Assembly: GCF_024502345.1 (NCBI RefSeq) | Contig: NZ_JALDNN010000001.1 | Length of the DNA stretch: 64,000 nt | Source: Escherichia coli | Lineage (GTDB): Bacteria > Pseudomonadota > Gammaproteobacteria > Enterobacterales > Enterobacteriaceae | Direction: 5' to 3' (one strand) | Shown: piece by piece, positions 1 to 64,000 of the stretch | Numbering within the stretch: position 1 is the stretch's first letter | How the letters are laid out: each line of letters starts with the position of its first letter | Position numbers and translations under genes: made by a program | The notes under the pieces: model-generated | The model's input: only the letters and a program-made list of their open reading frames with translations | What the model was told of the DNA's origin: nothing | Databases searched by the model: none

Positions 1-672
1 GACCGTTCCGTGGCAAAGCAAAAGTTCAAAATCACCAACTGGCCCACCTACAATAAAGCCCTCATCAACCGTGGCTCCATAACTTTCTGGCTGGATGATG
101 AAGCTATTCAGGCCTGGTATGAGTCAGCAACACCTTCTTCACGAGGCAGACCTCAGCGCTATTCTGACCTTGCCATCACGACTGTGCTGGTCATTAAACG
201 CGTATTCAGGCTGACCCTGCGCGCTGCGCAGGGCTTTATTGATTCCATTTTTTCTCTGATGAACGTTCCGCTACGCTGCCCGGATTACAGCTGTGTCAGC
301 AGGCGGGCAAAGTCGGTTAATGTCAGTTTCAAAACGCCCACCCGGGGTGAAATCGCACACCTGGTAATTGATTCCACCGGGCTGAAGGTCTTCGGTGAAG
401 GCGAGTGGAAAGTCAAAAAGCATGGCCAGGAACGCCGCCGTATCTGGCGTAAGCTGCATCTCGCCGTTGACAGTAAAACACATGAAATCATCTGCGCTGA
501 CCTGTCGCTGAACAACGTTACGGACTCAGAGGCCTTCCCCGGGTTAATCCGGCAAACCCACCGGAAAATCAGGTCAGCCGCCGCCGATGGCGCTTACGAT
601 ACCCGGCTATGTCACGATGAACTGCGGCGTAAGAAAATCAGCGCGCTTATCCCTCCCCGAAAAGGTGCGGGT
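1..672 (+). mobile_element. IS903-like (IS5 family) insertion sequence remnant; transposase N-terminal ~221 aa only, 3' part missing
   Basis: ORF 10..846 begins MAKQKFKITNWPTYNKALINRGS...RLCHDELRRKKISALIPPRKGAG, which I recognise as the IS903 transposase. The match ends near nt 672; downstream frame is read-through antisense to the GTPase gene. The element start lies at or beyond the window edge. Confidence 0.75.
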
Positions 673-1094
673 TGCATCACACCGTTCCAGAACTGCTCGT
701 CCACCGACAGCGCACGGTCATCAGCTTTGATGACCCACAGCACCAGGTCAAGCTCTGGCAGCATACGCCGGTACAGGGCGCGGTATTCATGGTCCCGTTG
801 TCCGTTCTCTCCCACGCCCGGTAAATCAACAATCACCAGACTGTGACGACCACTGCGCAGCCGGAAGCGCAGTATGTCGCGGGTGCAGGCGTTCACATCA
901 CTGACGGCGGAGACTTCCCCCCGAAAGAGTTCGTTACAGAGCGACGACTTACCGGCACCACTCTTGCCCATGATGCCAATCACCGGCTCGTAGTGGGTCA
1001 GATTCTGAATACGTTCAAGAATAAGCTGGCGAAGCGTATCGGGAAGCGACGCCAGCGGTTTTTCCAGGGCCTGAAGGCCATCAGTTTTATTCAT
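672..1094 (-). pseudogene. C-terminally truncated YfjP/YeeP-family GTPase
   Basis: ORF 612..1094 (-) has a P-loop GIMGKSGAGKSS and DLPGVGE motif typical of prophage YfjP/YkfA/YeeP GTPases. Only ~140 aa of an expected ~290 remain before the IS903 junction. Confidence 0.6.
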
Positions 1095-1726
1095 ACAGGG
1101 TTCTCAGCGTGAAAAACAAAAATCCCCGCGCTCCGGTCAGGGAGGCGGGGGATTCACGGAGATAATATCTATCTGAATTTATTTAGAATATAAGCAGGCT
1201 CATGTAACTGTAGCAGTGTCAACTTTACATCACAGCTCATGTTGGCTGGTGGTATTTTGCCAATAGTAGACATTTACGCCTAGGTTTAGATATCGAAATT
1301 AGTACACCAATATAGATACAGCAAAGAGGGAACTGATTTGTCTGCGCGAGACTAGAACCGTTGCCCCCTGTGGTTCGATGGATTGCAGGAAAATCATTTC
1401 CGGTGCTGAAGAGAGCCTCCGATACAACCTGAGAATATTTTAAGAACATCAAAATGAATGACGTAATTTACTCAAAGGCGATTGCCTAATATGTCATGAT
1501 ATTAGTAGCATTTAATTGCGTGAAAGTTTGTATATTCTTTTGAATTTATCTCAAAGCTAAAACCTCGTCAAAAATACACAAAAGGGTTTTGAGAAACAAG
1601 AGCCTGATGCTGAATCTGCTACAGAGCTGGGTTCTGTTCTGTTAAACTTGCGGTTAAAAATTTCCAAGAAAACCTAGGATATGACATGAGTTCACTGCAC
1701 ACCAGTAGTAGCAGCAGGGCGGTCAC

Positions 1727-4540
1727 ATGCCAATGGAGAGCTGTACGCAAATGAACGCCGTAGAAATTGAACAAGCCATCACGGATCTTGCAGAGCAACC
1801 CTTTGATCCTATAGAGTTTCCTTATGCTTTTCTTGAAGCCTTTGGTAACAAGGAAACGACTGTCAAACGCTTGCGCGCCGGTGCATCAAACAAATCCGAC
1901 TTGGGCGGTGTTCTCCAGAGCAATAATATTCACATTCTGACCTGCGAAGCAGGGACTGTGACTCAGATGTTGGCCGCGCTCAAGGCTAGCCCTGCGACAA
2001 CTAAAGCCAAGGCGAAGTTCATCCTGGCTACAGATGGCAAAGATTTCGAAGCTGAAGACCTCGTTAGCGGTCAGACTGTCGCTTGCGCCTTTAAAGACTT
2101 CCCAGATCACTTCGGCTTTTTCTTGCCATTAGCAGGCATTAGCACAGTTCGTCAGATTTGTGAGAACTCCTTTGACATTCGGGCCACTAGCCGGCTGAAT
2201 CGTCTGTATGTCGAGTTGTTGAAAGATAACCCTACCTGGGGGACGGCGGAGCGACGTCATGACATGAACAAATTCATGACTCGGCTGATCTTTTGTTTTT
2301 TCGCTGAGGATACTGACATTTTCGTGGGTAAGGGACGCTTTACTGAAACCGTTGCGCAGATGAGTACAAGAGATTCGTCGAATACGCATGAAGTTATCGC
2401 TACCTTGTTTCGTGCCATGAACACCAGTAACAAAGATAGAGCCGCCGCTGGCATCCCGCGCTGGGCCAATGAGTTTCCTTATGTCAACGGACGCTTGTTC
2501 TCTGGGAGTAATGATGTACCACTGTTCAGTAAGATTGCACGGTCTTATTTGCTCCATGTGGGTAGCCTTGACTGGACCAAGATTAATCCGGATATCTTTG
2601 GCTCGATGATTCAGGCAATTGCCGAAGACGAAGAACGCGGAGAGCTGGGGATGCATTACACCAGCGTACCCAACATCTTAAAAGTTTTGAATCCACTATT
2701 TCTGGACGACCTGCGCGCAAAGCTGGATGAGGCGGGTGACAATCCGCGTATGTTGCTTAACCTGCGTAAGCGCATTTCCCACATCCGTGTGTTCGACCCA
2801 GCGTGCGGTTCTGGTAACTTTTTGGTTATCGCGTACAAGGAAATGCGTGCCATTGAGGCCGAAATCAACAAGCGGCGTAATGAGCCAGATCGCGCCTCGG
2901 ATATCCCACTTACCAACTTTCGCGGGATTGAACTAAGAGATTTCCCGGCAGAGATCGCCCGCCTTGCGCTTGTTATCGCTGAGTACCAATGTGATGTACT
3001 GTACCGTGGGCTGCGGTTGGCCTTGGCTGAGCTTCTTCCGTTACGCAACGAAAATTGGATTACCTGTGGCAATGCACTACGGCTCGACTGGTTAAGAATT
3101 TGCCCGCCGACAGGAACAGGTGTGAAATTACATGGCGATGACTTGTTTGGATCTCCGCTTGATCAGGCAGAGATCGACTTTGAGAATGAAGGCGGAGAGA
3201 CATACATTTGCGGTAACCCACCATACCTTGGTTCAAAGTGGCAGACGGATGAACATAAAGCTGATCTTGGCACAATCTTTTCTGGTCGCGTGAAAAATTG
3301 GAAATCGCTCGATTATGTTGCTGGCTGGTTCCTGAAAGCCGCTGACTATGGTAGCCAGACAAGTTCCCAGGCTGCTTTTGTTGCCACTAATTCAATCAGC
3401 CAAGGGCAGCAAGTGTCGATTCTGTGGCCGGAAATATTCAAGGCAGGACAAGAGATTAGTTTCGCTTACACGAGCTTTAAGTGGTCGAACCTCGCTACTC
3501 ACAACGCCGGGGTCACAGTTGTTATCATCGGAATTTCTAACTGTGTAGGAAAGTCGCGACGCCTCTTTTCGGCTGGAGGAGACAATGGTGCGACGACGTG
3601 TCGTGAGGTGGAGCGCATCAACGCCTATTTGATCGCTGGCCCTAACATCATTGTGGAGGGGGACAGTTGTCCAGCCGACAGTCTTGCAACGATGCAGTTC
3701 GGTAACCACCCGTACTATGGTGCATCACTGATCTTTTCGAGATCTGAAGCACAGCAGATGATGTCTGTCGATCCGCGTACGGCGCGTTTTATTCGCCCAC
3801 TATATGGCTCCCAAGAGTTCATTTCCGCTGTGCCACGAGCCTGTCTATGGATTAACGACGATGAGGCTGACGAAGCGGGGACGATTCCTCTGATAGCTGA
3901 GCGTATGAGCGCCGTAGCAAGTGCTAGACGTGCAAAAAAACAAGACAAGGCAGCCCAGAAACTGGCTAAGACTCCATATCGCTTTCGCGACCAGCAGACA
4001 TCTACGAATCATATTCTTGTGGTTCCTCGAGTCAGTTCAGAGAACCGTCCTTGCTTGCCGGTTGGATTACTTGACTCTGACTCTATCGTTCAAGATCAAG
4101 CATTCGCCCTTTACGACGCTCCTCTCTGGAACCTCGCCATCATAGCGAGTCGCCTGCATCTAGTTTGGATCGCCACGGTTTGTGGAAAGTTAGAGACACG
4201 CTACCGCTATTCAAACACCCTCGGCTGGAATACTTTCCCGCTCCCAACACTCACTGAGAAAAATAAGGCAGACCTCACGCGCTGTGCAGAGGATATTCTT
4301 CTGACTAGGGAGCATCACTTCCCTGCAACCATTGCAGACCTTTATGACCCCGAGAAGATGCCAGACGACCTGCGTATTGTGCACGAGCGTAATGACGAAG
4401 TGCTTGAGCGTATTTACATTGGGCGCCGCTTTAAGAATGACACAGAGCGGCTTGAGAAGCTGTTTGACCTTTATACTAAGATGGCCGCTTCAACTGCATC
4501 GGGCAAAAGCAATAAACGTAAAGTGGGAACCAATGCATGA
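1727..4540 (+). CDS. MmeI-family (type IIG/IIL-like) N6-adenine DNA methyltransferase with target-recognition region; N-terminal nuclease motif apparently degenerate
   Basis: 937-aa ORF. SAM motif I FDPACGSGNFLV, catalytic motif IV GNPPY, and MmeI/PglX hallmarks FPYVNGRLF, HYTSVPNILKVLNPLFLDDL, FVATNSISQGQQVSILWP, RYRYSNTLGWNTFP, LYDPEKMP. Alternative start at 1751 (MNAVEIEQ). Confidence 0.85.
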   Translation: MPMESCTQMNAVEIEQAITDLAEQPFDPIEFPYAFLEAFGNKETTVKRLRAGASNKSDLGGVLQSNNIHILTCEAGTVTQMLAALKASPATTKAKAKFILATDGKDFEAEDLVSGQTVACAFKDFPDHFGFFLPLAGISTVRQICENSFDIRATSRLNRLYVELLKDNPTWGTAERRHDMNKFMTRLIFCFFAEDTDIFVGKGRFTETVAQMSTRDSSNTHEVIATLFRAMNTSNKDRAAAGIPRWANEFPYVNGRLFSGSNDVPLFSKIARSYLLHVGSLDWTKINPDIFGSMIQAIAEDEERGELGMHYTSVPNILKVLNPLFLDDLRAKLDEAGDNPRMLLNLRKRISHIRVFDPACGSGNFLVIAYKEMRAIEAEINKRRNEPDRASDIPLTNFRGIELRDFPAEIARLALVIAEYQCDVLYRGLRLALAELLPLRNENWITCGNALRLDWLRICPPTGTGVKLHGDDLFGSPLDQAEIDFENEGGETYICGNPPYLGSKWQTDEHKADLGTIFSGRVKNWKSLDYVAGWFLKAADYGSQTSSQAAFVATNSISQGQQVSILWPEIFKAGQEISFAYTSFKWSNLATHNAGVTVVIIGISNCVGKSRRLFSAGGDNGATTCREVERINAYLIAGPNIIVEGDSCPADSLATMQFGNHPYYGASLIFSRSEAQQMMSVDPRTARFIRPLYGSQEFISAVPRACLWINDDEADEAGTIPLIAERMSAVASARRAKKQDKAAQKLAKTPYRFRDQQTSTNHILVVPRVSSENRPCLPVGLLDSDSIVQDQAFALYDAPLWNLAIIASRLHLVWIATVCGKLETRYRYSNTLGWNTFPLPTLTEKNKADLTRCAEDILLTREHHFPATIADLYDPEKMPDDLRIVHERNDEVLERIYIGRRFKNDTERLEKLFDLYTKMAASTASGKSNKRKVGTNA

Positions 4541-6582
4541 GCAACAAGATTAGATCTGTACCGTCAGTTTCTGTTACCTACTCACGCAACGGAGCATCGA
4601 CCAAGGCTAATTCTCTTGGGATGCGTCCTATGCAAGAAAGGGCTTATGAGAAGCGCGGAGAACAATATCTTCTCATAAAGTCGCCGCCCGCCTCTGGCAA
4701 GAGTCGTGCGCTGATGTTCGTCGCACTCGATAAACTCGCAAACCAGGGGATCAAACAGGCAATCATTGTCGTGCCGGAAAAATCTATCGGCGCGAGCTTC
4801 AACGATGAACCGCTATCGCAGTTTGGATTCTGGGCTGATTGGCATGTTGAACCTAAGTGGAATCTGTGCAACGCCCCCGGTAACGACAACGGCGGCAAGG
4901 TAAAATCTTTCGGCTCTTTTCTTGAAAGTAGCGACAAGGTGCTTGTTTGTACACACGCAACCTTTCGCTTCGCGGTCGATGCCTACGGTGTAGAGGCGTT
5001 TGACGATCGCCTGATCGCCGTCGATGAATTTCACCATGTGTCCGCTAACCCGGATAACAAGCTTGGTCAGCATCTGGGACAGTTCATTGAGCGTGACAAG
5101 ACGCACATCGTGGCCATGACCGGCTCCTACTTCCGGGGAGATGCGGAAGCCGTTTTGGCTCCTCAGGATGAGTCTAGGTTCGATACCGTCACCTACACCT
5201 ACTACGAACAACTCAACGGTTACGAATACCTCAAACAGCTTGATATCGGATACTTCTTTTATAGTGGATCATACATTGATGACATCCTCAATGTCCTCGA
5301 TCCTGACAAGAAAACGATTATCCATATTCCCAACGTCAATTCGCGCGAGAGTACGAAGGATAAAATTAAGGAGGTGGAGCACATTCTGAGCGAGCTTGGC
5401 GATTGGCAAGGTGCGGATCCTACGACTGGTTTTCAGCTAGTCAAGCGCCCCGATGGCCATGTGTTGCGTATTGCTGACCTGGTGGACCCAGCCAGTCAAG
5501 GCAAGATTCAGGAAAGCCTCCGAGCTCCAGAAATGAAGACAGACCGTGACTATGTAGACATCATTATTGCACTTGGTATGGCGAAGGAAGGTTTCGACTG
5601 GATCTGGTGCGAACATGCGCTGACTGTTGGCTACCGTGCCAGCCTGACTGAGATCGTGCAGATTATCGGTCGCGCTACTCGCGACGCGCCGGGTAAAACC
5701 CGCGCGAGATTTACTAACTTGATCGCCGAGCCCGACGCTGTAGAGGGCGCAGTAACTGAGGCAGTCAACGATACCTTGAAAGCTATCGCGGCGAGCCTGT
5801 TGATGGAACAGGTACTGGCTCCGCGCTTCGAGTTCAAGCCCAAGAATCCTGAAATCGGTCCGACTCCAGGCTTTGATTATGGTGATGGAGGATATGACCC
5901 GGATAGCTGCAATTTTGGTGTTAATGAGCAGACAGGGACGTATCAAATCGAGATTAAGGGACTTGCCGAGCCTAGGAGCAAAGAGGCGGCACGTATCTGC
6001 CAGGAAGATTTAAACGAAGTGATCGCGGCCTTTGTGCAGGATAAGCCCGCCATCGAACGAGGCCTGTTCGATGAAGAGCTGATCCCTGAAGAGTTAACAC
6101 AGGTTCGTATGGGTAAGATCATCAAAGAAAAGTATCCTGAACTTGATGCTGAAGATCAGGAGGCTGTACGTCAGCATGCTATCGCCGCCCTTAACCTCAC
6201 GCAGCAGGCCAAGCGTCTTGCTACCGGTGAAAACGATGGGACGCTCAATACTGCTCTTATTGACGGAGTGCGTCGCTTTGCAATGGATGTGCGCGATTTA
6301 GACATAGACCTTATCGACCGCATCAATCCCTTTGGTGAAGCCTACGCTATCCTTGCTAAGACGATGAGTGAAGACAGTTTGAAGCAGGTCGCGGCGGCCA
6401 TCTCGGCCAAGCGTACTTCGATCACGCCTGAAGATGCCAAGGTGATCGCCAAGCGTGCCGCTGAATTCAAACGTGAACGTGGGCGCCTCCCATCGTTAAC
6501 TTCGCTGGATGCTTGGGAAAAACACCTTGCTGAAGGTGCAGCCGCGTTTATGCGTTTTAGGGCGGAGGGACGTTATGAGTAA
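4537..6582 (+). CDS. SF2 DExH-box helicase with ~280-aa C-terminal extension of unknown function
   Basis: 681-aa ORF. Walker A PPASGKS, motif II VDEFHH, motif III MTGSY, motif VI QIIGRATR. Start ATG overlaps the methyltransferase stop (ATGA at 4537-4540). Confidence 0.8.
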   Translation: MSNKIRSVPSVSVTYSRNGASTKANSLGMRPMQERAYEKRGEQYLLIKSPPASGKSRALMFVALDKLANQGIKQAIIVVPEKSIGASFNDEPLSQFGFWADWHVEPKWNLCNAPGNDNGGKVKSFGSFLESSDKVLVCTHATFRFAVDAYGVEAFDDRLIAVDEFHHVSANPDNKLGQHLGQFIERDKTHIVAMTGSYFRGDAEAVLAPQDESRFDTVTYTYYEQLNGYEYLKQLDIGYFFYSGSYIDDILNVLDPDKKTIIHIPNVNSRESTKDKIKEVEHILSELGDWQGADPTTGFQLVKRPDGHVLRIADLVDPASQGKIQESLRAPEMKTDRDYVDIIIALGMAKEGFDWIWCEHALTVGYRASLTEIVQIIGRATRDAPGKTRARFTNLIAEPDAVEGAVTEAVNDTLKAIAASLLMEQVLAPRFEFKPKNPEIGPTPGFDYGDGGYDPDSCNFGVNEQTGTYQIEIKGLAEPRSKEAARICQEDLNEVIAAFVQDKPAIERGLFDEELIPEELTQVRMGKIIKEKYPELDAEDQEAVRQHAIAALNLTQQAKRLATGENDGTLNTALIDGVRRFAMDVRDLDIDLIDRINPFGEAYAILAKTMSEDSLKQVAAAISAKRTSITPEDAKVIAKRAAEFKRERGRLPSLTSLDAWEKHLAEGAAAFMRFRAEGRYE

Positions 6583-7753
6583 TTCTGATTTAGACGATTT
6601 GGCGGCAGAACTTGCTGAATTTGCACCACCGGAGAAGAAAAAAGGACGTCCAGCCAGCGAGGAACGCATCATCGCAGGTTTTGAGGAAATCCAGCGCTTC
6701 GCTGACCAACATGGACGTGCGCCGCAACACGGCGAAGAGCGTGAGATCTTTGAGCGCCTCTATGCAGTGCGGCTCGACCGGCTACGCAGTCTCCCAGACT
6801 GCCGTGCCTTGCTAGAGCCGCTGGATCATCAAGGCTTATTGGCTGGAGGGGGTGATGTAGCGGAGTCAGCGGACGAAATTATCGATATCGATAATTTGGC
6901 TGCCGAACTGACGGATGTTTCCAGCGAGGATGATATCACAGTCTTGCGTCATGTTCGTGCTAGCGCCGAAAAGCGTGCTGTACAAGGGATCGCGGATCGC
7001 AAGCCGTGCGAGGATTTTGATACATTCAAACCGCTATTTGAACAGGTGCGCAGTGATCTAAGTTCAGGGTTAAGAGTGACCCGACCTTTTGGACAGTATG
7101 CAACGATTGAAGTGGGCCATTGGTTCATCCTGGATGGTCAAACGGCTTATGTGGCTGAGGAAGGTGAAGAGTTCGATTCTCCACAGGGGAAGAAAGATGC
7201 TCGGCTGCGTGTCATTTATTCGAATGGTACAGAAAGTAACCTGCTTCGGCTGTCATTAGTTCGTGCTTTGTATAAAGACGAAACAGCACGTCGAATTACC
7301 GATCCAGACATGGGGCCTTTATTCAGCGATGCTCTAGAAGAGAGCGATCTAGAAAGTGGCACCATTTATGTATTGCGTTCGCTATCAGATAACCCTTATG
7401 TGGCCGAACATCGTGATGTTATTCACAAGATTGGTGTGACTGGCGGCAAGGTCGAGACTCGTATTGCTAATGCTGAACACGATTCCACCTATCTGTTGGC
7501 GAAGGTAGAGGTGGTCGCTTCATACAAACTCGCAGGTATCAACCGCACCCGGATGGAAAACCTGTTTCACAGGTTGTTTGCACCCGCAAGGCTTAACATT
7601 ACCATTAACGACCGTTTCGGCCATCCAGTACAGCCCGAGGAATGGTTTCTCGTTCCGTTATTCGTTATCGATGAGGCTGTTGCACGTATTAAGGATGGTA
7701 GCATCATTGGGTATGTTTATGACCCCATGTCTGCGAAACTGGTGAAGGCATAG
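6575..7753 (+). CDS. T5orf172/MUG113 (GIY-YIG superfamily) domain protein, candidate nuclease, with acidic N-terminal domain of unknown function
   Basis: C-terminal GTIYVLRS...HKIGVTGGKVETRIANAEH...PEEWFLVPL fits the T5orf172 GIY-YIG-like pattern. GGAGGGA Shine-Dalgarno 6 nt upstream of ATG 6575; start overlaps the helicase stop (taa 6580-6582). The ORF track's upstream ATG at 6509 lacks an RBS. Confidence 0.65.
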   Translation: MSNSDLDDLAAELAEFAPPEKKKGRPASEERIIAGFEEIQRFADQHGRAPQHGEEREIFERLYAVRLDRLRSLPDCRALLEPLDHQGLLAGGGDVAESADEIIDIDNLAAELTDVSSEDDITVLRHVRASAEKRAVQGIADRKPCEDFDTFKPLFEQVRSDLSSGLRVTRPFGQYATIEVGHWFILDGQTAYVAEEGEEFDSPQGKKDARLRVIYSNGTESNLLRLSLVRALYKDETARRITDPDMGPLFSDALEESDLESGTIYVLRSLSDNPYVAEHRDVIHKIGVTGGKVETRIANAEHDSTYLLAKVEVVASYKLAGINRTRMENLFHRLFAPARLNITINDRFGHPVQPEEWFLVPLFVIDEAVARIKDGSIIGYVYDPMSAKLVKA

Positions 7754-7779
7754 TGAAGTGACACACTGAATTTGGCCAC

Positions 7780-7812
7780 CTGTTCTGAGGTGAGTATATC
7801 ACCTCAGAACAG
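7780..7812 (+). terminator. Perfect 14-bp-stem hairpin just downstream of the three-gene cassette; no U-tract
   Basis: ctgttctgaggtga / gtata / tcacctcagaacag read directly. Lack of a T-run makes intrinsic-terminator function uncertain; could be an RNA stability or protein-binding element. Confidence 0.3.
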
Positions 7813-7868
7813 CACAGGAATAAAAGATACTGATTTGAATGTACCTATACTTTGCGATGTGAGGATCA

Positions 7869-8660
7869 ATGAATAGTAACCTGACCAAGATATGTTACCG
7901 TGGTGAGACTGGTGAAAGTGATCTAAGAACGTTGATACTTGGTGAGATTCTATATATCTCACTACGAGATGTTTTAATCACGCTGAATAAAGAAAATAGA
8001 GAAATCAACGCTGATTACACAGTAAAATCGATGGCTGGAATAATCAGGGCGCAATTACAGGCTCTTGACCCTGATGAGTATATTACTACAGATGCTGAAA
8101 ATGGTGTTTTTGAAGGTCAGAAAGAGATCTTCGTCACCCAGCCAGGTTTGTATCGAGTCATGTCAAGTGACCGAAGCGCTGCCGGTAAGCGCTTTCAAAA
8201 ATGGTTATTTCATGAAGTCATACCATCATTGACTAAGCATGGTGTATACCCGCCTCCGCCAGAAGCGAAAGGTTCAGCCCTTGCACAAATGGCTGAGATA
8301 CTTGCTCAAAATTCGCGAGCACTTGCTGACGCAATCCATAAACACGAAAAACTGGCCGAAGATGTCTCACAGGTTAAAGGTAAAGTTGCCAACGTTGAAA
8401 GCCGTCTGGAACTGTTAGAATCAGGTCCTTCCACTGTAACTGAAGATATGCATACTCTTGATAGCCGTCTCGCTTATTTGGACATGAGCATGGAAGAAAA
8501 GCATACCACCGAGACATTAGCCTGGTGCGAGAATATTTCTGTTCAAAATAACAGGAAGGTGATTCGCAAGGACTGTAGGGAGAATTCGCTCTTTACAACG
8601 CAGACTATCGACGAAGCAATCGCTATCATGACTGAAAGTGGAAAAATCACACCAAATTGA
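7869..8660 (+). CDS. Bro-N (KilA-N/antirepressor-like) domain protein with coiled-coil C-terminus
   Basis: 263-aa ORF. N-terminal ...DLRTLILGEILYISLRDVLITL...GLYRVMSSDRSAAGKRFQKWLFHEVIPSLTKHGVY resembles the Bro-N fold pattern. GAGGAT RBS upstream. Confidence 0.55.
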   Translation: MNSNLTKICYRGETGESDLRTLILGEILYISLRDVLITLNKENREINADYTVKSMAGIIRAQLQALDPDEYITTDAENGVFEGQKEIFVTQPGLYRVMSSDRSAAGKRFQKWLFHEVIPSLTKHGVYPPPPEAKGSALAQMAEILAQNSRALADAIHKHEKLAEDVSQVKGKVANVESRLELLESGPSTVTEDMHTLDSRLAYLDMSMEEKHTTETLAWCENISVQNNRKVIRKDCRENSLFTTQTIDEAIAIMTESGKITPN

Positions 8661-8716
8661 AGATCCTGGGGTTCAGATTATCTGCTGGCTATCTTATTGA
8701 GCTCTGACGTAAAATA

Positions 8717-8739
8717 GGCCTTCCCACAAAGAGAAGGCC
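8717..8739 (-). terminator. Intrinsic terminator hairpin for the minus-strand YfjJ-like gene, between convergent genes
   Basis: ggccttc / 9-nt loop / gaaggcc, followed on the minus strand by tatttt. Confidence 0.45.
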
Positions 8740-8748
8740 ATTGCCGAC

Positions 8749-9375
8749 TTACAGATCGATTTGGCTACAGCCGAAGTTACGGTCTCCTTCACCAAACACT
8801 TTGCTTTCGACTTTGGTGAGGTAATCCAGTCGGGTTAACAGCGCTTGGTAGTTATGCTGGAAGTCAGCATTATTGGTATCCAGCACGTACTTACAGTTGT
8901 CAGGAAAATGGACCAGACCAGGGTGATCATCCAGTTTCAGTCCCAGGGCGCTGTACCACGCTCCCGTAATCATCCCTCTCAGGTTATCGTGCTGATCGTA
9001 ATCCCCGAGGTGGTAGTAAGCGTCTTTGTTGAACAACAGGCAAATGTGGTAGTGGCATTTACCTGACTCAGAATACTCTTTCGCCCATATAATAAATAAA
9101 GGGCAACGGTAGATGCGTTTACCTTCACGCTCCTTACGGGTACGGTCAGCCTCCAGTTTAGCTCTGAGGGAATCACGCATTCGGGATATCACCCCTGGTT
9201 CAAGATTAGGGAAACAGCAGATATTGTCTCCGTTATCGACTATCTTCGGATAATGCAGATCGACACGTACCGCCGTTAACCTGGGGTAACGGTTAGTCAA
9301 ATAACATAATAATTTTTTAATCTTGATCTGATATTCGAGGATATGTACTCCATGAGTACCTTGATATGTTTTCAT
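8749..9375 (-). CDS. YfjJ/YagK-family (inovirus Gp2-like) prophage protein
   Basis: 208-aa ORF resembling the YagK/YfjJ family of CP4-type islands; in the island-backbone position expected from K-12 CP4-57. Confidence 0.65.
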   Translation of the reverse strand: MKTYQGTHGVHILEYQIKIKKLLCYLTNRYPRLTAVRVDLHYPKIVDNGDNICCFPNLEPGVISRMRDSLRAKLEADRTRKEREGKRIYRCPLFIIWAKEYSESGKCHYHICLLFNKDAYYHLGDYDQHDNLRGMITGAWYSALGLKLDDHPGLVHFPDNCKYVLDTNNADFQHNYQALLTRLDYLTKVESKVFGEGDRNFGCSQIDL

Positions 9376-9397
9376 AATATATATCTGTATTTGGTCC

Positions 9398-9418
9398 TAC
9401 GGTCTATAGCAGACCGTA
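9398..9418. promoter_or_regulatory. Perfect palindrome TACGGTCT-ATAGC-AGACCGTA upstream of the YfjJ-like gene; candidate operator
   Basis: 8-bp arms with 5-bp spacer, ~25 bp upstream of the start codon at 9375. Confidence 0.35.
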
Positions 9419-9509
9419 CAGGGATGCCATACAGGCAGGGCTATTCCTGGTCACTGTTGTCGGTATATACTGGTATCAGATCTTAGTACGGATATACTGA
9501 TCTGATTAC

Positions 9510-9542
9510 TACTCTTACTGGTGAATACAGGTAGTAAGAGTA
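9510..9542. promoter_or_regulatory. 10-bp perfect inverted repeat TACTCTTACT-N13-AGTAAGAGTA; candidate protein-binding or recombination site
   Basis: Read directly; lies between the recombinase-like gene stop (9647) and the YfjJ-like gene. Confidence 0.3.
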
Positions 9543-9646
9543 CACAATGCCATTATATAATACCTATCCAACATCTAAATTTGAGACGAAGGTAGCCCCA
9601 GCCTGTGATGGCTGTTAAAAAGTTACTCTGCAATTAGCTTCTGGAA

Positions 9647-10216
9647 TTAACCGATGATTCCGTTATTCCAGTGCCGCTTCACAGTCGATAAACTGATACT
9701 CAATTTCTTTGCAATCTCAGCCTGAGTAAATCCACCTTTCTTAAGTATTGTGATATCACGTCGGTATTTGCTTCCCTCCTTTCGTCCTAATTTCTTCTTA
9801 ACATGTCGATATCGGCTTTTAGTTGATTTCAGATTGTGAATGTCAATCGTATCCTGACGAGCAATCAAAAAAGACAAGCAACTTTCAGCAGAAGGCTCTA
9901 TCCTTGAAGCTGGATGGTAGCTGTAGATAAAAATTTCTTTTTGAAGGCAAAAAAATAAAATATTCTGTAAGTCCTCCACAGTTCTGCCAAGACAGCTTAG
10001 ATCTGGAATGACAAGCGTGTCCTGCCGGTTCATTTCATGATGAATCAATTGTCTGAGTAAACGTTGCTCTGAAACAACCTCTTTAATATCTACCTGCTCG
10101 ATCACAACATGTTCAGGTAGAATATTAAATTTTTGGCATATCTCAGCAAGTGAGTGATGATCTGTAATGCTTTCTTGCTGTTCGCTACTGCATATGGTGT
10201 AAAAAAATGAACGCAT
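9647..10216 (-). CDS. Serine-recombinase (resolvase/invertase)-like protein with C-terminal HTH, conserved residues partly substituted
   Basis: N-terminus MRSFFYTICSSEQQ matches the resolvase catalytic-serine region and DTLVIPDLSCLGRT the second conserved block; C-terminal GGFTQAEIAKKLSISLSTVKRHW is a Hin-like HTH. The ORF track extends to 10345; start chosen at the internal Met. Confidence 0.55.
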   Translation of the reverse strand: MRSFFYTICSSEQQESITDHHSLAEICQKFNILPEHVVIEQVDIKEVVSEQRLLRQLIHHEMNRQDTLVIPDLSCLGRTVEDLQNILFFCLQKEIFIYSYHPASRIEPSAESCLSFLIARQDTIDIHNLKSTKSRYRHVKKKLGRKEGSKYRRDITILKKGGFTQAEIAKKLSISLSTVKRHWNNGIIG

Positions 10217-10371
10217 CTGATGCACTCCGGTGTCATAAATTATTCTTTGATACCTGAACAATGTCATTTTGTATAAAAAATAACCAAAAATAGAGCGTGA
10301 TTGCCAGCGATACTTTGAGTGGTAAAGTAGTATTTTACCTCTCATAATTGTTTGTCCTTCTTTGTTACCTC

Positions 10372-11085
10372 TTAGGTTCTGCTCTCCTGTGAGTATGGGT
10401 TTATAATGATGTCATCCGGTGCATTAACACGGTTGGAAACATTTGTTTTACGGATCACTGGCAGCATAACCACCATCTCATTGACATGGTAAATATCAAT
10501 CCAACAAACAACCGGATAAGGCATAACAATCCCCTTTCTTCTAAGAACTTCATTTATCCCGAATATAATTAATTGGGATGTTGACAAGAGTAGAGTCTGC
10601 CCGACATCAAAGTAATAATCCTCAAAGGTTGTTCTATGAATAAGAATAATGTTTGAATATCCCAAGACACTTTGATGCTTTACATTAAAATGTCGTTGAT
10701 TGTAAATGTAAATGGCTTTTTCCATATCGTAATTTTCCCTCAGCGAGGATAGCCTTTCACGTATAACTGTTTTTTCATCTTTCCCCATGAATTCATCATT
10801 AGCGTTCAGTTTAAAGTAATCTGTAATTGGGATTTTTAATGGACTCATGATGTTCGTTTTCCAGATTAACGAACAGTATTCTTCCAGAGTCACTTCTTTT
10901 TCACCTCGATTTCGAATAATTCTTTCATTTATAGTGAATCTTAGTAGATCGTTTTTTAGCTCCTTTATTAGCCATTGATAGCGAAGACATTGCTCGAATA
11001 TATGTACCGTCAACGCCACAGAGTCTGATATGACTGAGGAAAGAGATTTATTATTCATCCTGGCATAATGCTCAAGAGTTTCCAT
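10372..11085 (-). CDS. Hypothetical protein, AT-rich orphan island gene
   Basis: 237-aa ORF with no recognisable motif; low GC relative to surroundings. Confidence 0.45.
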   Translation of the reverse strand: METLEHYARMNNKSLSSVISDSVALTVHIFEQCLRYQWLIKELKNDLLRFTINERIIRNRGEKEVTLEEYCSLIWKTNIMSPLKIPITDYFKLNANDEFMGKDEKTVIRERLSSLRENYDMEKAIYIYNQRHFNVKHQSVLGYSNIILIHRTTFEDYYFDVGQTLLLSTSQLIIFGINEVLRRKGIVMPYPVVCWIDIYHVNEMVVMLPVIRKTNVSNRVNAPDDIIINPYSQESRT

Positions 11086-11245
11086 CTCAGATTCATTTTT
11101 GTGCGTAAAAGTGTATTTTTTATTGGAAATGTTTTTTACTCCTTATAATTAACATTGCTATTAATTAATCCTGTTTGTAAAGGAGAAGTTTATTAATAAG
11201 TAAAAGTCCGCCTGCATCAAGACACGATGAAAATGTCTTCCTTTC

Positions 11246-11458
11246 TTACTCTATTGCCCGGGTTCGTTGTAAAATCCATTCGTCTATTTCAGCCTCTATC
11301 CAGCCGACAGATTGCAGCCCCAGACGACGTTGTTTCGGGAACGTTGGGTCATAGCGTGGCGATTTCGGATTGATCCAGTCATAGATTGTTGAACGTGACA
11401 AGCCCGTTTTGTCAATTACTGTAGAAAGACGAAGTATTTTAACATTAGATTTGTTCAT
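11246..11458 (-). CDS. alpA: AlpA-family prophage transcriptional regulator (excision activator)
   Basis: 70-aa ORF MNKSNVKILRLSTVIDKTGLSRSTIYDWINPKSPRYDPTFPKQRRLGLQSVGWIEAEIDEWI matches AlpA. Confidence 0.85.
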   Translation of the reverse strand: MNKSNVKILRLSTVIDKTGLSRSTIYDWINPKSPRYDPTFPKQRRLGLQSVGWIEAEIDEWILQRTRAIE

Positions 11459-11879
11459 AGCTGATTACCTCAAATCGAAGTGCTCTGGATGATGTGAGAT
11501 TAGCTTTAAGGCAGCCAATCTAAAATGTATGTGCCAAAAAAACTTTTTTTTACGAACGGGAAATAAATATCCTATTGAAATTTAATGATTTTATTTTTTT
11601 TCTGTCGGGTCCATCAGAACGGTGTGAATTCAGTTACAGCCTTCCGGTCCGGTAATGGGCCAGTTATATGTTGAGTGGCTGCGCTTCGATGACTTCTGTT
11701 TCAGTGGGCTGGTCTATCTCCGACGTGCTGTGGCAGGTAGCGGTTCAGCAGTAGCCATTATTCGTTCTGCTCCGTCAGTACCGCACCCAGCAGCCGCAAG
11801 ATGCTCTCTTCATTGGGAAGATACCTACCACTGTCAACGCCAAGATTGTTGGCCGTTTCGTCCGCATCCCCTATTGGTC

Positions 11880-12570
11880 ATTAATGTTGTCCGCTTTCCG
11901 CCGTTTCATCTCTTTGTTCAGGCGCTCCAGCGTGTTTGTGGAGTGGGTTTTTCACTTGGTGTGCTTTCGGGAGGCCGAAGGACGCCAGCACGTCTGCCTC
12001 TGCTTCGTCCATCACCCCGGTGACCGCCGGGTTGCTTTTCTCCCATTGACCGGCAACCTTGCACAGGTGGCATGGGCGCTTTTCTCGTCGGTCTGCACGA
12101 ACACCTGTTGCAGCGCCGCACGGACCACCGACTGGTTTGCACGGCTGACGCGGCTCAGCACGTTGCGCATGAAGTGGACCCGGCAGCGCTGCCAGCTGGC
12201 GGAGAACATCTGCCTATCGCCGCCTTCAGGCTCAGCAGGAAGGTCAGCCAGGATGCCGTTTATCCATGCTTCCTGGATAACCGCGTTGAGCGCCTTCTCA
12301 GACAATCTGTGGGCCTCCAGGAAGGGCGGGAAGTACGTCCCTTTAAGCAGCTTCGGAATACGCAGGTCCACAGCGTGCCGAGCTGGCGGGGACTGACGGT
12401 CACGATAGCCGTTGTGGTAGGTTTCGCGCTCATCGCTGCGCTAGTGGGCTCCGCGTTGATGTGCTGAGTGACATCTGCTTCCATAATGCAGTTGAGCATA
12501 AATTCGGTGAGTTCACGCAGAAAATCCTCGCCGCCGAGTAGCATCAGGGTGTTGCTGAATGTCATGCTGT
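11880..12570 (-). pseudogene. IS256-family (Mutator-type) transposase remnant, frameshifted with internal deletion
   Basis: Minus-strand fragments: 12260..12565 (MTFSNTLMLLGGEDFLRELTEFMLNCIMEADVTQ, typical N-terminus) and 12012..12371 (...QRCRVHFMRNVLSRV motif) in different frames; the DDE core between them is absent. Confidence 0.55.
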
Positions 12571-12784
12571 TGTCATTCCGAATTTACACCACGCCCTAAG
12601 ACTCTACCTTATTTTCTTTGCAAAGCAGGCTGCTTGTGCAAGTTGTACATGTAGTTAACAGGCAGTAAGTATGGCAAACCATTATTTCATGTCTTCACAT
12701 CTGGTTCTTCATTCAGTTAAGTAGTAAAAATGAAAGGGATGTCAGAGCAAGAACAGATGACGTTGTGTAACTGACCAATGAAGG

Positions 12785-13558
12785 ATGATATGGAATATGC
12801 TTGATATTTTTTGCTCGGAATTTGAAGAAAAAAGAAACAAATTAAAGACCTACCTTGAAAGCTCGGGATTTCTTTATAGGCATTCTATCATCAAAAAAAT
12901 GTCTCTTTTGGATGGTATGGATGAAAGCCAGAATTTTGAGTTGTTGCAGGCGAAACAATATAATCGTGATGATATACAATGCTGGGAGTATATTAGCTCT
13001 AAGTGGACCGTCGTTCCTATTATGATGGGTTCGCAAAGCCTTAAACACTTTTTTACATGGAATTTTAAGGCCGCTGGGATATTTCAGCGATATGGAAAGG
13101 ATATGTGGGATATCAACAAGATAATTGCAGTTAAATCTTTATTGTTTGCTAGTTCAGTCTTAGGTAGTTGCCTTGGGGTTGCAGGCTATGGCCCGTTGCT
13201 GCCTTCGGAGCTTGCATTAGACAAAAAGAAGCTAACTAAGAAAAAACAGTCAGCAAGAATGGGAGGGATATCTAAGGCTGAATTATATCTCCCGATAAAA
13301 GAAGAGACGATAAGATTGCTCCACCAAAATGTTCCTGTGGATGGTAGATGGAAAAATAAAACGGTTGCAGCAAAGGCAATAGAGGCAGATTTAGTCATCT
13401 TTGTACAAAATTTGAAATCTCAAAACCAAAATCTGGATCTTAATGAAGAAGATATTATTACAGTCGTCAAACGTTGGGAACGCAATGATGAAAGAGTAAA
13501 GGCTGCATTTGAGGGAACGGTGAAGCAAAAAATCTCTGGCAAGAAGGGCTCGGGTTAG
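12785..13558 (+). CDS. Hypothetical AT-rich, lysine-rich protein with one predicted hydrophobic segment
   Basis: 257-aa ORF; hydrophobic stretch IIAVKSLLFASSVLGSCLGVAGYGPLL. No recognisable domain. Confidence 0.45.
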   Translation: MIWNMLDIFCSEFEEKRNKLKTYLESSGFLYRHSIIKKMSLLDGMDESQNFELLQAKQYNRDDIQCWEYISSKWTVVPIMMGSQSLKHFFTWNFKAAGIFQRYGKDMWDINKIIAVKSLLFASSVLGSCLGVAGYGPLLPSELALDKKKLTKKKQSARMGGISKAELYLPIKEETIRLLHQNVPVDGRWKNKTVAAKAIEADLVIFVQNLKSQNQNLDLNEEDIITVVKRWERNDERVKAAFEGTVKQKISGKKGSG

Positions 13559-13589
13559 AACTTCTCATTATTTTTTCCAAAAATAAGAA

Positions 13590-13609
13590 CCGCGCCTTTG
13601 AAGGCGCGG
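13590..13609 (-). terminator. Hairpin terminator between convergent integrase and hypothetical gene
   Basis: ccgcgcc-tttgaa-ggcgcgg, followed on the minus strand by a T-rich tract. Confidence 0.4.
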
Positions 13610-13620
13610 ATTAAGTAGAA

Positions 13621-14862
13621 TCAAACAACAAGTTTTAATGCACCGGCACTAGATTCTACCATGCTTCCTTTATCTGCTCTTTTAACAAAATCAGCCCACC
13701 ATTGCATCATCGGCCTACGTTGCTCAAGATAATCACTGCGGTTATAAGCGCGACGTACCTCATTTTTGTCTACATGAGCAAGTGCGGCTTCAATGACATC
13801 AGGAGGAAATCCTTGCTCATTGAGGGCTGTACTGGCGATAGAACGCAAACCATGTGAAACCAGCACTCCCCCTAAACCGGCACGCTTGAGTGCAGCATTC
13901 ACGGTTTGACTGTTCATCGGCTGAGTGGGCTTAATGCGGCTTGGAAAAATAAAATCTCGGCCACCACTGAGCGGCTTCATCATTTCCAGAATAGCCAGAG
14001 CCCCATCAGATAATGGAACGGTATGGTCCCGGTTCATTTTCATTCGGGCTGCTGGAATTTTCCATTCGTTAGCATCAAAATCGATCTCATTCCACCGAGC
14101 TTCTGCGGCTTCTGCGGGGCGGGTGATGGTGAGAAGTTGCCACATGAACAGACACCGCGTAGACAGGCTGATACTGGCCGTACGCATAGTTTGCATCAAC
14201 TGAGGCAACTGATCCGGACGAATACTGGGCATGTTCTTTTTCTGAGGTTTCTCGAAGGCTTTGCCAATATTAACACTGGGAACTGCATCAATCAGGCCCG
14301 TGTTTTGGGCATAAATCATGACTTCATTGATCCGTTGGCAAAGACGGCGGACAGTTTCCAGTGCTCCTCGGGCCTGAACGGGTTGAACGGCTTGAACCAG
14401 TGTATGGGCTTTAATATCTGTAACGCTTACGTTGCCAATTGCGGGAAATATATCTCTTTCAAGCGAACGCCAGATATCATCAGCATAGTCCTCGGTTACA
14501 CTGGCTTTCTTCACATTCCACCAACGCTCGGCAACTAACAAGAAAGTGTTGGTTTTGGCCTCCTGAGAATTTCTTATCTGTTCTTTTTGGTATTCCTGAG
14601 GATCGATTCCTTTTGCCAGTAATACTTTGGATTCAGCTCTGAGCTTACGAGCATCGGAAAGCGAGACAGCAGGATAGGAACCGAAGCTCTGTTTAGTTCG
14701 CTGTTTTGTCAGAGGTCGGTAATAACGGAATTGCCAGAGCTTACTGCCACTGGATTTGATTAGCAGCGTCAGTCCGTCACCATCATACAACTGATAATCG
14801 GCATCTTTAGATTTGGCTGCTTTGATTTCCGTATCCGTTAACGGCTTGGTTTTTCTTGCCAC
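13621..14862 (-). CDS. intA: P4-type tyrosine integrase of a CP4-57-like island (GTG start)
   Basis: 413-aa ORF beginning (M)ARKTKPLTDTEIKAAKSKDADYQLYDGDGLTLLIKSSGSKLWQFRYY, immediately downstream of ssrA on the same strand. Confidence 0.9.
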   Translation of the reverse strand: MARKTKPLTDTEIKAAKSKDADYQLYDGDGLTLLIKSSGSKLWQFRYYRPLTKQRTKQSFGSYPAVSLSDARKLRAESKVLLAKGIDPQEYQKEQIRNSQEAKTNTFLLVAERWWNVKKASVTEDYADDIWRSLERDIFPAIGNVSVTDIKAHTLVQAVQPVQARGALETVRRLCQRINEVMIYAQNTGLIDAVPSVNIGKAFEKPQKKNMPSIRPDQLPQLMQTMRTASISLSTRCLFMWQLLTITRPAEAAEARWNEIDFDANEWKIPAARMKMNRDHTVPLSDGALAILEMMKPLSGGRDFIFPSRIKPTQPMNSQTVNAALKRAGLGGVLVSHGLRSIASTALNEQGFPPDVIEAALAHVDKNEVRRAYNRSDYLEQRRPMMQWWADFVKRADKGSMVESSAGALKLVV

Positions 14863-15044
14863 GGTGGAGTCTCCATGCTTTTAGGCCCAACAAAGACCAT
14901 AGATCTTTTCGTTGGGCCTATCAATGGGCCTAAAACAATTAGCTTAGGTAGGATCAAATCAGATAGCGCTGGACATAAAAAAGCCCGTAAGTCGTTGTGA
15001 CTACGGGTTTTTTGGTTTTTCTTGGATTGCTTTGGAATAAAATT

Positions 15045-15407
15045 TGGTGGAGCTGGCGGGAGTTGAACCCGCGTCCGAAATTCCTACATCCTCGGTACTA
15101 CATGCTTAGTCAGTCTTTACATTCGCTTGCCAGCTGCGGACGGACACGCCACTAACAAACTAGCCTGATTAAGTTTTAACGCTTCAACCCCAGGCAGGGC
15201 TTCCACGCGATCTCTTTTGGGTTTGACCTCTCTTGATCCCCGTCCTAAGAGCGGAGGCTAGGGAGAGAGGGCTCTAAGCAGGTTATTAAGCTGCTAAAGC
15301 GTAGTTTTCGTCGTTTGCGACTATTTTTTGCGGCTTTTTACGAGGCCAACCGCCCCTCGGCATGCACCTTGGGTTTCGCAAATCCCGTCGAATCCAGAAT
15401 CAGCCCC
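15045..15407 (-). ncRNA. ssrA: tmRNA (SsrA); its 3' end is the island integration site
   Basis: Reverse complement reads GGGGCTGATTCTGGATTCGACGGG...GGGTTCAACTCCCGCCAGCTCCACCA, with the tag-coding region and tRNA-like ends. Confidence 0.95.
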
Positions 15408-15621
15408 AATGTGTAAAGGTAAGTATACCAGATTTATGAGCGCCATGACCAGCCTCAATGGCGTTATCGTTAAAGATTTAGCACCCATGTAGCCTGATTT
15501 TTATTCGATTAAGCAATGGAATGGCAACATTTGTGTCGGATGTGATAACCAATAAGATGTTCATTCGCGCCGCCGGAGAGGGAGGCGCGGTGAGGAACTG
15601 GTCAATAATTGGAGTGCAGGT

Positions 15622-16104
15622 TTAACGGTGGGCGTTTTTCATGATACGCGCTTTATCCACCTGCCATTCGCGCTCTTTGATATCTGAACGTTTATCGTGC
15701 TGTTTCTTACCTTTGGCGACGCCGATTTTCACTTTGCACCAGGCATTTTTCCAGTACAGGGAGAGCGCCACTACGGTATAGCCTTCTCGATTGACGCGAC
15801 CGTACAATGAGTCCAGTTCGCGCTGGTTGAGAAGTAACTTGCGGGTACGGGTAGGGTCGCACACCACATGCGTGGAGGCCACGGCCATTGGCGTGATGTT
15901 AGCGCCAAACAGAAATGCCTCTCCGTCACGCAGAAGGACGTAGCTGTCGCTGATATTGGCTTTTCCTGCGCGCAGGGATTTAACCTCCCAGCCTTGCAGG
16001 GCAAGTCCCGCTTCGAACTCTTCTTCGATAAAGTATTCGTGACGGGCGCGCTTGTTAAGCGCGATGGTCGCTGAACCAGGTTTATGTGCTTTTTTCTTCG
16101 TCAT
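15622..16104 (-). CDS. smpB: SsrA-binding protein SmpB
   Basis: 160-aa [37 protein letters not shown]... Confidence 0.95.
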
Positions 16105-16235
16105 AAGCGTCGTGAATCATCGGTAATCTGAAATCGAAAACACCCCATATCAATCCTGCGGGGGACAAGGCTCTATCTTAGCATGAACCCGATGTTACCC
16201 AGCGCCGGGATAGCGTTTTTTTTACAGCAGGATAA

Positions 16236-16712
16236 ATGATATTATTTGTTGGATTTTTGTTGATGGAAATTGTTATGCCTCAGATTAGCCGGACCGCACT
16301 GGTACCCTACAGCGCGGAGCAAATGTATCAGTTAGTGAATGACGTTCAGTCTTATCCTCAGTTTTTGCCGGGTTGTACCGGAAGTCGGATTCTGGAGTCC
16401 ACTCCTGGGCAGATGACTGCGGCGGTAGATGTCTCTAAGGCTGGGATCAGCAAAACGTTTACTACCCGCAACCAGTTGACCAGTAACCAAAGTATTCTTA
16501 TGAATCTGGTGGATGGGCCGTTCAAGAAATTGATTGGTGGATGGAAGTTTACGCCGCTGAGCCAGGAGGCGTGTCGTATCGAGTTTCATCTCGACTTTGA
16601 GTTTACCAATAAGTTGATTGAACTCGCCTTTGGTCGCGTGTTTAAAGAGCTGGCGTCTAATATGGTCCAGGCTTTTACGGTTCGTGCGAAAGAGGTTTAC
16701 AGTGCCAGGTAA
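16236..16712 (+). CDS. ratA: Ribosome association toxin RatA (YfjG)
   Basis: 158-aa ORF in conserved position. Confidence 0.85.
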
Positions 16713-16992
16713 AATTGCCGTTGAGGTGGCTTATGCGCTACCTGAGAAGCAGTACCTGCAGCGAGTGACGCTGCAGAAGGGCGCGACGGTTGAAGAAGCT
16801 ATTCGCGCCAGTGGCTTGCTGGAATTGCGTACCGATATCGATTTAACTAAAAACAAAGTCGGCATTTACAGCCGTCCGGCAAAACTAAGCGATAGTGTGC
16901 ATGATGGCGATCGGGTGGAGATTTATCGCCCTCTCATTGCCGATCCGAAAGAGCTTCGCAGGCAACGAGCAGAAAAATCAGCGAATAAATAA
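16702..16992 (+). CDS. ratB: RatB/YfjF protein (GTG start overlapping ratA stop)
   Basis: (V)[21 protein letters not shown]...; the ORF track extends upstream in the same frame. Confidence 0.75.
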
Positions 16993-17053
16993 CAGACAGA
17001 AAAAAGGTGCTCATTGAGCACCTTTTTTAACGTCTTTGAGAGCAACTTTATTA

Positions 17054-17395
17054 TTAGTTACCACTCAGCGCAGGTTTGTTATCAATATTGGTCAACACAC
17101 CGCTACTGTTAAAGGTTAGCGTCAGCGTTTGCTGCGTTACACCTTCATGACCTGGTTGCTGGCGGAAGACATAGAACCAGGTATTCGTACCAAATGGATC
17201 GGACATCAGCGGTGTACCCAATGCGTACGCAACTTGTTGTTGCGTCATGCCAACACGTATTTTGGATACGTCGTTAGCGGTCAGATAGTTCCCCTGGTTG
17301 ATGTCAGGACGGTAAACCACTCGCTCCAGAGTGGAACAGCCTGCGGTCAACATCAATAGTACTGCTGCTGCAGCAGTCAGCGTTTTACAGCGCAT
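17054..17395 (-). CDS. bamE: Outer membrane assembly lipoprotein BamE (SmpA)
   Basis: 113-aa ORF with lipoprotein signal ...LTAGCS. Confidence 0.9.
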
Positions 17396-17543
17396 AGTGA
17401 TTTGATTCCTTTTCGGGCCCGAGCAGTACGTGGCTCATCTGTAATATGCCGATGATAATAGACCTTTCATCACTTTAAAACCTTTTGCTTTCCAGTCTTA
17501 CGGCGTTTTGCTGTTTACTCTGACCGTGAAGCAGGGAAAAAGT

Positions 17544-19205
17544 TTACGCCGCAAGCAGTTCTTTCGCATTCGCCAGTGTGTTACGTGTGACTTCACTGCC
17601 ACCAAGCAGGCGCGCCAGCTCTTGTAACCGCGCTTTTTTATCCAGAGATTGCATATGCGTTTCTGTCATCGCACCATCGGTTTCTTTGCTGACAAAATAG
17701 TGTTGATGACCACATCCCGCGACTTGTGGCAGGTGGGTAACACACATCACCTGAGTTGATTCGCCGAGTTGACGCAGCAGTTTGCCGACAACTGCCGCTG
17801 TTGGACCGCTAATCCCTACATCCACTTCATCAAAAATCAGTGCCGGGGTTTCCATTTTACGCGCCGTGATGACCTGAATTGCCAATGCGATGCGGGACAA
17901 TTCACCACCGGATGCGACTTTGGCAATAGGCTGCATTGGCTGACCTGGGTTGGTGGTTACCCGAAACTCAATACGATCGGCGCCGTCAGCGCCCAGGTGA
18001 TGCTCGTCAAATTTGACATCAATCGTAAACTGCCCATGCGGCATTGAGAGCGCATGCATACTGTCGGTGATCAGCTGTGCAAGTTCTTCTGCATAATGCT
18101 GGCGTTGCTGGTGTAATGCGCGCGCCGTTTCCAGTGCCTGCTGATGATGTTTCGTTACCGCCAGCGCGAGCGTTTCTTGTGAGTCGGCCTGATCGTCCAG
18201 TTGCTGCTGTTCTTCCAGTAGCGACTGGTAATACTGTGGCAATGTCTCAGGGCTGACGTGATGTTTACGTGCCAGCGAAATCTGTTTTGAGATGCGCTGT
18301 TCAAGTTCAAACAGTCGGTTGGGATCGAGATCCAGACGATCGCAGTAGTGGCGCAGTTCGTCGCTGGCTTCAACAATCTGGATGGTAGCTTCTTCCAGCA
18401 TATCAAGTACGCCGGACAGTTTGCTGTCCATGCCAATCAATTCGCTAACCAGTTGTTTAGCCGTGTAAAGCTGACTTTGCAGGTTTGCGTCTTCACCGTC
18501 GGCCATTAATGCCAATGCATTCTGGCTGGTGGTCAGCAATTGACCGCTGTTCGCCAGACGTTTGTACTCTTCGTCGATTTGCTCAAACTCTCCGGGCTGC
18601 GGATTAAATTCGTTAAGTTCTTTTAATTGGTATTGCAGCAGTTCCGCACGGGCAGCGCGTTCCTGACTTAACTGTTGATGATGCGCGAGGTCACGGCAGC
18701 TTTGATGCCACAACTGATAACGTGCGGTCATTTCCTGGAGTAGAGAGGTTTCATTGGCATAGCCATCAAGCAGGAACTTTTGGTGCTCGGGTTTGGTGAG
18801 TAACTGATGAGCGTGCTGACCATGGATCTGAATCAGCAACTGACCCAGTTCGCGCAGTTGTGACAGAGGAACAGCTGTACCGTTGATGAAACCACGGGAG
18901 CGACCATCGCTGCTGATCACGCGACGAAGCAAACATTCATGCCCGTCTTCAAGCTGGTTTTCTTCCAGCCAGCGCAGAGCCGCTGGCGTATCTTTCAGAG
19001 AAAAACGGGCGCACAGGTCAGCGCGAGCAGCGCCGGTACGCACCATGTCGGCTTCAGCGCGACCACCGAGACAAAGACCGAGGGCATCTATTGCAATAGA
19101 TTTACCCGCGCCGGTCTCGCCAGTTATTACGGTCATGCCGCTATGAAAATCAATCTCAAGCTCACGAACGATAGCAAAGTTGCTGATGGTCAGTTGTGCC
19201 AACAT
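17544..19205 (-). CDS. recN: DNA repair protein RecN
   Basis: 553-aa ORF with Walker A GETGAGKS and SMC-like architecture. Confidence 0.95.
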
Positions 19206-19215
19206 AGTCGTTTTC

Positions 19216-19271
19216 CTGTATGAAAAACCATTACTGTTATTGTGTACAGTATAAACTGGTTTTATATACAG
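19216..19271 (-). promoter_or_regulatory. recN SOS operator region with LexA boxes
   Basis: CTGT-N8-ACAG at 19234-19249 (perfect), CTGG-N8-ACAG at 19256-19271, and a weaker box at 19216-19231, directly upstream of recN. Confidence 0.7.
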
Positions 19272-19290
19272 TAAAGAGGCTGGCGTAAAA

Positions 19291-20169
19291 TTAGAATAAT
19301 TTTTTTGACCAGCCGAGCTTGGTGCTTAATGTATTGAAATAACTGTAATCTTTCGGATGAATCAGATTCAGATGGTAATCACAGCGACGAATCAGGACAT
19401 CTTCACCTTCCTGAATCGGCAGTGCTATCTGGCTGTCGCAACTGATTTCCAGGTCGTTACGGCGATGCGAAAAACGCAGACGGATCGTGCTGCTGCTGTT
19501 TATGACCAGTGGTCGTGCTGACAACGTATGCGGGAACATGGGCACCAGGGTAATCGCATCCAGAGAGGGGGTCAGAATAGGACCGCCTGCAGAGAGGGAA
19601 TAGGCGGTGGAGCCTGTTGGCGTCGAAATAATTAGTCCATCAGATCGCTGAGAAAACGCAAAGATCTCGTCGATATACACTTCGAACTCAATCATATGCG
19701 CCACTTTGCCTGGATGAAGCACCACTTCATTTATCGCGGTGCTGATGCGTTTCTGGCAATCTTGCTGACAGACTTGCGCTTCCAGCAAAAAACGTTTCTC
19801 GCTGATGTAGTGGCCTTCCAGCACATCGGCTAACTGTTGCTGGGCGTTATCGGGGTCAAGGTCAGTCAGGAAACCCAGGTTGCCACGGTTGATTCCAATA
19901 ACTTTAATATCGTAACGGGCGAGTGTGCGTGCCGCGCCCAGCATATTACCGTCGCCACCAACGACTACCGCGAGATCAGCTAGTTGCCCAATCTCCGCGA
20001 GCGTGCCAGTTTTCACATTCTTCAGTTGCAGTTCGTGAGCGATTTGTTGCTCAACGATGACCTCGTAACCTTTTGTGCACAGCCAGCGGTAGAGCATTTC
20101 ATGTGTTGTCAGTGCAGTGGGGTGCCGTGGGTGTCCCACAATGCCAATACACTTGAAATGATTATTCAT
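19291..20169 (-). CDS. nadK: NAD kinase
   Basis: 292-aa ORF with GGDGN motif. Confidence 0.95.
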
Positions 20170-20217
20170 TTTTCCGAGGTCCTTGTTGCGAAGATTGATG
20201 ACAATGTGAGTGCTTCC

Positions 20218-20246
20218 CTTGAAACCCTGAAACTGATCCCCATAAT
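20218..20246 (+). promoter_or_regulatory. grpE sigma-32 heat-shock promoter
   Basis: CTTGAAA (-35) and CCCCATAAT (-10) with ~13-bp spacer upstream of grpE. Confidence 0.6.
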
Positions 20247-20258
20247 AAGCGAAGTTAG

Positions 20259-20885
<627 letters not shown>

Positions 20886-20939
20886 TTTCTGTTTTCGTAA
20901 TAATTCACGGCCCTGCATGCGAATGCAGGGCCGTTTTCG

Positions 20940-22202
20940 TTACTCCGCCACACTCTCGCGCAGCGGTTTCACAGGAAAAACTTTTACCTGCTTAATCATA
21001 TTGTCCTGTACGTCGAGAATATCGATATCGTACTCGCCAATACGCACGCGGGTGCCTGCGACAGGGATCTCTTCCAGTGCCTCAAGAATGACGCCATTAA
21101 CCGTGCGGGCATCATCTTCCGGTAGATGCCAGTTAAAGGCTTTGTTGATTTCCCGCACGTTGGCAGTGCCATCAATAATCACCGAACCGTCGTTTTGCGG
21201 CGTGACTTCTTCGGCAAGTGTTGGCGACATCGACGTAGTGAAATCGCCGACAATCTCTTCCAGAATATCTTCAACCGTCACTAGCCCCTGAATGTCTCCA
21301 TACTCGTTGACGACCAGGCCGACTTTCTTTTTGTTGCGCTGAAACTTCACCAACTGCGTGCTGAGCGGCGTACCTTCCGGCACAAAATAGATCTCGTCCG
21401 CGGCGCGCAGCATGGTTTCTTTGGTGAACTCTTTTTTCTCCGACATCAACCGCCAGGCTTCACGTACTCGCAGCATACTGATGGCGTCGTCCAGCGAATC
21501 ACGGTAGAGCACGATGCGCCCGTGAGGTGAGTGGGAGAGTTGGCGCAGAATAGATTTCCAGTCATCGTTGATATCAATACCGATAATTTCACTGCGCGGC
21601 ACCATGATGTCATCAACGGTCATTTTTTCCAGATCGAGCACCGACAGCAGCATATCCTGATTGCGACGGGAAATTTGTGAGCGTGATTCGTGCACGATAG
21701 TGCGCAACTCTTCTTTGCTCAAAGAGCCGCTAACCACGATATCGGTTTTGATACCCATCATGCGCATCAGCATACGGGTGATAGCATTCAGCAACCAGAC
21801 CAGCGGCATCATCAAAATTTGCAGCGGAGCCAGCAGAAAACTACTCGGATAAGCGACTTTTTCCGGGTACAGCGCGGCAATGGTTTTCGGCAATACCTCA
21901 GCAAATACCAGTACGACAAAAGTCAGCACACCAGTCGCAATTGCCACGCCTGCATCACCGTACAAACGCATCCCAACAATAGTGCCGAGCGCGGAGGCAA
22001 GAATATTGACCAGGTTATTGCCGATTAACACCAGGCTTATCAGGCGGTCTGGCTTACGCAGCAATTTTTCGACGCGTTTGGCCGAGCGATTATCCTGTTT
22101 CGCCATATGTCGAAGACGATAGCGGTTGAGGGTCATCATTCCGGTTTCGGACCCGGAAAAATAGGCTGAAATGACCACCATGATGATCAGAATAATGATC
22201 AA
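20940..22202 (-). CDS. yfjD: CNNM/CorC-family inner membrane protein with CBS domains (YfjD)
   Basis: 420-aa ORF, hydrophobic N-terminus, conserved position. Confidence 0.85.
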   Translation of the reverse strand: MIIILIIMVVISAYFSGSETGMMTLNRYRLRHMAKQDNRSAKRVEKLLRKPDRLISLVLIGNNLVNILASALGTIVGMRLYGDAGVAIATGVLTFVVLVFAEVLPKTIAALYPEKVAYPSSFLLAPLQILMMPLVWLLNAITRMLMRMMGIKTDIVVSGSLSKEELRTIVHESRSQISRRNQDMLLSVLDLEKMTVDDIMVPRSEIIGIDINDDWKSILRQLSHSPHGRIVLYRDSLDDAISMLRVREAWRLMSEKKEFTKETMLRAADEIYFVPEGTPLSTQLVKFQRNKKKVGLVVNEYGDIQGLVTVEDILEEIVGDFTTSMSPTLAEEVTPQNDGSVIIDGTANVREINKAFNWHLPEDDARTVNGVILEALEEIPVAGTRVRIGEYDIDILDVQDNMIKQVKVFPVKPLRESVAE

Positions 22203-22246
22203 CGTAGTAGTAGAAATGTGTTCCAGGGGAAACTCCTTTTCTGGGT

Positions 22247-23038
22247 TTAGCTGATTAACTGCTGGACAATTCGGCTGCCGAAGTAGGCCAGTGTCAGAAT
22301 GACTGCACCCGCAACGTTAAACCAGACGACGCGGCGTCCACGCCATCCTTCATGATAATGTCCCCACAGCAGCACAATATAGACAAACCACGCCACGATA
22401 GAGAGCACAGCCTTGTCGATATTTTCCATGCTAAATAAGTTGTGCATGTAGAACAGGCCAGTGCAAAGCGTGAGCGTTAGCAGCACCACGCCAATCTGCG
22501 TGATGTGGAACATTTTACGCTCGATACTCATCAATGGCGGCATTTCCTGGTTAAACGCCAGTTTCTTGTTCTTCAGTTGGTAATCAATCCACGCCAGTTG
22601 CAGCGCGTACAGGGCGGCGATAATTAGCGTGGCATAGGAAAAGAGCGATAAGCCAATGTGCACCAGCATCCCAGGCGTAGCTTCCAGATGGGTGATGTAT
22701 TCATTGGGCATGAAGGTTGCCAGCGCCAGGTTGATAAGCGCAAAGGCATAGACAATGGGTAGCAGCAACCAGCCACGATTGCGAGAAGCCACAATGGTCA
22801 TTACCGTACAGATCATCAAACTGACCAATGAACCAACGTTCAGCAGGCTGAGGTTTTGTCCGCTATCACCGTCGGGCAGGATGCGGGCTTCCAGAGCGAT
22901 TGCGTGGCAGACCAGCGCAATGACCGCAGAAATAATAGCCATGCGCCGCCAGCCGCCGTTTTTTTGCAGCAGACCGGGAACAATCAGCGCAAGACTGACG
23001 GAGTAGGCGACAAGCGCGAGCAGAGCAAAAACGGGCAT
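22247..23038 (-). CDS. ypjD: Inner membrane protein YpjD
   Basis: Polytopic membrane ORF; start placed at internal Met (MPVFALLALV) to give 263 aa. Confidence 0.8.
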   Translation of the reverse strand: MPVFALLALVAYSVSLALIVPGLLQKNGGWRRMAIISAVIALVCHAIALEARILPDGDSGQNLSLLNVGSLVSLMICTVMTIVASRNRGWLLLPIVYAFALINLALATFMPNEYITHLEATPGMLVHIGLSLFSYATLIIAALYALQLAWIDYQLKNKKLAFNQEMPPLMSIERKMFHITQIGVVLLTLTLCTGLFYMHNLFSMENIDKAVLSIVAWFVYIVLLWGHYHEGWRGRRVVWFNVAGAVILTLAYFGSRIVQQLIS

Positions 23039-23204
23039 AGTAATGTCGACAGTTTGAGCAATAAGAAAGAGAAGCAGTATAGCGTCAGGTGAACGCTGCT
23101 CCAACCGTTGCATAACAACAAAGACGCCTTCATGTTATACTGCGGCAAAATACTGATGATGTGTCGCGATTGCGGCCAACCGTTTCCACCCCAGGCGAGA
23201 GACA

Positions 23205-24566
23205 ATGTTTGATAATTTAACCGATCGTTTGTCGCGCACGCTGCGCAATATCAGTGGCCGTGGACGCCTCACTGAAGACAACGTAAAAGATACGCTGCGC
23301 GAAGTGCGCATGGCGCTGCTGGAGGCGGACGTCGCTCTGCCGGTAGTGCGTGAGTTTATCAATCGCGTAAAAGAGAAAGCGGTTGGTCATGAAGTTAATA
23401 AGAGCCTGACGCCGGGGCAGGAGTTCGTCAAAATCGTCCGTAACGAACTGGTTGCGGCGATGGGCGAAGAGAACCAGACCCTGAACCTGGCTGCGCAACC
23501 GCCTGCGGTCGTACTGATGGCGGGCCTGCAAGGTGCTGGTAAAACAACCAGCGTTGGTAAACTCGGTAAGTTCCTGCGCGAGAAGCACAAGAAGAAAGTG
23601 CTGGTGGTTTCTGCCGACGTTTATCGCCCGGCGGCAATCAAACAGCTTGAGACGCTGGCAGAGCAGGTGGGCGTTGATTTCTTCCCTTCTGATGTTGGTC
23701 AGAAGCCGGTAGATATCGTTAACGCGGCGCTGAAAGAAGCCAAACTGAAATTCTACGACGTGCTGCTGGTGGATACCGCTGGTCGTCTGCACGTTGACGA
23801 AGCGATGATGGACGAGATCAAACAAGTCCATGCGTCGATTAACCCGGTTGAAACCCTGTTTGTGGTTGACGCCATGACCGGTCAGGATGCGGCCAATACG
23901 GCAAAAGCATTCAATGAAGCGTTACCGCTTACCGGCGTAGTGTTGACCAAAGTGGACGGCGATGCCCGCGGCGGTGCGGCGCTCTCTATTCGTCACATCA
24001 CTGGCAAACCGATCAAGTTCCTCGGTGTTGGCGAGAAAACTGAGGCGCTGGAGCCGTTCCATCCGGACCGCATTGCGTCGCGTATTCTCGGCATGGGCGA
24101 CGTACTGTCGCTGATCGAAGATATCGAAAGCAAAGTTGACCGCGCGCAGGCAGAGAAATTAGCCAGCAAGCTAAAAAAAGGCGACGGCTTCGATCTCAAC
24201 GACTTTCTTGAGCAGCTGCGCCAGATGAAAAATATGGGCGGCATGGCTAGCCTGATGGGCAAGCTGCCGGGCATGGGGCAGATCCCGGATAACGTCAAGT
24301 CGCAGATGGACGATAAAGTGCTGGTGCGTATGGAAGCCATCATCAACTCGATGACGATGAAAGAACGCGCTAAGCCAGAAATCATCAAAGGTTCGCGTAA
24401 ACGCCGTATTGCTGCCGGTTGCGGTATGCAGGTGCAGGACGTTAACCGTCTTCTGAAACAGTTCGACGACATGCAGCGCATGATGAAGAAAATGAAGAAG
24501 GGCGGAATGGCGAAGATGATGAGAAGCATGAAAGGGATGATGCCACCGGGATTTCCTGGTCGCTAA
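23205..24566 (+). CDS. ffh: Signal recognition particle protein Ffh
   Basis: 453-aa ORF with GTPase motifs GLQGAGKTT, DTAGR, TKVDGD and Met-rich C-terminus. Confidence 0.95.
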   Translation: MFDNLTDRLSRTLRNISGRGRLTEDNVKDTLREVRMALLEADVALPVVREFINRVKEKAVGHEVNKSLTPGQEFVKIVRNELVAAMGEENQTLNLAAQPPAVVLMAGLQGAGKTTSVGKLGKFLREKHKKKVLVVSADVYRPAAIKQLETLAEQVGVDFFPSDVGQKPVDIVNAALKEAKLKFYDVLLVDTAGRLHVDEAMMDEIKQVHASINPVETLFVVDAMTGQDAANTAKAFNEALPLTGVVLTKVDGDARGGAALSIRHITGKPIKFLGVGEKTEALEPFHPDRIASRILGMGDVLSLIEDIESKVDRAQAEKLASKLKKGDGFDLNDFLEQLRQMKNMGGMASLMGKLPGMGQIPDNVKSQMDDKVLVRMEAIINSMTMKERAKPEIIKGSRKRRIAAGCGMQVQDVNRLLKQFDDMQRMMKKMKKGGMAKMMRSMKGMMPPGFPGR

Positions 24567-24624
24567 ATGACCTTATGCGACAGAGTTATTAACTGCTGAT
24601 TGCATTTTCTCCAGAAATCAGTAA

Positions 24625-24951
<327 letters not shown>

Positions 24952-24969
24952 TCTGTCACGGTGGTCATG

Positions 24970-25518
24970 ATGAGCAAACAACTCACCGCGCAAGCACCTG
25001 TTGATCCCATCGTTTTGGGAAAAATGGGTTCGTCTTACGGTATTCGTGGGTGGCTCAGAGTGTTTTCTTCCACCGAAGACGCCGAAAGCATTTTTGACTA
25101 TCAGCCCTGGTTTATCCAGAAGGCGGGTCAGTGGCAGCAAGTCCAGCTGGAAAGCTGGAAGCACCACAATCAGGACATGATCATCAAGCTGAAAGGCGTT
25201 GACGATCGTGATGCGGCGAACCTGCTGACGAATTGTGAAATTGTCGTGGATTCATCGCAGCTGCCTCAGCTTGAAGAGGGTGACTACTACTGGAAAGACC
25301 TGATGGGCTGCCAGGTAGTAACCACTGAAGGCTACGATCTCGGTAAAGTCGTCGATATGATGGAAACCGGATCTAATGACGTTCTCGTCATTAAGGCAAA
25401 CCTGAAAGATGCGTTTGGTATCAAGGAACGTCTCGTACCGTTCCTCGATGGGCAGGTTATCAAGAAAGTCGATCTCACTACTCGTTCAATCGAAGTAGAT
25501 TGGGATCCTGGTTTTTAA
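24970..25518 (+). CDS. rimM: Ribosome maturation factor RimM
   Basis: [35 protein letters not shown]... Confidence 0.9.
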
Positions 25519-25548
25519 ACCACCGGATAAACGGTAAAAGACGGCGCT

Positions 25549-26316
25549 ATGTGGATTGGCATAATTAGCCTGTTTCCTGAAATGTTCCGCGCAATTACCG
25601 ATTACGGGGTAACTGGCCGGGCAGTTAAAAATGGCCTGCTGAGCATCCAGAGCTGGAGTCCTCGCGATTTCACGCATGACCGGCACCGTACCGTGGACGA
25701 TCGTCCTTACGGCGGCGGACCGGGGATGTTAATGATGGTGCAACCCTTGCGGGACGCCATTCATGCAGCAAAAGCCGCGGCGGGTGAAGGCGCAAAGGTG
25801 ATTTATCTTTCACCACAGGGACGCAAGCTTGATCAAGCGGGCGTCAGCGAACTGGCAACGAATCAAAAATTGATTCTGGTGTGCGGTCGCTACGAAGGTA
25901 TAGATGAGCGCGTGATCCAAACCGAAATTGACGAAGAATGGTCAATCGGCGATTACGTTCTCAGTGGTGGTGAGTTACCAGCAATGACGCTGATTGACTC
26001 CGTTTCCCGGTTTATTCCGGGAGTACTGGGACATGAAGCCTCGGCAACGGAAGATTCCTTTGCTGAAGGATTGCTGGATTGCCCGCACTATACGCGGCCT
26101 GAGGTGTTAGAAGGGATGGAAGTTCCGCCAGTGTTACTGTCGGGCAACCATGCCGAGATACGTCGCTGGCGTTTGAAACAGTCGCTGGGCCGTACCTGGC
26201 TTAGAAGACCTGAACTTCTGGAAAACCTGGCTCTGACTGAAGAGCAAGCAAGGTTGCTGGCGGAGTTCAAAACGGAACACGCACAACAGCAACATAAACA
26301 TGATGGGATGGCGTAA
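25549..26316 (+). CDS. trmD: tRNA (guanine37-N1)-methyltransferase TrmD
   Basis: 255-aa [16 protein letters not shown]... Confidence 0.95.
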
Positions 26317-26354
26317 GCCCCCGAGATATCAGTTTACCCAGGATAAGAGATTAA

Positions 26355-26705
<351 letters not shown>

Positions 26706-26781
26706 GATTTCGCTTAAGCGACATCCTGTTAAGAAGGGCTGGCCAATTGGCTGGCCCTTTTTTTATCTGTTTGCTCGTGTT

Positions 26782-27264
26782 TTAAGGGGTAGTAATCACC
26801 ACTGCTACGCGGCGGTTCTCGGCGCGGCCCTGGGCGGTCTTGTTACTGGCTATGGGATATTTTTTTCCTAAACCCTGTGTGGTGAGATTGCTGCGTGGAA
26901 TTTGTCCACCCATAGCCCATGCATCGGCCACGACATTCGCCCGTTTCAATGATAAGCCTTCGTTGTAACTGTCTTCACCATAGTTATCGGTGTGTCCATC
27001 CATACGGGCATGTGTTAGCCCTGTCGAGGCCAATTTGGCTGCCATGGTTTGGATCTGTTGCTGGCTTTCCGGGAGCAATTTGTAGTCATTTTTTGCGAAC
27101 AGAATGGCATCTGATAAGCCCAGCGACCAGTCGCCGGCGGATTCAGTAAATCCATAAGATTGCATAGCGGCGACTTGCTCAGGAGTAAACTTTCCCTGAG
27201 GGGACTGGCAGCCAGTCAGTATTAGTGAGGTGAAAATCAGGGGTGCTACCAGGTGCTTTATCAT
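26782..27264 (-). CDS. yfiB: OmpA-family lipoprotein YfiB
   Basis: 160-aa ORF with lipobox LTGCQ and OmpA-like C-terminus. Confidence 0.9.
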   Translation of the reverse strand: MIKHLVAPLIFTSLILTGCQSPQGKFTPEQVAAMQSYGFTESAGDWSLGLSDAILFAKNDYKLLPESQQQIQTMAAKLASTGLTHARMDGHTDNYGEDSYNEGLSLKRANVVADAWAMGGQIPRSNLTTQGLGKKYPIASNKTAQGRAENRRVAVVITTP

Positions 27265-27279
27265 ATCGATATATCCTTG

Positions 27280-28506
27280 TTATCTCACCAGCTTTTCGGC
27301 ACGCTGGTGTTTGGCCTGATACATATTGTGATCGGCAAGCTCTTGTAATTTTTCCGCAGAGGCGTGCGCAATGGTCATCGCGTAACCAATGCTTAATGTC
27401 ATAGTGGTCAGATGGCCATTATGAAGATCAAACGGGCGATTAAAGATTTGTGTCAGTGCTGAGCATATCTGCTGCACTTCAGATTCCGACTGTACATCAT
27501 AGAGCACCATAGCGAATTCATCGCCGCCCAGGCGGTATGCTTTATGTCGCAGCCCGCCAAATTCAGCTAACCGTTTTGCGATTTCAATCAAGACTCTATC
27601 GCCCGTCGCATGACCCCAGGTATCATTGATATATTTGAAATTATCGCCATCAAGAAATAGTAACGCCGACGTTTTTCGGGCATCGGAATTGTTCATCAAC
27701 GTATTGATGCCGCTACGAAACGCTGCGCGGTTAGCCAGCCCGGTTAATGGGTCATGTAGCGCGGTACGCAGAAGCTGCGCATTTTTGGCCTGTAAACGAA
27801 GCTGCCACTCTTCCATTTCATCCAGCAGACTGTTGAAGTCGAGAGCGAAGCGGTGAAACTCAGCGATACGTTCTTCCGAAACTCGTCGGGAAAAATTGCG
27901 GTTGGAACGCACATCATGTACGACATTGGTGATATTTTTCAGTGCTTCCACCAGGCCATTGTGCAAATGGCGGGTGAGGGTAATTGCGATGCCTGATGCC
28001 AGCAGAATACAACCGGTCAGTACGGCGAGCGAAAACCAGATAAAATGGCTGATTGAACTGTCGCGAGCGGTTAAGCGTACTTCGCCAATGGTTTCACCAT
28101 TGTGACGAATCGGCTGAATGATGGGGGCGGGGAAGAGCCAGTGGCTTATGAAATTGCTGAAAGTATCGCCTGGATCCTTACGGGTGTAATGCCAGGACGC
28201 CAGAATATTTTGCTGCTTATCACGTACTTCTGCAGTTGAAAATTGCCCTTGCTGGCCCAGCGCTGCCAGTGTTTCAGTTGCTGCAGGGCCATCGGCAAAA
28301 ACGACAGCTGCTTCCAGACTGTAAGTCATTGTTGCTGCTGTCAGTGCCAGGTTTTTTTGCGCGTACTGTTTCAGGGTCAGCACCGAGGTCACGGAAAGCA
28401 GCAACCAGATCAGCATCATAGTGATAAATATGCTGGTCATACTGATGTTGCGTAATGCTCTTTTAAACGTGGGGCGCTTATTAAGAGAATTATCGTTATC
28501 CATCAT
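27280..28506 (-). CDS. dgcN: Diguanylate cyclase DgcN (YfiN)
   Basis: 408-aa ORF with GGDEF motif (RLGGDEF). Confidence 0.9.
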
Positions 28507-29014
28507 TTTTCTTCCGTGCGAGCATTAAGACATCCGGGTTGACCTTTACACCGCTACGCGATAAGGCATCCAGGTTTACGGCAAATCTGACGTCATTATT
28601 GTGGATGATCAGACAAAAGGCGCTACCAATAATGCACTCGGTATTTTGTTCGGCAATTAATAATAACGCCTTTGACGGATATTGTTCGGTTAATTCCATC
28701 TGGAATGTCGGTGACTCGTTGCCAAAATAAAAACCATTGCAGCCTGAAATCATCGCCTCTTGTTGAGTGTGAATGATGACAGGCAGATAAGGCAAAGATG
28801 TCGCGGCATTCTCTTGTAGGGCGGTACTAAAACGTGAAGATGAAAAGATACATAACTTTGGTGGCCCTGATAGCGCAGGCCAGCGGGTGTAACTGACAAT
28901 ACCGGAAACCATCATACGCACGTTTTTCGCAACGTCAGAAGGCTCCTGAGCGAGTATTGGTGCTCCCGTCAGCAGGAGAATCAGCAGTAAGAACAGTCGG
29001 TGAGAAAAACGCAT
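28496..29014 (-). CDS. yfiR: Periplasmic DgcN repressor YfiR
   Basis: 172-aa ORF with signal peptide; overlaps dgcN start. Confidence 0.9.
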
Positions 29015-29163
29015 TCAGGGATCCCCACCATCTTCGCTCGAAATGCATCGATATTTTTTCAGAATGCTCATTAAAATATCATTATTTCATGCGGTCGTCA
29101 TCATTGTGAGAAATAAAACATAATGAGTAAAATCTTATGTTTAATTTATTTGTGGGGTTTTAA

Positions 29164-29529
29164 TTAATTTAATCGTATTGCGCTGGCATTTTCATCAGCC
29201 CCTTTTTGCCATACTTCATGCAGTTGGCTGGCATTTTCAACATTGTTGCAGCTGGCAGGAAAGCTTTTACCGGAAAGTCCTCGGGCATAAGTAAAATCGG
29301 TCTGGCAAGTTTTCTTTTGTCCTTCGGCATATCCTTTAAGGTATAGACCGCGATCCGCCTGTGAATCGCTAAATGCATCGTCATCTTTTATGGCGCTGCC
29401 CGATATCGCATCTTCCATACCAACATCATACCAGTCGGTGCTGGTCAAGGTTGGCGCGTGAGTATAAGGATCAATCTGGCATCCGCTAACCAGTAAAGCC
29501 AACAAGGGGGCGATAAACTTTTTCATCAT
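29164..29529 (-). CDS. yfiL: Lipoprotein YfiL
   Basis: Lipobox LLVSGCQ; start placed at internal MMKKF to give 121 aa. Confidence 0.8.
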   Translation of the reverse strand: MMKKFIAPLLALLVSGCQIDPYTHAPTLTSTDWYDVGMEDAISGSAIKDDDAFSDSQADRGLYLKGYAEGQKKTCQTDFTYARGLSGKSFPASCNNVENASQLHEVWQKGADENASAIRLN

Positions 29530-29738
29530 TTCTTTCTCCTTTTTCAAAGCATAGCGGATTGTTTTCAAAGGTGGTGTAAATTTATCTATACAGAATCAAG
29601 GGTTGAAAGCGCGAATAAATTGCTTATGTAAAGAAAAATGTACGAAATATGGATTGAAAACTTTACTTTATGTGTTATCGTTACGTCATCCTCGCTGAGG
29701 ATCAACTATCGCAAACGAGCATAAACAGGATCGCCATC

Positions 29739-30809
29739 ATGCAAAAAGACGCGCTGAATAACGTACATATTACCGACGAACAGGTTTTAATGACTCCGGC
29801 ACAACTGAAGGCCGCTTTTCCATTAAGCCTGCAACAAGAAGCCCAGATTGCTGACTCGCGTAAAACCATTTCAGATATTATCGCCGGGCGCGATCCTCGT
29901 CTGCTGGTAGTATGTGGTCCTTGTTCCATTCATGATCCGGAAACTGCTCTGGAATATGCTCGTCGATTTAAAGCCCTTGCCGCAGAGGTCAGCGATAGCC
30001 TCTATCTGGTAATGCGCGTCTATTTTGAAAAACCCCGTACCACTGTCGGCTGGAAAGGGTTAATTAACGATCCCCATATGGATGGCTCTTTTGATGTAGA
30101 AGCCGGGCTGCAGATCGCGCGTAAATTGCTGCTTGAGCTGGTGAATATGGGACTGCCACTGGCGACGGAAGCGTTAGATCCGAATAGCCCGCAATACCTG
30201 GGCGATCTGTTTAGCTGGTCAGCAATTGGTGCTCGTACAACGGAATCGCAAACTCACCGTGAAATGGCCTCCGGGCTTTCCATGCCGGTTGGTTTTAAAA
30301 ACGGCACCGACGGCAGTCTGGCAACAGCAATTAACGCTATGCGCGCCGCCGCCCAGCCGCACCGTTTTGTTGGCATTAACCAGGCAGGGCAGGTTGCGTT
30401 GCTACAAACTCAGGGGAATCCGGACGGGCATGTCATCCTGCGCGGTGGTAAAGCGCCGAACTATAGCCCTGCGGATGTTGCGCAATGTGAAAAAGAGATG
30501 GAACAGGCGGGACTGCGCCCGTCTCTGATGGTAGATTGCAGCCACGGTAATTCCAATAAAGATTATCGCCGTCAGCCTGCGGTGGCAGAATCCGTGGTTG
30601 CTCAAATCAAAGATGGCAATCGCTCAATTATTGGTCTGATGATCGAAAGTAATATCCACGAGGGCAATCAGTCTTCCGAGCAACCGCGCAGTGAAATGAA
30701 ATACGGTGTATCCGTAACCGATGCCTGCATTAGCTGGGAAATGACCGATGCCTTGCTGCGTGAAATTCATCAGGATCTGAACGGGCAGCTGACGGCTCGC
30801 GTGGCTTAA
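29739..30809 (+). CDS. aroF: Tyrosine-sensitive DAHP synthase AroF
   Basis: [30 protein letters not shown]...; the ORF track starts 23 codons upstream. Confidence 0.95.
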
Positions 30810-30819
30810 GAGGTTTATT

Positions 30820-31941
30820 ATGGTTGCTGAATTGACCGCATTACGCGATCAAATTGATGAAGTCGATAAAGCGCTGCTGAATTTATTAGCGAAGCGTCTG
30901 GAACTGGTTGCTGAAGTGGGCGAGGTGAAAAGCCGCTTTGGACTGCCTATTTATGTTCCGGAGCGAGAGGCATCTATGTTGGCCTCGCGTCGTGCAGAGG
31001 CGGAAGCTCTGGGTGTACCGCCAGATCTGATTGAGGATGTTTTGCGTCGGGTGATGCGTGAATCTTACTCCAGTGAAAACGACAAAGGATTTAAAACACT
31101 TTGTCCGTCACTGCGTCCGGTGGTTATCGTCGGCGGTGGCGGTCAGATGGGACGCCTGTTCGAGAAGATGCTGACACTATCGGGTTATCAGGTGCGGATT
31201 CTGGAGCAACATGACTGGGATCGAGCGGCTGATATTGTTGTCGATGCCGGAATGGTGATTGTTAGTGTGCCAATCCACGTTACTGAGCAAGTTATCGGCA
31301 AATTACCGCCTTTACCGAAAGATTGTATTCTGGTTGATCTGGCATCAGTGAAAAATGGACCGTTACAGGCCATGCTGGCGGCGCACGATGGCCCGGTACT
31401 GGGGTTGCACCCGATGTTCGGCCCGGACAGCGGTAGCCTGGCAAAGCAAGTTGTGGTCTGGTGTGATGGACGTAAGCCGGAAGCATACCAATGGTTTCTG
31501 GAGCAAATTCAGGTCTGGGGCGCTCGGTTGCATCGTATTAGCGCTGTCGAGCACGATCAGAATATGGCGTTTATTCAGGCTCTGCGCCACTTTGCTACTT
31601 TTGCTTACGGGCTGCACCTGGCAGAAGAAAATGTTCAGCTTGAGCAACTTCTGGCGCTCTCTTCGCCGATTTACCGCCTTGAGCTGGCGATGGTCGGGCG
31701 ACTGTTTGCTCAGGATCCGCAGCTTTATGCCGACATCATTATGTCGTCAGAGCGTAATCTGGCGTTAATCAAACGTTACTATAAGCGTTTCGGCGAGGCG
31801 ATTGAGTTGCTGGAGCAGGGCGATAAGCAGGCGTTTATTGACAGTTTCCGCAAGGTGGAGCACTGGTTCGGCGATTACGCACAGCGTTTTCAGAGTGAAA
31901 GCCGCGTGTTATTGCGTCAGGCGAATGACAATCGCCAGTAA
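30820..31941 (+). CDS. tyrA: Chorismate mutase / prephenate dehydrogenase TyrA
   Basis: 373-aa ORF. Confidence 0.95.
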
Positions 31942-31983
31942 TAATCCAGTGCCGGATGATTCACATCATCCGGCACCTTTTCA

Positions 31984-33144
31984 TCAGGTTGGATCAACAG
32001 GCACTACGTTCTCACTTGGGTAACAGCCCAATACCTTCATTGAACGGGTGATTTCCCCTAACTCTTTCAATGCTTTTTGCATTTCCGCTGATTCAAGATT
32101 GGCCTGAATATCCAGATAAAACATCTCTTCCCATGGATTACCGTGAATCGGGCGTGATTCCAGACGGGTCATAATCAGATTGTGGTTGCGCAGTACCAGC
32201 AACGCTTCAACCAGCGCACCGGCTTGTTGCCCGGTCGCCATTAACAACGTCGTTTTCGCCGGAACCTGATCAGACACGTTAATGGCTTTACGCGCCAACA
32301 CCACAAATCGGGTGAAGTTTTGTCGCTGATTCGCTTCAATCCGCTCCAGTACCTGCAAACCGTACAAAGTGCCGCCAGCTTCGCTTCCCAACGCAGCAAC
32401 ATGCGGTGATTTTGCCTGTGCAACCTTTTCCATTGCCGCAGACGTACTTTCGGTATATTCAATCTTCCAGTGCGGATAACGATTAAGGAATTTGCTGCAT
32501 TGCTGGAATGGCTGCGGATGGCTGTAGACCGTATTGATGGTGGATAAATCAGTCGTGCCGGAGACTAACAAACAATGGTCGATAGTTAACGTCATCTCGC
32601 CAACAATCGACAAGCTGGTATGTTGCAGCAGATCGTAAACGTCATTTATGGCACCGGAGCTGGTATTTTCAATCGGTACGACGGCATAGTCGGCCTGGCC
32701 GGTTTCCACCTGATTAAAAATATCGGCAAATTTGGCGCAGCCACTTTCAATGAATTGCTCAAAGTGACGGGCAGCATACTGGCGCGCCGCAAGATGGGAA
32801 TAAGAACCTTTGGGGCCGAGAAAAGCGATGCGTGCTGAGTGCGGATTAATTTTATTGAGATGTTGTTGGAGCAAAGCCTGCTGAGTTAATACGGAATCTT
32901 CAATGATGAGCTGGAACAGGCGAGTAATGTAATGGGCGTCCAGATGGTGCGCTTTACCGAGCGTAATTAATCTTTCCAGTAAATCGCGTTCACGATCAAT
33001 ATCACGTACCGGGCGATGCGAGAGCAGTTTGGCTTTTCCCACCTCGACGGCCAGTTCGCGCCGCTCTGCGAGTAATGCTAATAATTTTTCATCCAGCGCG
33101 CTGATTTTCTCTCGCAGCGCCAGTAACGGGTTTTCCGATGTCAT
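31984..33144 (-). CDS. pheA: Chorismate mutase / prephenate dehydratase PheA
   Basis: 386-aa ORF. Confidence 0.95.
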
Positions 33145-33165
33145 AGTGTTGCCTTTTTGTTATCA

Positions 33166-33195
33166 ATAAAAAAGGCCCCCCGATTTGGGAGGCCT
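33166..33195 (-). terminator. pheA attenuator terminator
   Basis: GC-rich hairpin ggcctcccaaatcgggggcc followed by a T-run on the minus strand, between pheL and pheA. Confidence 0.8.
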
Positions 33196-33242
33196 TATTG
33201 TTCGTCTTCGCATTCTGTTTCACACGACGAAACGCCTCCCAT

Positions 33243-33290
33243 TCAGGGGAAGGTAAAAAAGAATGCGAAGAAAAACGGTGTGTGTTTCAT
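33243..33290 (-). CDS. pheL: pheA leader peptide
   Basis: Minus-strand ATG AAA CAC ACA CCG TTT TTC TTC GCA TTC TTT TTT ACC TTC CCC TGA = MKHTPFFFAFFFTFP, seven Phe codons. Confidence 0.85.
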   Translation of the reverse strand: MKHTPFFFAFFFTFP

Positions 33291-33393
33291 GTTTGTTTCC
33301 TTAAGTGACTTTAGTACAGTACCCGTACTGTTTTCACGCTGTCAACAAAAAACGCGCCCGAAGGCGCGTTGGCGATACACTCAATATAAAGGA

Positions 33394-33789
<396 letters not shown>

Positions 33790-34005
33790 TCAAAATGTGT
33801 GATGGAAATCTCATAATTTTGTCACTTTTTGTCAACGAATCTTTTTTGTGAGAAATCGCAGGAAGAGGTGTTTTTTTACTTGAGGAATATCTCAAAGCGA
33901 GCCATATTTGATGAGATAGATAGCGACTAAATCGCTTCAGTTTCACAACTAACAGAATAAAAAAACGGCAGCTCAAGGGCTGCCGTTTTGTGTTTCAGGT
34001 TTCTG

Positions 34006-34743
34006 TTATGTATTGCTGCTGTTTGCGGCGATGATTTTCGCTACTTTTTCAGCTTGCGCATTCATCTGCATCTGACGGTATGCATTTTCCATCAGCGGCA
34101 GCGCATCACGCGTAGCCTGGGTATCCGGGTAGTCGCGCAACATGCCTTCTACGCGGTTAACGACGGCAACCCATGCGCCACGTTCTGTATAGTACTCGGC
34201 AACGGAGTATTCATATTTCGCCAGACGATCTTTCAGGAATACCAGACGTTTGGTGGCATCGGTGGTGTACTGACTGTTCGGATAGCCGCGCACCAGTTTG
34301 GAAAAGTCACTAAACGCAGCTCGTGCATGTTGAGGATCGCGATCGCTACGGTCAACGCCAAAGAACCCTTGCAGCGCACTGTCATCCAGCGCCATATTGG
34401 TCAGGCCACGCATGTACATGACATAATCGATATTCGGATGGGTCGGGTTAAGGCGAATAAAACGATCGATGGCAGCCTGCGCTAACGGCAAATCGGCGTT
34501 TTTATAGTAGGCGTAGATGAGATCCAGCTGCACCTGCTGCGAATACGGACCAAACGGATAGCGATTATCTAACGCTTCCAGTTGCGTTATTGCCTGTCTC
34601 CAGTTACCGTCCTGCAGCTTTTGTTGTGCAGTCGCGTAAATTTCATTTGGCGGATTATCAGGTACTTCTTCCTTTGACCCCGAGCAACCCGCCAAAAACA
34701 GGCTTAGTGTGGCGGCTGCCACCAGATATTTCATGCGCGTCAT
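34006..34743 (-). CDS. bamD: Outer membrane assembly lipoprotein BamD (YfiO)
   Basis: 245-aa ORF with lipobox LAGCSG and TPR-like repeats. Confidence 0.95.
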
Positions 34744-34877
34744 GACGTTTTGACTTTCCTCAAAATGTAATACGGGAGATTCTCTGTTCCTGCTCCCGGT
34801 TAAGACCAGCTACAATAGCACACTATATTAAACGGCAAAGCCGTAAAACCCCAACGATAAACGAAGAAGCAGTATAT

Positions 34878-35858
34878 ATGGCACAACGAGTACAGCTCAC
34901 TGCAACGGTGTCCGAAAACCAACTCGGTCAACGCTTAGATCAGGCTTTGGCCGAAATGTTCCCGGATTATTCACGTTCGCGAATAAAAGAATGGATCCTC
35001 GACCAGCGCGTGCTGGTTAACGGCAAACTTTGTGATAAGCCGAAAGAAAAAGTATTGGGTGGCGAGCAGGTTGCCATCAACGCAGAGATTGAAGAAGAAG
35101 CGCGTTTTGAACCGCAGGATATCCCGCTGGATATCGTCTATGAAGATGAAGACATCATCGTCATTAATAAACCGCGCGACCTGGTGGTTCATCCTGGCGC
35201 GGGTAACCCGGATGGCACGGTACTGAATGCGTTGCTTCATTATTATCCGCCTATTGCCGATGTACCGCGTGCGGGCATCGTCCATCGTCTGGATAAAGAC
35301 ACCACTGGCCTGATGGTTGTGGCAAAAACCGTTCCGGCTCAGACGCGTTTAGTCGAATCTTTGCAAAGGCGTGAAATTACTCGTGAGTACGAAGCGGTGG
35401 CGATTGGTCATATGACCGCTGGCGGTACGGTGGATGAGCCAATCAGTCGCCACCCGACCAAACGTACTCACATGGCGGTGCATCCGATGGGCAAACCAGC
35501 GGTGACTCACTATCGCATCATGGAACACTTCCGTGTGCACACGCGTCTGCGGTTGCGTCTGGAAACTGGACGTACGCACCAGATCCGCGTGCATATGGCC
35601 CATATCACTCATCCGCTGGTGGGCGATCCGGTTTATGGTGGCCGTCCGCGTCCGCCAAAAGGTGCTTCGGAAGCGTTTATCTCCACGCTGCGTAAGTTTG
35701 ACCGCCAGGCGCTTCATGCAACCATGCTGCGTCTTTATCACCCGATCTCCGGCATCGAAATGGAATGGCATGCGCCTATTCCACAAGATATGGTGGAGCT
35801 GATTGAGGCGATGCGTGCCGATTTCGAAGAACATAAGGATGAAGTGGACTGGTTATGA
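34878..35858 (+). CDS. rluD: 23S rRNA pseudouridine synthase RluD
   Basis: 326-aa ORF with S4 domain and HRLDKDTTGL motif. Confidence 0.95.
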   Translation: MAQRVQLTATVSENQLGQRLDQALAEMFPDYSRSRIKEWILDQRVLVNGKLCDKPKEKVLGGEQVAINAEIEEEARFEPQDIPLDIVYEDEDIIVINKPRDLVVHPGAGNPDGTVLNALLHYYPPIADVPRAGIVHRLDKDTTGLMVVAKTVPAQTRLVESLQRREITREYEAVAIGHMTAGGTVDEPISRHPTKRTHMAVHPMGKPAVTHYRIMEHFRVHTRLRLRLETGRTHQIRVHMAHITHPLVGDPVYGGRPRPPKGASEAFISTLRKFDRQALHATMLRLYHPISGIEMEWHAPIPQDMVELIEAMRADFEEHKDEVDWL

Positions 35859-36586
35859 GTAAGCTGATTGTCCCGCAGTGGCCGCTGCCAAAAGGTGTTG
35901 CGGCTTGTAGCTCTACTCGTATCGGCGGCGTGAGCTTGCCCCCGTATGACTCGCTCAACCTCGGTGCCCATTGTGGCGATAACCCGGATCACGTTGAGGA
36001 GAATCGCAAGCGACTTTTTGCTGCGGGCAATTTGCCTTCTAAACCGGTCTGGCTTGAGCAGGTACACGGCAAAGATGTGCTTAAGCTTACTGGCGAACCT
36101 TATGCCTCAAAACGAGCAGATGCCTCTTATAGCAATACGCCTGGCACGGTTTGCGCAGTGATGACTGCCGACTGCCTCCCTGTGCTGTTTTGCAATCGAG
36201 CGGGAACGGAAGTCGCCGCCGCTCATGCTGGCTGGCGTGGACTGTGCGCAGGCGTGCTGGAAGAGACAGTTTCCTGTTTTGCTGATAATCCGGAAAATAT
36301 TCTCGCCTGGTTAGGGCCGGCAATTGGTCCACGCGCGTTCGAAGTGGGGGCGGAGGTTCGCGAGGCGTTTATGGCAGCAGACGCCAAAGCGAGTACAGCT
36401 TTCATTCAGCATGGTGATAAGTATCTGGCGGATATTTATCTGCTTGCCCGGCAGCGTCTGGCGAGCGTTGGTGTTGAACAAATTTTCGGCGGCGACCGTT
36501 GTACATATACGGAAAATGAGACTTTCTTCTCTTATCGTCGCGACAAGACCACCGGGCGTATGGCAAGTTTCATTTGGCTGATATAA
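35855..36586 (+). CDS. yfiH: YfiH/PgeF purine nucleoside phosphorylase-like protein
   Basis: 243-aa ORF overlapping rluD stop. Confidence 0.9.
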   Translation: MSKLIVPQWPLPKGVAACSSTRIGGVSLPPYDSLNLGAHCGDNPDHVEENRKRLFAAGNLPSKPVWLEQVHGKDVLKLTGEPYASKRADASYSNTPGTVCAVMTADCLPVLFCNRAGTEVAAAHAGWRGLCAGVLEETVSCFADNPENILAWLGPAIGPRAFEVGAEVREAFMAADAKASTAFIQHGDKYLADIYLLARQRLASVGVEQIFGGDRCTYTENETFFSYRRDKTTGRMASFIWLI

Positions 36587-36648
36587 CCTAAAGAATCAAG
36601 ACGATCCGGTACGCGTGATTTTCTTTTCACATTAATCTGGTCAATAAC

Positions 36649-36677
36649 CTTGAATAATTGAGGGATGACCTCATTTA
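36649..36677 (+). promoter_or_regulatory. clpB sigma-32 heat-shock promoter
   Basis: CTTGAA (-35) ... CCTCATTTA (-10) upstream of clpB. Confidence 0.6.
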
Positions 36678-36715
36678 ATCTCCAGTAGCAACTTTGATCC
36701 GTTATGGGAGGAGTT

Positions 36716-39289
36716 ATGCGTCTGGATCGTCTTACTAATAAATTCCAGCTTGCTCTTGCCGATGCCCAATCACTTGCACTCGGGCACGACAACCAATTCA
36801 TCGAACCACTTCATTTAATGAGCGCCCTGCTGAATCAGGAAGGGGGTTCGGTTAGTCCTTTATTAACATCCGCTGGCATAAATGCTGGCCAGTTGCGCAC
36901 AGATATCAATCAGGCATTAAATCGTTTACCGCAGGTTGAAGGTACTGGTGGTGATGTCCAGCCATCACAGGATCTGGTGCGCGTTCTTAATCTTTGCGAC
37001 AAGCTGGCGCAAAAACGTGGTGATAACTTTATCTCGTCAGAACTGTTCGTTCTGGCGGCACTTGAGTCTCGCGGCACGCTGGCCGACATCCTGAAAGCAG
37101 CAGGGGCGACCACCGCCAACATTACTCAAGCGATTGAACAAATGCGTGGAGGTGAAAGCGTGAACGATCAAGGTGCTGAAGACCAACGTCAGGCTTTGAA
37201 AAAATATACCATCGACCTTACCGAACGAGCCGAACAGGGCAAACTCGATCCGGTGATTGGTCGTGATGAAGAAATTCGCCGTACCATTCAGGTGCTGCAA
37301 CGTCGTACTAAAAATAACCCGGTACTGATTGGTGAACCCGGCGTCGGTAAAACTGCCATCGTTGAAGGTCTGGCGCAGCGTATTATCAACGGCGAAGTGC
37401 CGGAAGGGTTGAAAGGCCGCCGGGTACTGGCGCTGGATATGGGCGCGCTGGTGGCTGGGGCGAAATATCGCGGTGAGTTTGAAGAACGTTTAAAAGGCGT
37501 GCTTAACGATCTTGCCAAACAGGAAGGCAACGTCATCCTGTTTATCGACGAATTACATACCATGGTCGGCGCGGGTAAAGCCGATGGCGCAATGGACGCC
37601 GGAAACATGCTGAAACCGGCGCTGGCGCGTGGTGAATTGCACTGCGTAGGTGCCACGACGCTTGACGAATATCGCCAGTACATCGAAAAAGATGCTGCGC
37701 TGGAACGTCGTTTCCAGAAAGTGTTTGTTGCCGAGCCTTCTGTTGAAGATACCATTGCGATTCTGCGTGGCCTGAAAGAACGTTACGAATTGCACCACCA
37801 TGTGCAAATTACTGACCCGGCAATTGTTGCAGCGGCGACGTTGTCTCATCGCTACATTGCTGACCGTCAGCTGCCGGATAAAGCCATCGACCTGATCGAT
37901 GAAGCAGCATCCAGCATTCGTATGCAGATTGACTCAAAACCAGAAGAACTCGACCGACTCGATCGCCGTATCATCCAGCTCAAACTGGAACAACAGGCGT
38001 TAATGAAAGAGTCTGATGAAGCCAGTAAAAAACGTCTGGATATGCTCAACGAAGAACTGAGCGACAAAGAACGTCAGTACTCCGAGTTAGAAGAAGAGTG
38101 GAAAGCAGAGAAGGCATCGCTTTCTGGTACGCAGACCATTAAAGCGGAACTGGAACAGGCGAAAATCGCTATTGAACAGGCTCGCCGTGTGGGTGACCTG
38201 GCGCGGATGTCTGAACTGCAATACGGCAAAATCCCGGAACTGGAAAAGCAACTGGAAGCCGCAACGCAGCTCGAAGGCAAAACTATGCGTCTGTTGCGTA
38301 ATAAAGTGACCGACGCCGAAATTGCTGAAGTGCTGGCGCGTTGGACGGGGATTCCGGTTTCTCGCATGATGGAAAGCGAGCGCGAAAAACTGCTGCGTAT
38401 GGAGCAAGAACTGCACCATCGCGTAATTGGTCAGAACGAAGCGGTTGATGCGGTATCTAACGCTATTCGTCGTAGCCGTGCGGGGCTGGCGGATCCAAAT
38501 CGCCCGATTGGTTCATTCCTGTTCCTCGGCCCAACTGGTGTGGGGAAAACTGAGCTTTGTAAGGCGCTGGCGAACTTTATGTTTGATAGCGACGAGGCGA
38601 TGGTCCGTATCGATATGTCCGAGTTTATGGAGAAACACTCGGTGTCTCGTCTGGTTGGTGCGCCTCCGGGATATGTCGGTTATGAAGAAGGTGGCTACCT
38701 GACCGAAGCTGTGCGTCGTCGTCCGTATTCCGTCATCCTGCTGGATGAAGTGGAAAAAGCGCATCCGGATGTCTTCAATATTCTGTTGCAGGTACTGGAT
38801 GATGGGCGTCTGACTGACGGGCAGGGGAGAACGGTCGACTTCCGTAATACGGTTGTCATTATGACCTCTAACCTCGGTTCCGATCTGATTCAGGAACGCT
38901 TCGGTGAACTGGATTATGCGCACATGAAAGAGCTGGTGCTCGGTGTGGTTAGCCATAACTTCCGTCCGGAATTCATTAACCGTATCGATGAAGTGGTGGT
39001 CTTCCATCCGCTGGGTGAACAGCACATTGCGTCGATTGCGCAGATTCAGTTGAAACGTCTGTATAAACGTCTGGAAGAACGTGGTTATGAAATCCACATT
39101 TCTGACGAGGCGCTGAAACTGCTGAGCGAGAACGGTTACGATCCGGTCTATGGTGCACGTCCTCTGAAACGTGCAATTCAGCAGCAGATCGAAAACCCGC
39201 TGGCACAGCAAATACTGTCTGGTGAATTGGTTCCGGGTAAAGTGATTCGCCTGGAAGTTAATGAAGACCGGATTGTCGCCGTCCAGTAA
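36716..39289 (+). CDS. clpB: Disaggregase chaperone ClpB
   Basis: Two AAA+ modules (GEPGVGKT and GPTGVGKT Walker A); start at [11 protein letters not shown] gives 857 aa. Confidence 0.95.
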
Positions 39290-39404
39290 ATGATAAAACG
39301 AGCCCTTCGGGGCTCGTTTTTGTCTATAATTTAGACGGAAAAGACTATATTTAAGATGTTTTGCCTGAAAAGTGAGCGAACGATAAAGTTTTTATATTTT
39401 TCGC

Positions 39405-39432
39405 TTGTCAGGCCGGAATAACTCCCTATAAT
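39405..39432 (+). promoter_or_regulatory. rrnG P1 promoter
   Basis: TTGTCA-N16-TATAAT with AT-rich UP-like tract upstream. Confidence 0.75.
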
Positions 39433-39521
39433 GCGCCACCACTGACACGGAACAACGGCAAACACGCCGCCGGGTCAGCGGGGTTCTTCTGAGAATCTCA
39501 ACAGAGAAAAGCAAAAAATGC

Positions 39522-39549
39522 TTGACTCTGTAGCGGGAAAGCGTATTAT
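39522..39549 (+). promoter_or_regulatory. rrnG P2 promoter
   Basis: TTGACT-N16-TATTAT. Confidence 0.7.
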
Positions 39550-39730
39550 GCACACCCCGCGCCGCTGAGAAAAAGCGAAGCGGCACTGCTCTTTAACAAT
39601 TTATCAGACAATCTGTGTGGGCACTCGAAGATACGGATTCTTAACGTCGCAAGACGAAAAATGAATACCAGGTCTCAAGAGTGAACACGTAATTCATTAC
39701 GAAGTTTAATTCTTTGAGCATCAAACTTTT

Positions 39731-41272
<1,542 letters not shown>

Positions 41273-41357
41273 CCTTAAAGAAGCGTACTTTGTAGTGCTC
41301 ACACAGATTGTCTGATAGAAAGTGAAAAGCAAGGCGTCTTGCGAAGCAGACTGATAC

Positions 41358-41433
41358 GTCCCCTTCGTCTAGAGGCCCAGGACACCGCCCTTTCACGGCG
41401 GTAACAGGGGTTCGAATCCCCTAGGGGACGCCA
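41358..41433 (+). tRNA. gltW: tRNA-Glu (UUC) spacer tRNA
   Basis: GTCCCCTTCGTCTAGAGGCCCAGGACACCGCCCTTTCACGGCGGTAACAGGGGTTCGAATCCCCTAGGGGACGCCA. Confidence 0.97.
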
Positions 41434-41626
41434 CTTGCTGGTTTGTGAGTGAAAGTCACCTGCCTTGATATCTCAAAACTCATCTTCGGGTGATGTTTGA
41501 GATATTTGCTCTTTAAAAATCTGGATCAAGCTGAAAATTGAAACACTGAACAACGAAAGTTGTTCGTGAGTCTCTCAAATTTTCGCAACACGATGATGAA
41601 TCGAAAGAAACATCTTCGGGTTGTGA

Positions 41627-44529
<2,903 letters not shown>

Positions 44530-44621
44530 ACAACGCCGAAGGTGTTTTGGCGGATGAGAGAAGATTTTCAGCCTGATACAGATTAAATCAGAACGCAGAA
44601 GCGGTCTGATAAAACAGAATT

Positions 44622-44741
44622 TGCCTGGCGGCCGTAGCGCGGTGGTCCCACCTGACCCCATGCCGAACTCAGAAGTGAAACGCCGTAGCGCCGATGGTAG
44701 TGTGGGGTCTCCCCATGCGAGAGTAGGGAACTGCCAGGCAT
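44622..44741 (+). rRNA. rrfG: 5S ribosomal RNA
   Basis: TGCCTGGCGGCCGTAGCGCGGTGG...CTGCCAGGCAT; 120 nt. Confidence 0.97.
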
Positions 44742-44754
44742 CAAATAAAGCGAA

Positions 44755-44781
44755 AGGCCATCCTGACAGATGGCCTTTTTG
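44755..44781 (+). terminator. rrn operon intrinsic terminator
   Basis: aggccatc...gatggcct hairpin followed by TTTTT. Confidence 0.75.
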
Positions 44782-45062
44782 CGTTGGTGCAAAAAAATGC
44801 CGGATGCGACGCTTCGCGTCTTATACTCCCACATATGCCAAATTCAGCAACGGATACGGTTTCCCCAACTTGCCCACTTCCATACGTGTCCTCCTTACCA
44901 GAAATTTATCCTTAAGCTCCTCAATAACCATTTTCCTGCTAACTAAATTCATGGTTAAGGTTGTATAATGATACGCAACAAATGTATAACATTTTCTTTA
45001 CCAAAAGAAATAAACAAAAGCGACCGACAAAAGCATCGGATTACGGCAGGAGACATAATGGC

Positions 45063-46361
45063 ATGGCTGAAAGTACTGTAACGGCAGACAGCAAACTGAC
45101 AAGTAGTGATACACGTCGCCGCATTTGGGCGATTGTGGGGGCCTCTTCAGGTAATCTGGTCGAGTGGTTCGATTTCTATGTCTACTCGTTCTGTTCACTC
45201 TACTTTGCCCACATCTTCTTCCCTTCCGGGAACACGACGACTCAACTACTACAAACAGCAGGTGTTTTTGCTGCGGGATTCCTCATGCGCCCAATAGGCG
45301 GTTGGCTATTTGGCCGCATAGCCGATAAACATGGTCGCAAAAAATCGATGCTGCTATCGGTGTGTATGATGTGTTTCGGCTCACTGGTAATCGCCTGTTT
45401 GCCTGGTTATGAAACAATCGGTACGTGGGCTCCGGCATTATTGCTTCTCGCGCGTTTATTTCAGGGATTATCCGTTGGCGGAGAATATGGCACCAGCGCC
45501 ACCTATATGAGTGAAGTTGCCGTTGAAGGGCGCAAAGGTTTTTACGCATCATTTCAGTATGTGACGTTGATCGGCGGACAACTGCTAGCCCTACTGGTTG
45601 TCGTGGTTTTACAACACACCATGGAAGACGCTGCACTCAGAGAGTGGGGATGGCGTATTCCTTTCGCGTTAGGAGCTGTGTTAGCTGTTGTGGCGTTGTG
45701 GTTACGTCGTCAGTTAGATGAAACTTCGCAACAAGAAACGCGCGCTTTAAAAGAAGCTGGATCTCTGAAAGGATTATGGCGCAATCGCCGTGCATTCATC
45801 ATGGTTCTCGGTTTTACCGCTGCGGGCTCCCTTTGTTTCTATACCTTCACCACTTATATGCAGAAGTATCTGGTAAATACTGCGGGAATGCATGCCAACG
45901 TGGCGAGTGGCATTATGGCTGCCGCATTGTTTGTATTTATGCTTATTCAACCACTCATTGGCGCGCTGTCGGATAAGATTGGTCGCCGTACCTCAATGTT
46001 ATGTTTCGGTTCGCTGGCAGCCATTTTTACCGTTCCTATTCTCTCAGCATTGCAAAACGTTTCCTCGCCTTATGCCGCTTTTGGTCTGGTGATGTGTGCC
46101 CTGCTGATAGTGAGTTTTTATACATCAATCAGTGGAATACTGAAGGCTGAGATGTTCCCGGCACAGGTTCGCGCATTAGGCGTTGGTCTGTCATATGCGG
46201 TCGCTAATGCTATATTTGGTGGTTCGGCGGAGTACGTAGCGTTGTCGCTGAAATCAATAGGAATGGAAACAGCCTTCTTCTGGTATGTGACCTTGATGGC
46301 CGTGGTGGCGTTTCTGGTTTCTTTGATGCTACATCGCAAAGGGAAGGGGATGCGTCTTTAG
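45063..46361 (+). CDS. kgtP: Alpha-ketoglutarate permease (MFS transporter)
   Basis: [41 protein letters not shown]...; the ORF track starts 34 codons upstream. Confidence 0.9.
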
Positions 46362-46681
46362 TGATGGGTCAGTTGCCAGACGGTATAGCCGGTGCTTGCA
46401 CCGGCGACATCCCAGGCCAAATCCTTCCAGCTCCAGCCGCTCCCTTCGGGGCGGCTATCCCAAAGCTCTTTTGACGCCCCCAAACTGACAGAGAACATCA
46501 ATCCAAACATGGCACTGCGATCCCGGCTCATCCCCTGATGCTGTGAATATTCATTTCCGGCGGCGGAAAGCATCGCCGAGGCGATAAAGTGTTGAGCTTT
46601 ATCCTGCCCGCTCCAGCTATCGTTAGCCATATGGCTGCATCCAGAAAGTAACAATAGCGAACAGACAAAAAGAATACGCAA
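46358..46681 (-). CDS. yfiM: Lipoprotein YfiM (probable TTG start)
   Basis: (M)[22 protein letters not shown]... lipobox; start codon uncertain. Confidence 0.7.
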
Positions 46682-46726
46682 AACGTGGCCTCCAAAAAAC
46701 AAACCCCGTACAGGACGGGGTTGTGA

Positions 46727-48082
46727 TTACAGGATGCGGCTAATTAATCGGTCGATGCGGATACGGCGCAAACGGCGGATGAGTTTACGAACCTTCACCG
46801 GATAATCGGCAATACTTTGCAGATCGCGATAGTGCTTAACGATGGTGGTATGCTCGCGGATCAGCTCCAGTTCTTTCTCTCGCTGCGGCGCAAGCTCCAG
46901 TTGTGGATCGTGGATTAAAATGGCGTTTTCCAGATCCAGACGCCAGGCGCGCGGGTTCAGGTTATTACCGGTGATCAACATCCACTTATCATCAACCCAC
47001 ATCCCTTTTAGGTGATAGGTGTTGTCGTCATCTTTCCATAACCGAACCACTAGCTGGTCAGTATTGACGTAATACTGCAAACGGCTCAGGAAACGACGCA
47101 GATTGATCTCATAGAGATAAGGCAATGCGCCAATTATCTTGAAAGGTTCATCTTCCGGAATGTAGAAGTCGTTCGCGGTTTTATCACCAACAATAATTTC
47201 GACCTTTTTCCCTTCGCGCAGCAACTGGATAATATTGCGCACAAGGATTGCTGGCAGGTTGAAGTATGGCGTACAGATGGTTAGTTTCTGCTCGGCACAA
47301 GGCATAAGATGGAAAATGGTCTTGTTCAACAGACTCGATTTCCCCAGCCCCACTAGCGGCGTTACGGAAAGCTGATCGTTGTCGGCATCGCCCTGGAAAT
47401 GATAAGCGGCATCACGCAGCTCTTGGCGGAACAGACGAATATCGTTCTTGATTTCCGGGCTTTTTGGCCGATTAACATCATCCAGACGATTAACGCCGCG
47501 GCCATTCATAATATTCTGTGTAACCCATTCAAACATAATGTCTGACATCTTACGGTTACGGATAAGATGATAACGGTCGTAGCGATATTTATCGTGCTGA
47601 TGCAGGTAAACATCGTTCAGGCTGGCACCGCTATAAAGTACGCTATCGTCGATGATAAAGCCTTTAAAGTGCAGAACACCAAGGGCTTCACGGGTATTGA
47701 TTGGAACGCCATAAACCGGAACATCTACGCCCGGATTTTCCTGCGCCATGCGGCAGTACCAGTCAGCGTTAGTGTTAGATGCCGCAGCGCCAATGCGTCC
47801 ACGTTGTGCACGATGCCAGTCGACTAGCACCCGCACATCCAGTTCCGGACGCTGCCTTTTAGCTTCATACAACGCGTTCAGAATGCCTTTGCCACCGTCA
47901 TCCTGTTCGAGATACAGGGCGACAATGCAAATGCGCTGCTTCGCGCTGGCTATTTTTTCCAGCAGCGTCTCCCGGAAGTCGGCGGGAGCGTAAAAGAAAT
48001 CGACATCATCAACTGATTGAGAAATCTTGGGTAGTTGGGCAAGGTGTTGTTGATGTTTATTACGCTTAAATTTTGACAACAT
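46727..48082 (-). CDS. pssA: CDP-diacylglycerol--serine O-phosphatidyltransferase
   Basis: 451-aa ORF MLSKFKRNKHQQHLAQLPKISQS... Confidence 0.95.
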   Translation of the reverse strand: MLSKFKRNKHQQHLAQLPKISQSVDDVDFFYAPADFRETLLEKIASAKQRICIVALYLEQDDGGKGILNALYEAKRQRPELDVRVLVDWHRAQRGRIGAAASNTNADWYCRMAQENPGVDVPVYGVPINTREALGVLHFKGFIIDDSVLYSGASLNDVYLHQHDKYRYDRYHLIRNRKMSDIMFEWVTQNIMNGRGVNRLDDVNRPKSPEIKNDIRLFRQELRDAAYHFQGDADNDQLSVTPLVGLGKSSLLNKTIFHLMPCAEQKLTICTPYFNLPAILVRNIIQLLREGKKVEIIVGDKTANDFYIPEDEPFKIIGALPYLYEINLRRFLSRLQYYVNTDQLVVRLWKDDDNTYHLKGMWVDDKWMLITGNNLNPRAWRLDLENAILIHDPQLELAPQREKELELIREHTTIVKHYRDLQSIADYPVKVRKLIRRLRRIRIDRLISRIL

Positions 48083-48195
48083 CACAGTGCATTTCTTCTC
48101 TGTTCATTGAAGGGTCCTCTGTGCAATGCAGACGACATAAGCGGGCAATAATAACACCAGTCCCGATTAAGTGGTCAACATTTCCAGTACCTTAC

Positions 48196-50856
48196 TCATG
48201 ATTCCTCGCGTTGGGCAAGATTTAGCGTAAGCCCAACGATCCCCTCTTCGAGCTGGATATCAACGTTAAACCCGAGCTTGCGGGCTAGCGCCACCATGCC
48301 ACGATTGTTTGGCATCGTAATACCATTCAGACGTTGTAGTCCGTGATCTCGCGTATAGGTAATCAACTTTTCCATTAAGCGTCGACCTAAGCCTAACCCT
48401 TTGAGATCCGAGCGAACCAGCACAGCAAATTCGGCATCGATGTTATCAGGATCGGAAATCGCACGCGTGACGCCGAGGATCTCTTCCGTTTGATCAATAC
48501 GTCGTACCGCTACAAACGCCATTTCCCGATCGTAGTCGATCTGTGTCATGTTGGCTAAATCTTCATGGGTAAATTCGTTGATCTCGCTAAAGTAGCGGTA
48601 ATAAAGATCTTCTTTGGTGACTCGCGAAATGAATTGCTGAAGTTGTGGCTCATCTTCTGGCAAAATCGGGCGGAACAAGCAGCGTTCACCGTTTTTCAAT
48701 TCTACCCATTCTTCCAGCTGATGCGGATAAGGGCGCACTGCCAGCCGACTCTCGTTATCGCCTTCAAACGGCGCGATATCCAGCGTGACATCCAGCGCGG
48801 TAAATTCACTGCCAGAAGCCAGCAAAGGATGAATATCCAGACGCTGAATTTCCGGGCAATCGACAATCAAGTTGGAAACCTGCACCAGAAGCTGGCTCAA
48901 GCCTGCAACATCCAATGGGCGTAGCGCACTGCGCGCACGAATCTTTTTACTTTTGATCCCCTGAATAACCAGATAGCGGGCCAGGTTCATGTTCAGCGGC
49001 GGCAGTGCGACGACGGCTTGATCTTCAGGACGCCACTCCACACCGCCTTCACCCAGCATGATCAACGGCCCAAAAACCGGATCGTGCTCAACCACAACCC
49101 GCAACTCCTGAGCGCCAGCACGGTTAGCCATACTTTGCACCAACAGGCCGTGGATCCGCGCCTGTGGCCAGGCCATTTTTACGCGATCGAAAATAGCGTT
49201 CGCCGCTTGCTGGACTTCATTGGCTGTACGCAGGTAAAGCATGACGCCCTGAACTTCCGATTTATGTGGAATATCCGGCGAACGTAATTTCAGCGCCACC
49301 GGATAACCAATCTGTTCGGCAATATGCACCGCTTCGGTGCTATCGCTGGCAATCCAGGTAGGGAGCGTGTTCATGCCATACGCTTGCAGGATGGGCTGAA
49401 CTTCATGGGTATCGAGCGACGTAGCCCCTTCGGCAATCGCCTGTTGCAACAGAAGATGCGCTTCTGCGGTATTGGAAGTCAGATTGCTGGGCAACGCCGG
49501 CGTTTCGCGTAGTTGCTTCTGATTACGCCGGTACTCCACCATATGCATAAAAGCAGTGATGGTTCCTTCCGGGGTACGGTAGGTCGGCAGCCCGGCTTCG
49601 CTGAATAAACGTCGTGCCTCTTGCGAGGAGTGCTCGCCGCACCAGTTCGTCAGCAAAGAGACATATTTGCTGCGGGGATGATGCTTTACCGCTTCAATTA
49701 ATACTTGCGCGCTTTCTGTTGCGGGAGCAGCGGCGCTGGGCGAATGAATAACCATCAGCGCATCAAAATCCTGGCTGTGGAGCAGAATGTCCAGCGTTTT
49801 GACATAATGCTCGCTGCTGGCGTCATCGCGCAGATCGAGCGGGTTAGAGACTGCCACATGTTCTGGCAATGCATCGCGCAATTTCTGGCAGGTTTCTTCG
49901 CTTAGCGTTGCCAGCTTGCCATTGCGTGACCATAAGGCATCCAGCGCCAGCGCGGCAGGCGCAGCACCGTTGCTGATAATCATCAACCGGTCGCCACGCA
50001 GCGGGCGCATATGGCTAAGGGTTTCCACCGCCGAAAACAGTTCGTGGGTATCCTGTACCCGCAACAAACCGGCACGCTGAATAGCCGCATCCCATGCCGG
50101 GTCCATTCCTGCCGTCGTGTTGAGCAGTCGCTGTGCCGCCGGGCTACGTCCGCTTTTAATCACCAGAATCGGTTTATTACGCGAGGCACTACGGGCTGCC
50201 GAAACAAAGCGTCGCGCGTCGCTTAACTGTTCGAGATAGAGCAGGATGGCGCTGGTTTTACTGTCGCGCGCCAGATAGTCGAGCAATTCATCAACGTCGA
50301 TATCCAGGCTGTCGCCGAGCGCAATAAAGTAGGAAAAGCCCATCTCACGCTGTTGCGCCCAGTCGAGGATGGTGTTGGAGACGGCTGCCGATTGTGAAAT
50401 AAACGCCAGCTTGCCGCGTTTAATCGGCACAGGCGAAAAGCTGGCATTCAGACCTTGCCAGGGAGCCAGTAAACCCAGACTGTTTGGTCCAAGCAGGCGC
50501 ATGTTATGGCGCAGGGCGCAGGCGCGGAGATCTTCGTGTTGCGATGCCGGGGCGGAAAGAATAATGCAGGTTTTACAGCCTTTCTCGCCGAGCTCTTCCA
50601 GAAGAGCAAGATTACGGCTGGCATTGGTACATAAAACCGCAAGGTCGGGTGTAAAGGGCAAGCTGGCAATATCCGGCCAGGCCAACACACCCAACACCGC
50701 TTTCCAGGCTGGCGTCACCGGGAGTACCGGTCCGTTAAAGCCTCCCGCCAGCAGGTTACGCATCATCAGGTAACCTGCGCGATTGGGTTTCATCGACGCG
50801 CCAATTACCGCTATCGATTTTGGTCGCAGTAGTGCTTCCAGTCCTCGCTGACTCAT
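48196..50856 (-). CDS. patZ: Protein lysine acetyltransferase PatZ (YfiQ/Pka)
   Basis: 886-aa ORF with CoA-binding/acyl-CoA synthetase-like region and C-terminal GNAT domain. Confidence 0.9.
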   Translation of the reverse strand: MSQRGLEALLRPKSIAVIGASMKPNRAGYLMMRNLLAGGFNGPVLPVTPAWKAVLGVLAWPDIASLPFTPDLAVLCTNASRNLALLEELGEKGCKTCIILSAPASQHEDLRACALRHNMRLLGPNSLGLLAPWQGLNASFSPVPIKRGKLAFISQSAAVSNTILDWAQQREMGFSYFIALGDSLDIDVDELLDYLARDSKTSAILLYLEQLSDARRFVSAARSASRNKPILVIKSGRSPAAQRLLNTTAGMDPAWDAAIQRAGLLRVQDTHELFSAVETLSHMRPLRGDRLMIISNGAAPAALALDALWSRNGKLATLSEETCQKLRDALPEHVAVSNPLDLRDDASSEHYVKTLDILLHSQDFDALMVIHSPSAAAPATESAQVLIEAVKHHPRSKYVSLLTNWCGEHSSQEARRLFSEAGLPTYRTPEGTITAFMHMVEYRRNQKQLRETPALPSNLTSNTAEAHLLLQQAIAEGATSLDTHEVQPILQAYGMNTLPTWIASDSTEAVHIAEQIGYPVALKLRSPDIPHKSEVQGVMLYLRTANEVQQAANAIFDRVKMAWPQARIHGLLVQSMANRAGAQELRVVVEHDPVFGPLIMLGEGGVEWRPEDQAVVALPPLNMNLARYLVIQGIKSKKIRARSALRPLDVAGLSQLLVQVSNLIVDCPEIQRLDIHPLLASGSEFTALDVTLDIAPFEGDNESRLAVRPYPHQLEEWVELKNGERCLFRPILPEDEPQLQQFISRVTKEDLYYRYFSEINEFTHEDLANMTQIDYDREMAFVAVRRIDQTEEILGVTRAISDPDNIDAEFAVLVRSDLKGLGLGRRLMEKLITYTRDHGLQRLNGITMPNNRGMVALARKLGFNVDIQLEEGIVGLTLNLAQREES

Positions 50857-50887
50857 ACCGGTCTCCCGCAGAAGTGACCGAATGATT

Positions 50888-51586
50888 TTAAACGCTTTCT
50901 AACTGTTCTGCTGTGATGCTACCCAGATGTTGCGTTTTTCCTGCCAGATAGCGTGTTTTAAAGCGGGTAAAATGCTCGCCTAACCCTGCTGCCGCCCCGG
51001 TATCGCCGGCCATATCTAACAGTGCGATGGCTACCTCGGCAGTACAATATTGGCCTGCAGCCTGGGCTTCACGCAGGCGATAGGCAGAAAGCCGGGAAAG
51101 ATCGACGGAAATGACGGGAAGATTATCCAGATACGGACTTTTACGAAACATCTTGCGAGCTTCCGGCCAGGTACCATCGAGCATGATAAACAGCGGTGGC
51201 TTACCGGCAGGTGGTGTGAAGATCACTTCCCGTTGCTCATCAGCATACGAGGCGGGAAAGACCACCATTGGCTGATAATCCGGGTTTTGTACCAGATCCA
51301 GCAAATCCTGCGAGGGTTCGGTACGCGACCATTGAAACGCAACGGTATCAGGCAAAATATCAGCAATCAGACGCCCGGTATTACTGGGCTTCATTGGCTC
51401 GGTGTCGAACATCAGCAAACAGAAGCGACTTTTTGCTTGTGCTGGGGTAATTGTCGAACAGAGACATAATTTCTCTGGCAAAAGACAGCGTTGGCAGCGA
51501 CGAACGCGATTACCGCGGGCAAGAAAAGGACGTGTTGCGCGCGCAATACGCTCGGCGCGTAACTGGAGAACAGCGTTTTCGGTCAT
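50888..51586 (-). CDS. yfiP: DTW-domain tRNA-modifying protein YfiP (TapT)
   Basis: MTENAVLQLRAERIARATRPF... with Cys cluster and DTW motif (MLDGTWPEA). Confidence 0.85.
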   Translation of the reverse strand: MTENAVLQLRAERIARATRPFLARGNRVRRCQRCLLPEKLCLCSTITPAQAKSRFCLLMFDTEPMKPSNTGRLIADILPDTVAFQWSRTEPSQDLLDLVQNPDYQPMVVFPASYADEQREVIFTPPAGKPPLFIMLDGTWPEARKMFRKSPYLDNLPVISVDLSRLSAYRLREAQAAGQYCTAEVAIALLDMAGDTGAAAGLGEHFTRFKTRYLAGKTQHLGSITAEQLESV

Positions 51587-51654
51587 AAGAGAGCGTCGAA
51601 AAAACGCCATTGTCGCAGAGGAGAAAACGGGGCACAAGATGCGCCCCGGTAAGA

Positions 51655-52074
51655 TTAAAGAGATTCGTTCAGCCAGCTATCGAACGGCGCTTTCGGTACT
51701 GCGCCATTAAGCATGTCGACAACCTGACCGTTTTTGAAAATCATGATCGTCGGTATACTACGAATTCCAAAGCGACTGCTCAATTCACGTTCAGCTTCGG
51801 TATTCACTTTCACAAAGCGCACTTTACCGCTACGCTCTTGCGCGACATCTTCAAAAATTGGTGCGAAATTACGGCAGGGGCCGCACCACGGTGCCCAGAA
51901 GTCGATCACCACTGGTAGATCATCTTTCAGCAATTTGTCGAGCGTTTCACCGGTCGCATTAATCACCTCTCCGTCAAACAAGTCGTGACCGCAGCGTCCG
52001 CATTTTGCCGCATCTTCGATCCGATCGTCGGGAATGCGATTGATGGCCTGACAATGGGTACAAACGGTATTCAT
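51655..52074 (-). CDS. trxC: Thioredoxin 2
   Basis: 139-aa ORF with N-terminal zinc-binding cysteines and WCGPC active site. Confidence 0.95.
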
Positions 52075-52280
52075 AACTAACCTCGGGATGAGTAAGGAGA
52101 CTTATCGGCAACAACGCCGGTATGTTTCTAATATGTTACATATTATCGGGGACATTGTTCCAGACAACAATCTGTTTTATTCAATAGGTATGATAGTCGC
52201 AGGCTTTGGTACGAAATCATGGCGAACCGCGCGGACTTCGGGTAATCTGCGCGCTTCGCGCAGCGCTGGTGGAGAAAAGC

Positions 52281-53318
52281 ATGAACGATGAAATGAAAGG
52301 TAAAAGCGGCAAGGTCAAAGTGATGTATGTCCGCAGTGATGATGATTCTGATAAACGTACCCACAACCCGCGTACCGGGAAAGGGGGCGGGCGTCCAGGA
52401 AAATCTCGTGCTGACGGTGGCCGTCGCCCCGCCCGCGATGACAAACAGAGTCAGCCCCGTGACCGCAAGTGGGAAGATTCGCCGTGGCGCACGGTTTCCC
52501 GCGCGCCGGGTGATGAGACGCCGGAAAAGGCCGATCACGGTGGCATCAGTGGTAAAAGTTTTATTGATCCGGAAGTGTTGCGTCGTCAGCGTGCGGAAGA
52601 AACCCGCGTCTACGGCGAAAACGCCTGTCAGGCACTGTTCCAGAGCCGTCCGGAAGCGATTGTTCGCGCCTGGTTTATCCAGAGTGTAACGCCGCGTTTT
52701 AAAGAAGCCTTGCGCTGGATGGCAGCAAACCGCAAAGCGTACCATGTGGTAGATGAAGCGGAATTGACAAAAGCGTCAGGCACGGAACATCACGGTGGCG
52801 TTTGCTTCCTGATCAAAAAGCGTAATGGCACAACCGTGCAGCAGTGGGTAAGCCAGGCAGGCGCGCAGGATTGTGTTCTGGCACTGGAAAACGAATCTAA
52901 CCCGCATAACCTGGGTGGCATGATGCGCAGCTGCGCGCACTTTGGCGTGAAAGGTGTTGTGGTGCAGGATGCGGCACTGCTGGAGTCGGGTGCGGCTATC
53001 CGTACCGCAGAAGGCGGCGCAGAGCACGTTCAGCCGATTACTGGCGACAACATTGTTAACGTGCTGGATGATTTCCGTCAGGCGGGTTACACCGTAGTGA
53101 CAACTTCCAGCGAGCAGGGGAAACCGCTGTTCAAAACCAGCCTGCCAGCGAAAATGGTACTGGTGCTGGGTCAGGAATATGAAGGGTTACCGGATGCCGC
53201 ACGCGATCCGAACGATCTGCGCGTGAAGATTGACGGTACGGGCAACGTTGCCGGGCTGAATATCTCTGTTGCAACAGGCGTTTTGCTTGGTGAATGGTGG
53301 CGTCAGAATAAAGCCTGA
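52281..53318 (+). CDS. yfiF: SpoU-family RNA methyltransferase YfiF
   Basis: [22 protein letters not shown]...; basic N-terminal region plus SpoU-type C-terminus. Confidence 0.85.
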
Positions 53319-53365
53319 TAAATCAGCCGGGTGGCAACTCTGCCATCCGGCATTTTCCCGCAAAT

Positions 53366-54055
53366 TTACTCACTCTCTGCCGGTAATACTGGCATCCAGT
53401 CAATCGGCGTCTCGCCATGTTGTTCCAGCCACTGATTTGCCAGCACAAAATGGTTGCAGCCAAAGAATCCACGATGCGCCGAAAGCGGCGACGGATGCGG
53501 TGCTTTCAGTACATGATGGCGTTGCTTATCTATAATCGCCCCTTTCTTTTGCGCATGCGATCCCCACAACAAAAACACCACGCCTTCGCGATGCTGGTTA
53601 ATCAGGCTGATCACTTTATCGGTGAAGGTTTCCCAGCCGAGGCTGGCGTGGGAATGCGCCTGACCTGCGCGTACCGTCAACACAGTATTGAGTAGCAGAA
53701 CGCCCTGACGCGCCCAGCTTTCAAGATAACCATGATTAGGGCGGGTGAAGCCCGGAATAGTATTTTCCAGCTCTTTATACATATTCAGCAGTGACGGAGG
53801 AGTGGCGATTCCGGGGCGAACGGAAAATGCCAGCCCATGCGCCTGTCCCGGTCCGTGATAAGGATCCTGGCCGAGAATCACCACTTTAACGTCACCCAAC
53901 TCGGTAAAGCGGAACGCGTTAAAGACATCTTTTTGTGGTGGATAGATAGTGATGCCGGACTGCCGCTCGCTGGCGACGGTCTGAAGGGTATTAAGAAAAT
54001 AGGGTTGCTGCTTCTCTTCAGCCAGCACGTCATGCCATGTTAATTCGTTAGCCAT
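53366..54055 (-). CDS. ung: Uracil-DNA glycosylase
   Basis: 229-aa ORF with GQDPYH motif. Confidence 0.95.
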
Positions 54056-54359
54056 CTCGCTCTCCTGCGAATCTTCAATCCGCCTAGCTTAACTGCTTCT
54101 TTCTACAGAACAAAATCATGCTCATTTTTTAGACTTAAACGAGTGCAAAAAAATGTAAATTGGTAAAATTTCACACCCGCATAAGTTGATGTAAAACAAT
54201 AAAATCCATTTGCGACCACAATCGATGTGTGATTTTTATTGATTTAAATCAAAGAATAAAGGGTGTTTGAGGAGTATATATACACTCAAGCAACAATGGT
54301 TTTACCAATTGGCCGCGACAGGCTGAACAAATCAAATAATTTTGCCGGGGAGGCATCAC

Positions 54360-54743
54360 ATGATTACAGGTATCCAGATTACTAAAGCCGCTAACGACGA
54401 TCTGCTGAACTCTTTCTGGCTGCTGGACAGCGAAAAAGGCGAAGCACGTTGCATCGTTGCGAAAGCAGGTTTTGCAGAAGACGAAGTGGTTGCAGTAAGC
54501 AAACTGGGTGACATTGAGTACCGTGAAGTTCCAGTAGAAGTGAAACCAGAAGTTCGCGTTGAAGGTGGTCAGCACCTGAACGTTAACGTTCTGCGTCGTG
54601 AAACTCTGGAAGATGCAGTTAAGCATCCGGAAAAATATCCGCAGCTGACCATCCGTGTATCCGGTTATGCAGTTCGCTTTAACTCTCTGACTCCGGAACA
54701 GCAGCGCGACGTTATCGCTCGTACCTTTACTGAAAGCCTGTAA
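54360..54743 (+). CDS. grcA: Autonomous glycyl radical cofactor GrcA (YfiD)
   Basis: [20 protein letters not shown]...[12 protein letters not shown] glycyl-radical motif. Confidence 0.95.
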
Positions 54744-54765
54744 GGCTTAAGTAGCAAGTTACTAA

Positions 54766-54797
54766 GCGGAAGAGGGCGACCTCTTCCGCTTTTTTTC
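54766..54797 (+). terminator. grcA intrinsic terminator
   Basis: gcggaagagg / gcga / cctcttccgc followed by TTTTTTT. Confidence 0.8.
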
Positions 54798-54798
54798 A

Positions 54799-55386
54799 TT
54801 AATAAAAAATGCGTACCGCGCAATAGATCAGCAGCAGCGCCAGCACGATATTTAACTGGCGACCATACTGGCGAAACAATCGCTGAAACAGATGCCCCGC
54901 CAGCGCCCAGCACACATTACCAAACGTCCCAATCATTGCCAGCAAAACGCTGACGCCAACTATCCAGCTTAACGCCTGTGTTTGCGGCAGAACAAATGTC
55001 GACAGTGCCGTAACACCGTACAAAATGATTTTGACGTTCACAAACTGCAAAGCAAAGCTGGCCCAAAAACTGATTGGTTTTGTCTGAAGCCCGTCTTCCT
55101 TTGTTGGACTGGTAGCGATTTTCCACGCCAGCCAGACAATATATGCCGCCCCCGCCCAACTCAACAGATGCACAGCTGCCGGGTCGATAACAGCCAGTGA
55201 AAACGAAATGCCCGCACACAGCAACATGACGATTAAAAATCCCAGACTCATCCCTGCCAGCACGCGGGTACTTTGACGAAATCCATGCGACGTAGCAGAG
55301 CTAAGGGCGAGAATATTGTTCGGTCCTGGCGTCATAGCGGTAATCAGGGTGTAAGTCCAAAAAGCACTTAAAAGGGTCGGTGTCAC
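54799..55386 (-). CDS. eamB: Cysteine/O-acetylserine exporter EamB (YfiK), LysE/RhtB family
   Basis: 195-aa hydrophobic ORF. Confidence 0.9.
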   Translation of the reverse strand: MTPTLLSAFWTYTLITAMTPGPNNILALSSATSHGFRQSTRVLAGMSLGFLIVMLLCAGISFSLAVIDPAAVHLLSWAGAAYIVWLAWKIATSPTKEDGLQTKPISFWASFALQFVNVKIILYGVTALSTFVLPQTQALSWIVGVSVLLAMIGTFGNVCWALAGHLFQRLFRQYGRQLNIVLALLLIYCAVRIFY

Positions 55387-55488
55387 TTGTTATCTCCTCT
55401 GTTTTGGTAGACAGTACCCGACACGGAACATTTAAAAAAATGAATGTTTTTATATTCTAGATTCGATATTTTCGATAGGTTTGGGGTT

Positions 55489-56370
55489 ATGGATCTGCGC
55501 CGTTTTATTACGCTTAAAACCGTGGTGGAAGAGGGTTCCTTTTTGCGAGCTTCGCAAAAATTGTGCTGTACACAATCGACGGTGACTTTTCATATTCAGC
55601 AGCTTGAGCAGGAGTTTTCAGTCCAGTTATTTGAGAAAATTGGCCGACGGATGTGCCTTACCCGCGAAGGAAAAAAGTTGCTGCCGCACATTTATGAACT
55701 TACCCGAGTGATGGATACGCTTCGTGAGGCTGCCAAAAAGGAGTCAGATCCGGACGGGGAACTACGCGTTGTTTCGGGCGAAACGTTGCTCTCTTACCGA
55801 ATGCCGCAGGTGTTGCAGCGTTTTCGGCAACGCGCACCAAAAGTGCGTTTATCGTTGCAGTCGCTGAACTGTTACGTGATCCGTGATGCGCTACTGAATG
55901 ATGAGGCCGATGTCGGCGTCTTTTATCGCGTAGGGAATGATGATGCCCTGAACCGACGAGAGTTGGGTGAACAATCGCTGGTGCTGGTGGCTTCACCGCA
56001 AATTGCAGATGTCGATTTTACTGAGCCGGGAAGACATAACGCCTGTAGCTTTATTATCAACGAACCGCAATGTGTCTTCCGGCAGATATTTGAGAGCACG
56101 CTGCGTCAGCGGCGGATCACGGTGGAAAACACCATTGAGCTGTTAAGCATTGAAAGTATCAAACGTTGTGTCGCGGCGAATATCGGTGTCAGTTACTTGC
56201 CCCGCTTTGCGGTGGAAAAAGAGCTTGAGAGCGGAGAATTAATTGAATTGCCTTTTGGCGAACAGTCGCAGACCATTACGGCCATGTGCGCACACCATGC
56301 TGGAAAAGCGGTTAGCCCGGCGATGCACACTTTTATTCAGTGTGTTGAAGAGAGTTTTGTGGCTGGATAA
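55489..56370 (+). CDS. yfiE: LysR-family transcriptional regulator YfiE
   Basis: MDLRRFITLKTVVEEGSFLRASQKLCCTQSTVTFHIQQLE... HTH plus substrate-binding domain. Confidence 0.85.
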   Translation: MDLRRFITLKTVVEEGSFLRASQKLCCTQSTVTFHIQQLEQEFSVQLFEKIGRRMCLTREGKKLLPHIYELTRVMDTLREAAKKESDPDGELRVVSGETLLSYRMPQVLQRFRQRAPKVRLSLQSLNCYVIRDALLNDEADVGVFYRVGNDDALNRRELGEQSLVLVASPQIADVDFTEPGRHNACSFIINEPQCVFRQIFESTLRQRRITVENTIELLSIESIKRCVAANIGVSYLPRFAVEKELESGELIELPFGEQSQTITAMCAHHAGKAVSPAMHTFIQCVEESFVAG

Positions 56371-56428
56371 AAATAATGTCGGGATTAAACCCGGCATTTA
56401 ACTTGTCGACAAAGTGCGCTTTATTCAT

Positions 56429-56526
56429 GCCGGATGCGGCGTGAACGCCTTATCCGGCCTACAAGATCGTGCAAATTCAATATATTGCATGAGCCACGTA
56501 GGCCTGATAAGCGTAGCGCATCAGGC
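56429..56526. repeat. REP/BIME element (two inverted REP copies)
   Basis: gccggatgcggcgtgaacgccttatccggcctac and gtaggcctgataagcgtagcgcatcaggc match the E. coli REP consensus. Confidence 0.85.
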
Positions 56527-56578
56527 AGTTTTGCGTTTGCCAGCACTTTTAATACCAGGCTTAAACCCGGCATTGAGA

Positions 56579-57913
56579 TTACTCTTCTGTCGTTTGCGGT
56601 GGCACGCCCGTTCCGCTTGGTTTACGGCGCTTACCAATATTTTTGGTGTCGCGATGGCGTTTTTTCACCCGCGGTTTCTCTTTCTCTTTAGCTTTTTTCT
56701 TCTCGGCGCGTTTTGCCAGTACTTTCTTCGATGGCTTGCCGGTCTGCTTCTCGCTTGGCGCACGCGTTTTCGGGCGTAACTCATCAATAACGCGAGCTTT
56801 AATCGGCTCTTCAATGTAACGGCCAACCTTGCCCAGCAGCAAATGGTCATGGGCTTCCACCAGCGAAATTGCGGTGCCTTTACGACCGGCGCGCGCGGTA
56901 CGTCCGATACGGTGCAAATAAGTATCGCCACTGCGCGGCATATCGAAGTTAAAGACGTGGCTGACGTCAGGAATGTCGATACCGCGCGCGGCAACATCGG
57001 TTGCAACCAGTACGTTTACGCGACCTTCGGTCAAACGCTTGATCGCTTCGTTACGCTTGCCTTGTACCATCTCACCTTCGAGATAGCAGTTGTTGATGCC
57101 CGCTTCGCGCAGCCAGTTTGCCAGCTCATGCACACGTTCACGCTTACGCACAAACACAATTGAGCGGGTCGCTTCCGGCTGTTTTAACAGATGCACCAGC
57201 AATGCGGTTTTATGTTCCAGGTCATCGGCGCGGTAATACCACTGATGAATTTTTTTGCGCTCACGGGTGGACGGATTGGCAGAAACCTCCACCGGATCTT
57301 CCAGCAGACGCTCGGCAAAGTCCTGAATCGCATCGCCTTCCAGCGTTGCCGAAAAGAGCAGGGTCTGTTTACGCCAGCGCGTTTCGCCAGCAATATGTTC
57401 GATATCCTGAGCGAAGCCCATATCCAGCATACGGTCTGCTTCGTCGAGGATCAGCGTTTCAACCGCGCGGCAATCGAAGTTCTCTTCTTTTATGTATTGC
57501 AGCAGACGTCCGGTCGTGGCGACCACGATGTCCTGATTTTCGCTGAACACTTCCGCGTGGTTCATATAGGCTACGCCGCCGGTGATGGTGGCGATATCCA
57601 GATGCGTATGTTTCGCCAGTTCGCGGGCATGATCGGCCACCTGCATCGCCAGCTCGCGAGTTGGGGTGAGGATCAAAATACGCGGCGGACCGGATTTCTT
57701 ACGTGGGAAATCGAGCAGGTGCTGCAACGCTGGCAGCAGATACGCCGCCGTTTTACCGGTGCCTGTCGGCGCAGAACCGAGTACATCACGGCCATCGAGC
57801 GCAGGCGGAATGGCGGCAGCCTGAATGGCGGTCGGGCGAGTGAAACCTTTATCCTGGAGGGCTTCCAGCAGGCTTTCGTCGAGTTCAAGTTCGGAAAAAG
57901 TCGTTACAGTCAT
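56579..57913 (-). CDS. srmB: DEAD-box RNA helicase SrmB
   Basis: 444-aa ORF with [17 protein letters not shown] motifs and basic C-terminal tail. Confidence 0.95.
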
Positions 57914-58044
57914 GTTCTACCTCTGTGTGGGGCGCTGATTATAGACGTTACGGCTGCAATCTTCATCTGTTTGTATGGATATCGCTTCTCGGGTATTGTT
58001 CTCACCCGGTGCTATCGCCGTTTTTCCTGCAAGGTTTTATTTTC

Positions 58045-60398
<2,354 letters not shown>

Positions 60399-60686
60399 TT
60401 AATTTACTAAACACCGTTTGGTCAGCATAGCATCATGTTGTGCGAATAAACACCTGCTATTTTAATATTTGTTACAGTGGCTAAACACGCTGACGCAGGG
60501 CGGCGAGAAAAAGAGAAGTTACTGGCTGGTGGAGGATTAGGTGGTGAAATAAAAAGGCCGTTGGGTTACTCTTCAGGCAGTTAAATGGGCATTTCTACAC
60601 AGAGAATGCGATGTTCAGATTCTGTAGACTTATAATGATAGATAATGATCCGTCTACAGCATGACAAACAAAAACAGATGCGTTAC

Positions 60687-60714
60687 GGAACTTTACAAAA
60701 ACGAGACACTCTAA
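60687..60714 (+). promoter_or_regulatory. Sigma-E-dependent rpoE promoter
   Basis: GGAACTT-N16-TCTAA matches the sigma-E consensus. Confidence 0.7.
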
Positions 60715-60796
60715 CCCTTTGCTTGCTCAAATTGCAGCTAATGGAGTGGCGTTTCGATAGCGCGTGGAAATTTGGTTTGGGGAGACTTTACCTCGG

Positions 60797-61372
60797 ATGA
60801 GCGAGCAGTTAACGGACCAGGTCCTGGTTGAACGGGTCCAGAAGGGAGATCAGAAAGCCTTTAACTTACTGGTAGTGCGCTATCAGCATAAAGTGGCGAG
60901 TCTGGTTTCCCGCTATGTGCCGTCGGGTGATGTTCCCGATGTGGTACAAGAAGCTTTTATTAAAGCCTATCGTGCGCTGGATTCGTTCCGGGGAGATAGC
61001 GCTTTTTATACATGGCTGTATCGGATTGCTGTAAATACAGCGAAAAATTACCTGGTTGCTCAGGGGCGTCGTCCACCTTCCAGTGATGTGGATGCCATTG
61101 AAGCTGAAAACTTCGAAAGTGGCGGCGCGTTGAAAGAAATTTCGAACCCTGAGAACTTAATGTTGTCAGAAGAACTGAGACAGATAGTTTTCCGAACTAT
61201 TGAGTCCCTCCCGGAAGATTTGCGCATGGCAATAACCTTGCGGGAGCTGGATGGCCTGAGCTATGAAGAGATAGCCGCTATCATGGATTGTCCGGTAGGT
61301 ACGGTGCGTTCACGTATCTTCCGAGCGAGGGAAGCTATTGATAACAAAGTTCAACCGCTTATCAGGCGTTGA
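60797..61372 (+). CDS. rpoE: RNA polymerase sigma-E factor
   Basis: MSEQLTDQVLVERVQKGDQKAFNLLVVRYQHKV...; 191 aa. Confidence 0.95.
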   Translation: MSEQLTDQVLVERVQKGDQKAFNLLVVRYQHKVASLVSRYVPSGDVPDVVQEAFIKAYRALDSFRGDSAFYTWLYRIAVNTAKNYLVAQGRRPPSSDVDAIEAENFESGGALKEISNPENLMLSEELRQIVFRTIESLPEDLRMAITLRELDGLSYEEIAAIMDCPVGTVRSRIFRAREAIDNKVQPLIRR

Positions 61373-61404
61373 CGATAGCGGGATACTGGATAAGGGTATT
61401 AGGC

Positions 61405-62055
61405 ATGCAGAAAGAACAACTTTCCGCTTTAATGGATGGCGAAACGCTGGATAGTGAGCTGCTTAACGAACTGGCTCATAACCCAGAAATGCAGAAAACC
61501 TGGGAAAGCTATCACTTAATCCGTGATTCAATGCGGGGTGATACTCCCGAGGTGCTCCATTTCGATATCTCTTCACGCGTGATGGCCGCCATTGAAGAAG
61601 AGCCAGTACGTCAACCGGCGACATTGATCCCGGAAGCCCAGCCTGCGCCGCATCAATGGCAGAAAATGCCATTCTGGCAGAAAGTACGTCCGTGGGCGGC
61701 ACAGCTTACCCAAATGGGCGTAGCAGCATGCGTATCGCTTGCAGTTATCGTTGGCGTCCAGCACTATAATGGACAATCTGAAACGTCCCAGCAGCCCGAA
61801 ACGCCGGTATTTAATACACTGCCGATGATGGGTAAAGCCAGCCCGGTAAGCCTGGGAGTACCTTCTGAAGCGACCGCAAACAATGGTCAACAGCAGCAGG
61901 TACAGGAGCAGCGTCGTCGCATTAATGCAATGTTGCAGGATTACGAACTGCAACGCCGACTCCACTCTGAACAGCTTCAGTTTGAGCAGGCGCAAACCCA
62001 GCAAGCCGCTGTACAGGTGCCAGGAATTCAAACTTTAGGAACGCAATCGCAGTAA
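61405..62055 (+). CDS. rseA: Anti-sigma-E factor RseA
   Basis: MQKEQLSALMDGETLDSELLNELAH...; single transmembrane segment. Confidence 0.95.
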   Translation: MQKEQLSALMDGETLDSELLNELAHNPEMQKTWESYHLIRDSMRGDTPEVLHFDISSRVMAAIEEEPVRQPATLIPEAQPAPHQWQKMPFWQKVRPWAAQLTQMGVAACVSLAVIVGVQHYNGQSETSQQPETPVFNTLPMMGKASPVSLGVPSEATANNGQQQQVQEQRRRINAMLQDYELQRRLHSEQLQFEQAQTQQAAVQVPGIQTLGTQSQ

Positions 62056-63011
62056 TGAAGCAACTTTGGTTTGCCATGTCATTAGTGACAGGTAGCCTGT
62101 TATTCTCTGCTAACGCCTCGGCCACTCCCGCGTCCGGGGCGTTATTACAGCAGATGAACCTGGCCAGTCAGTCACTGAATTACGAGCTGTCATTCATCAG
62201 CATCAATAAACAGGGTGTTGAGTCTCTGCGTTATCGACATGCACGCCTCGATAACCGTCCTCTTGCACAATTGTTGCAAATGGATGGCCCGCGCCGGGAA
62301 GTGGTACAGCGCGGCAATGAAATCAGCTATTTTGAACCGGGACTTGAACCGTTCACGCTTAATGGCGATTACATTGTTGATTCTCTGCCATCGCTTATCT
62401 ATACCGATTTCAAACGCCTTTCTCCTTACTACGACTTTATCTCCGTCGGGCGCACGCGTATTGCTGATCGTCTTTGCGAAGTCATTCGCGTGGTTGCCCG
62501 AGATGGTACACGCTACAGCTACATCGTGTGGATGGACACCGAATCGAAATTACCGATGCGGGTTGATCTCCTTGATCGCGATGGTGAAACGCTGGAACAA
62601 TTTCGCGTGATTGCTTTTAACGTCAATCAGGATATCAGCAGCAGTATGCAGACGCTGGCGAAGGCAAATTTGCCGCCGTTGCTTTCTGTTCCTGTAGGTG
62701 AAAAAGCTAAATTCAGCTGGACGCCAACCTGGTTGCCACAGGGTTTTAGCGAAGTTTCCAGTAGTCGACGTCCGCTACCGACGATGGACAACATGCCTAT
62801 CGAATCACGTCTCTATTCCGACGGATTATTCAGCTTCTCGGTAAACGTTAACCGCGCTACGCCATCGAGCACCGATCAGATGTTGCGCACCGGACGCAGA
62901 ACCGTCAGTACAAGCGTACGTGATAACGCCGAAATCACTATTGTCGGTGAACTGCCGCCGCAAACGGCGAAACGCATTGCCGAGAATATTAAGTTCGGGG
63001 CAGCGCAATGA
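62055..63011 (+). CDS. rseB: Sigma-E regulatory protein RseB
   Basis: 318-aa ORF with signal peptide; overlaps rseA stop. Confidence 0.95.
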   Translation: MKQLWFAMSLVTGSLLFSANASATPASGALLQQMNLASQSLNYELSFISINKQGVESLRYRHARLDNRPLAQLLQMDGPRREVVQRGNEISYFEPGLEPFTLNGDYIVDSLPSLIYTDFKRLSPYYDFISVGRTRIADRLCEVIRVVARDGTRYSYIVWMDTESKLPMRVDLLDRDGETLEQFRVIAFNVNQDISSSMQTLAKANLPPLLSVPVGEKAKFSWTPTWLPQGFSEVSSSRRPLPTMDNMPIESRLYSDGLFSFSVNVNRATPSSTDQMLRTGRRTVSTSVRDNAEITIVGELPPQTAKRIAENIKFGAAQ

Positions 63012-63487
63012 TCAAAGAGTGGGCTACCGTCGTCTCCTGGCAAAACGGGCAGGCGCTGGTCAGTTGTGATGTTAAAGCTTCATGCAGCAGCTGCGCTTCA
63101 CGCGCCGGTTGCGGTAGCCGCGTGTTGAATAAACTTGGCCCGCAAACCACGCATACCATTGTCGTACCCTGTGATGAACCGTTAGTGCCGGGGCAAAAAG
63201 TGGAATTGGGGATCGCCGAAGGCAGCCTGCTTAGCTCCGCATTACTGGTTTATATGTCGCCGCTGGTGGGATTATTCCTTATCGCTTCGCTATTTCAGCT
63301 ACTCTTTGCTTCTGACGTCGCAGCATTATGTGGTGCGGTCCTCGGCGGTATTGGCGGGTTCCTGATTGCGCGCGGCTACTCGCGTAAGTTTGCTGCCCGG
63401 GCAGAATGGCAACCGATCATCTTAAGCGTGGCATTGCCGCCTGGCCTTGTGCGATTTGAAACATCTTCGGAAGACGCGAGCCAGTGA
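63008..63487 (+). CDS. rseC: RseC (SoxR-reducing system protein)
   Basis: 159-aa ORF with Cys motifs and hydrophobic C-terminal half. Confidence 0.9.
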   Translation: MIKEWATVVSWQNGQALVSCDVKASCSSCASRAGCGSRVLNKLGPQTTHTIVVPCDEPLVPGQKVELGIAEGSLLSSALLVYMSPLVGLFLIASLFQLLFASDVAALCGAVLGGIGGFLIARGYSRKFAARAEWQPIILSVALPPGLVRFETSSEDASQ

Positions 63488-63684
63488 TTTCACTGGCTTT
63501 GTTGCATTTTGCATAACAAATGCGAGGACGTTTCCAGATACCACAATCCATACGGTATGAACATTTCCTCGCCTCAATGTTGTAGTGTAGAATGCGGCGT
63601 TTCTATTAATACAGACGTTAAGCTCAGAACAGCGACTTCTAAAAGCCTGGTTAACCGGGCATTAAGGCACAATAATCATACTTT

Positions 63685-64000
63685 ATGAAGAATATACGTA
63701 ACTTTTCGATCATAGCTCACATTGACCACGGTAAATCGACGCTGTCTGACCGTATTATCCAGATCTGCGGTGGCCTGTCTGACCGTGAAATGGAGGCGCA
63801 GGTTCTCGATTCCATGGATCTTGAGCGTGAGCGTGGCATTACCATCAAAGCGCAAAGCGTGACGCTGGACTACAAAGCGTCTGACGGCGAAACCTATCAG
63901 CTTAACTTTATCGACACCCCGGGCCACGTAGACTTCTCCTATGAAGTTTCCCGTTCGCTGGCTGCCTGTGAAGGTGCATTGCTGGTGGTCGACGCCGGGC
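63685..64000 (+). CDS. lepA: Elongation factor 4 (LepA), 5' partial, runs off window end
   Basis: ATG at 63685 opens [26 protein letters not shown]...DTPGHVDF; not in the ORF track because no stop falls inside the window. Confidence 0.9.

What the first reader, a model, noticed from the sequence alone, without database searches (positions are those of the whole stretch)
1..1094. IS903 remnant abutting a truncated YfjP-like GTPase gene
IS903 transposase similarity stops abruptly near nt 672 (after ...PPRKGAG), and on the opposite strand the GTPase reading frame also loses its family sequence there. Both the IS and the GTPase gene are incomplete at the same junction, which indicates an IS-associated deletion that removed island DNA beyond the cassette.
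Basis: partly seen in the sequence, partly recalled or inferred. Interest (0 to 1): 0.3.

Follow-up and report, generated by a model that had tools for sequence, protein, structure and literature searches.

The report
Dead IS903B fragment fused to truncated GTPase gene
At the left edge of this E. coli window, a broken piece of the insertion sequence IS903B is joined directly to the first half of a yfjP-like island GTPase gene, an ordinary rearrangement scar that leaves two dead gene remnants.

Summary
Window 1-673 is 100% identical to IS903B positions 68-740. Window 670-1400 is 100% identical to an E. coli ssrA-island region that carries an intact 291-aa yfjP-like GTPase gene in other strains. 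The two parent sequences overlap by 4 bp (GGTT, 670-673).

The IS has lost positions 741-1057, including its right inverted repeat and the third catalytic residue of the transposase. The GTPase gene keeps codons 1-142 and has lost 451 nt, including the G4 motif.

The junction is real. It occurs in two independent metagenome contigs, while near-identical islands (99.96%) elsewhere carry the intact gene plus an 8.9-kb distal block.

A transposase-made adjacent deletion would leave the IS end at the junction, and here the break is inside the IS. The best reading is a single illegitimate, microhomology-mediated join.

How much island DNA was lost, or whether it was only displaced, cannot be told, because the window starts inside the IS. 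An ISEcp1-type transposition-unit end was tested as a rival and weakened but not excluded. This is an ordinary, low-interest finding.

The parts
1..673 (+). IS903B fragment, IS positions 68-740 of 1057. The left limit is the window edge. The right limit is a true internal truncation, with positions 741-1057 including IRR absent.
   Evidence: 673/673 identity to the full IS903B in L002. No other IS903B sequence occurs in the 64-kb window.
10..672 (+). Truncated transposase coding part (aa 1-221 of the 307-aa IS903 transposase). D121 and D193 are present and the E259 region is lost. The frame runs on as a chimeric 278-aa ORF to 846.
   Evidence: ORF list. Pfam DDE_Tnp_1 covers profile 4-112 of 200 in the remnant, against 4-199 in the full protein. 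NCBIfam transpos_IS5_2 covers 1-217 of 289. The residue numbers of the DDE triad come from my own knowledge of IS903; their positions were counted on the translation.
670..673 (.). Junction: 4-bp microhomology GGTT, present in both parent sequences.
   Evidence: Three-way alignment; overlapping BLAST ends at 1-673 and 670-1400.
670..1094 (-). 5' 425 nt (codons 1-142) of a yfjP-like island GTPase gene. G1 (GKSGAGKS) and G3 (DLPG) are kept. G4 (NQAD, aa 152-155) and the C-terminal 149 aa are lost.
   Evidence: 100% identity to KCJ3K291, where the gene is 876 nt. Pfam MMR_HSR1 covers 2-95 of 113. The intact homologue is 52% identical to K-12 YfjP over its full length.
612..1094 (-). Chimeric 160-aa ORF: 142 GTPase residues plus 18 residues read from the antisense strand of IS903B.
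   Evidence: ORF list. The identical protein is called on two independent ENA metagenome contigs, L004 and L005.
1095..1726 (.). Intact intergenic region between the GTPase gene start and the divergent MmeI-family gene. It is unchanged relative to the intact islands.
   Evidence: 100% identity to KCJ3K291 through 1400 and 99.96% identity to L015 and L018 over 670-14540. Strain 2013C-4282 has an IS66 insertion here.
1727..8660 (+). Context: the island cargo 'cassette' (MmeI-family type IIG RM enzyme, DEAD/DEAH helicase, GIY-YIG/T5orf172 nuclease, BRO-N protein), intact.
   Evidence: PADLOC REase_MTase_IIG, E = 3.9e-284. Pfam families on the called genes and RefSeq annotations.
13621..15407 (-). 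Context: island integrase intA (13621-14862) and the ssrA tmRNA gene (15045-15407) that serves as the integration site. These show the scar lies in a CP4-57-type island.
   Evidence: ARAGORN and Rfam tmRNA, 295.8 bits. Synteny with K-12, 2013C-4282 and KCJ3K291.

Best explanation
The locus is a one-off illegitimate-recombination scar in a CP4-57-type island integrated at ssrA of an E. coli chromosome. A canonical IS903B copy lay somewhere to the left, with its transposase gene on the window's + strand. A break-and-join or replication-slippage event then fused IS903B position about 740 to codon about 142 of the island's yfjP-like GTPase gene, using 4 bp of shared sequence (GGTT). The event removed the right 317 bp of the IS (its inverted repeat and the end of the transposase gene), the 3' 451 nt of the GTPase gene, and whatever lay between them. 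The transposase did not make this junction. The result is two inert remnants: an IS piece that can no longer transpose, and a GTPase pseudogene that can at most yield a 160-aa P-loop stub. Shown here: the identities, the breakpoint, the microhomology, the missing parts, that the intact state is ancestral, and that the junction is real. Inferred: the recombination mechanism, and that the event was a deletion rather than an inversion or the insertion of a larger segment.
For: Both parents match at 100% identity and switch cleanly, with GGTT shared. By my own calculation, an overlap of 4 bp or more is expected by chance at only 1.6% of random joins: P(L=n) = (n+1)(1/4)^n(3/4)^2. The IS end is not at the junction; IRR and positions 741-1057 are absent from the whole window. 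Intact progenitor islands exist. L015 (Logan ERR1618410) and L018 (ENA ERZ27268009) are 99.96% identical to window 670-14540 and carry the 291-aa gene plus the distal block. KCJ3K291 and 2013C-4282 show the same, and so do all 8 representative places holding the identical MmeI-like protein. The junction occurs independently in ENA contigs L004 and L005, which stop exactly 141 nt (their k-mer size) into the IS, as expected at a repeat. The endpoint is not recurrent. The pattern 'IS903B up to 740 followed by a non-IS base' has 0 hits in 100,044 species-representative genomes and in the JGI metagenomes, and no complete RefSeq E. coli genome has the junction.
Against: The window starts at IS903B position 68, so the left side of the event is unseen. 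A deletion cannot be told apart from an inversion, or from the right-hand boundary of a larger inserted segment. Four base pairs is a short microhomology, and the mechanism is inferred from the scar alone. The absence of recurrent endpoints comes from exact-match scans of collections that may hold few IS903B copies; no positive control was run.
Confidence: 0.7

Rival explanations
1. The junction is the right-hand end of a one-ended transposition unit, for example ISEcp1 mobilising downstream DNA (blaCTX-M-9-group gene plus part of IS903B) and stopping at a surrogate right end inside IS903B. The unit inserted into the GTPase gene. In that case nothing was deleted, and the other half of the gene lies beyond the unit, left of the window.
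For: In ISEcp1-blaCTX-M-14-IS903B arrays the IS903B transposase gene points the same way as in the window, so the geometry fits. Copies of IS903B truncated internally downstream of blaCTX-M-14 exist, at IS position 483 in L008 and 350 in L007. Chromosomal ISEcp1-blaCTX-M-14 units are common in E. coli: 260 records cover at least 80% of the unit.
Against: The IS903B copy linked to blaCTX-M-14/-24 is a conserved variant; the 60 best records are 100% identical to L009. It differs from the window copy at 8 of 673 positions, whereas the window copy equals the free canonical IS903B. The best match of the junction to the ISEcp1 IRR is 6 of 14, a score reached by 11% of all positions in IS903B. The would-be 5-bp target (GTTGC, GCATC and similar) is not AT-rich, which is the usual ISEcp1 preference (own knowledge). 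A 4-bp overlap is not expected for a transposition end. The endpoint is not recurrent in the two collections scanned.
Confidence: 0.1
2. This is a transposase-catalysed IS903B adjacent deletion, the first reader's 'IS-associated deletion'. The IS attacked neighbouring DNA and deleted everything between its end and the GTPase gene.
For: An IS lies next to a truncated gene in an island that is longer in related strains. IS903 is known to make adjacent deletions (own knowledge).
Against: Such deletions start exactly at the terminal inverted repeat and leave the IS complete. Here the junction is at internal position 740, with IRR and 317 bp missing. The sequence at the break (AACCCGCACC..., read inward from the break) bears no resemblance to the IS903 terminal repeat GGCTTTGTTGAATAAATC.
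Confidence: 0.03
3. The event was a rearrangement other than a simple deletion. One option is an inversion with one endpoint in IS903B and one in the GTPase gene. Another is illegitimate integration of foreign DNA (for example a plasmid segment ending in IS903B) into the GTPase gene. In either case the missing halves survive elsewhere in the genome.
For: The scar itself (microhomology, two internal breakpoints) is equally compatible with this. IS903B is mostly plasmid-borne in Enterobacterales: at least 5000 plasmid records match.
Against: Nothing in the 64-kb window shows the reciprocal products. Deletions are the commonest outcome of microhomology joins (own knowledge).
Confidence: 0.14
4. 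The junction is an assembly chimera that joins an IS contig to an island contig.
For: IS copies are classic sites of misassembly, and the window begins inside the IS.
Against: The identical junction, including the 160-aa chimeric ORF, is present in two independently assembled ENA metagenome contigs from different accessions. One of these contigs was seen in two samples.
Confidence: 0.02

Closest known systems
IS903B (IS5 family, IS903 group; 1057 bp, 18-bp terminal inverted repeats, 307-aa DDE transposase)
   Same: 673 of 673 bases are identical to IS903B positions 68-740. The N-terminal 221 aa of the transposase are identical, including the DDE_Tnp_1_5 domain and the first two catalytic aspartates.
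   Different: It is not a functional IS. The right inverted repeat and the last 86 codons (including the third catalytic residue) are missing, and the left end is outside the window.
YfjP / YeeP / YkfA GTPases of the E. coli K-12 cryptic islands CP4-57, CP4-44 and CP4-6
   Same: It occupies the same position in a CP4-57-type island at ssrA, between the variable cargo genes and the conserved WYL, DUF932, antirestriction, RadC and CbtA/CbeA block. The intact homologue is 52% identical to K-12 YfjP over 291 aa and has an MMR_HSR1 P-loop GTPase domain.
   Different: Only codons 1-142 of 291 survive. The G4 motif and the C-terminal half are gone. This is a divergent paralogue or allele (52% identity), not yfjP itself.
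Microhomology-mediated illegitimate recombination scars in bacteria (short-homology deletion, alternative end-joining)
   Same: Two unrelated sequences are joined at a few shared bases (4 bp here). No transposon end, target-site duplication or recombinase site lies at the join.
   Different: The mechanism is inferred from the scar only. The other side of the event is not visible.
ISEcp1-blaCTX-M-14-IS903B transposition units with variable right ends
   Same: The orientation of IS903B matches, and internally truncated IS903B copies exist downstream of blaCTX-M-14.
   Different: The window's IS903B is the canonical sequence, not the 8-SNP variant carried by those units. There is no convincing IRR-like end. 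ISEcp1 and bla are not visible.

Membership tests
IS903B (functional insertion sequence) | Nucleotide identity to IS903B | tested here: met
   673/673 identity over IS positions 68-740.
IS903B (functional insertion sequence) | Right terminal inverted repeat (GATTTATTCAACAAAGCC) present at the element's end | tested here: not met
   The sequence leaves IS903B at position 740. Positions 741-1057 are absent from the whole window.
IS903B (functional insertion sequence) | Left terminal inverted repeat and 9-bp target-site duplication | not testable with these tools
   The window starts at IS position 68. Look-ups for contigs extending to the left found none.
IS903B (functional insertion sequence) | Complete DDE transposase (D121, D193, E259; 307 aa) | tested here: not met
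   The frame is native only to aa 221. Pfam DDE_Tnp_1 covers 4-112 of 200, against 4-199 in the full copy.
YfjP/YeeP/YkfA-type island GTPase | P-loop GTPase domain with G1 and G3 motifs | tested here: met
   MMR_HSR1 E = 6.4e-16. GKSGAGKS and DLPG are present.
YfjP/YeeP/YkfA-type island GTPase | Full-length homology to K-12 YfjP and the same island position | tested here: met
   The intact allele (KCJ3K291) is 52% identical to YfjP over 291 aa, E = 3e-109. The gene order is the same in K-12 CP4-57.
YfjP/YeeP/YkfA-type island GTPase | Complete ORF of about 290 aa including the G4 (NxxD) motif | tested here: not met
   Only aa 1-142 are retained. NQAD at aa 152-155 and the C-terminal 149 aa are lost.
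Transposase-mediated IS adjacent deletion | An intact IS with its terminal repeat exactly at the deletion junction | tested here: not met
   The junction is at internal IS position 740.
ISEcp1 transposition unit | Right end resembling the ISEcp1 IRR (ACGTGGAATTTAGG) | tested here: inconclusive
   The best score is 6 of 14 among the allowed ends. 11% of IS903B positions score 6 or more.
ISEcp1 transposition unit | IS903B copy is the variant carried downstream of blaCTX-M-9-group genes | tested here: not met
   There are 8 differences in 673 nt from the conserved bla-linked copy, and 0 differences from free IS903B.
ISEcp1 transposition unit | ISEcp1 at the left end and a 5-bp target duplication | not testable with these tools
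   These would lie left of window position 1.
Microhomology-mediated illegitimate join | A few bases shared by both parents at the breakpoint, with no mobile-element end | tested here: met
   GGTT is shared, and the flanks are unrelated on both sides.

The most novel reading that the evidence does not exclude
The IS903B stub may be the visible right edge of a larger acquired segment that inserted into the yfjP-like gene of the ssrA island. Candidates are a one-ended transposition unit or an illegitimately integrated plasmid fragment, possibly carrying resistance genes. The island would then be split rather than shortened, and the locus would mark a chromosomal capture of mobile DNA in a lineage also seen in metagenomes.
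Probability: 0.12. Interest if true: 0.3.

Novelty: already known. Interest (0 to 1): 0.1.

Why it matters
It matters little beyond annotation. Window 1-673 should be annotated as an IS903B remnant, not a mobile IS, and 670-1094 as a GTPase pseudogene. The junction is a lineage marker, absent from 5,426 complete E. coli genomes but present in two metagenome assemblies. It shows that the conserved distal block of a CP4-57-type island can be cut away while the integrase-proximal defence cargo (MmeI-type enzyme, helicase, nuclease) stays intact. The mechanism matters for interpretation: the scar is not evidence of IS903B transposase activity.

Tried and rejected
1. I tried to see left of the window. 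Exact-product look-ups of the chimeric transposase ORF, with both the GTG and the TTG start, found nothing. Look-up of the 160-aa chimeric GTPase ORF found only two short metagenome contigs, which stop 141 nt into the IS. A 42-mer across the junction has no match in the JGI metagenomes.

2. I looked for the source genome or a close relative. No complete RefSeq E. coli genome has the junction. The three records that 'cover' 94% of window 1-1400 (AW1.7 and similar) are coincidental joins of a different IS5-family element (91.7% identity) on the other side of a GTPase gene. The best identity found was about 99% over window 7400-32000 and 99.4% over the core genes at 44000-64000.

3. The ISEcp1 transposition-unit hypothesis was tested by orientation, SNP variant and IRR similarity. 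It was weakened but not excluded. L008 looked like a positive control (7 of 14 IRR match at its IS903B-internal end), but its flanking 5-mers (CATTA and GATTA) are not identical, so it is inconclusive.

4. I tested whether the endpoint recurs. A pattern requiring a non-IS base after position 740 gave 0 hits in the GTDB representative genomes and 0 in the JGI metagenomes.

5. Literature searches for chromosomal ISEcp1/IS903B units, for YfjP/YeeP function and for the IS903 catalytic residues gave nothing directly usable.

6. Promoter, terminator and Rfam scans of the region showed nothing beyond chance apart from the tmRNA gene.

Full report
**What is at 1-1094**

The first 673 bases of the window match a complete IS903B without a single mismatch. 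The comparator is L002 1434-2490: 1057 bp, bounded by GGCTTTGTTGAATAAATC and its inverted copy. The match covers IS positions 68-740. More than 900 E. coli records and thousands of plasmids carry the same sequence. The window therefore starts inside the IS, and the left inverted repeat is simply out of view.

From window base 674 onward the sequence has nothing to do with IS903B; 14 of the next 17 bases differ. Window 670-1400 is instead 100% identical to the chromosome of E. coli KCJ3K291. There the minus strand carries an intact 876-nt gene annotated 'GTPase family protein' (291 aa).

A three-way alignment shows a clean switch of parent, with four bases shared by both (GGTT, window 670-673).

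**What each side has lost**

- **IS903B.** It lacks positions 741-1057, that is the right inverted repeat and the last 86 codons of the 307-aa transposase. The remnant keeps D121 and D193 but not E259. The triad numbering is from my own knowledge of IS903; the positions were counted on the translation. Pfam agrees: DDE_Tnp_1 covers profile positions 4-112 of 200 in the remnant, against 4-199 in a full copy. The frame then reads through into antisense GTPase DNA, giving a chimeric 278-aa ORF (10-846).
- **GTPase gene.** It keeps its start (window 1094) and codons 1-142 (...FWNGVMQP), then reads 18 codons of antisense IS903B and stops at 612. This is a 160-aa ORF. G1 (GKSGAGKS) and G3 (DLPG) survive. 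G4 (NQAD, aa 152-155) and the C-terminal 149 residues are gone.
- Both remnants are therefore dead.

**Where it sits**

The window is E. coli chromosome. The core genes sampled at 44000-64000 are up to 99.4% identical to complete genomes.

The tmRNA gene ssrA is at 15045-15407 (-) and the integrase intA at 13621-14862 (-). Everything to the left of them is a CP4-57-type island.

In K-12 the same slot holds, in this order: intA, alpA, yfjI, yfjJ, cargo (abpAB, rnlAB), yfjP (GTPase), yfjQ, yfjR (WYL), and on through antirestriction, RadC-like and YfjZ/YpjF to ypjA. The intact homologue of the window's gene is 52% identical to K-12 YfjP over its full length. 'YfjP-like' is thus a fair name by both homology and position.

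The cargo here is an MmeI-family type IIG enzyme, a DEAD/DEAH helicase, a GIY-YIG/T5orf172 nuclease and a BRO-N protein (1727-8660). It is untouched.

**Which state is ancestral, and is the junction real?**

Strains KCJ3K291 and 2013C-4282 carry the same island with a full GTPase gene. Behind it lie WYL, Ivy-like, DUF905, DUF932, antirestriction, RadC, DUF987, CbeA/CbtA, DUF5983, DUF957 and DUF4942 genes, and then ypjA.

The exact MmeI-like protein of the window is listed in 328 blocks of the public assembly collection. In all 8 representative places shown, the neighbouring GTPase gene is 291 aa.

Two of these, L015 (Logan ERR1618410) and L018 (ENA ERZ27268009), are 99.96% identical to window 670-14540. 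They are effectively the unbroken progenitor.

The broken form is not an assembly artefact. The identical 160-aa chimeric ORF and junction occur on two independently assembled ENA metagenome contigs, L004 and L005. Both end exactly 141 nt into the IS, which is their assembler's k-mer size. That is the behaviour expected where a unique junction runs into a repeat.

No complete RefSeq E. coli genome (5,426 genomes) has the junction.

**How the junction was made**

A transposase-made adjacent deletion begins exactly at the terminal inverted repeat and leaves the IS whole. Here the break is 317 bp inside the element, and the sequence at the break does not resemble the IS903 terminal repeat. The usual meaning of 'IS-associated deletion' is therefore not met.

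The scar has the features of an illegitimate join. It has two internal breakpoints, no mobile-element end, no target duplication, and 4 bp of shared sequence. By my own calculation, an overlap of 4 bp or more arises at only 1.6% of random joins. This favours a microhomology-guided event (slippage or end-joining) over a transposition end.

I give this explanation a confidence of 0.7.

**The main rival**

ISEcp1 mobilises downstream DNA and can stop at surrogate right ends. In the common ISEcp1-blaCTX-M-14-IS903B arrays the IS903B points the same way as in the window, and copies truncated internally exist (L008, L007). If the window's junction were such an end, nothing would have been deleted and the gene's other half would lie beyond the unit. 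Four tests bear on this.

- The bla-linked IS903B is a conserved variant. The 60 best of 260 E. coli records are 100% identical to L009. It differs from the window copy at 8 of 673 positions, while the window copy equals the free canonical IS903B.
- The best similarity of the junction to the ISEcp1 IRR is 6 of 14, which 11% of all IS903B positions reach.
- The endpoint is not recurrent. A pattern demanding a non-IS base after position 740 has no match in 100,044 species-representative genomes or in the JGI metagenomes.
- The would-be 5-bp target is not AT-rich.

The rival is weakened to about 0.1. It cannot be excluded without the sequence to the left of the window.

For the same reason, a deletion cannot be told apart from an inversion or from the illegitimate integration of foreign DNA (together about 0.14).

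**What cannot be said**

I cannot say how much island DNA is missing. If the whole distal block went, the loss is at least 8.9 kb (L015). If IS903B had first inserted into or next to the GTPase gene, the loss could be a few hundred bases. All attempts to obtain the left flank failed.

**Verdict**

The locus is an ordinary pair of remnants, an immobile IS903B stub and a yfjP-like pseudogene, joined by a one-off microhomology scar. It is useful for annotation and as a lineage marker, and otherwise of low interest.

Noticed in passing
window 1727-8660: The island's cargo slot, where K-12 has abpAB and rnlAB, holds four genes. They are an MmeI-family type IIG restriction-modification enzyme (937 aa; PADLOC REase_MTase_IIG, E = 3.9e-284), then overlapping genes for a 681-aa DEAD/DEAH helicase and a GIY-YIG/T5orf172 nuclease (392 aa as called on L004), then a BRO-N protein. 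The helicase and the nuclease have no PADLOC hit. The trio is conserved together in every locus seen, and the MmeI-like protein is listed in 328 collection blocks. It may be a multi-gene defence module rather than a solitary type IIG enzyme.
   Followed up: partly
L001 5550-6425 (intact homologue of window 670-1094): The full-length yfjP-like GTPase has a weak partial PADLOC match to LeoBC (E = 7.4e-11, aa 7-200) and a Pfam Dynamin_N match. This hints that these island GTPases are dynamin-like. Their function is still unknown.
   Followed up: no
window 1290-1438, compared with L006 22643-24594 and L012: Strain 2013C-4282 and the L012-type contigs carry a degraded IS66 element inserted in the intergenic region between the GTPase gene and the MmeI-like gene. 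The same island has therefore been hit by different IS elements in different lineages.
   Followed up: partly
window 11835-12256, compared with L006 34984-35752: Near intA the window and 2013C-4282 diverge: one stretch is 86% identical, and that strain has a frameshifted IS256-family transposase there. L015 and L018 match the window throughout this part.
   Followed up: no
whole window (7400-32000 and 44000-64000 searched): Over the two stretches searched, the best identity to any of 5,426 complete RefSeq E. coli genomes is about 99% (7400-32000) and 99.4% (44000-64000). The island itself has 99.96%-identical copies in unrelated assemblies. The source lineage is thus poorly represented, while the island is widely shared.
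   Followed up: partly
L009 4880-5936 and L008 4880-5362: The IS903B copy downstream of blaCTX-M-14/-24 is a fixed variant. It differs from canonical IS903B at 8 positions within IS positions 68-740, the first of them G389A, which L008 also carries. This could serve as a marker to tell bla-linked IS903B fragments from free ones.
   Followed up: partly
L004 (ERZ27268145) and L018 (ERZ27268009): The truncated and the intact forms of the island occur in ENA metagenome assemblies whose accession numbers are close together, which may mean they come from the same study. This was not checked. If so, both alleles may co-circulate in one cohort.
   Followed up: no

What the first reader, a model, noticed from the sequence alone, without database searches (positions are those of the whole stretch)
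1095..1726. Unusually long (~630 bp) noncoding region upstream of the methyltransferase gene
No convincing ORF lies between the truncated GTPase gene and gene 1 (the 71-aa minus-strand ORF 1237..1452 has no supporting features). Restriction-modification-like modules often carry regulatory elements that delay or limit nuclease expression, so this region may hold the promoter plus a regulatory RNA or operator.
Basis: seen in the sequence. Interest (0 to 1): 0.4.

Follow-up and report, generated by a model that had tools for sequence, protein, structure and literature searches.

The report
Two back-to-back gene control regions
The long gene-free stretch is a patchwork junction inside an E. coli genomic island: it holds a widespread, apparently undescribed promoter-plus-terminator leader for the neighbouring GTPase gene, a short conserved leader for the methyltransferase gene, and unconserved filler between them, but no regulatory RNA.

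Summary
The ORF-free stretch is real and slightly longer than reported: 1095-1750, 656 bp, because the methyltransferase starts at ATG 1751, not 1727. It is not one regulatory unit. It is a mosaic junction in a CP4-57-type island at ssrA.

- **1085-1201, minus strand.** Conserved leader of the divergent YeeP/YfjP-family GTPase gene. It has a -10-like TATTAT at the centre of a 25-bp palindrome (1153-1177). A strong intrinsic-terminator hairpin (1124-1150) and T-tract (1112-1122) follow, ending about 17 nt before the start codon. The motif precedes every intact GTPase homolog fetched (44 of 44, about 15 genera). It occurs at about 8,900 places in 4,172 of 5,426 E. coli genomes. It is not in Rfam and I found no paper on it.
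- **1202-1625.** Poorly conserved AT-rich filler with recombination and IS breakpoints.
- **1626-1750.** Methyltransferase-proximal leader, 88-98% identical between alleles whose gene bodies are more diverged. It contains an invariant TGTTAAACT (candidate extended -10) and a 22-codon upstream ORF whose stop overlaps the start codon.

No RNA structure signal, Rfam hit, C-protein, or real small gene was found on the methyltransferase side. Mechanisms are inferred, not shown.

The parts
1..669 (+). Internal fragment of an IS903B transposase gene, abutting the GTPase gene (context; left boundary of what survives of the island backbone).
   Evidence: Positions 1-673 are 100% identical to IS903B transposase genes. 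Identity to the intact island L001 starts at 670.
670..1094 (-). 5' 425 bp (about 141 codons) of a YeeP/YfjP/YkfA-family GTPase gene, truncated by the IS fragment.
   Evidence: 100% identical to the full-length 291-aa gene in L001. Pfam MMR_HSR1/Dynamin_N.
1085..1201 (-). Conserved GTPase leader motif as a whole (covariance-model match). It is the only deeply conserved non-coding element inside the finding.
   Evidence: Model R1 scores 126.3 bits, E 7e-21, with a single copy in the 64-kb window. It matches 44 of 44 loci with an intact GTPase 5' end. The core at 1112-1189 has 8,891 places in 4,172 of 5,426 E. coli genomes.
1153..1177 (.). 25-bp imperfect palindrome TTCA-N3-AGATA-N-TATCT-N3-TGAA; candidate protein-binding site (operator or loading site) overlapping the promoter.
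   Evidence: Exact pattern match, 0.01 expected by chance. Exact in 31 loci; 0-3 mismatches in 34 of 35 genome loci. The sequence, not pairing, is conserved, which points to a DNA-level site.
1162..1188 (-). Sigma-70-type promoter-like box: -35-like TTCTAA (1188-1183), 15-nt conserved spacer, -10-like TATTAT (1167-1162). Predicted start near 1155.
   Evidence: Scan. In the K-12 paralogs yfjP and ykfA the same positions (TTGAAA-15-TATCAT) were assigned as the promoter within in-vitro RNA polymerase holoenzyme binding peaks (PMC3946193). No start site has been mapped.
1124..1150 (-). GC-rich stem-loop of an intrinsic-terminator-like element: 10 bp with one bulge, 6-nt loop.
   Evidence: Hairpin alone -20.2 kcal/mol. 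The 78-nt leader folds at -27.3, z = -4.2. There are 36 distinct hairpin variants, median -15.8 kcal/mol, with compensatory changes at several pairs. K-12 yfjP has an unrelated 13-bp stem that the scan tool calls a terminator.
1112..1122 (-). T5-G-T5 tract directly 3' of the hairpin.
   Evidence: Read from the sequence. There are 7-10 T in the tail of all 36 variants.
1102..1105 (-). Shine-Dalgarno-like GAGA, 7 nt before the GTPase ATG (1094-1092). The flanking TTCACGCTGAG can pair with CTCCGTGAA (1161-1153).
   Evidence: The outer helix is 88% paired across the alignment but mostly by conserved sequence. Whether its 5' arm is transcribed depends on the unmapped start site.
1202..1424 (.). Non-conserved spacer. 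1202-1290/1334 is shared only with closely related islands; 1335-1424 is private to this arrangement.
   Evidence: Breakpoints at 1290, 1312/1334 and 1425. IS66 remnants replace 1291-1424 in L002 and L006. No conservation beyond about -106 among GTPase loci of other genera. No plasmid or phage match.
1425..1625 (+). Distal, AT-rich DNA that travels with the methyltransferase module in some alleles only.
   Evidence: Nested homology starts at 1425, 1509 and 1610. Mean pairwise identity is 44-72%. Two minus-strand promoter-like hits equal the chance expectation (2 found, 1.5 expected), and their -35 boxes are not conserved.
1626..1750 (+). Proximal conserved leader of the methyltransferase operon. 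The conserved block continues into the gene to about 1865.
   Evidence: Mean pairwise identity is 88-98%, against 74-92% in the gene body and below 72% upstream. Against the window allele it is 90-96%, with the gene at 72-80% and four-fold sites at 42-58%. It is present in all 8 distinct leader alleles and on Klebsiella plasmids.
1640..1648 (+). TGTTAAACT, candidate extended -10 promoter element (TG-N-TAAACT). Predicted start near 1655.
   Evidence: One of two TGNTANNNT matches on the + strand of the region. Invariant in all leader alleles. Not tested. The consensus -35/-10 scan finds nothing here.
1686..1754 (+). Candidate upstream ORF: 22 codons, MSSLHTSSSSRAVTCQWRAVRK. Weak SD AGGA at 1676-1679. 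Its TGA overlaps the methyltransferase ATG (ATGA).
   Evidence: Present in all 8 leader alleles with in-frame 3- and 6-nt indels, always ending in an ATGA overlap with an in-frame ATG. Against it: substitutions are mostly non-synonymous, the SD is weak (-4.0), and ATG 1751 has its own GGAG at 1735-1738 (-6.4).
1751..4540 (+). MmeI-like type IIG restriction-modification enzyme gene with corrected start. First gene of a three-gene module with a DEAD/DEAH helicase (4537-6582) and a T5orf172/GIY-YIG protein (6575-7753).
   Evidence: PADLOC REase_MTase_IIG, 8.7e-284, full length. Pfam hits for the two partners. PGAP annotation.

Best explanation
The 656-bp gene-free stretch is a mosaic junction between the conserved backbone of a CP4-57-type genomic island (integrated at ssrA) and a defence-gene cargo module. 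It holds two independent 5' control regions facing away from each other, separated by about 420 bp of unconserved AT-rich filler.

**Left, minus strand, 1085-1201: leader of the island's GTPase operon.**
- A sigma-70-type promoter-like box has its -10 (TATTAT) at the centre of a 25-bp palindrome, with an unusually conserved spacer.
- About 12 nt further on, a strong intrinsic terminator follows. Its T-tract ends about 17 nt before the start codon.
- No room is left for a promoter after the terminator, so the GTPase can only be made from transcripts that read through it.
- The leader therefore most likely acts as an attenuator that keeps the backbone operon off. A DNA-binding factor at the palindrome or spacer would either repress initiation or load onto RNA polymerase to let it pass the terminator.
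- In some islands the same hairpin also sits just after the stop codon of an upstream co-directional gene and may terminate it.

**Right, plus strand, 1626-1750: promoter-proximal leader of the methyltransferase-helicase-nuclease operon.**
- It probably consists of an extended -10 promoter (TGTTAAACT), a short 5' UTR, and possibly a 22-codon upstream ORF translationally coupled to the methyltransferase.
- It is not a structured RNA.

**Shown:** the mosaic structure, conservation, palindrome, hairpin with T-tract, and their positions. **Inferred:** promoter use, transcription start sites, termination, and the identity of any regulator.
For: **Mosaic structure**
- Homology breakpoints lie at 1290, 1334, 1425, 1509 and 1610.
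- Only 2 of 5,426 E. coli genomes have the whole region.
- IS66 remnants occupy the middle in other genomes.

**Island context**
- tmRNA, intA and an AlpA-family gene lie in the window.

**GTPase leader**
- The alignment of 35 leaders from about 15 genera and the CM hits in 44 of 44 loci, one per locus, show it is tied to the GTPase gene.
- It occurs at 8,891 places in 4,172 of 5,426 E. coli genomes.
- The palindrome matches exactly, with 0.01 expected by chance.
- The leader folds with z = -4.2.
- There are 36 hairpin variants, median -15.8 kcal/mol, each followed by 7-10 T.
- 85% of cells are paired, against 79% in shuffles and 35-57% in slid controls; 47 double-change cells against 18.
- K-12 yfjP and ykfA keep a hairpin and T-tract with unrelated stems.
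- In vitro RNA polymerase holoenzyme binding peaks lie upstream of ykfA and yfjP, with the promoter assigned to this box (PMC3946193).

**Methyltransferase leader**
- A conservation peak at 1626-1865.
- An invariant TGTTAAACT.
- An upstream ORF with a conserved ATGA junction in 8 of 8 alleles.
- No fold signal.
Against: - No transcription start or 3' end is mapped for any copy. A term-seq supplement lists nothing at yfjP, ykfA or yeeP, probably because these genes are silent in K-12.
- The -35 is weak and the spacer is 15 nt, so the promoter assignment could be wrong.
- The outer helix and the palindrome show sequence conservation rather than covariation, so an RNA role for them is unproven.
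- No alternative (antiterminator) hairpin was found.
- No regulator is identified. The adjacent HTH-WYL regulator has different palindromes (GGACA-N5-TGTCC) in front of its own gene. YfjR showed no ChIP-exo binding in K-12 (PMC8464067).
- The methyltransferase-side conservation peak may partly reflect recombination. L002 has a 100% identical gene, but its upstream switches to another allele type at about 1630-1655.
- The upstream ORF has a weak SD and mostly non-synonymous changes, and ATG 1751 has its own GGAG.
Confidence: 0.7

Rival explanations
1. One reading: the region encodes a regulatory small RNA, riboswitch-like leader or C-protein-type operator that delays or limits expression of the restriction-modification module.
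For: - The proximal 125 nt is more conserved than the gene body.
- The region is AT-rich and long.
Against: - No Rfam hit at E<=1.
- Fold z-scores of -0.53, -0.03, +0.36 and +0.23.
- The one plausible helix (CUGCUAC/GUAGCAG) is broken, not compensated, in L002 and L005.
- No promoter or terminator consensus for an antisense RNA.
- No C-protein gene is present.
- Homologs at 87% protein identity or less share no upstream sequence.
- 1202-1625 is not conserved.
Confidence: 0.07
2. The hairpin and T-tract are simply the transcription terminator (insulator) of whatever lies upstream. They have no regulatory role for the GTPase. The palindrome box is only the remnant 3' end of an upstream backbone gene.
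For: - In about 9 of 38 loci, a co-directional, Pfam-less 290-390-aa gene ends 0-25 nt before the box, so the hairpin lies just after its stop codon.
- K-12 rnlB and perR are co-directional upstream neighbours.
Against: - The motif is conserved with the GTPase gene whatever lies upstream, including divergent cargo as in this window.
- The stop codon of the upstream gene falls at different places relative to the box.
- The box is conserved where it is non-coding.
- There is no room for a promoter between the T-tract and the ATG, so the GTPase must still be expressed through the terminator.
Confidence: 0.15
3. The stretch hides a real small protein gene: the 71-aa minus-strand ORF 1237-1452, the 59-aa antisense ORF 1619-1798, or another.
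For: - ORFs of 34-71 aa exist.
- The antisense frame across 1626-1865 is open in all alleles.
Against: - No Pfam match for any of them.
- PGAP annotates none.
- The 71-aa ORF spans unrelated mosaic segments.
- The antisense ORF has no ATG start, and its stop moves between alleles.
Confidence: 0.03

Closest known systems
AlpA / lambda-Q-type processive antitermination cassettes (P. aeruginosa alpB and PA0807 promoters; PMC7969949, PMC9371919)
   Same: - Promoter with a conserved protein-binding element in the -35/-10 spacer.
- An intrinsic terminator placed immediately upstream of the first ORF of a long operon.
- An AlpA-family (PF05930) gene encoded in the same island.
   Different: - The published AlpA binding element (GGGACG-N5-GGTA) is unrelated to the TTCA-N3-AGATA palindrome.
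- The palindrome extends past the -10 to the predicted start site, which looks more like a repressor operator.
- No second copy of the box lies near intA or elsewhere in the island.
- E. coli AlpA has not been shown to antiterminate.
- Nothing here was tested experimentally.
Classical 5'-leader transcription attenuators (premature intrinsic termination in 5' UTRs, as catalogued in E. coli by 3'-end mapping; PMC7815308)
   Same: A strong hairpin and U-tract lie between the promoter and the start codon, so downstream expression depends on read-through.
   Different: - The terminator begins only a few nt after the predicted start site.
- No competing antiterminator hairpin, leader peptide or ligand-binding fold is evident.
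- It is not listed in that study's tables.
C-protein (controller) / C-box regulation of type II restriction-modification systems
   Same: A palindromic operator overlapping a promoter, next to a restriction-modification module.
   Different: - No C gene is present.
- The palindrome is tied to the GTPase gene across about 15 genera irrespective of cargo, and it faces away from the methyltransferase.
Translationally coupled mini-cistrons / upstream ORFs with AUGA overlap
   Same: - A 22-codon upstream ORF ends in ATGA on the methyltransferase start.
- The same junction joins the methyltransferase and helicase genes at 4537-4540.
   Different: - Weak SD, no constraint on the peptide, and an independent GGAG for ATG 1751.
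- Only 8 closely related alleles are available.

Membership tests
Intrinsic (Rho-independent) terminator | GC-rich stem-loop | tested here: met
   Window hairpin 1124-1150 folds at -20.2 kcal/mol. The 36 variants have a median of -15.8. Compensatory changes occur at pairs 57/77, 59/74 and 64/71.
Intrinsic (Rho-independent) terminator | U-rich tract immediately 3' of the stem | tested here: met
   T5GT5 at 1112-1122. There are 7-10 T in the tail of every variant. The scan tool calls the K-12 yfjP and Yersinia copies terminator-like. It misses the window copy because of the bulge in the stem.
Intrinsic (Rho-independent) terminator | Transcripts actually end there | not testable with these tools
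   No 3'-end data exist for any copy. A term-seq supplement holds nothing at yfjP or ykfA.
5'-leader attenuator | Promoter upstream of the terminator and no promoter between terminator and start codon | tested here: inconclusive
   A promoter-like box lies at 1162-1188. Holoenzyme binding was shown in vitro for K-12 paralogs (PMC3946193). Only about 17 nt separate the T-tract from the ATG. No start site is mapped.
5'-leader attenuator | Alternative (antiterminator) structure or sensing element | tested here: not met
   Folds of 38 leaders show only the terminator plus an enclosing outer helix, with no competing hairpin.
AlpA/Q-type antitermination cassette | Antiterminator-family gene in the same element | tested here: met
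   An AlpA-family ORF lies at window 11246-11458, 70.6% identical to K-12 AlpA. Pfam PF05930, E 1.9e-20.
AlpA/Q-type antitermination cassette | Specific binding element within the promoter that matches the known element | tested here: not met
   The spacer is conserved, but the sequence is unrelated to the published GGGACG-N5-GGTA.
AlpA/Q-type antitermination cassette | Factor-dependent read-through of the downstream terminator | not testable with these tools
   Needs reporter or in vitro transcription assays.
C-protein-controlled restriction-modification system | Small HTH controller gene upstream of or overlapping the nuclease gene | tested here: not met
   No such ORF lies in 1095-1750. Small ORFs have no Pfam match.
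Rfam RNA families (any) | Match to a curated covariance model | tested here: not met
   No match at E<=1 in 600-2300. None in this region at gathering threshold.
Structured cis-regulatory RNA upstream of the methyltransferase | Fold more stable than shuffles, or covarying pairs | tested here: not met
   z -0.53, -0.03 and +0.36. The candidate helix is broken in other alleles.
Translationally coupled upstream ORF | Conserved ORF with start, SD and stop overlapping the downstream start | tested here: inconclusive
   The ATGA overlap is kept in 8 of 8 alleles, including after a 6-nt insertion. However, the SD is only -4.0 kcal/mol and the peptide is unconstrained.

The most novel reading that the evidence does not exclude
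The GTPase leader (palindrome/promoter plus immediate terminator) is the control switch of the whole backbone operon of CP4-57/CP4-44/CP4-6-type islands. An island-encoded factor, most attractively the AlpA-family protein, would load onto RNA polymerase at the conserved promoter element. It would drive processive read-through of this and downstream terminators when the island is induced. That would make E. coli AlpA an antiterminator and give these very common 'cryptic prophage' islands a defined on/off circuit placed exactly at the edge of their defence-cargo hotspot.
Probability: 0.2. Interest if true: 0.6.

Novelty: new member of a known kind. Interest (0 to 1): 0.4.

Why it matters
- **Reach.** Islands of the CP4-57/CP4-44/CP4-6 type are present, often in several copies, in most E. 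coli and many other Enterobacterales. They carry defence systems, adhesins (Ag43) and toxin-antitoxin modules. How their conserved backbone operon (GTPase, WYL regulator, antirestriction, RadC, CbtA/CbeA) is switched on is not known.
- **A testable switch.** A compact, nearly universal promoter-palindrome-terminator leader right in front of the first backbone gene is a concrete candidate for that switch.
- **A boundary marker.** The leader also marks the precise boundary, about 106 nt upstream of the GTPase ATG, of the variable cargo hotspot. This is useful for annotating defence islands.
- **For the restriction-modification-like module.** The result is mostly negative and therefore clarifying: there is no hidden regulatory RNA, only a short conserved leader with a possible coupled mini-ORF.

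Tried and rejected
- **Rfam.** Scan at E<=1 over 600-2300, and the whole window at gathering threshold: nothing in the region.
- **Small ORFs.** Six scanned against Pfam: nothing.
- **tRNA/tmRNA remnants as att-site scars.** None found.
- **Plasmid and phage collections, for the origin of the middle piece.** No match for 1290-1520. Phages gave none at all. Plasmids carry only the two end modules.
- **Apparent ~30-nt inverted repeat (1195-1241 vs 1596-1624), suggesting a MITE-like insert.** The best inverted local alignment equals shuffled controls. Rejected.
- **Antisense small protein or antisense RNA as the cause of the conserved block 1626-1865.** No ATG, a variable stop, no promoter or terminator, and no fold signal. 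Rejected.
- **The WYL regulator downstream of the GTPase as binder of the leader palindrome.** Its own upstream region carries a different palindrome, GGACA-N5-TGTCC. Not supported.
- **A second copy of the leader box near intA, alpA or elsewhere in the island.** None found.
- **Published transcript ends.** The term-seq supplement has no entry for yfjP, ykfA or yeeP, or for their coordinates. The dRNA-seq paper is not held.
- **Literature on yfjP, ykfA, yeeP or yfjR.** No description of the leader.
- **TAGGAT (1675-1680) as a -10.** Position 2 is lost in L005-type alleles. Less likely than TGTTAAACT.

Full report
**1. Observation**

The window begins inside an IS903B transposase gene (1-669). 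This fragment is fused at 669/670 to the 5' 425 bp of a minus-strand GTPase gene (670-1094).

From 1095 there is no credible ORF until the methyltransferase.
- PGAP annotates nothing in the two complete E. coli genomes that carry the identical 632 bp.
- The six small ORFs have no Pfam match.
- No tRNA is present and no Rfam family matches at E<=1.

The methyltransferase start is ATG 1751, not 1727.
- PGAP places it there.
- Nucleotide similarity to more distant homologs begins at 1745-1752.
- The full-length PADLOC type IIG profile aligns from residue 5 of that version.

The gap is therefore 1095-1750, 656 bp, at 41.6% G+C against 49.9% for the window.

**2. Context**

The window is E. coli chromosome with a CP4-57-type island at ssrA.
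- tmRNA lies at 15045-15407.
- intA lies at 13621-14862, and an AlpA-family gene at 11246-11458.

The methyltransferase is a full-length MmeI-like type IIG enzyme. It heads a three-gene cargo module with a DEAD/DEAH helicase and a T5orf172/GIY-YIG protein. The GTPase is the first gene of the conserved island backbone: GTPase, WYL regulator, then antirestriction, RadC and CbtA. The finding therefore sits exactly on the cargo/backbone junction, between divergent genes.

**3. The region is a mosaic**

Only 2 of 5,426 E. coli genomes hold the whole stretch. Homology falls into separate pieces.

| Window coordinates | Relationship to other loci |
|---|---|
| 1095 to 1290, 1312 or 1334 | Travels with the GTPase gene in closely related islands that carry other cargo |
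| 1291-1424 | Replaced by IS66 remnants in other genomes |
| From 1425, 1509 or 1610 to 1750 | Travels with the methyltransferase |

**4. GTPase side**

A distant search showed that window 1112-1189 has 8,891 matches in 4,172 of 5,426 E. coli genomes, with a median of two per genome. I fetched GTPase homologs from one genome per species and from viral contigs. I then aligned the 106 nt upstream of each start.

Loci came from Escherichia, Salmonella, Klebsiella, Citrobacter, Enterobacter, Kluyvera, Yersinia, Serratia, Hafnia, Erwinia, Photorhabdus, Arsenophonus and others. All share the same architecture:
- A box CCAAATAATTTCAGAYAGATATTATCTCNGTGAAT.
- A GC-rich hairpin whose sequence falls into several classes.
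- A T4-5-N-T4-5 tract.
- TTCACGCTGAG, or TTCTGTCTGAGG in one class.
- The ATG 7-9 nt further on.

A covariance model built from the alignment gave these results:
- It finds exactly one copy in the 64-kb window (1085-1201, minus strand, 126 bits).
- It finds one copy in each of the 44 loci with an intact GTPase 5' end.
- It finds divergent copies in front of K-12 yfjP and ykfA.

Support for the hairpin:
- The window hairpin (1124-1150) folds at -20.2 kcal/mol. The 36 distinct variants have a median of -15.8 and are each followed by 7-10 T.
- The 78-nt leader has z = -4.2.
- On the model-fitted alignment, 85% of cells pair, against 79% in shuffles and 35-57% in slid controls. There are 47 double-change cells against 18.
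- K-12 yfjP has a completely different 13-bp stem, which the scan tool calls terminator-like 27 nt before the ATG.
- The tool missed the window copy because of a one-base bulge in the stem.

The box contains an exact 25-bp palindrome, TTCA-N3-AGATA-N-TATCT-N3-TGAA, at 1153-1177, with 0.01 expected by chance. A -10-like TATTAT sits at its centre. Here sequence is conserved rather than pairing, so this is a DNA-level site.

Shimada et al. found in-vitro RNA polymerase holoenzyme binding upstream of ykfA and yfjP. They assigned the promoter to the homologous TTGAAA-15-TATCAT (PMC3946193). That places the start site about 3-8 nt before the hairpin.

Whatever promoter is used, only about 17 nt separate the T-tract from the ATG. 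The GTPase must therefore be expressed through the terminator.

I read this as an attenuator or antitermination-type leader with an operator or loading site. The nearest described architecture is the AlpA/Q type: a binding element in the promoter spacer and a terminator just before the first ORF (PMC7969949). The island does encode an AlpA-family protein. However, the published AlpA element is unrelated in sequence, and no second copy of the box exists in the island.

The adjacent HTH-WYL regulator is the next gene in 28 of 35 loci. It has different palindromes, GGACA-N5-TGTCC, upstream of its own gene, so it is not the obvious binder.

In about 9 of 38 loci a fast-evolving, Pfam-less 290-390-aa gene ends 0-25 nt before the box. 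The hairpin may therefore also terminate that gene. This does not remove the need for read-through.

I found no paper or Rfam family describing the element. No 3'-end data exist for the K-12 copies.

**5. Middle, 1202-1625**

- There is no conservation beyond close relatives.
- There is no match in plasmids or phages for the private piece.
- Promoter-like and terminator-like hits are at chance level.
- An apparent inverted repeat is not above shuffles.

This is filler and recombination scar.

**6. Methyltransferase side**

Homologs at 87% protein identity or less share nothing upstream of the ATG. A deeply conserved regulatory RNA is therefore excluded.

Among E. coli-type alleles, including metagenome and Klebsiella plasmid copies, a conservation peak spans about 1626-1865.
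- Mean pairwise identity is 88-98% there. It is 74-92% in the gene body and below 72% upstream.
- Against the window allele the proximal 141 nt is 90-96% identical. The gene is 72-80% identical, and four-fold sites 42-58%.
- Part of this may be recombination. L002 has a 100% identical gene, but its upstream switches to another allele type at about 1630-1655.

Features of the block:
- An invariant TGTTAAACT at 1640-1648, a candidate extended -10.
- AGGA at 1676-1679.
- A 21-22-codon upstream ORF (1686-1754) whose TGA overlaps ATG 1751. In the L004-type allele a 6-nt insertion shortens it to 13 codons and creates a new in-frame ATG, so the ATGA overlap is kept.

Evidence against the upstream ORF: its SD is weak (-4.0 kcal/mol), its substitutions are mostly non-synonymous, and ATG 1751 has its own GGAG (-6.4, 12-nt spacing).

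No fold signal exists on either strand. No consensus promoter or terminator suggests an antisense RNA.

**7. Verdict**

The stretch is long because it is two control regions plus junk, not because it hides a regulatory RNA for the restriction-modification-like module. Its most interesting content is the GTPase leader. That element is a widespread, apparently undescribed promoter/palindrome/terminator cassette at the edge of a defence-cargo hotspot. It is a new member of a known kind, and its mechanism is inferred only.

Noticed in passing
window 1-673: The window starts inside an IS903B transposase gene, 100% identical to many copies. The IS sequence stops in the middle of that gene and is joined directly to codon ~141 of the GTPase gene. 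No complete E. coli genome in the collection has this junction. It is either an IS-mediated deletion of the island backbone or an assembly join.
   Followed up: partly
window 1751-7753: A full-length MmeI-like type IIG enzyme is chained by overlapping start/stop codons (ATGA at 4537-4540; 8-nt overlap at 6575-6582) to a DEAD/DEAH (ResIII-like) helicase and a T5orf172/GIY-YIG protein. The two partners have no convincing PADLOC family (the helicase only faint PbeA hits, E 1e-4; the GIY-YIG protein none). The trio recurs in E. coli islands, an ICE-like context (L005) and Klebsiella plasmids. The methyltransferase's specificity region is only 56-63% identical between alleles. This may be a composite defence system worth its own look.
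   Followed up: partly
L034-L066, about 2074-2340 (gap between the GTPase and HTH-WYL genes); L001 7865-8124: Two conserved copies of a GGACA-N5-TGTCC palindrome lie upstream of the YfjR-like HTH-WYL regulator gene, which follows the GTPase in 28 of 35 loci. They are a likely autoregulatory operator of the WYL protein. This part of the island is missing from the window.
   Followed up: partly
L094 1867-3018, L095 1868-2785, L096 1893-2912; L036, L052, L053, L056, L066 upstream of about 1115: A fast-evolving family of Pfam-less 290-390-aa proteins (17-25% identity between groups; one annotated 'transcriptional regulator') ends 0-25 nt before the GTPase leader box. It is co-directional with the GTPase and present in about a quarter of the islands sampled.
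   Followed up: partly
window 1751-1865: The first ~115 nt of the methyltransferase coding sequence are 93-100% identical between alleles whose later codons are saturated at synonymous sites. The conserved block therefore crosses the start codon. A recombination breakpoint lies at about 1630-1655 in strain 2013C-4282.
   Followed up: yes
window 1681-1689: A three-codon mini-ORF (ATG ACA TGA) overlaps the start of the 22-codon upstream ORF.
   Followed up: no
window 7869-8660 and 11246-14862: A BRO-N domain gene follows the cargo module. The island's far end has an AlpA-family gene (70.6% identical to K-12 AlpA) and intA next to ssrA. The rest of the window is core chromosome, including an rRNA operon at 39.7-44.7 kb, the Phe leader and RyfD.
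   Followed up: partly

What the first reader, a model, noticed from the sequence alone, without database searches (positions are those of the whole stretch)
1727..7753. Translationally coupled MmeI-family methyltransferase, DExH helicase and T5orf172 protein: candidate restriction-like defence cassette
Three same-strand genes are linked by start/stop overlaps (ATGA at 4537-4540; ATG 6575 overlapping helicase stop at 6580-6582, with a GGAGG RBS), which argues for one operon making stoichiometric partners. Gene 1 has MmeI/PglX hallmarks and the gamma-class N6-adenine methyltransferase motifs. Gene 2 is an SF2 DExH helicase and gene 3 carries a GIY-YIG-like T5orf172 domain. A modification enzyme with its own target-recognition region plus a separately encoded helicase and nuclease is not a canonical type I, II, III or IIG layout, nor a BREX or DISARM gene set as I know them. 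The cassette sits in the variable cargo slot of an ssrA-integrated island.
Basis: partly seen in the sequence, partly recalled or inferred. Interest (0 to 1): 0.88.

Follow-up and report, generated by a model that had tools for sequence, protein, structure and literature searches.

The report
YeeA/YeeB/YeeC-type three-gene restriction-modification cassette
The three overlapping genes are real and form a widespread module (a DNA methylase that has lost its own cutting site, a helicase and a GIY-YIG-type nuclease). This module was first described in 2009 as the YeeA/YeeB/YeeC group, so it is a further example of a known but still mechanistically unsolved restriction-like system, not a new one.

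Summary
Three same-strand genes (1751-4540, 4537-6582, 6575-7753) are joined by a 4-nt and an 8-nt overlap, and the domain calls are correct.

- **Gene 1** has all five MmeI domains, but the catalytic D70/E80/K82 of MmeI's nuclease are replaced by L/T/E.
- **Gene 2** is an SF2 DExH ATPase with invariant motifs.
- **Gene 3** ends in a T5orf172/GIY-YIG domain with invariant motif residues.

The trio is a tight module. Among 80 helicase loci from many phyla, the methylase lies upstream in 70 of 71 and the T5orf172 gene follows in 77 of 77. No other flanking gene is conserved. The methylase target-recognition domain is hypervariable (34-42% identity) while the rest is 94-100% identical between E. 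coli alleles.

The novelty claim fails. Morgan et al. 2009 described this architecture (B. subtilis YeeA/YeeB/YeeC) and proposed a type I-like mechanism. DnmA (YeeA) was shown to make m6A at GACGAG. yeeAB confers phage resistance in Vibrio crassostreae. The B. subtilis copy showed no defence.

The cleavage mechanism is still uncharacterised, and no solved structure matched the helicase or the nuclease by sequence. Verdict: a new member of a known kind, of moderate-low interest, but a tractable E. coli model for an open mechanistic question.

The parts
1751..4540 (+). [quoted passage not shown] An alternative upstream ATG lies at 1727.
   Evidence: Pfam finds five MmeI domains. MmeI (5HR4) aligns from residue 96 onward with E 4e-138. 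The PGAP start is at 1751. PADLOC model REase_MTase_IIG PDLC03598 matches full length.
1751..2227 (+). N-terminal MmeI_N-like domain with the PD-(D/E)XK catalytic triad lost (MmeI D70/E80/K82 correspond to L/T/E here). It is conserved and is the presumed docking domain for the partner proteins.
   Evidence: MAFFT alignment with verified MmeI. The catalytic residues are taken from PMC4833311. The domain is conserved across 69 homologues. The docking role is inferred, following Morgan 2009.
2792..2821 (+). SAM-binding motif I, FDPACGSGNF
   Evidence: Aligned to MmeI FDPACGCGNF. Invariant in the family.
3215..3226 (+). Catalytic motif IV, NPPY
   Evidence: Aligned to MmeI NPPF. GNPP is conserved in the family.
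3638..4252 (+). Target-recognition domain (TRD), hypervariable between alleles
   Evidence: Pfam MmeI_TRD matches residues 638-842 of the 937-aa ORF. Identity drops to 34-42% here against 94-100% elsewhere in another E. coli allele. The region is not conserved in 69 homologues.
4537..4540 (+). ATGA overlap of the gene 1 stop and the gene 2 start
   Evidence: Sequence read directly. The same 4-nt overlap is seen in P. aeruginosa, S. fredii and S. maltophilia.
4537..6582 (+). Gene 2: YeeB-type SF2 DExH ATPase/helicase, 681 aa. It has a RecA-like core (about residues 28-430) and a conserved helical C-terminal region.
   Evidence: Pfam DEAD/ResIII. K55, D163 E164 H166 H167, Q375 G378 R379 R382 are invariant in 22 diverse relatives. 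The AlphaFold2 model has pLDDT 77.9. Foldseek finds only generic SF2 cores, including HsdR of EcoR124I.
4684..4704 (+). Walker A / helicase motif I, PPASGKS
   Evidence: Invariant P50 P51 A52 G54 K55 S56.
5023..5037 (+). Helicase motif II, DEFHH (DExH box)
   Evidence: Invariant D163 E164 H166 H167.
5659..5682 (+). Helicase motif VI, QIIGRATR
   Evidence: Invariant Q375 G378 R379 T381 R382.
6564..6568 (+). GGAGG ribosome-binding site for gene 3, inside the 3' end of gene 2
   Evidence: Sequence read directly.
6575..6582 (+). 8-nt overlap of the gene 3 start (ATG 6575) with the gene 2 end (TAA 6580-6582)
   Evidence: Sequence read directly. The same -8 junction is present in 63 of 77 related loci.
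6575..7753 (+). Gene 3: YeeC-type protein, 392 aa. It has an N-terminal helical domain, a disordered linker, a small beta-barrel middle domain and a C-terminal T5orf172/GIY-YIG-superfamily domain.
7358..7690 (+). T5orf172 (GIY-YIG-like) domain with conserved motif residues
   Evidence: Invariant G262 Y265 V266 R268, H284 K285 G287 V288 T289, R296, E328, H332, E356 W357 F358 in 58 homologues.

Best explanation
This is an intact E. coli copy of the YeeA(DnmA)/YeeB/YeeC-type three-component restriction-modification-like system, carried as cargo in an ssrA-integrated island.

Shown:
- Gene 1 is an MmeI-family methyltransferase with a built-in, allele-variable target-recognition domain. Its N-terminal MmeI-type nuclease domain has lost the catalytic D...ExK residues.
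- It is translationally coupled to an SF2 DExH ATPase and a T5orf172/GIY-YIG-type protein. All of their catalytic-type motifs are invariant across phyla.
- The three genes are inherited as one module.

Inferred mechanism:
- The methylase subunit reads a short asymmetric site and methylates one adenine on one strand, as MmeI and DnmA do.
- Its degenerate N-terminal domain recruits the helicase and the nuclease.
- On unmethylated foreign DNA the site-bound complex uses ATP to translocate or slide. The GIY-YIG subunit then cuts away from the site, probably only when two complexes from oppositely oriented unmodified sites meet.
- This matches type ISP and type III enzymes. It is the known way to tolerate hemi-methylated sites, which leave one daughter duplex unmodified after replication.
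- Restriction therefore depends on the methylase subunit, so loss of the methylase is not lethal.

A tentative reading of the MmeI specificity code predicts a site of the form 5'-G N G (G/R) A C-3' with m6A at position 5.
For: Architecture and catalytic residues:
- Searches give the domain calls, and searches show the nuclease triad is lost.
- Searches show the MTase, helicase and T5orf172 motifs are invariant.

Module conservation:
- The MTase lies upstream in 70/71 loci and the T5orf172 gene downstream in 77/77, across Proteobacteria, Cyanobacteria, Verrucomicrobia, Planctomycetota, Gemmatimonadetes and Nitrospinota.
- No other flanking gene is conserved.
- The same trio occurs on a Lactiplantibacillus plasmid at 37/45/31% identity with the same 8-nt overlap, and in distant relatives.

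RM-like evolution:
- The TRD is hypervariable while the helicase and nuclease are 96-97% identical between E. coli alleles.
- Known or candidate defence genes (AbiD, PDC-S05, PDC-S11, DUF262-like) are inserted between MTase and helicase in 43 of 73 loci, as seen in type I RM operons.

Literature:
- Morgan 2009 proposed the same subunit model.
- DnmA methylates GACGAG, and loss of dnmA causes no growth defect.
- yeeAB inactivation sensitises V. crassostreae to a phage group.

Methylase dependence:
- A Providencia plasmid keeps the helicase and nuclease intact with the MTase destroyed by IS5.

Specificity guess:
- Residue mapping was read against the code in PMC4833311.
Against: - The B. subtilis dnmA-yeeB-yeeC operon gave no restriction of plasmid transformation and no protection against three phages. 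Its authors regard it as a relic with an orphan methylase.
- In the papers I could search, no biochemical demonstration exists of ATPase, translocation, complex formation or cleavage for any member.
- No solved structure matched the helicase or the nuclease by sequence.
- The head-to-head collision step is pure analogy.
- Expression in this strain is untested, and the promoter scan was uninformative.
Confidence: 0.6

Rival explanations
1. Orphan methylase plus relic. Only the methyltransferase matters, for epigenetic gene regulation as proposed for B. subtilis DnmA. The helicase and T5orf172 genes are functionless remnants of a former restriction system.
For: B. subtilis data show no restriction of transformation and no phage protection, while m6A at GACGAG affects promoter activity.
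Against: Every catalytic-type residue of the helicase and the T5orf172 protein is invariant across 58-79 loci from many phyla. The translational coupling is also conserved, and relics would decay. The helicase is more conserved than the methylase. yeeAB confers phage resistance in V. crassostreae. The B. subtilis YeeB/YeeC are reported to lack C-terminal stretches, so that copy may be atypical.
Confidence: 0.15
2. Methylation-guided exclusion without site-dependent DNA cleavage (BREX-like), or an abortive-infection response. The methylase marks self DNA. The helicase/T5orf172 pair blocks replication of unmarked DNA, or damages DNA or RNA indiscriminately once triggered.
For: The DnmA motif is not depleted in Bacillus phage genomes. 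The authors note this argues against a canonical RM mode. PglX of BREX and DrmMI of DISARM give partial matches to gene 1. T5orf172 domains are described as of uncertain function.
Against: No BREX or DISARM partner genes are present. GIY-YIG-type residues are invariant. The minimal three-gene set mirrors the nuclease + motor + MTase-TRD composition of type ISP enzymes.
Confidence: 0.17
3. Gene 1 is a self-contained type IIL/IIG restriction-modification enzyme, as PADLOC labels it. Genes 2 and 3 are a separate, independent helicase-nuclease defence system that merely sits next to it.
For: The PADLOC model REase_MTase_IIG matches gene 1 end to end at E 3.9e-284. All five MmeI domains, including MmeI_N, are detected.
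Against: The residues shown by mutagenesis to be essential for MmeI cleavage (D70, E80, K82) are L, T and E here. They are not conserved in any YeeA-type homologue examined. YeeA itself lacked endonuclease activity under the conditions tested. The helicase is accompanied by the methylase in 70 of 71 loci, often with overlapping codons.
Confidence: 0.03
4. The module serves the mobile element rather than the host, for example as an addiction or stabilisation module or in competition between elements. It acts on incoming plasmids or islands rather than on phages.
For: It is carried on integrative islands, on conjugative plasmids (262 plasmid records, 118 of them conjugative) and next to integrases or resolvases. 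It is almost absent from phage genomes.
Against: This is not exclusive of restriction, since RM systems are known to behave this way. Loss of the methylase appears tolerated, which argues against classic post-segregational killing.
Confidence: 0.05

Closest known systems
[quoted passage not shown] 2009)
   Same: Same three-gene order and composition: an MmeI homologue without the PD-ExK motif, a DEAD/DExH helicase and a GIY-YIG/T5orf172 protein. The synteny is the same as reported across bacteria.
   Different: This is an E. coli/Enterobacterales allele with its own TRD. It is only about 37/45/31% identical to the Firmicutes-type trio I could retrieve. The B. subtilis copy is reported inactive in defence and shortened at the C-termini of YeeB/YeeC. 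The copy here is full length relative to the family.
MmeI (type IIL / IIG single-chain restriction-modification enzyme)
   Same: All five domains are shared. Identity is 32% over residues 89-928, with the same gamma-class N6-adenine MTase motifs and TRD scaffold, including the E806/R808/R810 specificity positions.
   Different: The catalytic D70/E80/K82 of the nuclease domain are lost. The first roughly 95 residues do not align by sequence search. The protein is obligatorily partnered with a helicase and a separate nuclease, whereas MmeI-type enzymes have no conserved neighbours.
Type ISP enzymes (LlaGI, LlaBIII)
   Same: The same functional parts list: nuclease, SF2 motor, gamma-MTase and a TRD reading a continuous asymmetric site with one-strand methylation. 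This is the best mechanistic analogue (inference).
   Different: Type ISP is one polypeptide in the order nuclease-motor-MTase-TRD, with an Mrr-type PD-QxK nuclease. Here there are three polypeptides in the order MTase-TRD, motor, nuclease, and the nuclease is of GIY-YIG type. No type ISP structure appeared among the top Foldseek hits for the helicase.
Type I restriction-modification systems (HsdM/HsdS/HsdR)
   Same: Separate modification/specificity and motor components. HsdR of EcoR124I is among the structural matches of the helicase. Operons accept embedded defence cargo genes. Morgan 2009 called the trio type I-like.
   Different: There is no separate S subunit, the site is not bipartite, and methylation is presumed on one strand. 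The nuclease is a separate GIY-YIG protein rather than a PD-ExK domain fused to the motor. No HsdM/S/R family model matched significantly beyond weak MTase hits.
DISARM class 1 (DrmMI) and BREX (PglX/BrxX) methyltransferases
   Same: Partial homology of the MTase/TRD region (DrmMI E 7e-32; PglX around 1e-6). All use a large gamma-class adenine MTase for self-marking.
   Different: None of the other DISARM (DrmA/B/C/D) or BREX (BrxA/B/C/L, PglZ) genes is present. All NCBIfam BREX scores are far below their cut-offs.

Membership tests
YeeA/YeeB/YeeC-type (DnmA-type) three-gene system, as defined by Morgan 2009 and Fernandez 2023 | The methylase is an MmeI homologue that is highly similar to MmeI beyond roughly the first 100 residues | tested here: met
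   MmeI (5HR4) aligns at query residues 96-458 and 493-935 with E 4.4e-138. The N-terminal 172 aa alone finds nothing in the PDB.
YeeA/YeeB/YeeC-type (DnmA-type) three-gene system | The methylase lacks the PD-ExK endonuclease motif | tested here: met
   MmeI D70/E80/K82 align with L/T/E in the window protein and with non-conserved residues in 10 close and 3 distant homologues. The catalytic roles come from PMC4833311.
YeeA/YeeB/YeeC-type (DnmA-type) three-gene system | A DEAD-superfamily helicase gene lies immediately downstream, followed by a GIY-YIG/T5orf172 gene on the same strand | tested here: met
   Searches show this in the window. The order is conserved in 70/71 and 77/77 related loci.
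YeeA/YeeB/YeeC-type (DnmA-type) three-gene system | Direct sequence homology of genes 2 and 3 to B. subtilis YeeB and YeeC themselves | not tested
   The B. subtilis sequences were not retrievable with the available collections. The nearest proxy is a Lactiplantibacillus (Bacillota) plasmid trio at 45% and 31% identity over full length.
YeeA/YeeB/YeeC-type (DnmA-type) three-gene system | Site-specific m6A methylation by the YeeA-type protein | not testable with these tools
   The motif I and NPPY residues are intact. Methylome data are needed.
Type IIL/IIG (MmeI family proper) | An N-terminal PD-(D/E)XK endonuclease active site in the same polypeptide | tested here: not met
Type IIL/IIG (MmeI family proper) | Stand-alone gene without conserved partner genes | tested here: not met
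   Partners are conserved in 70/71 and 77/77 loci. Morgan 2009 reports that nuclease-bearing homologues have no consistent neighbours.
Type ISP | A single polypeptide with an Mrr-like nuclease, translocase, gamma-MTase and TRD | tested here: not met
   There are three separate ORFs with stop codons at 4538-4540 and 6580-6582. The nuclease is T5orf172, not Mrr.
Type ISP | ATP-dependent translocation and cleavage requiring head-to-head sites | not testable with these tools
   Biochemistry is required.
Type I RM | Separate HsdS specificity subunit and an HsdR with fused PD-ExK nuclease | tested here: not met
   The TRD is inside gene 1. There were no HsdS or HsdR family hits.
BREX / DISARM | Presence of the core partner genes (PglZ, BrxC, BrxL; or DrmA, DrmB, DrmC/D) | tested here: not met
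   There were no such hits for genes 2-4. PglX models score 21-26 bits against cut-offs of 400-900.

The most novel reading that the evidence does not exclude
The module may be a functional, mechanistically distinct class of ATP-dependent restriction enzyme. It would be a split, type ISP-like machine in which a nuclease-dead MmeI-type methylase/TRD subunit licenses a separate SF2 motor and a GIY-YIG nuclease, with host protection by one-strand methylation. None of its biochemistry appears in the papers I could search, although the architecture has been known since 2009. This intact E. coli allele would be the natural model in which to solve it. A related point is new as far as I could find: the MTase-helicase junction acts as a docking slot for other defence genes.
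Probability: 0.5. Interest if true: 0.55.

Novelty: new member of a known kind. Interest (0 to 1): 0.33.

Why it matters
The family is very large. More than 8000 90%-identity clusters were found for both the methylase and the helicase, and 2682 50%-identity helicase clusters. It occurs in 156 of 5426 complete E. coli genomes, and in Klebsiella, Salmonella, Pseudomonas and Acinetobacter, including on conjugative plasmids.

Even so, PADLOC 2.0 does not model it as a three-gene system. It matches only the methylase, as a type IIG enzyme. In the papers I could search, no enzymology is reported for the helicase or the nuclease.

A native E. coli allele makes the 2009 hypothesis (a type I-like restriction enzyme using single-strand methylation and a GIY-YIG nuclease) directly testable in the standard host. 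For the scan itself, the lesson is that this finding is a correct observation of a known system, not a discovery.

Tried and rejected
- **Sequence search of the PDB.** The gene 1 N-terminal domain alone, the helicase and gene 3 found nothing usable.
- **Family libraries.** PADLOC and NCBIfam gave no system-level name and no hits at all for gene 3.
- **Promoter/terminator scan.** It was no better than shuffled sequence.
- **Link to B. subtilis YeeB by name.** Cluster look-ups of distant helicase representatives returned no Bacillus entry.
- **Later literature.** Searches for a later name or mechanism (T5orf172 + methyltransferase + helicase; DnmA + phage defense; a BREX-diversity paper; an EcoSal RM review) found nothing beyond the 2009-2023 papers.
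- **Fourth gene.** I considered the downstream BRO-N gene (7869-8660) as a fourth component and rejected it. No up- or downstream gene is conserved across 75 loci.
- **Alternative starts.** I rejected the 6509 start for gene 3 and the 1727 start for gene 1.

Full report
**Observation**

ORF listing and direct reading of the sequence confirm three same-strand genes.
- The helicase ATG (4537-4539) overlaps the gene 1 TGA (4538-4540).
- The gene 3 ATG (6575-6577) lies 5 nt before the helicase TAA (6580-6582), with GGAGG at 6564-6568.

Two details need correcting.
- Gene 1 most likely starts at ATG 1751, giving 929 aa. PGAP uses that start in a 99.9% identical E. coli chromosome, and all homologues begin MNAVEIE.
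- The longest gene 3 ORF starts at 6509, but PGAP and the family alignment support 6575.

The ssrA context is right. The integrase lies at 13621-14862 (-) and the tmRNA at 15045-15407 (-). E. coli 2013C-4282 has the same order: trio, BRO-N, inovirus-Gp2-like gene, yagL, intA, ssrA, smpB.

**What the three proteins are**

Gene 1:
- It carries all five Pfam MmeI domains: N, helical spacer, MTase, TRD and C.
- It aligns to MmeI (PDB 5HR4) from residue 96 to the end with E 4e-138. FDPACGSGNF aligns with MmeI motif I, and GNPPY with GNPPF.
- PADLOC matches it end to end to a 'Type IIG restriction enzyme-methyltransferase' model.
- The N-terminal roughly 95 residues do not align by sequence search.
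- I checked my copy of the MmeI sequence by exact look-up and aligned the N-termini. The residues whose mutation abolishes MmeI cleavage are D70, E80 and K82 (PMC4833311). They correspond to L, T and E in the window protein.
- The same positions hold non-conserved residues in ten close and three distant homologues.
- So gene 1 keeps an MmeI_N-like domain under purifying selection, but not its nuclease active site.

Gene 2:
- It is an SF2 ATPase (Pfam DEAD/ResIII).
- Walker A K55, D163-E164-x-H166-H167 and Q375/G378/R379/R382 are invariant among 22 relatives at 41-69% identity.
- An AlphaFold2 model (pLDDT 77.9) matches only generic SF2 cores. These include Hel308, DEAD-box proteins, WRN, MrfA and HsdR of EcoR124I, at TM about 0.35.
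- No solved structure is a sequence relative.

Gene 3:
- It has a C-terminal MUG113/T5orf172 domain at residues 262-372.
- The residues G262, Y265, V266, R268, H284, K285, G287, V288, T289, R296, E328, H332, E356, W357 and F358 are invariant in 58 homologues.
- Its model (pLDDT 75.9) shows an N-terminal helical domain, a disordered linker, a small beta-barrel and the C-terminal domain.

**Is the trio a unit?**

Yes.
- Exact-sequence look-ups of methylase homologues placed the same three genes, with the same 4-nt and 8-nt overlaps, in P. aeruginosa, Sinorhizobium fredii and Stenotrophomonas maltophilia. The neighbours there are unrelated.
The 80 best loci are 74-90% identical. They span alpha-, beta- and gamma-Proteobacteria, Cyanobacteria, Verrucomicrobia, Planctomycetota, Gemmatimonadetes and Nitrospinota.
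- In those loci the methylase lies upstream on the same strand in 70 of 71 cases with enough sequence. The T5orf172 gene follows the helicase in 77 of 77.
- The -8 junction recurs in 63 of 77 loci.
- No gene upstream of the methylase or downstream of the nuclease is conserved. The module is therefore exactly these three genes, and the BRO-N gene at 7869-8660 is not part of it.
- Helicases at 41-45% identity still sit in the same trio: a TARA marine contig, a 2-Mb genome with gene 3 split in two, and a Lactiplantibacillus plantarum plasmid at 37/45/31% identity with the same 8-nt overlap.

The family is very large.
- More than 8000 90%-identity clusters were found for both methylase and helicase.
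- There are 2682 50%-identity helicase clusters.
- It occurs in 156 of 5426 complete E. coli genomes.
- It occurs in 262 plasmid records, 118 of them conjugative, and is essentially absent from phage genomes.

**Signatures of a restriction-modification lifestyle**

- Between this allele and the common E. coli allele, the helicase and nuclease are 96.6% and 96.9% identical. The methylase is 94-100% identical outside the TRD but only 34-42% identical within it. Across 69 homologues the TRD is the only unconserved region. This is the pattern expected of a specificity module that diversifies.
- In 43 of 73 related loci, one or two extra same-strand genes are inserted between methylase and helicase. 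Representatives match AbiD, PADLOC candidates PDC-S05 and PDC-S11, DUF262/HEC-05-like proteins and a PLD-like protein. Such embedded defence cargo is familiar from type I RM operons (my knowledge). The window carries the minimal, uninterrupted form.
- A Providencia plasmid retains an intact helicase and nuclease after IS5 destroyed the methylase. One of the 71 loci lacks the methylase. This suggests the partners are harmless without it.

**What is already known**

- Morgan et al. 2009 (PMC2731913) found a second group of MmeI homologues 'such as YeeA' of B. subtilis. These lack the endonuclease motif and differ in the first 100 residues. They are 'invariably' next to a DEAD-family helicase (YeeB-like) and a protein with GIY-YIG motifs (YeeC-like).
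- The same authors proposed that the MmeI-like subunit gives specificity and protective one-strand modification. In their model the N-terminal domain recruits the helicase and nuclease, making the system type I-like.
- Nye et al. 2020 showed that YeeA (DnmA) makes m6A at GACGAG. Loss of dnmA causes no growth defect, and plasmid transformation is not restricted.
- Fernandez et al. 2023 confirmed the conserved synteny. They found no protection against three Bacillus phages and called the B. subtilis locus a relic. They noted that its YeeB/YeeC lack C-terminal stretches.
- Piel et al. 2021 showed that yeeAB inactivation sensitises Vibrio crassostreae 7F1_18 to one phage group.
- I found no later paper naming or dissecting the system.

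**Mechanism**

Shown:
- a nuclease-dead MmeI-type methylase/TRD
- an ATPase-competent SF2 protein
- a GIY-YIG-type protein
- co-inheritance of the three genes with translational coupling

Inferred:
- The methylase subunit binds a short asymmetric site and methylates one strand.
- Unmethylated sites license the motor and nuclease, which cleave at a distance.
- One-strand methylation leaves one daughter duplex unmodified at each site after replication. Cleavage therefore probably requires two complexes converging from oppositely oriented unmodified sites. This is the solution used by type III and type ISP enzymes (type ISP described in PMC3874165).
- Dependence on the methylase subunit explains why losing the methylase is tolerated.

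I mapped the MmeI specificity positions onto the alignment. The substitutions are A723 to D, E751 to R, N773 to D and A774 to Q, while E806, R808 and R810 are retained. Read against the published code, this tentatively predicts 5'-G-N-G-(G/R)-A-C-3' with m6A at position 5. Confidence is low, because the code was derived for nuclease-bearing family members.

**Rivals**

- An orphan methylase with relic partners.
- Exclusion without cleavage, or abortive infection.
- A self-contained type IIL enzyme beside an unrelated helicase-nuclease. This is essentially excluded by the lost triad and the co-occurrence data.
- A role mainly for the mobile element.

**Verdict**

The cassette is not a new layout, however. 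It is the YeeA/YeeB/YeeC (DnmA) type known since 2009. It counts as a new member of a known kind.

Residual interest lies in the unsolved enzymology, the mis-annotation by PADLOC 2.0 as a type IIG enzyme, and the cargo slot inside the operon.

Noticed in passing
Related loci L008-L087, between the methylase and helicase genes (e.g. L065 4357-5501, L028 3161-5501, L083 2916-5501, L026 3485-5238): In 43 of 73 related loci, one or two extra same-strand genes are inserted between methylase and helicase. Representatives match AbiD, PADLOC candidates PDC-S05 and PDC-S11, DUF262/HEC-05-like and PLD-like proteins. The junction behaves as a docking slot for other defence genes. The window has the uninterrupted form.
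   Followed up: partly
L090 2987-13988: A variant architecture: an MmeI-like methylase, a 90-aa ORF, a 1181-aa helicase fused to an LRR_5 region (P0286), then AAA_5 and McrBC-like genes in place of the T5orf172 gene. It lies next to a type I HsdR.
   Followed up: no
L094 (Providencia rettgeri plasmid p06-1619-1) 3273-7803; also L052: IS5 has truncated the methylase to a 65-aa remnant, while the helicase and GIY-YIG genes remain annotated as intact. L052 also lacks the methylase. This suggests the partners are tolerated without the methylase.
   Followed up: partly
window 1727-4540 (PADLOC model PDLC03598): PADLOC 2.0 matches gene 1 end to end as a 'Type IIG restriction enzyme-methyltransferase' although the PD-ExK triad is lost. 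It gives only marginal PbeA matches for the helicase and no hit for the T5orf172 protein. It therefore does not detect the trio as one system.
   Followed up: yes
window 10-1094: An IS5-family transposase-like ORF (10-846, +) abuts and overlaps a truncated YfjP-like GTPase gene (612-1094, -). In related E. coli islands the intact GTPase gene (about 290 aa) precedes the cassette, with IS66 or other IS fragments between them.
   Followed up: partly
window 7869-9375: A BRO-N domain gene (7869-8660, +) and an inovirus Gp2-family gene (8749-9375, -) follow the cassette. They are present in E. coli 2013C-4282 but replaced by IS elements in KCJ3K291, and they are not conserved next to the trio elsewhere.
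   Followed up: yes
window about 11200-12600: Several mutually overlapping ORFs lie on both strands. The corresponding stretch of E. coli 2013C-4282 is annotated as a frameshifted IS256-family transposase, so this is probably an IS remnant.
   Followed up: no
window 6575-6850 and 6420-6582: The gene 3 N-terminus (ERIIAGFEEIQRFADQHGRAP) and the helicase C-terminus (AKRAAEFKRERGRLP) share a short F..(E/H)GR.P helix motif. It gave weak Pfam hits to HNH_repeat and PMBR. It may be a shared interaction or DNA-binding repeat.
   Followed up: no

Follow-up and report, generated by a model that had tools for sequence, protein, structure and literature searches.

Has the MmeI-like protein encoded near the start of this 64,000-nucleotide stretch of Escherichia coli DNA (the window) lost the residues with which MmeI cuts DNA, and, if so, could cleavage be supplied by the products of the two genes that follow? 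The original prediction gave a tentative yes to the first part on the basis of an alignment made by eye, and proposed for the second that gene 1 is a recognition and modification subunit, with cleavage coming in trans, plausibly from a downstream helicase and a GIY-YIG-like protein.

The open reading frame of gene 1 can be read from an ATG at 1727, but the true start is the ATG at 1751 (MNAVEIE...), because the RefSeq annotation begins there and 80/80 orthologues align from that methionine. RefSeq names the product a class I SAM-dependent DNA methyltransferase (WP_077565017.1). It contains both FDPACGSGNFL and NPPY (N489-Y492), and all five MmeI Pfam domains (MmeI_N, MmeI_hel, MmeI_Mtase, MmeI_TRD and MmeI_C) are found in it. 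The features on which the analysis relies are as follows.

1751..4540, + strand: gene 1, YeeA/DnmA-type MmeI-family m6A DNA methyltransferase that carries a target-recognition domain (TRD) of its own, 929 aa
1751..2227, + strand: MmeI_N, N-terminal domain with a predicted restriction-endonuclease-like fold and no catalytic triad (Pfam E 4.8e-33, whole model)
1895..1957, + strand: stretch SDLGGVLQSNNIHILTCEAGT, counterpart of MmeI D70...E80-X-K82 (hhalign and MAFFT)
2258..2500, + strand: MmeI helical spacer domain (Pfam PF20465, E 6e-25)
2723..3568, + strand: MmeI-type gamma-class N6-adenine methyltransferase domain (Pfam PF20473, E 1e-115)
3638..4252, + strand: target-recognition domain, the most variable region among orthologues (Pfam PF20466, E 5e-79)
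4256..4489, + strand: MmeI C-terminal domain (Pfam PF20467, E 8e-16)
4537..6582, + strand: gene 2, SF2 DEAD/ResIII-type helicase, YeeB-like (Pfam DEAD and ResIII; 4 nt overlap with gene 1)
6575..7753, + strand: gene 3, T5orf172/MUG113 GIY-YIG-superfamily protein, YeeC-like (Pfam MUG113 and T5orf172; 8 nt overlap with gene 2)
13621..15407, - strand: integrase intA (ORF 13621-14862) adjoining ssrA (tmRNA, 15045-15407), end of the operon-bearing genomic island

The catalytic residues of MmeI are D70, E80 and K82 (PMC2731913). When gene 1 is compared with MmeI (5hr4) by phmmer, the match is strong (E 4e-138) and runs from query residue 96, which corresponds to MmeI 108, to residue 935. The N-terminal 172 aa alone had no match among PDB sequences in phmmer even at E 10, and a direct pairwise alignment to the MmeI nuclease domain was therefore impossible. 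Profile-profile alignment with hhalign was used instead, pairing the N-domains of gene 1 relatives with those of MmeI-type proteins that carry G(F/Y)(V/I)DL...E(M/H)KSRG. The two groups match with a probability of 92-94% in the register SDL-GG---VLQSNNIHILTCEAGT versus KGGFIDLLWRGQLLVEHKSRGK, and the same register was obtained with MAFFT on a mixed set of sequences from both groups. MmeI D70 is lost to a 3-residue deletion, while E80 lies opposite L63 and K82 opposite C65 (numbered from the methionine at nt 1751). The two strings quoted in the original prediction, FPYAFLEAFG and LGGVLQSNNIHILTCEAG, are both present in the translation of 1727-4540. Its ungapped register, which set D70 opposite L55, E80 opposite C65 and K82 opposite A67, was displaced by the 3-residue gap at D70, but its conclusion stands: two independent alignments agree that the D...ExK motif is lost.

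The loss extends to every orthologue examined. In column counts over the window and 80 orthologues of different species (81 sequences), position 63 is occupied by A, K, L or S and position 65 by C, A, S or V, and none of the 80 orthologues has an acidic-X-Lys arrangement at the site of MmeI E80-X-K82. Gene 1 thus lacks the conserved D...ExK of the MmeI family proper, the nuclease-proficient Type IIL enzymes. These comparisons confirm, at the level of sequence, that the DNA-cutting residues of MmeI are absent from the N-domain, and gene 1 is presumably unable to cut by the MmeI mechanism.

The domain that lost these residues is, judging from its conservation, not decaying and under strong purifying selection. 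It is as conserved among orthologues as the methyltransferase domain, and mean identity is 45% in the TRD versus 72-83% in the other domains. A TRD that diversifies while the N-domain and methyltransferase are conserved is what would be expected if target specificity were under selection. As predicted by AlphaFold, the N-domain has retained a restriction-endonuclease-like fold, with matches to the folds of DrdV, HsdR and BpuSI. Invariant residues of the N-domain in this lineage include N47, D50, H61, S80, T83, D95 and E102.

With the fold kept, the N-domain might still cut DNA from an active site that has moved or changed. Its sole (D/E)-X-K is D95-G-K97, which we rejected as a relocated motif: K97 is variable among orthologues, and D95 is invariant in the nuclease-proficient group too. 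An acidic cluster formed by D95, E100 and E102 can be likened to the D...ExE arrangement of BamHI, and across the 81 sequences D95 and E102 never vary and position 100 is mostly E. This cluster was also rejected. Nuclease-proficient MmeI-type proteins have the same invariant D95 without using it in catalysis, and E100/E102 align with L/K in B. subtilis-type YeeA and are therefore not conserved across the group. In the AlphaFold model, moreover, the three residues lie on strands that follow two helices rather than on the strands bearing the canonical site. Neither YeeA nor its Moraxella homologue MslORFHP showed endonuclease activity in vitro (PMC2731913), and we regard a surviving variant site as very improbable.

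Proteins of this kind were reported in 2009 as a second group of MmeI homologues, with B. subtilis YeeA/YeeB/YeeC as the type example, and cleavage in trans was already proposed for them at that time (Morgan et al. 2009; PMC2731913). YeeA, also called DnmA, produces m6A at GACGAG (PMC7261158); that it methylates a single strand of an asymmetric site is likewise published (PMC2731913; PMC7261158). Gene 1 shares the features of this group: it resembles MmeI throughout except for the first ~100 residues (phmmer), it has no PD-ExK at the positions of D70, E80 and K82 (hhalign, MAFFT and the 81-sequence column counts), and it is flanked by genes for a DEAD-superfamily helicase and a GIY-YIG/T5orf172 protein (genes 2 and 3). 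Its N-domain is homologous to that of B. subtilis YeeA: BLASTP aligns gene 1 collinearly from residue 1 with a B. subtilis-type fragment, P0271 (38% identity over 463 aa, E 8e-104). We take this fragment to be YeeA, having retrieved it by a 100% match to a YeeA query sequence, and we infer its B. subtilis origin from the genes upstream (GatB, TetR, a 1052-aa protein, DAGK, a TRAM/U5 methyltransferase and a resolvase). The contig of P0271 ends inside the gene, so the equation of genes 2 and 3 with YeeB and YeeC is based on domain content and the literature. By these features gene 1 belongs to the YeeA/DnmA group; the nuclease loss and the trio are real but have been known since 2009, and the loss itself goes no further than published work.

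The overlaps of 4 nt between genes 1 and 2 and of 8 nt between genes 2 and 3 suggest that the three form one operon (the ORF of gene 3 can be extended upstream to 6509). The same SF2 helicase and T5orf172/GIY-YIG protein lie downstream at each of the 55 related loci whose sequence reaches far enough, drawn from Proteobacteria, Verrucomicrobia, Cyanobacteria, Bacteroidota and others, with helicase identities of 63-90%. One further locus, from a metagenome, carries an inserted toxin-antitoxin pair. A mixed alignment of both groups served for locus sampling and retained 80 loci, every one a close relative of the YeeA type; the control therefore consists of only the published statement and three nuclease-proficient MmeI-type loci, in which neither partner gene was found (0/3). 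A stand-alone gene without linked partners, the arrangement of the MmeI family proper, is not that of the gene 1 lineage.

The motifs of both partners are also intact. In 67 orthologues, helicase motifs I (GKS, K55), II (DEFH, D163/E164), III (TGS) and VI (QIIGRATR) show conservation of 95% or more. Gene 3, named by RefSeq as a GIY-YIG nuclease family protein, matches Pfam MUG113 (E 7.5e-13) and T5orf172 (E 1.2e-10) over residues 262-372. Its putative nuclease activity is assumed for the T5orf172 branch from superfamily membership, and the original description of this domain made it a putative DNA-binding one (PMC9973331). Such a history would suit a defence system that does not cleave, in which the helicase and the T5orf172 protein block replication or act otherwise, by BREX- or DISARM-like exclusion or abortive infection, and methylation marks self only. 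PglX and DrmMI, both MmeI-like, work in systems that have no classical restriction nuclease, and PADLOC reports partial matches of gene 1 to both; further, Bacillus phage genomes do not avoid the DnmA motif (PMC9973331). We nevertheless consider this account improbable. The GIY-YIG signature residues (Y, G, R and E, in G..YVLRS, HK.GVT, R296 and the E356 of EWF) are conserved in 64 orthologues of gene 3, and among the window ORFs and the annotated neighbourhood there are no other BREX or DISARM genes.

The setting of the operon bears on whether it is functional. The integrase gene intA, which occupies the equivalent place in E. coli annotation, adjoins ssrA, and we infer that the operon rides on a mobile, ssrA-integrated island. 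The stretch matching the operon region contains annotated IS66 elements in many E. coli genomes.

The genetics of the trio are conflicting. Deletion of dnmA, yeeB or yeeC in B. subtilis left transformation and infection by three phages unchanged, and the authors called DnmA-YeeB-YeeC a relic (PMC9973331; PMC7261158), whereas Vibrio crassostreae owes resistance to one phage group to yeeAB (bioRxiv 10.1101/2021.05.05.442762). By extension, gene 1 could be a solitary (orphan) methyltransferase with an epigenetic role or no defence role, accompanied by helicase and GIY-YIG passengers without restriction activity. The B. subtilis mutants and the IS66 annotations speak for such a relic, as does a distant homologue (P0240, locus L003) that stands by itself, neither a helicase nor a GIY-YIG gene lying within 6 kb. 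However, the three window ORFs are intact with complete motifs, the trio is kept across phyla with a well-conserved helicase, the TRD diversifies while the other domains do not, the operon is carried on a mobile island, and the Vibrio system protects its host. On balance, we judge a relic unlikely for the E. coli operon.

The best explanation, which we hold with moderate confidence, is that gene 1 is a YeeA/DnmA-group protein with a dead nuclease domain that forms, with its partners, one restriction-modification-like system. The evidence is consistent with the division of labour put forward in the original prediction, in which gene 1 is limited to recognition and modification and the downstream helicase and GIY-YIG protein carry out cleavage: synteny is complete at 55/55 loci, the motifs are intact, and YeeA and MslORFHP showed no endonuclease activity in vitro. 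Gene 1 appears to be translationally coupled to the SF2 helicase and T5orf172/GIY-YIG protein, and on the ssrA-integrated island the three would act as a single defence system. Its recognition of an asymmetric site and methylation of one strand, as by MmeI and DnmA, would protect the host, while its dead nuclease domain might, speculatively, serve to dock or license the partners. Where a site is unmethylated, the helicase would translocate on DNA with ATP and the GIY-YIG protein would cut. The trio would then be the split counterpart of Type I and Type ISP enzymes.

More tentatively, and with somewhat less than even confidence, we propose that the conserved dead nuclease-fold domain has been repurposed so that loading of the YeeB translocase and YeeC GIY-YIG nuclease depends on the methylation state that the MmeI-like subunit reads, yielding a split, Type ISP-like restriction machine protected by single-strand methylation; that the E. 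coli copy is a tractable model for it; and that the methyltransferase-helicase slot in related loci recruits varied accessory defence or toxin genes. The literature searched, with most subscription journals outside its scope, contained no biochemical reconstitution of trans cleavage. YeeABC-type trios are widespread and strictly syntenic and their mechanism is still the hypothesis of 2009, and the intact E. coli copy offers a convenient experimental starting point. Automatic annotation misleads here: PADLOC calls gene 1 a Type IIG REase-MTase, and some RefSeq records read 'type IIL restriction-modification enzyme MmeI'. With genes 2 and 3 taken together as a system, PADLOC gives no significant model (weak PbeA matches for the helicase, none for the GIY-YIG protein), and NCBIfam has nothing for genes 2-4.

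Compared with known systems, gene 1 keeps the spacer, methyltransferase, TRD and C-terminal domains of MmeI and other Type IIL enzymes such as DrdV, but it differs from them in lacking the catalytic D70, E80 and K82 and in never standing alone, having two partner genes. Like PglX of BREX and DrmMI of DISARM, it would be an MmeI-related methyltransferase without nuclease activity inside a multi-gene defence system. Its resemblance to these proteins is, however, partial: the PADLOC match to PglX has E ~1e-6 over 70 aa and that to DrmMI E 7e-32 over the C-terminal half, and NCBIfam BREX PglX scores are sub-threshold (21-26 bits versus cut-offs of 400-900), which does not make it a PglX. The closest likeness is to YeeA-YeeB-YeeC, in the order of methyltransferase, DEAD-type helicase and T5orf172/GIY-YIG protein as well as in the MmeI-like sequence beyond the first ~100 aa without PD-ExK. 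The E. coli trio differs as a proteobacterial lineage on the E. coli ssrA island, its N-domain has invariant H61 and E102 that are absent from the Bacillus protein, and several stretches in the C-terminal domains of the Vibrio proteins are missing from B. subtilis YeeB and YeeC (PMC9973331). Like Type ISP (LlaGI, LlaBIII) and Type I R-M enzymes, the trio brings together a methyltransferase, a TRD, an SF2 ATPase and a nuclease, here a putative one. It has no separate HsdS, unlike Type I, and where Type ISP enzymes are single polypeptides with an Mrr or PD-(D/E)XK nuclease, its functions are spread over three ORFs and its candidate nuclease is of the GIY-YIG type. By analogy with both, ATP-driven translocation from an asymmetric site would be expected.

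Three closely packed genes on the plus strand form an operon in the window, followed by a BRO-N domain gene. The annotations of the first three are those of RefSeq for near-identical E. coli chromosomes:

1727-4540 (ORF; start at 1751), plus strand, gene 1: class I SAM-dependent DNA methyltransferase, 929 aa
4537-6582, plus strand, gene 2: DEAD/DEAH box helicase
6509/6575-7753, plus strand, gene 3: GIY-YIG nuclease family protein
7869-8660, downstream of the operon: BRO-N domain gene

Genes 1 and 2 overlap at 4537-4540, with no gap between them. The longest ORF of gene 1 opens at the ATG at 1727, and the RefSeq methionine lies at nucleotide 1751. Because 80/80 orthologues align from the latter residue (MNAVEIE...), the alignment places the true start at ATG 1751 rather than 1727, and gene 1 residues are numbered from it. 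Gene 3 probably starts at 6575 rather than 6509.

All five MmeI domains are matched in gene 1 by Pfam, with MmeI_N covered across its full model (E 4.8e-33), and the PADLOC Type IIG model spans the full length of the protein (E 4e-284). In pairwise phmmer, the match to MmeI (PDB 5hr4; E 4e-138) begins at residue 96 of gene 1, corresponding to MmeI residue 108, and the N-terminal 172 aa used as a query found no match in the PDB sequence set. In MmeI, D70, E80, and K82 are catalytic and fully conserved across active family members (PMC2731913), and every MmeI-type N-domain that we gathered by searching with MmeI residues 108-469 contains G(F/Y)(V/I)DL...E(M/H)KSRG. Relatives of the gene 1 N-domain were collected by an exhaustive HMMER search (1,369 representatives at E <= 0.001). 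The two profiles align in hhalign with a probability of 92-94%, in the register SDL-GG---VLQSNNIHILTCEAGT (gene 1 type) versus KGGFIDLLWRGQLLVEHKSRGK (MmeI type), which is reproduced by a MAFFT alignment of the mixed set. In this register, D70 therefore falls within a three-residue deletion, E80 lies opposite L63, and K82 lies opposite C65. The original prediction, that gene 1 has lost the PD-(D/E)XK residues, is thus borne out, and the strings it quoted are found in the translation; its ungapped register, which paired D70 with L55, E80 with C65, and K82 with A67, is off by the three-residue gap at D70. The AlphaFold model of the N-domain matches restriction-endonuclease folds (DrdV, HsdR, BpuSI), and on this model the domain keeps a PD-(D/E)XK-type fold but has lost the residues for catalysis, rather than having been replaced by something unrelated.

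Scanning a single genome from each species gave 80 loci with 64-89% identity across the first 470 aa of gene 1, spanning Proteobacteria, Verrucomicrobia, Cyanobacteria, Bacteroidota, Gemmatimonadota, and others. E-X-K occurs at positions 63-65 in 0 of 81 sequences, position 63 being A/K/L/S and position 65 C/A/S/V. The residues F23, F27, L28, L41, N47, L55, H61, L77, S80, T83, T94, D95, G96, and E102 are invariant throughout this set. Relative to the window protein, the N-domain averages 73% identity and the methyltransferase domain 72%, and each has 36-37% of its columns conserved at 95% or more, versus 45% identity and 8% of columns in the TRD. Judging from the alignment, this pattern, in which the TRD varies while the rest of the protein is kept, is as expected for target specificity under diversifying selection. 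The strong constraint on the N-domain is not what a decaying remnant would show. It is highly improbable that the acidic residues kept here mark a nuclease with a relocated active site, as D95 is just as invariant among triad-bearing MmeI-type enzymes, B. subtilis-type YeeA does not retain E100 and E102, and the YeeA protein by itself has no cutting activity.

The partner genes have intact motifs. Gene 2 contains DEAD/ResIII domains, and its helicase motifs I (GKS, K55), II (DEFH), III (TGS), and VI (QIIGRATR) reach 95% conservation or more among 67 orthologues. Gene 3 carries a T5orf172/MUG113 domain at its C-terminal end, with the GIY-YIG-type signature G..YVLRS / HK.GVT / R296 / EWF kept across 64 orthologues. 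No Pfam domain covers the last ~270 residues of the helicase or the first ~260 of the GIY-YIG protein, yet both stretches contain conserved blocks. Of the three proteins, the helicase is the best conserved across 60+ species (63-90% identity); the methyltransferase lies at 58-77% and the GIY-YIG protein at 44-78%.

Both partners are present on the same strand in 55/55 loci with at least 5.5 kb after gene 1 (55 of the 80 qualify), and at one additional locus, from a metagenome, the trio is also present but interrupted by a RelB/YafQ pair. A helicase/T5orf172 neighbor is absent from all three triad-keeping MmeI-type loci of a small control (L087, L088, and L089). Gene calling splits the MmeI-type gene of each of these loci into two ORFs (N/spacer/MTase, then TRD/C), and the copies may be disrupted; matches in the control search were mostly two-ORF, truncated proteins of this sort. 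A distant YeeA-type homologue (L003 6001-8751, GCA_003280135.1), whose N-domain is 44% identical and likewise without the triad, has no helicase/T5orf172 gene in the 6 kb to each side of it and is possibly a true orphan methyltransferase of the YeeA group. In 39/66 related loci, an insert of 0.4-4.8 kb separates the methyltransferase from the helicase, for example at L010 4771-5859, L008/L011, L016, L015, and L012 (among L005-L084) and at L004 5089-5679. Inserted genes include a VapC-like PIN toxin, a RelB/YafQ pair, and the PADLOC candidate defence family PDC-S02 (PD-DExK, E 1e-165), along with several small families with no match. The gap resembles a slot for variable cargo of the kind present at some Type I R-M loci.

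Further features of the window are as follows:

13621-14862, minus strand: intA integrase, marking the island end and adjoining ssrA
15045-15407, minus strand: ssrA (tmRNA)
33166-33291: Phe leader
39731-44739: rRNA operon with tRNA-Glu
62972-63803: AsrC, antisense to rseC

With intA and ssrA downstream, the operon is cargo carried by an island integrated at ssrA; the last three features are ordinary landmarks consistent with an E. coli chromosome. In matching E. coli genomes, GTPase, WYL, antirestriction, RadC, and CbtA/YeeU-type genes lie upstream of the operon, and BRO-N, inovirus Gp2-family, YagL, and YagM genes lie on its far side; window ORFs after the BRO-N gene correspond to the latter three. 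Of 5,426 complete E. coli genomes, 88 carry the coding sequence of the N-domain, chromosomally in every case, and only 3 of the 88 reach at least 99% identity. The window copy of the operon is intact. In many E. coli genomes (H1, H6-H15), IS66-family elements are annotated inside the operon-matching stretch besides the three genes (coordinates listed with this observation: L086 6755-8184), and strain 2013C-4282 has an IS66 remnant directly upstream of the methyltransferase.

One database protein (P0271) is identical to the YeeA sequence, and the genes upstream of it on its contig fit the B. subtilis yeeA neighborhood; we take it to be YeeA. P0271 is collinear with gene 1 from residue 1 (38% identity), whereas MmeI aligns only from residue 96, which by sequence places the window protein in the YeeA group of Morgan et al. 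2009. That study described a second set of MmeI homologues, exemplified by B. subtilis YeeA, that lack the PD-ExK motif, are unlike MmeI in the first 100 residues, and invariably have as neighbors a helicase of the DEAD type (YeeB-like) and a protein with a GIY-YIG motif (YeeC-like); no endonuclease activity was seen for YeeA or for a homologue from Moraxella, and the authors speculated that the N-domain contacts separate helicase and nuclease subunits for scission (PMC2731913).

On balance, we favor a three-subunit restriction-modification-like system, in which gene 1 would recognize an asymmetric site and methylate only one of the two strands. Its inactive nuclease domain would serve to dock or license the two partner proteins; translocation would fall to the helicase, and cleavage of unmethylated DNA to the GIY-YIG protein. 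Functional evidence on the YeeA group after 2009 is mixed. YeeA (DnmA) produces m6A at GACGAG and transformation is not restricted (Nye et al. 2020, PMC7261158); dnmA-yeeB-yeeC synteny is conserved, with no phage phenotype in B. subtilis, where the system was termed a relic (2023 mBio, PMC9973331). That the trio is a non-functional relic, or gene 1 an orphan methyltransferase, seems to us fairly unlikely. In Vibrio crassostreae, resistance to one phage group is mediated by yeeAB (Piel et al. preprint, bioRxiv 10.1101/2021.05.05.442762). An exclusion mechanism without cleavage is an improbable account of the trio. The intact E. coli copy would be a convenient model for the mechanism of the trio. 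The loss of the triad is correctly observed in the original prediction and the interpretation given to it there is reasonable, but both are already known for the YeeA group, from the 2009 publication and from the studies of 2020-2023 that took the subject up again.

What the first reader, a model, noticed from the sequence alone, without database searches (positions are those of the whole stretch)
1727..11085. Compositional discontinuity between the cassette and neighbouring island genes
By eye, the three cassette genes are GC-balanced and resemble the core genome, whereas the Bro-N gene, the recombinase-like gene and the 237-aa orphan are markedly AT-rich. This suggests the island is a mosaic assembled from at least two sources, with the cassette acquired as a unit.
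Basis: seen in the sequence. Interest (0 to 1): 0.3.

Follow-up and report, generated by a model that had tools for sequence, protein, structure and literature searches.

The report
GC step at island module boundaries
The GC jump is real and marks the joins between swappable modules of a well-known kind of E. coli genomic island, where a widely travelled three-gene methylase-helicase-nuclease operon sits beside the island's AT-rich housekeeping genes; this is ordinary island mosaicism.

Summary
The three cassette genes are 50.0-51.6% GC, like the window (49.9%). Bro-N is 42.8%, the 232-aa gene 37.6% and the 237-aa gene 36.0%; no core window of equal length is that low.

The region is the integrase-proximal part of a CP4-57-type island at ssrA. 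The AT-rich genes are homologues of K-12 yagK, yagL and yagM, plus alpA and intA. They are not orphans.

The cassette fills the island's variable cargo slot. It is a YeeA(DnmA)/YeeB/YeeC-type operon: an MmeI-like methyltransferase without the PD-ExK nuclease, a DEAD helicase and a T5orf172/GIY-YIG protein. Sister islands hold a type III restriction-modification system there, and K-12 holds AbpAB and RnlAB.

A 66-nt IS911-like end stub sits exactly at the GC step. Bro-N is a separate small module.

The island is a mosaic, and the cassette travels as a conserved operon across Beta- and Gammaproteobacteria. But it resembles the core in %GC only. Its codon usage, dinucleotide and tetranucleotide signatures and CTAG content are clearly foreign. 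The mosaic also predates this strain. This is known biology of low interest.

The parts
1..669 (+). Truncated IS903-like insertion sequence. Its ORF 10-846 runs out of the IS into flanking DNA.
   Evidence: Pfam DDE_Tnp_1_5 1.2e-39 and DDE_Tnp_1 5.5e-23. Homology to related islands starts at 670.
670..1184 (-). Left backbone of the island: the 5' fragment of the YfjP-like GTPase gene (ORF 612-1094) plus its upstream region. GC is 55%.
   Evidence: 95.7-99.2% identical to the GTPase gene region of islands L001, L002 and L016. NCBIfam GTPase hits. GC 0.553.
1185..1726 (+). AT-rich (39.9%) non-coding leader of the cargo slot. The stretch 1425-1726 travels with the cassette.
   Evidence: No homology to NH-21 beyond 1184. 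1425-1726 is about 80% identical upstream of the cassette in L001, L005, L006, L016 and L019. An IS66 remnant replaces 1291-1424 in relatives. Three CTAG sites.
1727..4540 (+). MmeI-like N6-adenine DNA methyltransferase with target-recognition domain (YeeA/DnmA type). It has no PD-ExK nuclease motif.
   Evidence: Five MmeI Pfam domains. PADLOC REase_MTase_IIG 3.9e-284. phmmer to MmeI 5HR4 gives 4.4e-138, but the alignment starts at residue 96. The N-terminal 172 aa alone find nothing in PDB. Read directly from the translation: no ExK in the first 110 residues, and NPPY and DPACGSGNF motifs present.
4537..6582 (+). DEAD/DEAH-box superfamily-2 helicase (YeeB type). Its start overlaps the upstream stop (ATGA).
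   Evidence: Pfam DEAD 4.1e-06 and ResIII 1.6e-05. The overlap is seen. 91-97% amino-acid identity in many Enterobacterales and in Alcaligenaceae.
6575..7753 (+). T5orf172/MUG113 (GIY-YIG superfamily) protein, YeeC type. Its start overlaps the helicase gene by 8 nt. The longest ORF starts at 6509.
   Evidence: Pfam MUG113 3.2e-13 and T5orf172 4.2e-11. RefSeq homologues are 392 aa 'GIY-YIG nuclease family protein'. ATG at 6575.
7755..7820 (+). 66-nt left-end (terminal inverted repeat plus leader) stub of an IS911-like IS3-family element. This is the physical scar at the GC step.
   Evidence: Aligns to the IS911 left end. The full IS continues in strain KCJ3K291. The same stub is present in ECC-1470. 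About 80 nt match 2,375 plasmid records.
7821..8711 (+). Bro-N module (gene 7869-8660, 42.8% GC). It is a separate small module at the right edge of the cargo slot.
   Evidence: Pfam Bro-N 2.9e-07. Found without the cassette: alone (L008), after a type III restriction-modification system (L009), and after DprA-type genes beside a YagK remnant (L010). Absent from NH-21. The C-terminal half is only 85% identical between otherwise 97-99% identical islands.
8712..11085 (-). AT-rich integrase-proximal backbone: yagK/yfjJ-like (8749-9375), yagL-like degenerate serine recombinase/HTH (9647-10345) and yagM-like (10372-11085). A terminator-like hairpin lies at 8717-8739.
   Evidence: Pfam YagK_YfjJ_C 1.1e-65; weak Resolvase/HTH hits. 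Present in 376 of 5,426 genomes, at 93.9% identity to K-12 yagKLM. Backbone homology to NH-21 starts at 8712. Hairpin. No CTAG sites.
11246..11458 (-). alpA-like regulator gene.
   Evidence: Pfam Phage_AlpA 1.4e-21.
11655..12565 (-). IS256-family transposase remnant. It forms a 57-58% GC patch inside the AT-rich arm.
   Evidence: Pfam Transposase_mut 3.5e-17. Annotated as a frameshifted IS256 transposase in L001. GC 0.573.
12785..13558 (+). Conserved hypothetical island gene, 38% GC.
   Evidence: No family hits. Conserved next to intA in L001, L002 and L004.
13621..14862 (-). P4-type tyrosine integrase intA.
   Evidence: Pfam Phage_integrase 3.7e-37, Arm-DNA-bind_3 and Phage_int_M. Annotated intA in relatives.
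15045..15407 (-). ssrA (tmRNA), the integration target of the island.
   Evidence: ARAGORN. Rfam tmRNA 295.8 bits.

Best explanation
The GC step is the compositional footprint of module boundaries in a CP4-57-type island integrated at ssrA. In window order the layout is:
- truncated IS903
- fragment of the GC-rich distal arm (YfjP-like GTPase)
- cargo slot 1185-8711
- AT-rich integrase-proximal arm (yagK, yagL, yagM, alpA, an IS256 remnant, a hypothetical gene, intA)
- ssrA

The slot carries a YeeA(DnmA)/YeeB/YeeC-type operon. This is an MmeI-like methyltransferase lacking its own nuclease, a DEAD helicase and a T5orf172/GIY-YIG protein, and it is presumed to be a restriction-modification-like defence module. 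The slot also holds a 66-nt IS911-like end stub and a small Bro-N module.

Each module keeps the composition of its own history. The operon is a broad-host-range cargo of about 50% GC with a non-enterobacterial oligonucleotide signature. The integrase arm is a long-standing enterobacterial island backbone that is AT-rich yet avoids CTAG as E. coli does.

Shown here: the GC, codon and k-mer differences, the exact homology breakpoints, the alternative occupants of the slot, and the IS scar.

Inferred: cargo is swapped by homologous recombination in the conserved flanks plus IS-mediated rearrangement; the operon is an active defence system; the AT-rich arm is the sort of DNA that H-NS silences.
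For: Composition:
- GC statistics are, and segmentation.

Breakpoints:
- Against NH-21, homology covers 670-1184 (95.7%) and 8712-16000 (99.0%), with nothing in between. NH-21 and a mussel isolate carry type III Mod and Res genes there.
- K-12 CP4-57 has abpBA, yfjM and rnlAB between yfjJ and yfjP. It shows the same GC layout: integrase arm 40.7%, slot 46.9%, yfjP-yfjR 54-57%.

Cassette mobility:
- The cassette is in 98 of 5,426 E. coli genomes, against 376 for yagKLM.
- The cassette also occurs in a CP4-6/intF island, on Klebsiella conjugative plasmids, in a Dickeya T4SS island and in an Alcaligenes ICE.
- The helicase is 91-97% identical at the amino-acid level across these hosts.

Junction and identity:
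- The IS911-like stub starts 1 nt after the T5orf172 stop codon.
- Bro-N occurs independently of the cassette.
- The cassette matches the second group of MmeI homologues of Morgan et al. 2009: no PD-ExK, flanked by a helicase and a GIY-YIG gene (PMC2731913; checked here).
Against: - Composition cannot by itself prove separate donors.
- By GC, dinucleotide distance (134 vs 78) and codon bias (0.380 vs 0.252), the AT-rich block is further from the core than the cassette. Only the tetranucleotide correlation and CTAG rank the cassette as more foreign, so 'which is more foreign' depends on the metric.
- The core reference is only 42.9 kb of neighbouring DNA, not the whole genome.
- The cassette is not a perfectly coherent unit. 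Between E. coli variants the methyltransferase N-terminal part is 76-78% identical, its target-recognition region cannot be aligned, and helicase/T5orf172 are 91-97% identical.
- The GC decline begins inside the 3' end of the T5orf172 gene (about 7010-7640), not exactly at the IS stub.
- The B. subtilis homologue of the operon showed no restriction or anti-phage activity (PMC9973331).
Confidence: 0.85

Rival explanations
1. One reading: the cassette is compositionally native-like (core-like or fully ameliorated), and only the AT-rich genes are foreign imports.
For: Cassette GC is 50.5% against 50.6% for the core (z = -0.1). Per-gene codon bias of the three genes falls within the spread of single core genes.
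Against: - The cassette is present in only 98 of 5,426 E. coli genomes.
- Pooled codon bias is 0.252, against 0.130 +/- 0.021 (max 0.210) for core sets.
- Tetranucleotide correlation to core is 0.16, against a baseline of 0.66-0.79. Each of the three genes is individually below the minimum for core segments of similar length.
- There are 12 CTAG sites where 1.5 are expected at the core rate (P = 9e-08).
- Near-identical proteins occur in Betaproteobacteria.
Confidence: 0.05
2. Single-piece acquisition with no local assembly: this strain received the whole island already mosaic. The GC heterogeneity is then an inherited property of the element, possibly maintained by selection (an AT-rich regulatory arm kept silent, cargo kept expressible), and not a record of separate acquisitions in this genome.
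For: - The same cassette/IS-stub/Bro-N/yagKLM arrangement is found at ssrA in strain 2013C-4282, at 97.7% over 1425-11831.
- It is also found in a CP4-6/intF island in ECC-1470.
- K-12 CP4-57 shows the same three-tier GC layout with different cargo.
Against: This does not conflict with modular origin; it only moves the assembly back in time. Different cargo in otherwise 99% identical backbones shows that exchange is ongoing within E. coli. No expression or H-NS data were available to test the selective part.
Confidence: 0.45
3. The GC difference reflects protein-level constraints (amino-acid composition of small regulatory proteins versus large enzymes), not different histories.
For: GC1 and GC2 are also lower in YagL and YagM (0.42-0.43 and 0.29-0.33) than in the cassette genes.
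Against: The gap is as large at synonymous third positions (0.365-0.379 vs 0.47-0.55, z about -4 against core genes). It extends into non-coding DNA (11086-11654 is 37.3%). The modules are demonstrably separable in other genomes.
Confidence: 0.03

Closest known systems
Cryptic prophage-like island CP4-57 of E. coli K-12 (ssrA-integrated), and its relative CP4-6
   Same: - Integration next to ssrA with a P4-type integrase intA.
- alpA, a YfjJ/YagK-family gene and a YfjP-like GTPase bracket a variable slot.
- yagK-yagL-yagM are 93.9% identical to K-12 CP4-6.
- The same three-tier GC layout is seen.
   Different: - The slot holds a YeeABC-type operon plus Bro-N, not abpBA, yfjM and rnlAB.
- The integrase arm carries yagL and yagM (CP4-6-type) in place of yfjI.
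- The distal arm is cut away by an IS903-like fragment.
- An IS256 remnant is inserted.
YeeA(DnmA)-YeeB-YeeC cluster: the second group of MmeI homologues (Morgan et al. 2009, PMC2731913; Fernandez et al. 2023, PMC9973331)
   Same: - MmeI-like methyltransferase and target-recognition region without the PD-ExK motif.
- Followed by a DEAD helicase and a GIY-YIG/T5orf172 protein in the same order and orientation.
- Located in a horizontally acquired region.
   Different: - This is the proteobacterial version, whereas YeeABC was described in Bacillus.
- Activity is untested here. The B. subtilis cluster was inactive as a restriction or anti-phage system, while a Vibrio crassostreae version was reported to protect against some phages (as cited in PMC9973331).
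- PADLOC labels the methyltransferase 'type IIG REase-MTase', which overstates it.
Defence-carrying mobile elements at the E. coli tmRNA hotspot (hotspot #9 of Hochhauser et al. 2023, PMC10121019)
   Same: A defence-type cargo carried by an integrative element at the tmRNA gene.
   Different: In the passages I read, that study catalogues elements per chromosomal hotspot. It does not describe the internal yfjJ/yagK-GTPase slot or its composition.

Membership tests
CP4-57-type ssrA island | Integrated at the 3' end of ssrA, beside a P4-type tyrosine integrase | tested here: met
   tmRNA at 15045-15407(-) and intA at 13621-14862(-). The order is the same as in K-12.
CP4-57-type ssrA island | Backbone genes alpA, a YfjJ/YagK-family gene and a YfjP-like GTPase flanking a variable region | tested here: met
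   AlpA 1.4e-21. YagK_YfjJ_C 1.1e-65. GTPase fragment at 670-1094.
CP4-57-type ssrA island | Distal arm (DUF932, antirestriction, RadC, CbtA/CbeA-type toxin-antitoxin) and a second att repeat of the ssrA 3' end | tested here: inconclusive
   No repeat of the ssrA 3' end was found in the window. The distal arm lies beyond the IS903 truncation at the window edge. It is present in relatives L001 and L003.
YeeA/YeeB/YeeC (DnmA) group of MmeI homologues | Similarity to MmeI across the helicase-spacer, methyltransferase, target-recognition and C-terminal domains | tested here: met
   Pfam MmeI_hel, MmeI_Mtase, MmeI_TRD and MmeI_C. phmmer to 5HR4 gives 4.4e-138 over residues 96-935.
YeeA/YeeB/YeeC (DnmA) group of MmeI homologues | No PD-ExK endonuclease motif; the first ~100 residues differ from MmeI | tested here: met
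   The alignment to MmeI begins at residue 96, past MmeI D70/E80/K82. The N-terminal 172 aa alone give no PDB hit at E <= 10. No ExK in residues 1-110 (read). Caveat: Pfam MmeI_N still matches residues 9-167 (2e-33), so the domain fold is probably retained.
YeeA/YeeB/YeeC (DnmA) group of MmeI homologues | Immediately followed by a DEAD-type helicase gene and a GIY-YIG/T5orf172 gene | tested here: met
   (overlapping frames). Synteny is conserved, and with an extra 306-aa gene between methyltransferase and helicase.
YeeA/YeeB/YeeC (DnmA) group of MmeI homologues | Single-strand m6A methylation of an asymmetric site; restriction dependent on the helicase and nuclease partners | not testable with these tools
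   This needs a methylome and genetics.
Stand-alone type IIG/IIL MmeI-family restriction-modification enzyme | N-terminal PD-ExK catalytic residues aligned with MmeI D70, E80 and K82 | tested here: not met
   plus direct reading of the sequence. The protein should not be filed as a self-sufficient type IIG enzyme, despite the PADLOC label.

The most novel reading that the evidence does not exclude
The stretch between the YfjJ/YagK-family gene and the YfjP-like GTPase gene of CP4-57/CP4-6-type islands may be a dedicated, recombination-serviced defence-cargo slot, comparable to the hotspots of P2/P4 elements. Occupants seen here are the YeeABC-type operon, type III restriction-modification systems, and AbpAB with RnlAB. 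The three-tier composition (AT-rich integrase arm, about 50% GC cargo, GC-rich distal arm) would then be functional: the mobility and regulatory arm stays H-NS-silenced while the cargo escapes silencing. I found no description of this slot in the searched literature, but that search is far from exhaustive.
Probability: 0.35. Interest if true: 0.35.

Novelty: already known. Interest (0 to 1): 0.15.

Why it matters
It matters little beyond correct annotation. Compositional mosaicism of integrase-associated islands is textbook, and both the island type and the operon type are described.

Three points are useful:
- %GC alone was misleading here. The GC-balanced cassette lies outside the core range on every GC-independent measure, and by tetranucleotide signature and CTAG it is further from the core than the AT-rich backbone.
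- The 'orphan' and 'recombinase-like' genes are yagM and yagL homologues.
- The methyltransferase is not a self-sufficient type IIG enzyme. It belongs to the poorly understood helicase- and GIY-YIG-dependent group, whose mechanism remains experimentally open.

Tried and rejected
- **Shared signature among the cassette genes.** I tested whether the three genes share a tetranucleotide signature that would show common origin. Pairwise correlations of 0.05-0.20 are below even random core-segment pairs, so this is uninformative at these lengths.
- **Second ssrA att repeat.** I looked for one to delimit the island and found none in the window.
- **IS66 flanks.** I checked whether 1185-1726 is IS66-derived, which would suggest a composite-transposon origin. 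It matches only cassette-upstream DNA. IS66 is an insertion in relatives at 1290/1425 and is not present here.
- **The junction at 7819/7820.** I checked whether it is a shared IS boundary in the Bro-N-only locus L008. It is not.
- **Structured RNAs and signals.** Rfam found only tmRNA in 1-20000. The promoter and terminator scan was at background level, apart from the yagK hairpin.
- **Family names.** NCBIfam gave no names for the helicase, T5orf172, Bro-N, YagK, YagM or the 257-aa protein.
- **H-NS literature.** A search for direct H-NS binding data on yagL/yagM gave only indirect RNA-polymerase-distribution data, so H-NS silencing remains an inference.
Full report
**What the region is.** The window is E. 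coli chromosome. ARAGORN and Rfam find ssrA (tmRNA) at 15045-15407 on the minus strand. A P4-type tyrosine integrase gene lies next to it at 13621-14862. Everything to the left of ssrA is therefore an ssrA-integrated island of the CP4-57 type.

The genes inside the finding's coordinates are as follows:

| Coordinates | Strand | Identity |
|---|---|---|
| 1727-4540 | + | MmeI-like methyltransferase |
| 4537-6582 | + | DEAD/DEAH helicase |
| 6575-7753 | + | T5orf172/MUG113 (GIY-YIG superfamily) protein |
| 7869-8660 | + | Bro-N protein |
| 8749-9375 | - | YagK/YfjJ-family protein |
| 9647-10345 | - | 232-aa degenerate resolvase/HTH protein (yagL) |
| 10372-11085 | - | 237-aa protein (yagM) |

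The last three genes are 93.9% identical at the DNA level to yagK-yagL-yagM of K-12 prophage CP4-6. The 'recombinase-like gene' and the 'orphan' of the finding are thus well-known, if uncharacterised, island genes. An alpA gene (11246-11458), an IS256-family remnant (11655-12565) and a conserved hypothetical gene (12785-13558) complete the integrase arm.

**Checking the observation.** The three cassette genes have 50.0, 51.6 and 50.0% GC. Bro-N has 42.8%, yagK 45.5%, yagL 37.6% and yagM 36.0%. The window has 49.9%.

As a reference I used the 42.9 kb of core chromosome to the right of ssrA, leaving out the rRNA operon. Against it:
- The 6-kb cassette sits at z = -0.1.
- The 3.9-kb block 7754-11654 (40.1% GC) sits at z = -6.5, lower than every core window of that length.
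- Cassette versus block gives chi-square p = 2.6e-24.

The gap is as large at third codon positions: 0.47-0.55 against 0.365-0.379, with 36 core ORFs at 0.542 +/- 0.040. It also extends into non-coding DNA. Amino-acid content therefore does not explain it.

Entropy segmentation finds breakpoints near 7010-7640, 9290, 11600, 12470 and 13690. The profile is stepped: 50.7%, 45.6%, 36.6%, then 58.2% (the IS256 remnant), 39.1% and back to 49.3%.

**Does the cassette 'resemble the core genome'?** Only in %GC.

| Measure | Cassette | Core baseline |
|---|---|---|
| Pooled codon bias to core | 0.252 | 0.130 +/- 0.021 (max 0.210) |
| Dinucleotide distance | 78 | 35 +/- 12 (max 64) |
| Tetranucleotide z-score correlation | 0.163 | 0.72 +/- 0.03 (range 0.66-0.79) |

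Each of the three genes is individually below the minimum of core segments of similar length.

CTAG is the clearest marker. E. coli strongly avoids it: 11 sites in 42.9 kb, observed/expected 0.07. It occurs 12 times in the cassette (P = 9e-08 at the core rate) and 3 more times in the cassette's leader. It does not occur at all in 7821-11654. CAAG/CTTG is also threefold enriched in the cassette.

The AT-rich block is itself atypical. Its dinucleotide distance is 134 and its codon bias 0.380. Its tetranucleotide correlation (0.52 against 0.65 +/- 0.05) is much closer to the core than the cassette's. Both parts are foreign, and which is 'more foreign' depends on the metric. The GC-balanced cassette is certainly not core-like.

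**Where the module boundaries lie.** Comparison with other E. coli genomes gives exact junctions.

Strain NH-21 and a mussel isolate have the same island at ssrA. Homology to the window runs over 670-1184 (95.7%) and 8712-16000 (99.0%). In between, they carry type III Mod and Res genes and lack the window's 1185-8711. The right junction lies just outside a terminator-like hairpin (8717-8739) downstream of yagK.

K-12's own CP4-57 has abpB-abpA, yfjM and rnlA-rnlB in the same position, between yfjJ and the GTPase gene yfjP. It shows the same compositional layout: integrase arm 40.7%, slot 46.9%, yfjP-yfjR 54-57%. In relatives that keep the distal arm, that arm is 54.5-55.7% GC. The GC step in the window is thus a family trait of these islands. 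They have an AT-rich integrase arm, a GC-rich distal arm and a variable cargo slot between them.

**The scar at the GC step.** One nucleotide after the T5orf172 stop codon, 7755-7820 is the left terminal repeat and leader of an IS911-like element. In strain KCJ3K291 the cassette is 100% identical and the IS continues into its transposase gene. In the window only 66 nt remain, fused to the 48 nt upstream of Bro-N.

**Bro-N is its own module.** Homologues of 7820/7851-8661 occur without the cassette in three settings: alone, after a type III restriction-modification system, and after DprA-type genes beside a yagK remnant. NH-21 lacks it. Most cassette-bearing genomes retain only its first ~100-200 nt before another IS.

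Further insertion-sequence material adds to the mosaic. There is a truncated IS903-like copy at 1-669 that has removed the island's distal arm from view, and there is the IS256 remnant.

**Was the cassette acquired as a unit?** Synteny says yes; composition says nothing either way. The evidence for a unit is:
- The three reading frames overlap (ATGA, and 8 nt).
- The same order occurs in 87 E. coli genomes at 80% or more coverage, out of 98 with any match among 5,426.
- It occurs in a CP4-6/intF island, on Klebsiella conjugative plasmids and next to a type IV secretion island in Dickeya.
- It occurs in an Alcaligenes faecalis ICE, where an extra 306-aa gene is present.
- The helicase is 91-97% identical in protein sequence across these hosts.
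- The cassette's GC is 50-51% in Enterobacterales and 55.7% in Alcaligenes.

The unit is not monolithic. Between E. coli variants the methyltransferase N-terminal half is 76-78% identical, its target-recognition region (about 3540-4100) does not align, and helicase and T5orf172 are 91-97% identical. This is the pattern expected of specificity swapping.

The whole cassette/IS-stub/Bro-N/yagKLM block is shared with strain 2013C-4282 at ssrA and with ECC-1470 in a CP4-6 island. The mosaic was therefore assembled before it reached this strain.

**What the cassette is.** PADLOC calls the first protein a type IIG restriction enzyme-methyltransferase. However, its alignment to MmeI (PDB 5HR4) starts only at residue 96, beyond MmeI's catalytic D70/E80/K82. 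The N-terminal 172 residues alone match nothing in the PDB. There is no ExK in the first 110 residues.

This matches the second group of MmeI homologues described by Morgan et al. (PMC2731913). That group lacks the nuclease motif and is always followed by a DEAD helicase (YeeB-like) and a GIY-YIG protein (YeeC-like). The authors speculated that it acts like a type I-style system with single-strand methylation.

The B. subtilis version (DnmA-YeeB-YeeC) methylates DNA but showed no restriction or anti-phage activity. A Vibrio crassostreae version was reported to protect against some phages (PMC9973331). Function in E. coli is untested.

**Verdict.**
- Mosaic: yes, with at least five compositional or historical components.
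- Cassette as a transferable unit: yes, by synteny and distribution.
- 'Core-like': no.

The tmRNA locus is a published hotspot for defence-carrying mobile elements in E. coli (PMC10121019). The finding is ordinary island modularity. The only mildly new angle is that the yfjJ/yagK-GTPase interval looks like a dedicated cargo slot with a conserved compositional layout. I could not find this described in the library searched, and I did not survey it systematically.

Noticed in passing
window 1-1094: A truncated IS903-like element (1-669) abuts a 5' fragment of the island's YfjP-like GTPase gene (670-1094, minus strand). The GC-rich distal arm seen in relatives (WYL, DUF905/932, antirestriction, RadC, CbtA/CbeA) is missing from the window. 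It has either been deleted or lies displaced beyond the window edge.
   Followed up: partly
window 7755-7820: A 66-nt stub of the left end of an IS911-like (IS3-family) element starts one base after the T5orf172 stop codon. The complete IS is present at this spot in strain KCJ3K291. The same stub is present in ECC-1470.
   Followed up: yes
window 11655-12565: A 57-58% GC patch inside the AT-rich arm is an IS256-family (Transposase_mut) remnant. It is more degraded than the frameshifted copy in strain 2013C-4282.
   Followed up: yes
window 3540-4100: The target-recognition part of the MmeI-like gene cannot be aligned between E. coli variants of the cassette. The N-terminal half is only 76-78% identical, while the downstream genes are 91-97% identical. 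This suggests repeated swapping of methylation specificity.
   Followed up: partly
window 8225-8624: The C-terminal half of Bro-N is only about 85% identical between islands that are otherwise 96-100% identical on both sides. This looks like a small recombination patch inside the gene.
   Followed up: no
L011 9084-10004 (Alcaligenes faecalis ICE): The betaproteobacterial version of the cassette carries an extra 306-aa gene with no Pfam hit between methyltransferase and helicase, and a 353-aa gene after the T5orf172 gene.
   Followed up: no
L016 13401-19786: In one enterobacterial island the cassette is followed by a 1,650-aa NERD/kinase/UvrD-like helicase protein and a 478-aa protein. This may be a second defence-type cargo in the same slot.
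   Followed up: no
L007 5022-7441 (E. coli S115): In this urinary isolate an mcr-1.32/PAP2 colistin-resistance unit, flanked by IS fragments, sits immediately upstream of the cassette in the same island slot.
   Followed up: no
window 28001-30000 and 32001-35000: Core-side GC dips to 45-47%, and whole-window segmentation places a breakpoint at 35170. These were not examined.
   Followed up: no
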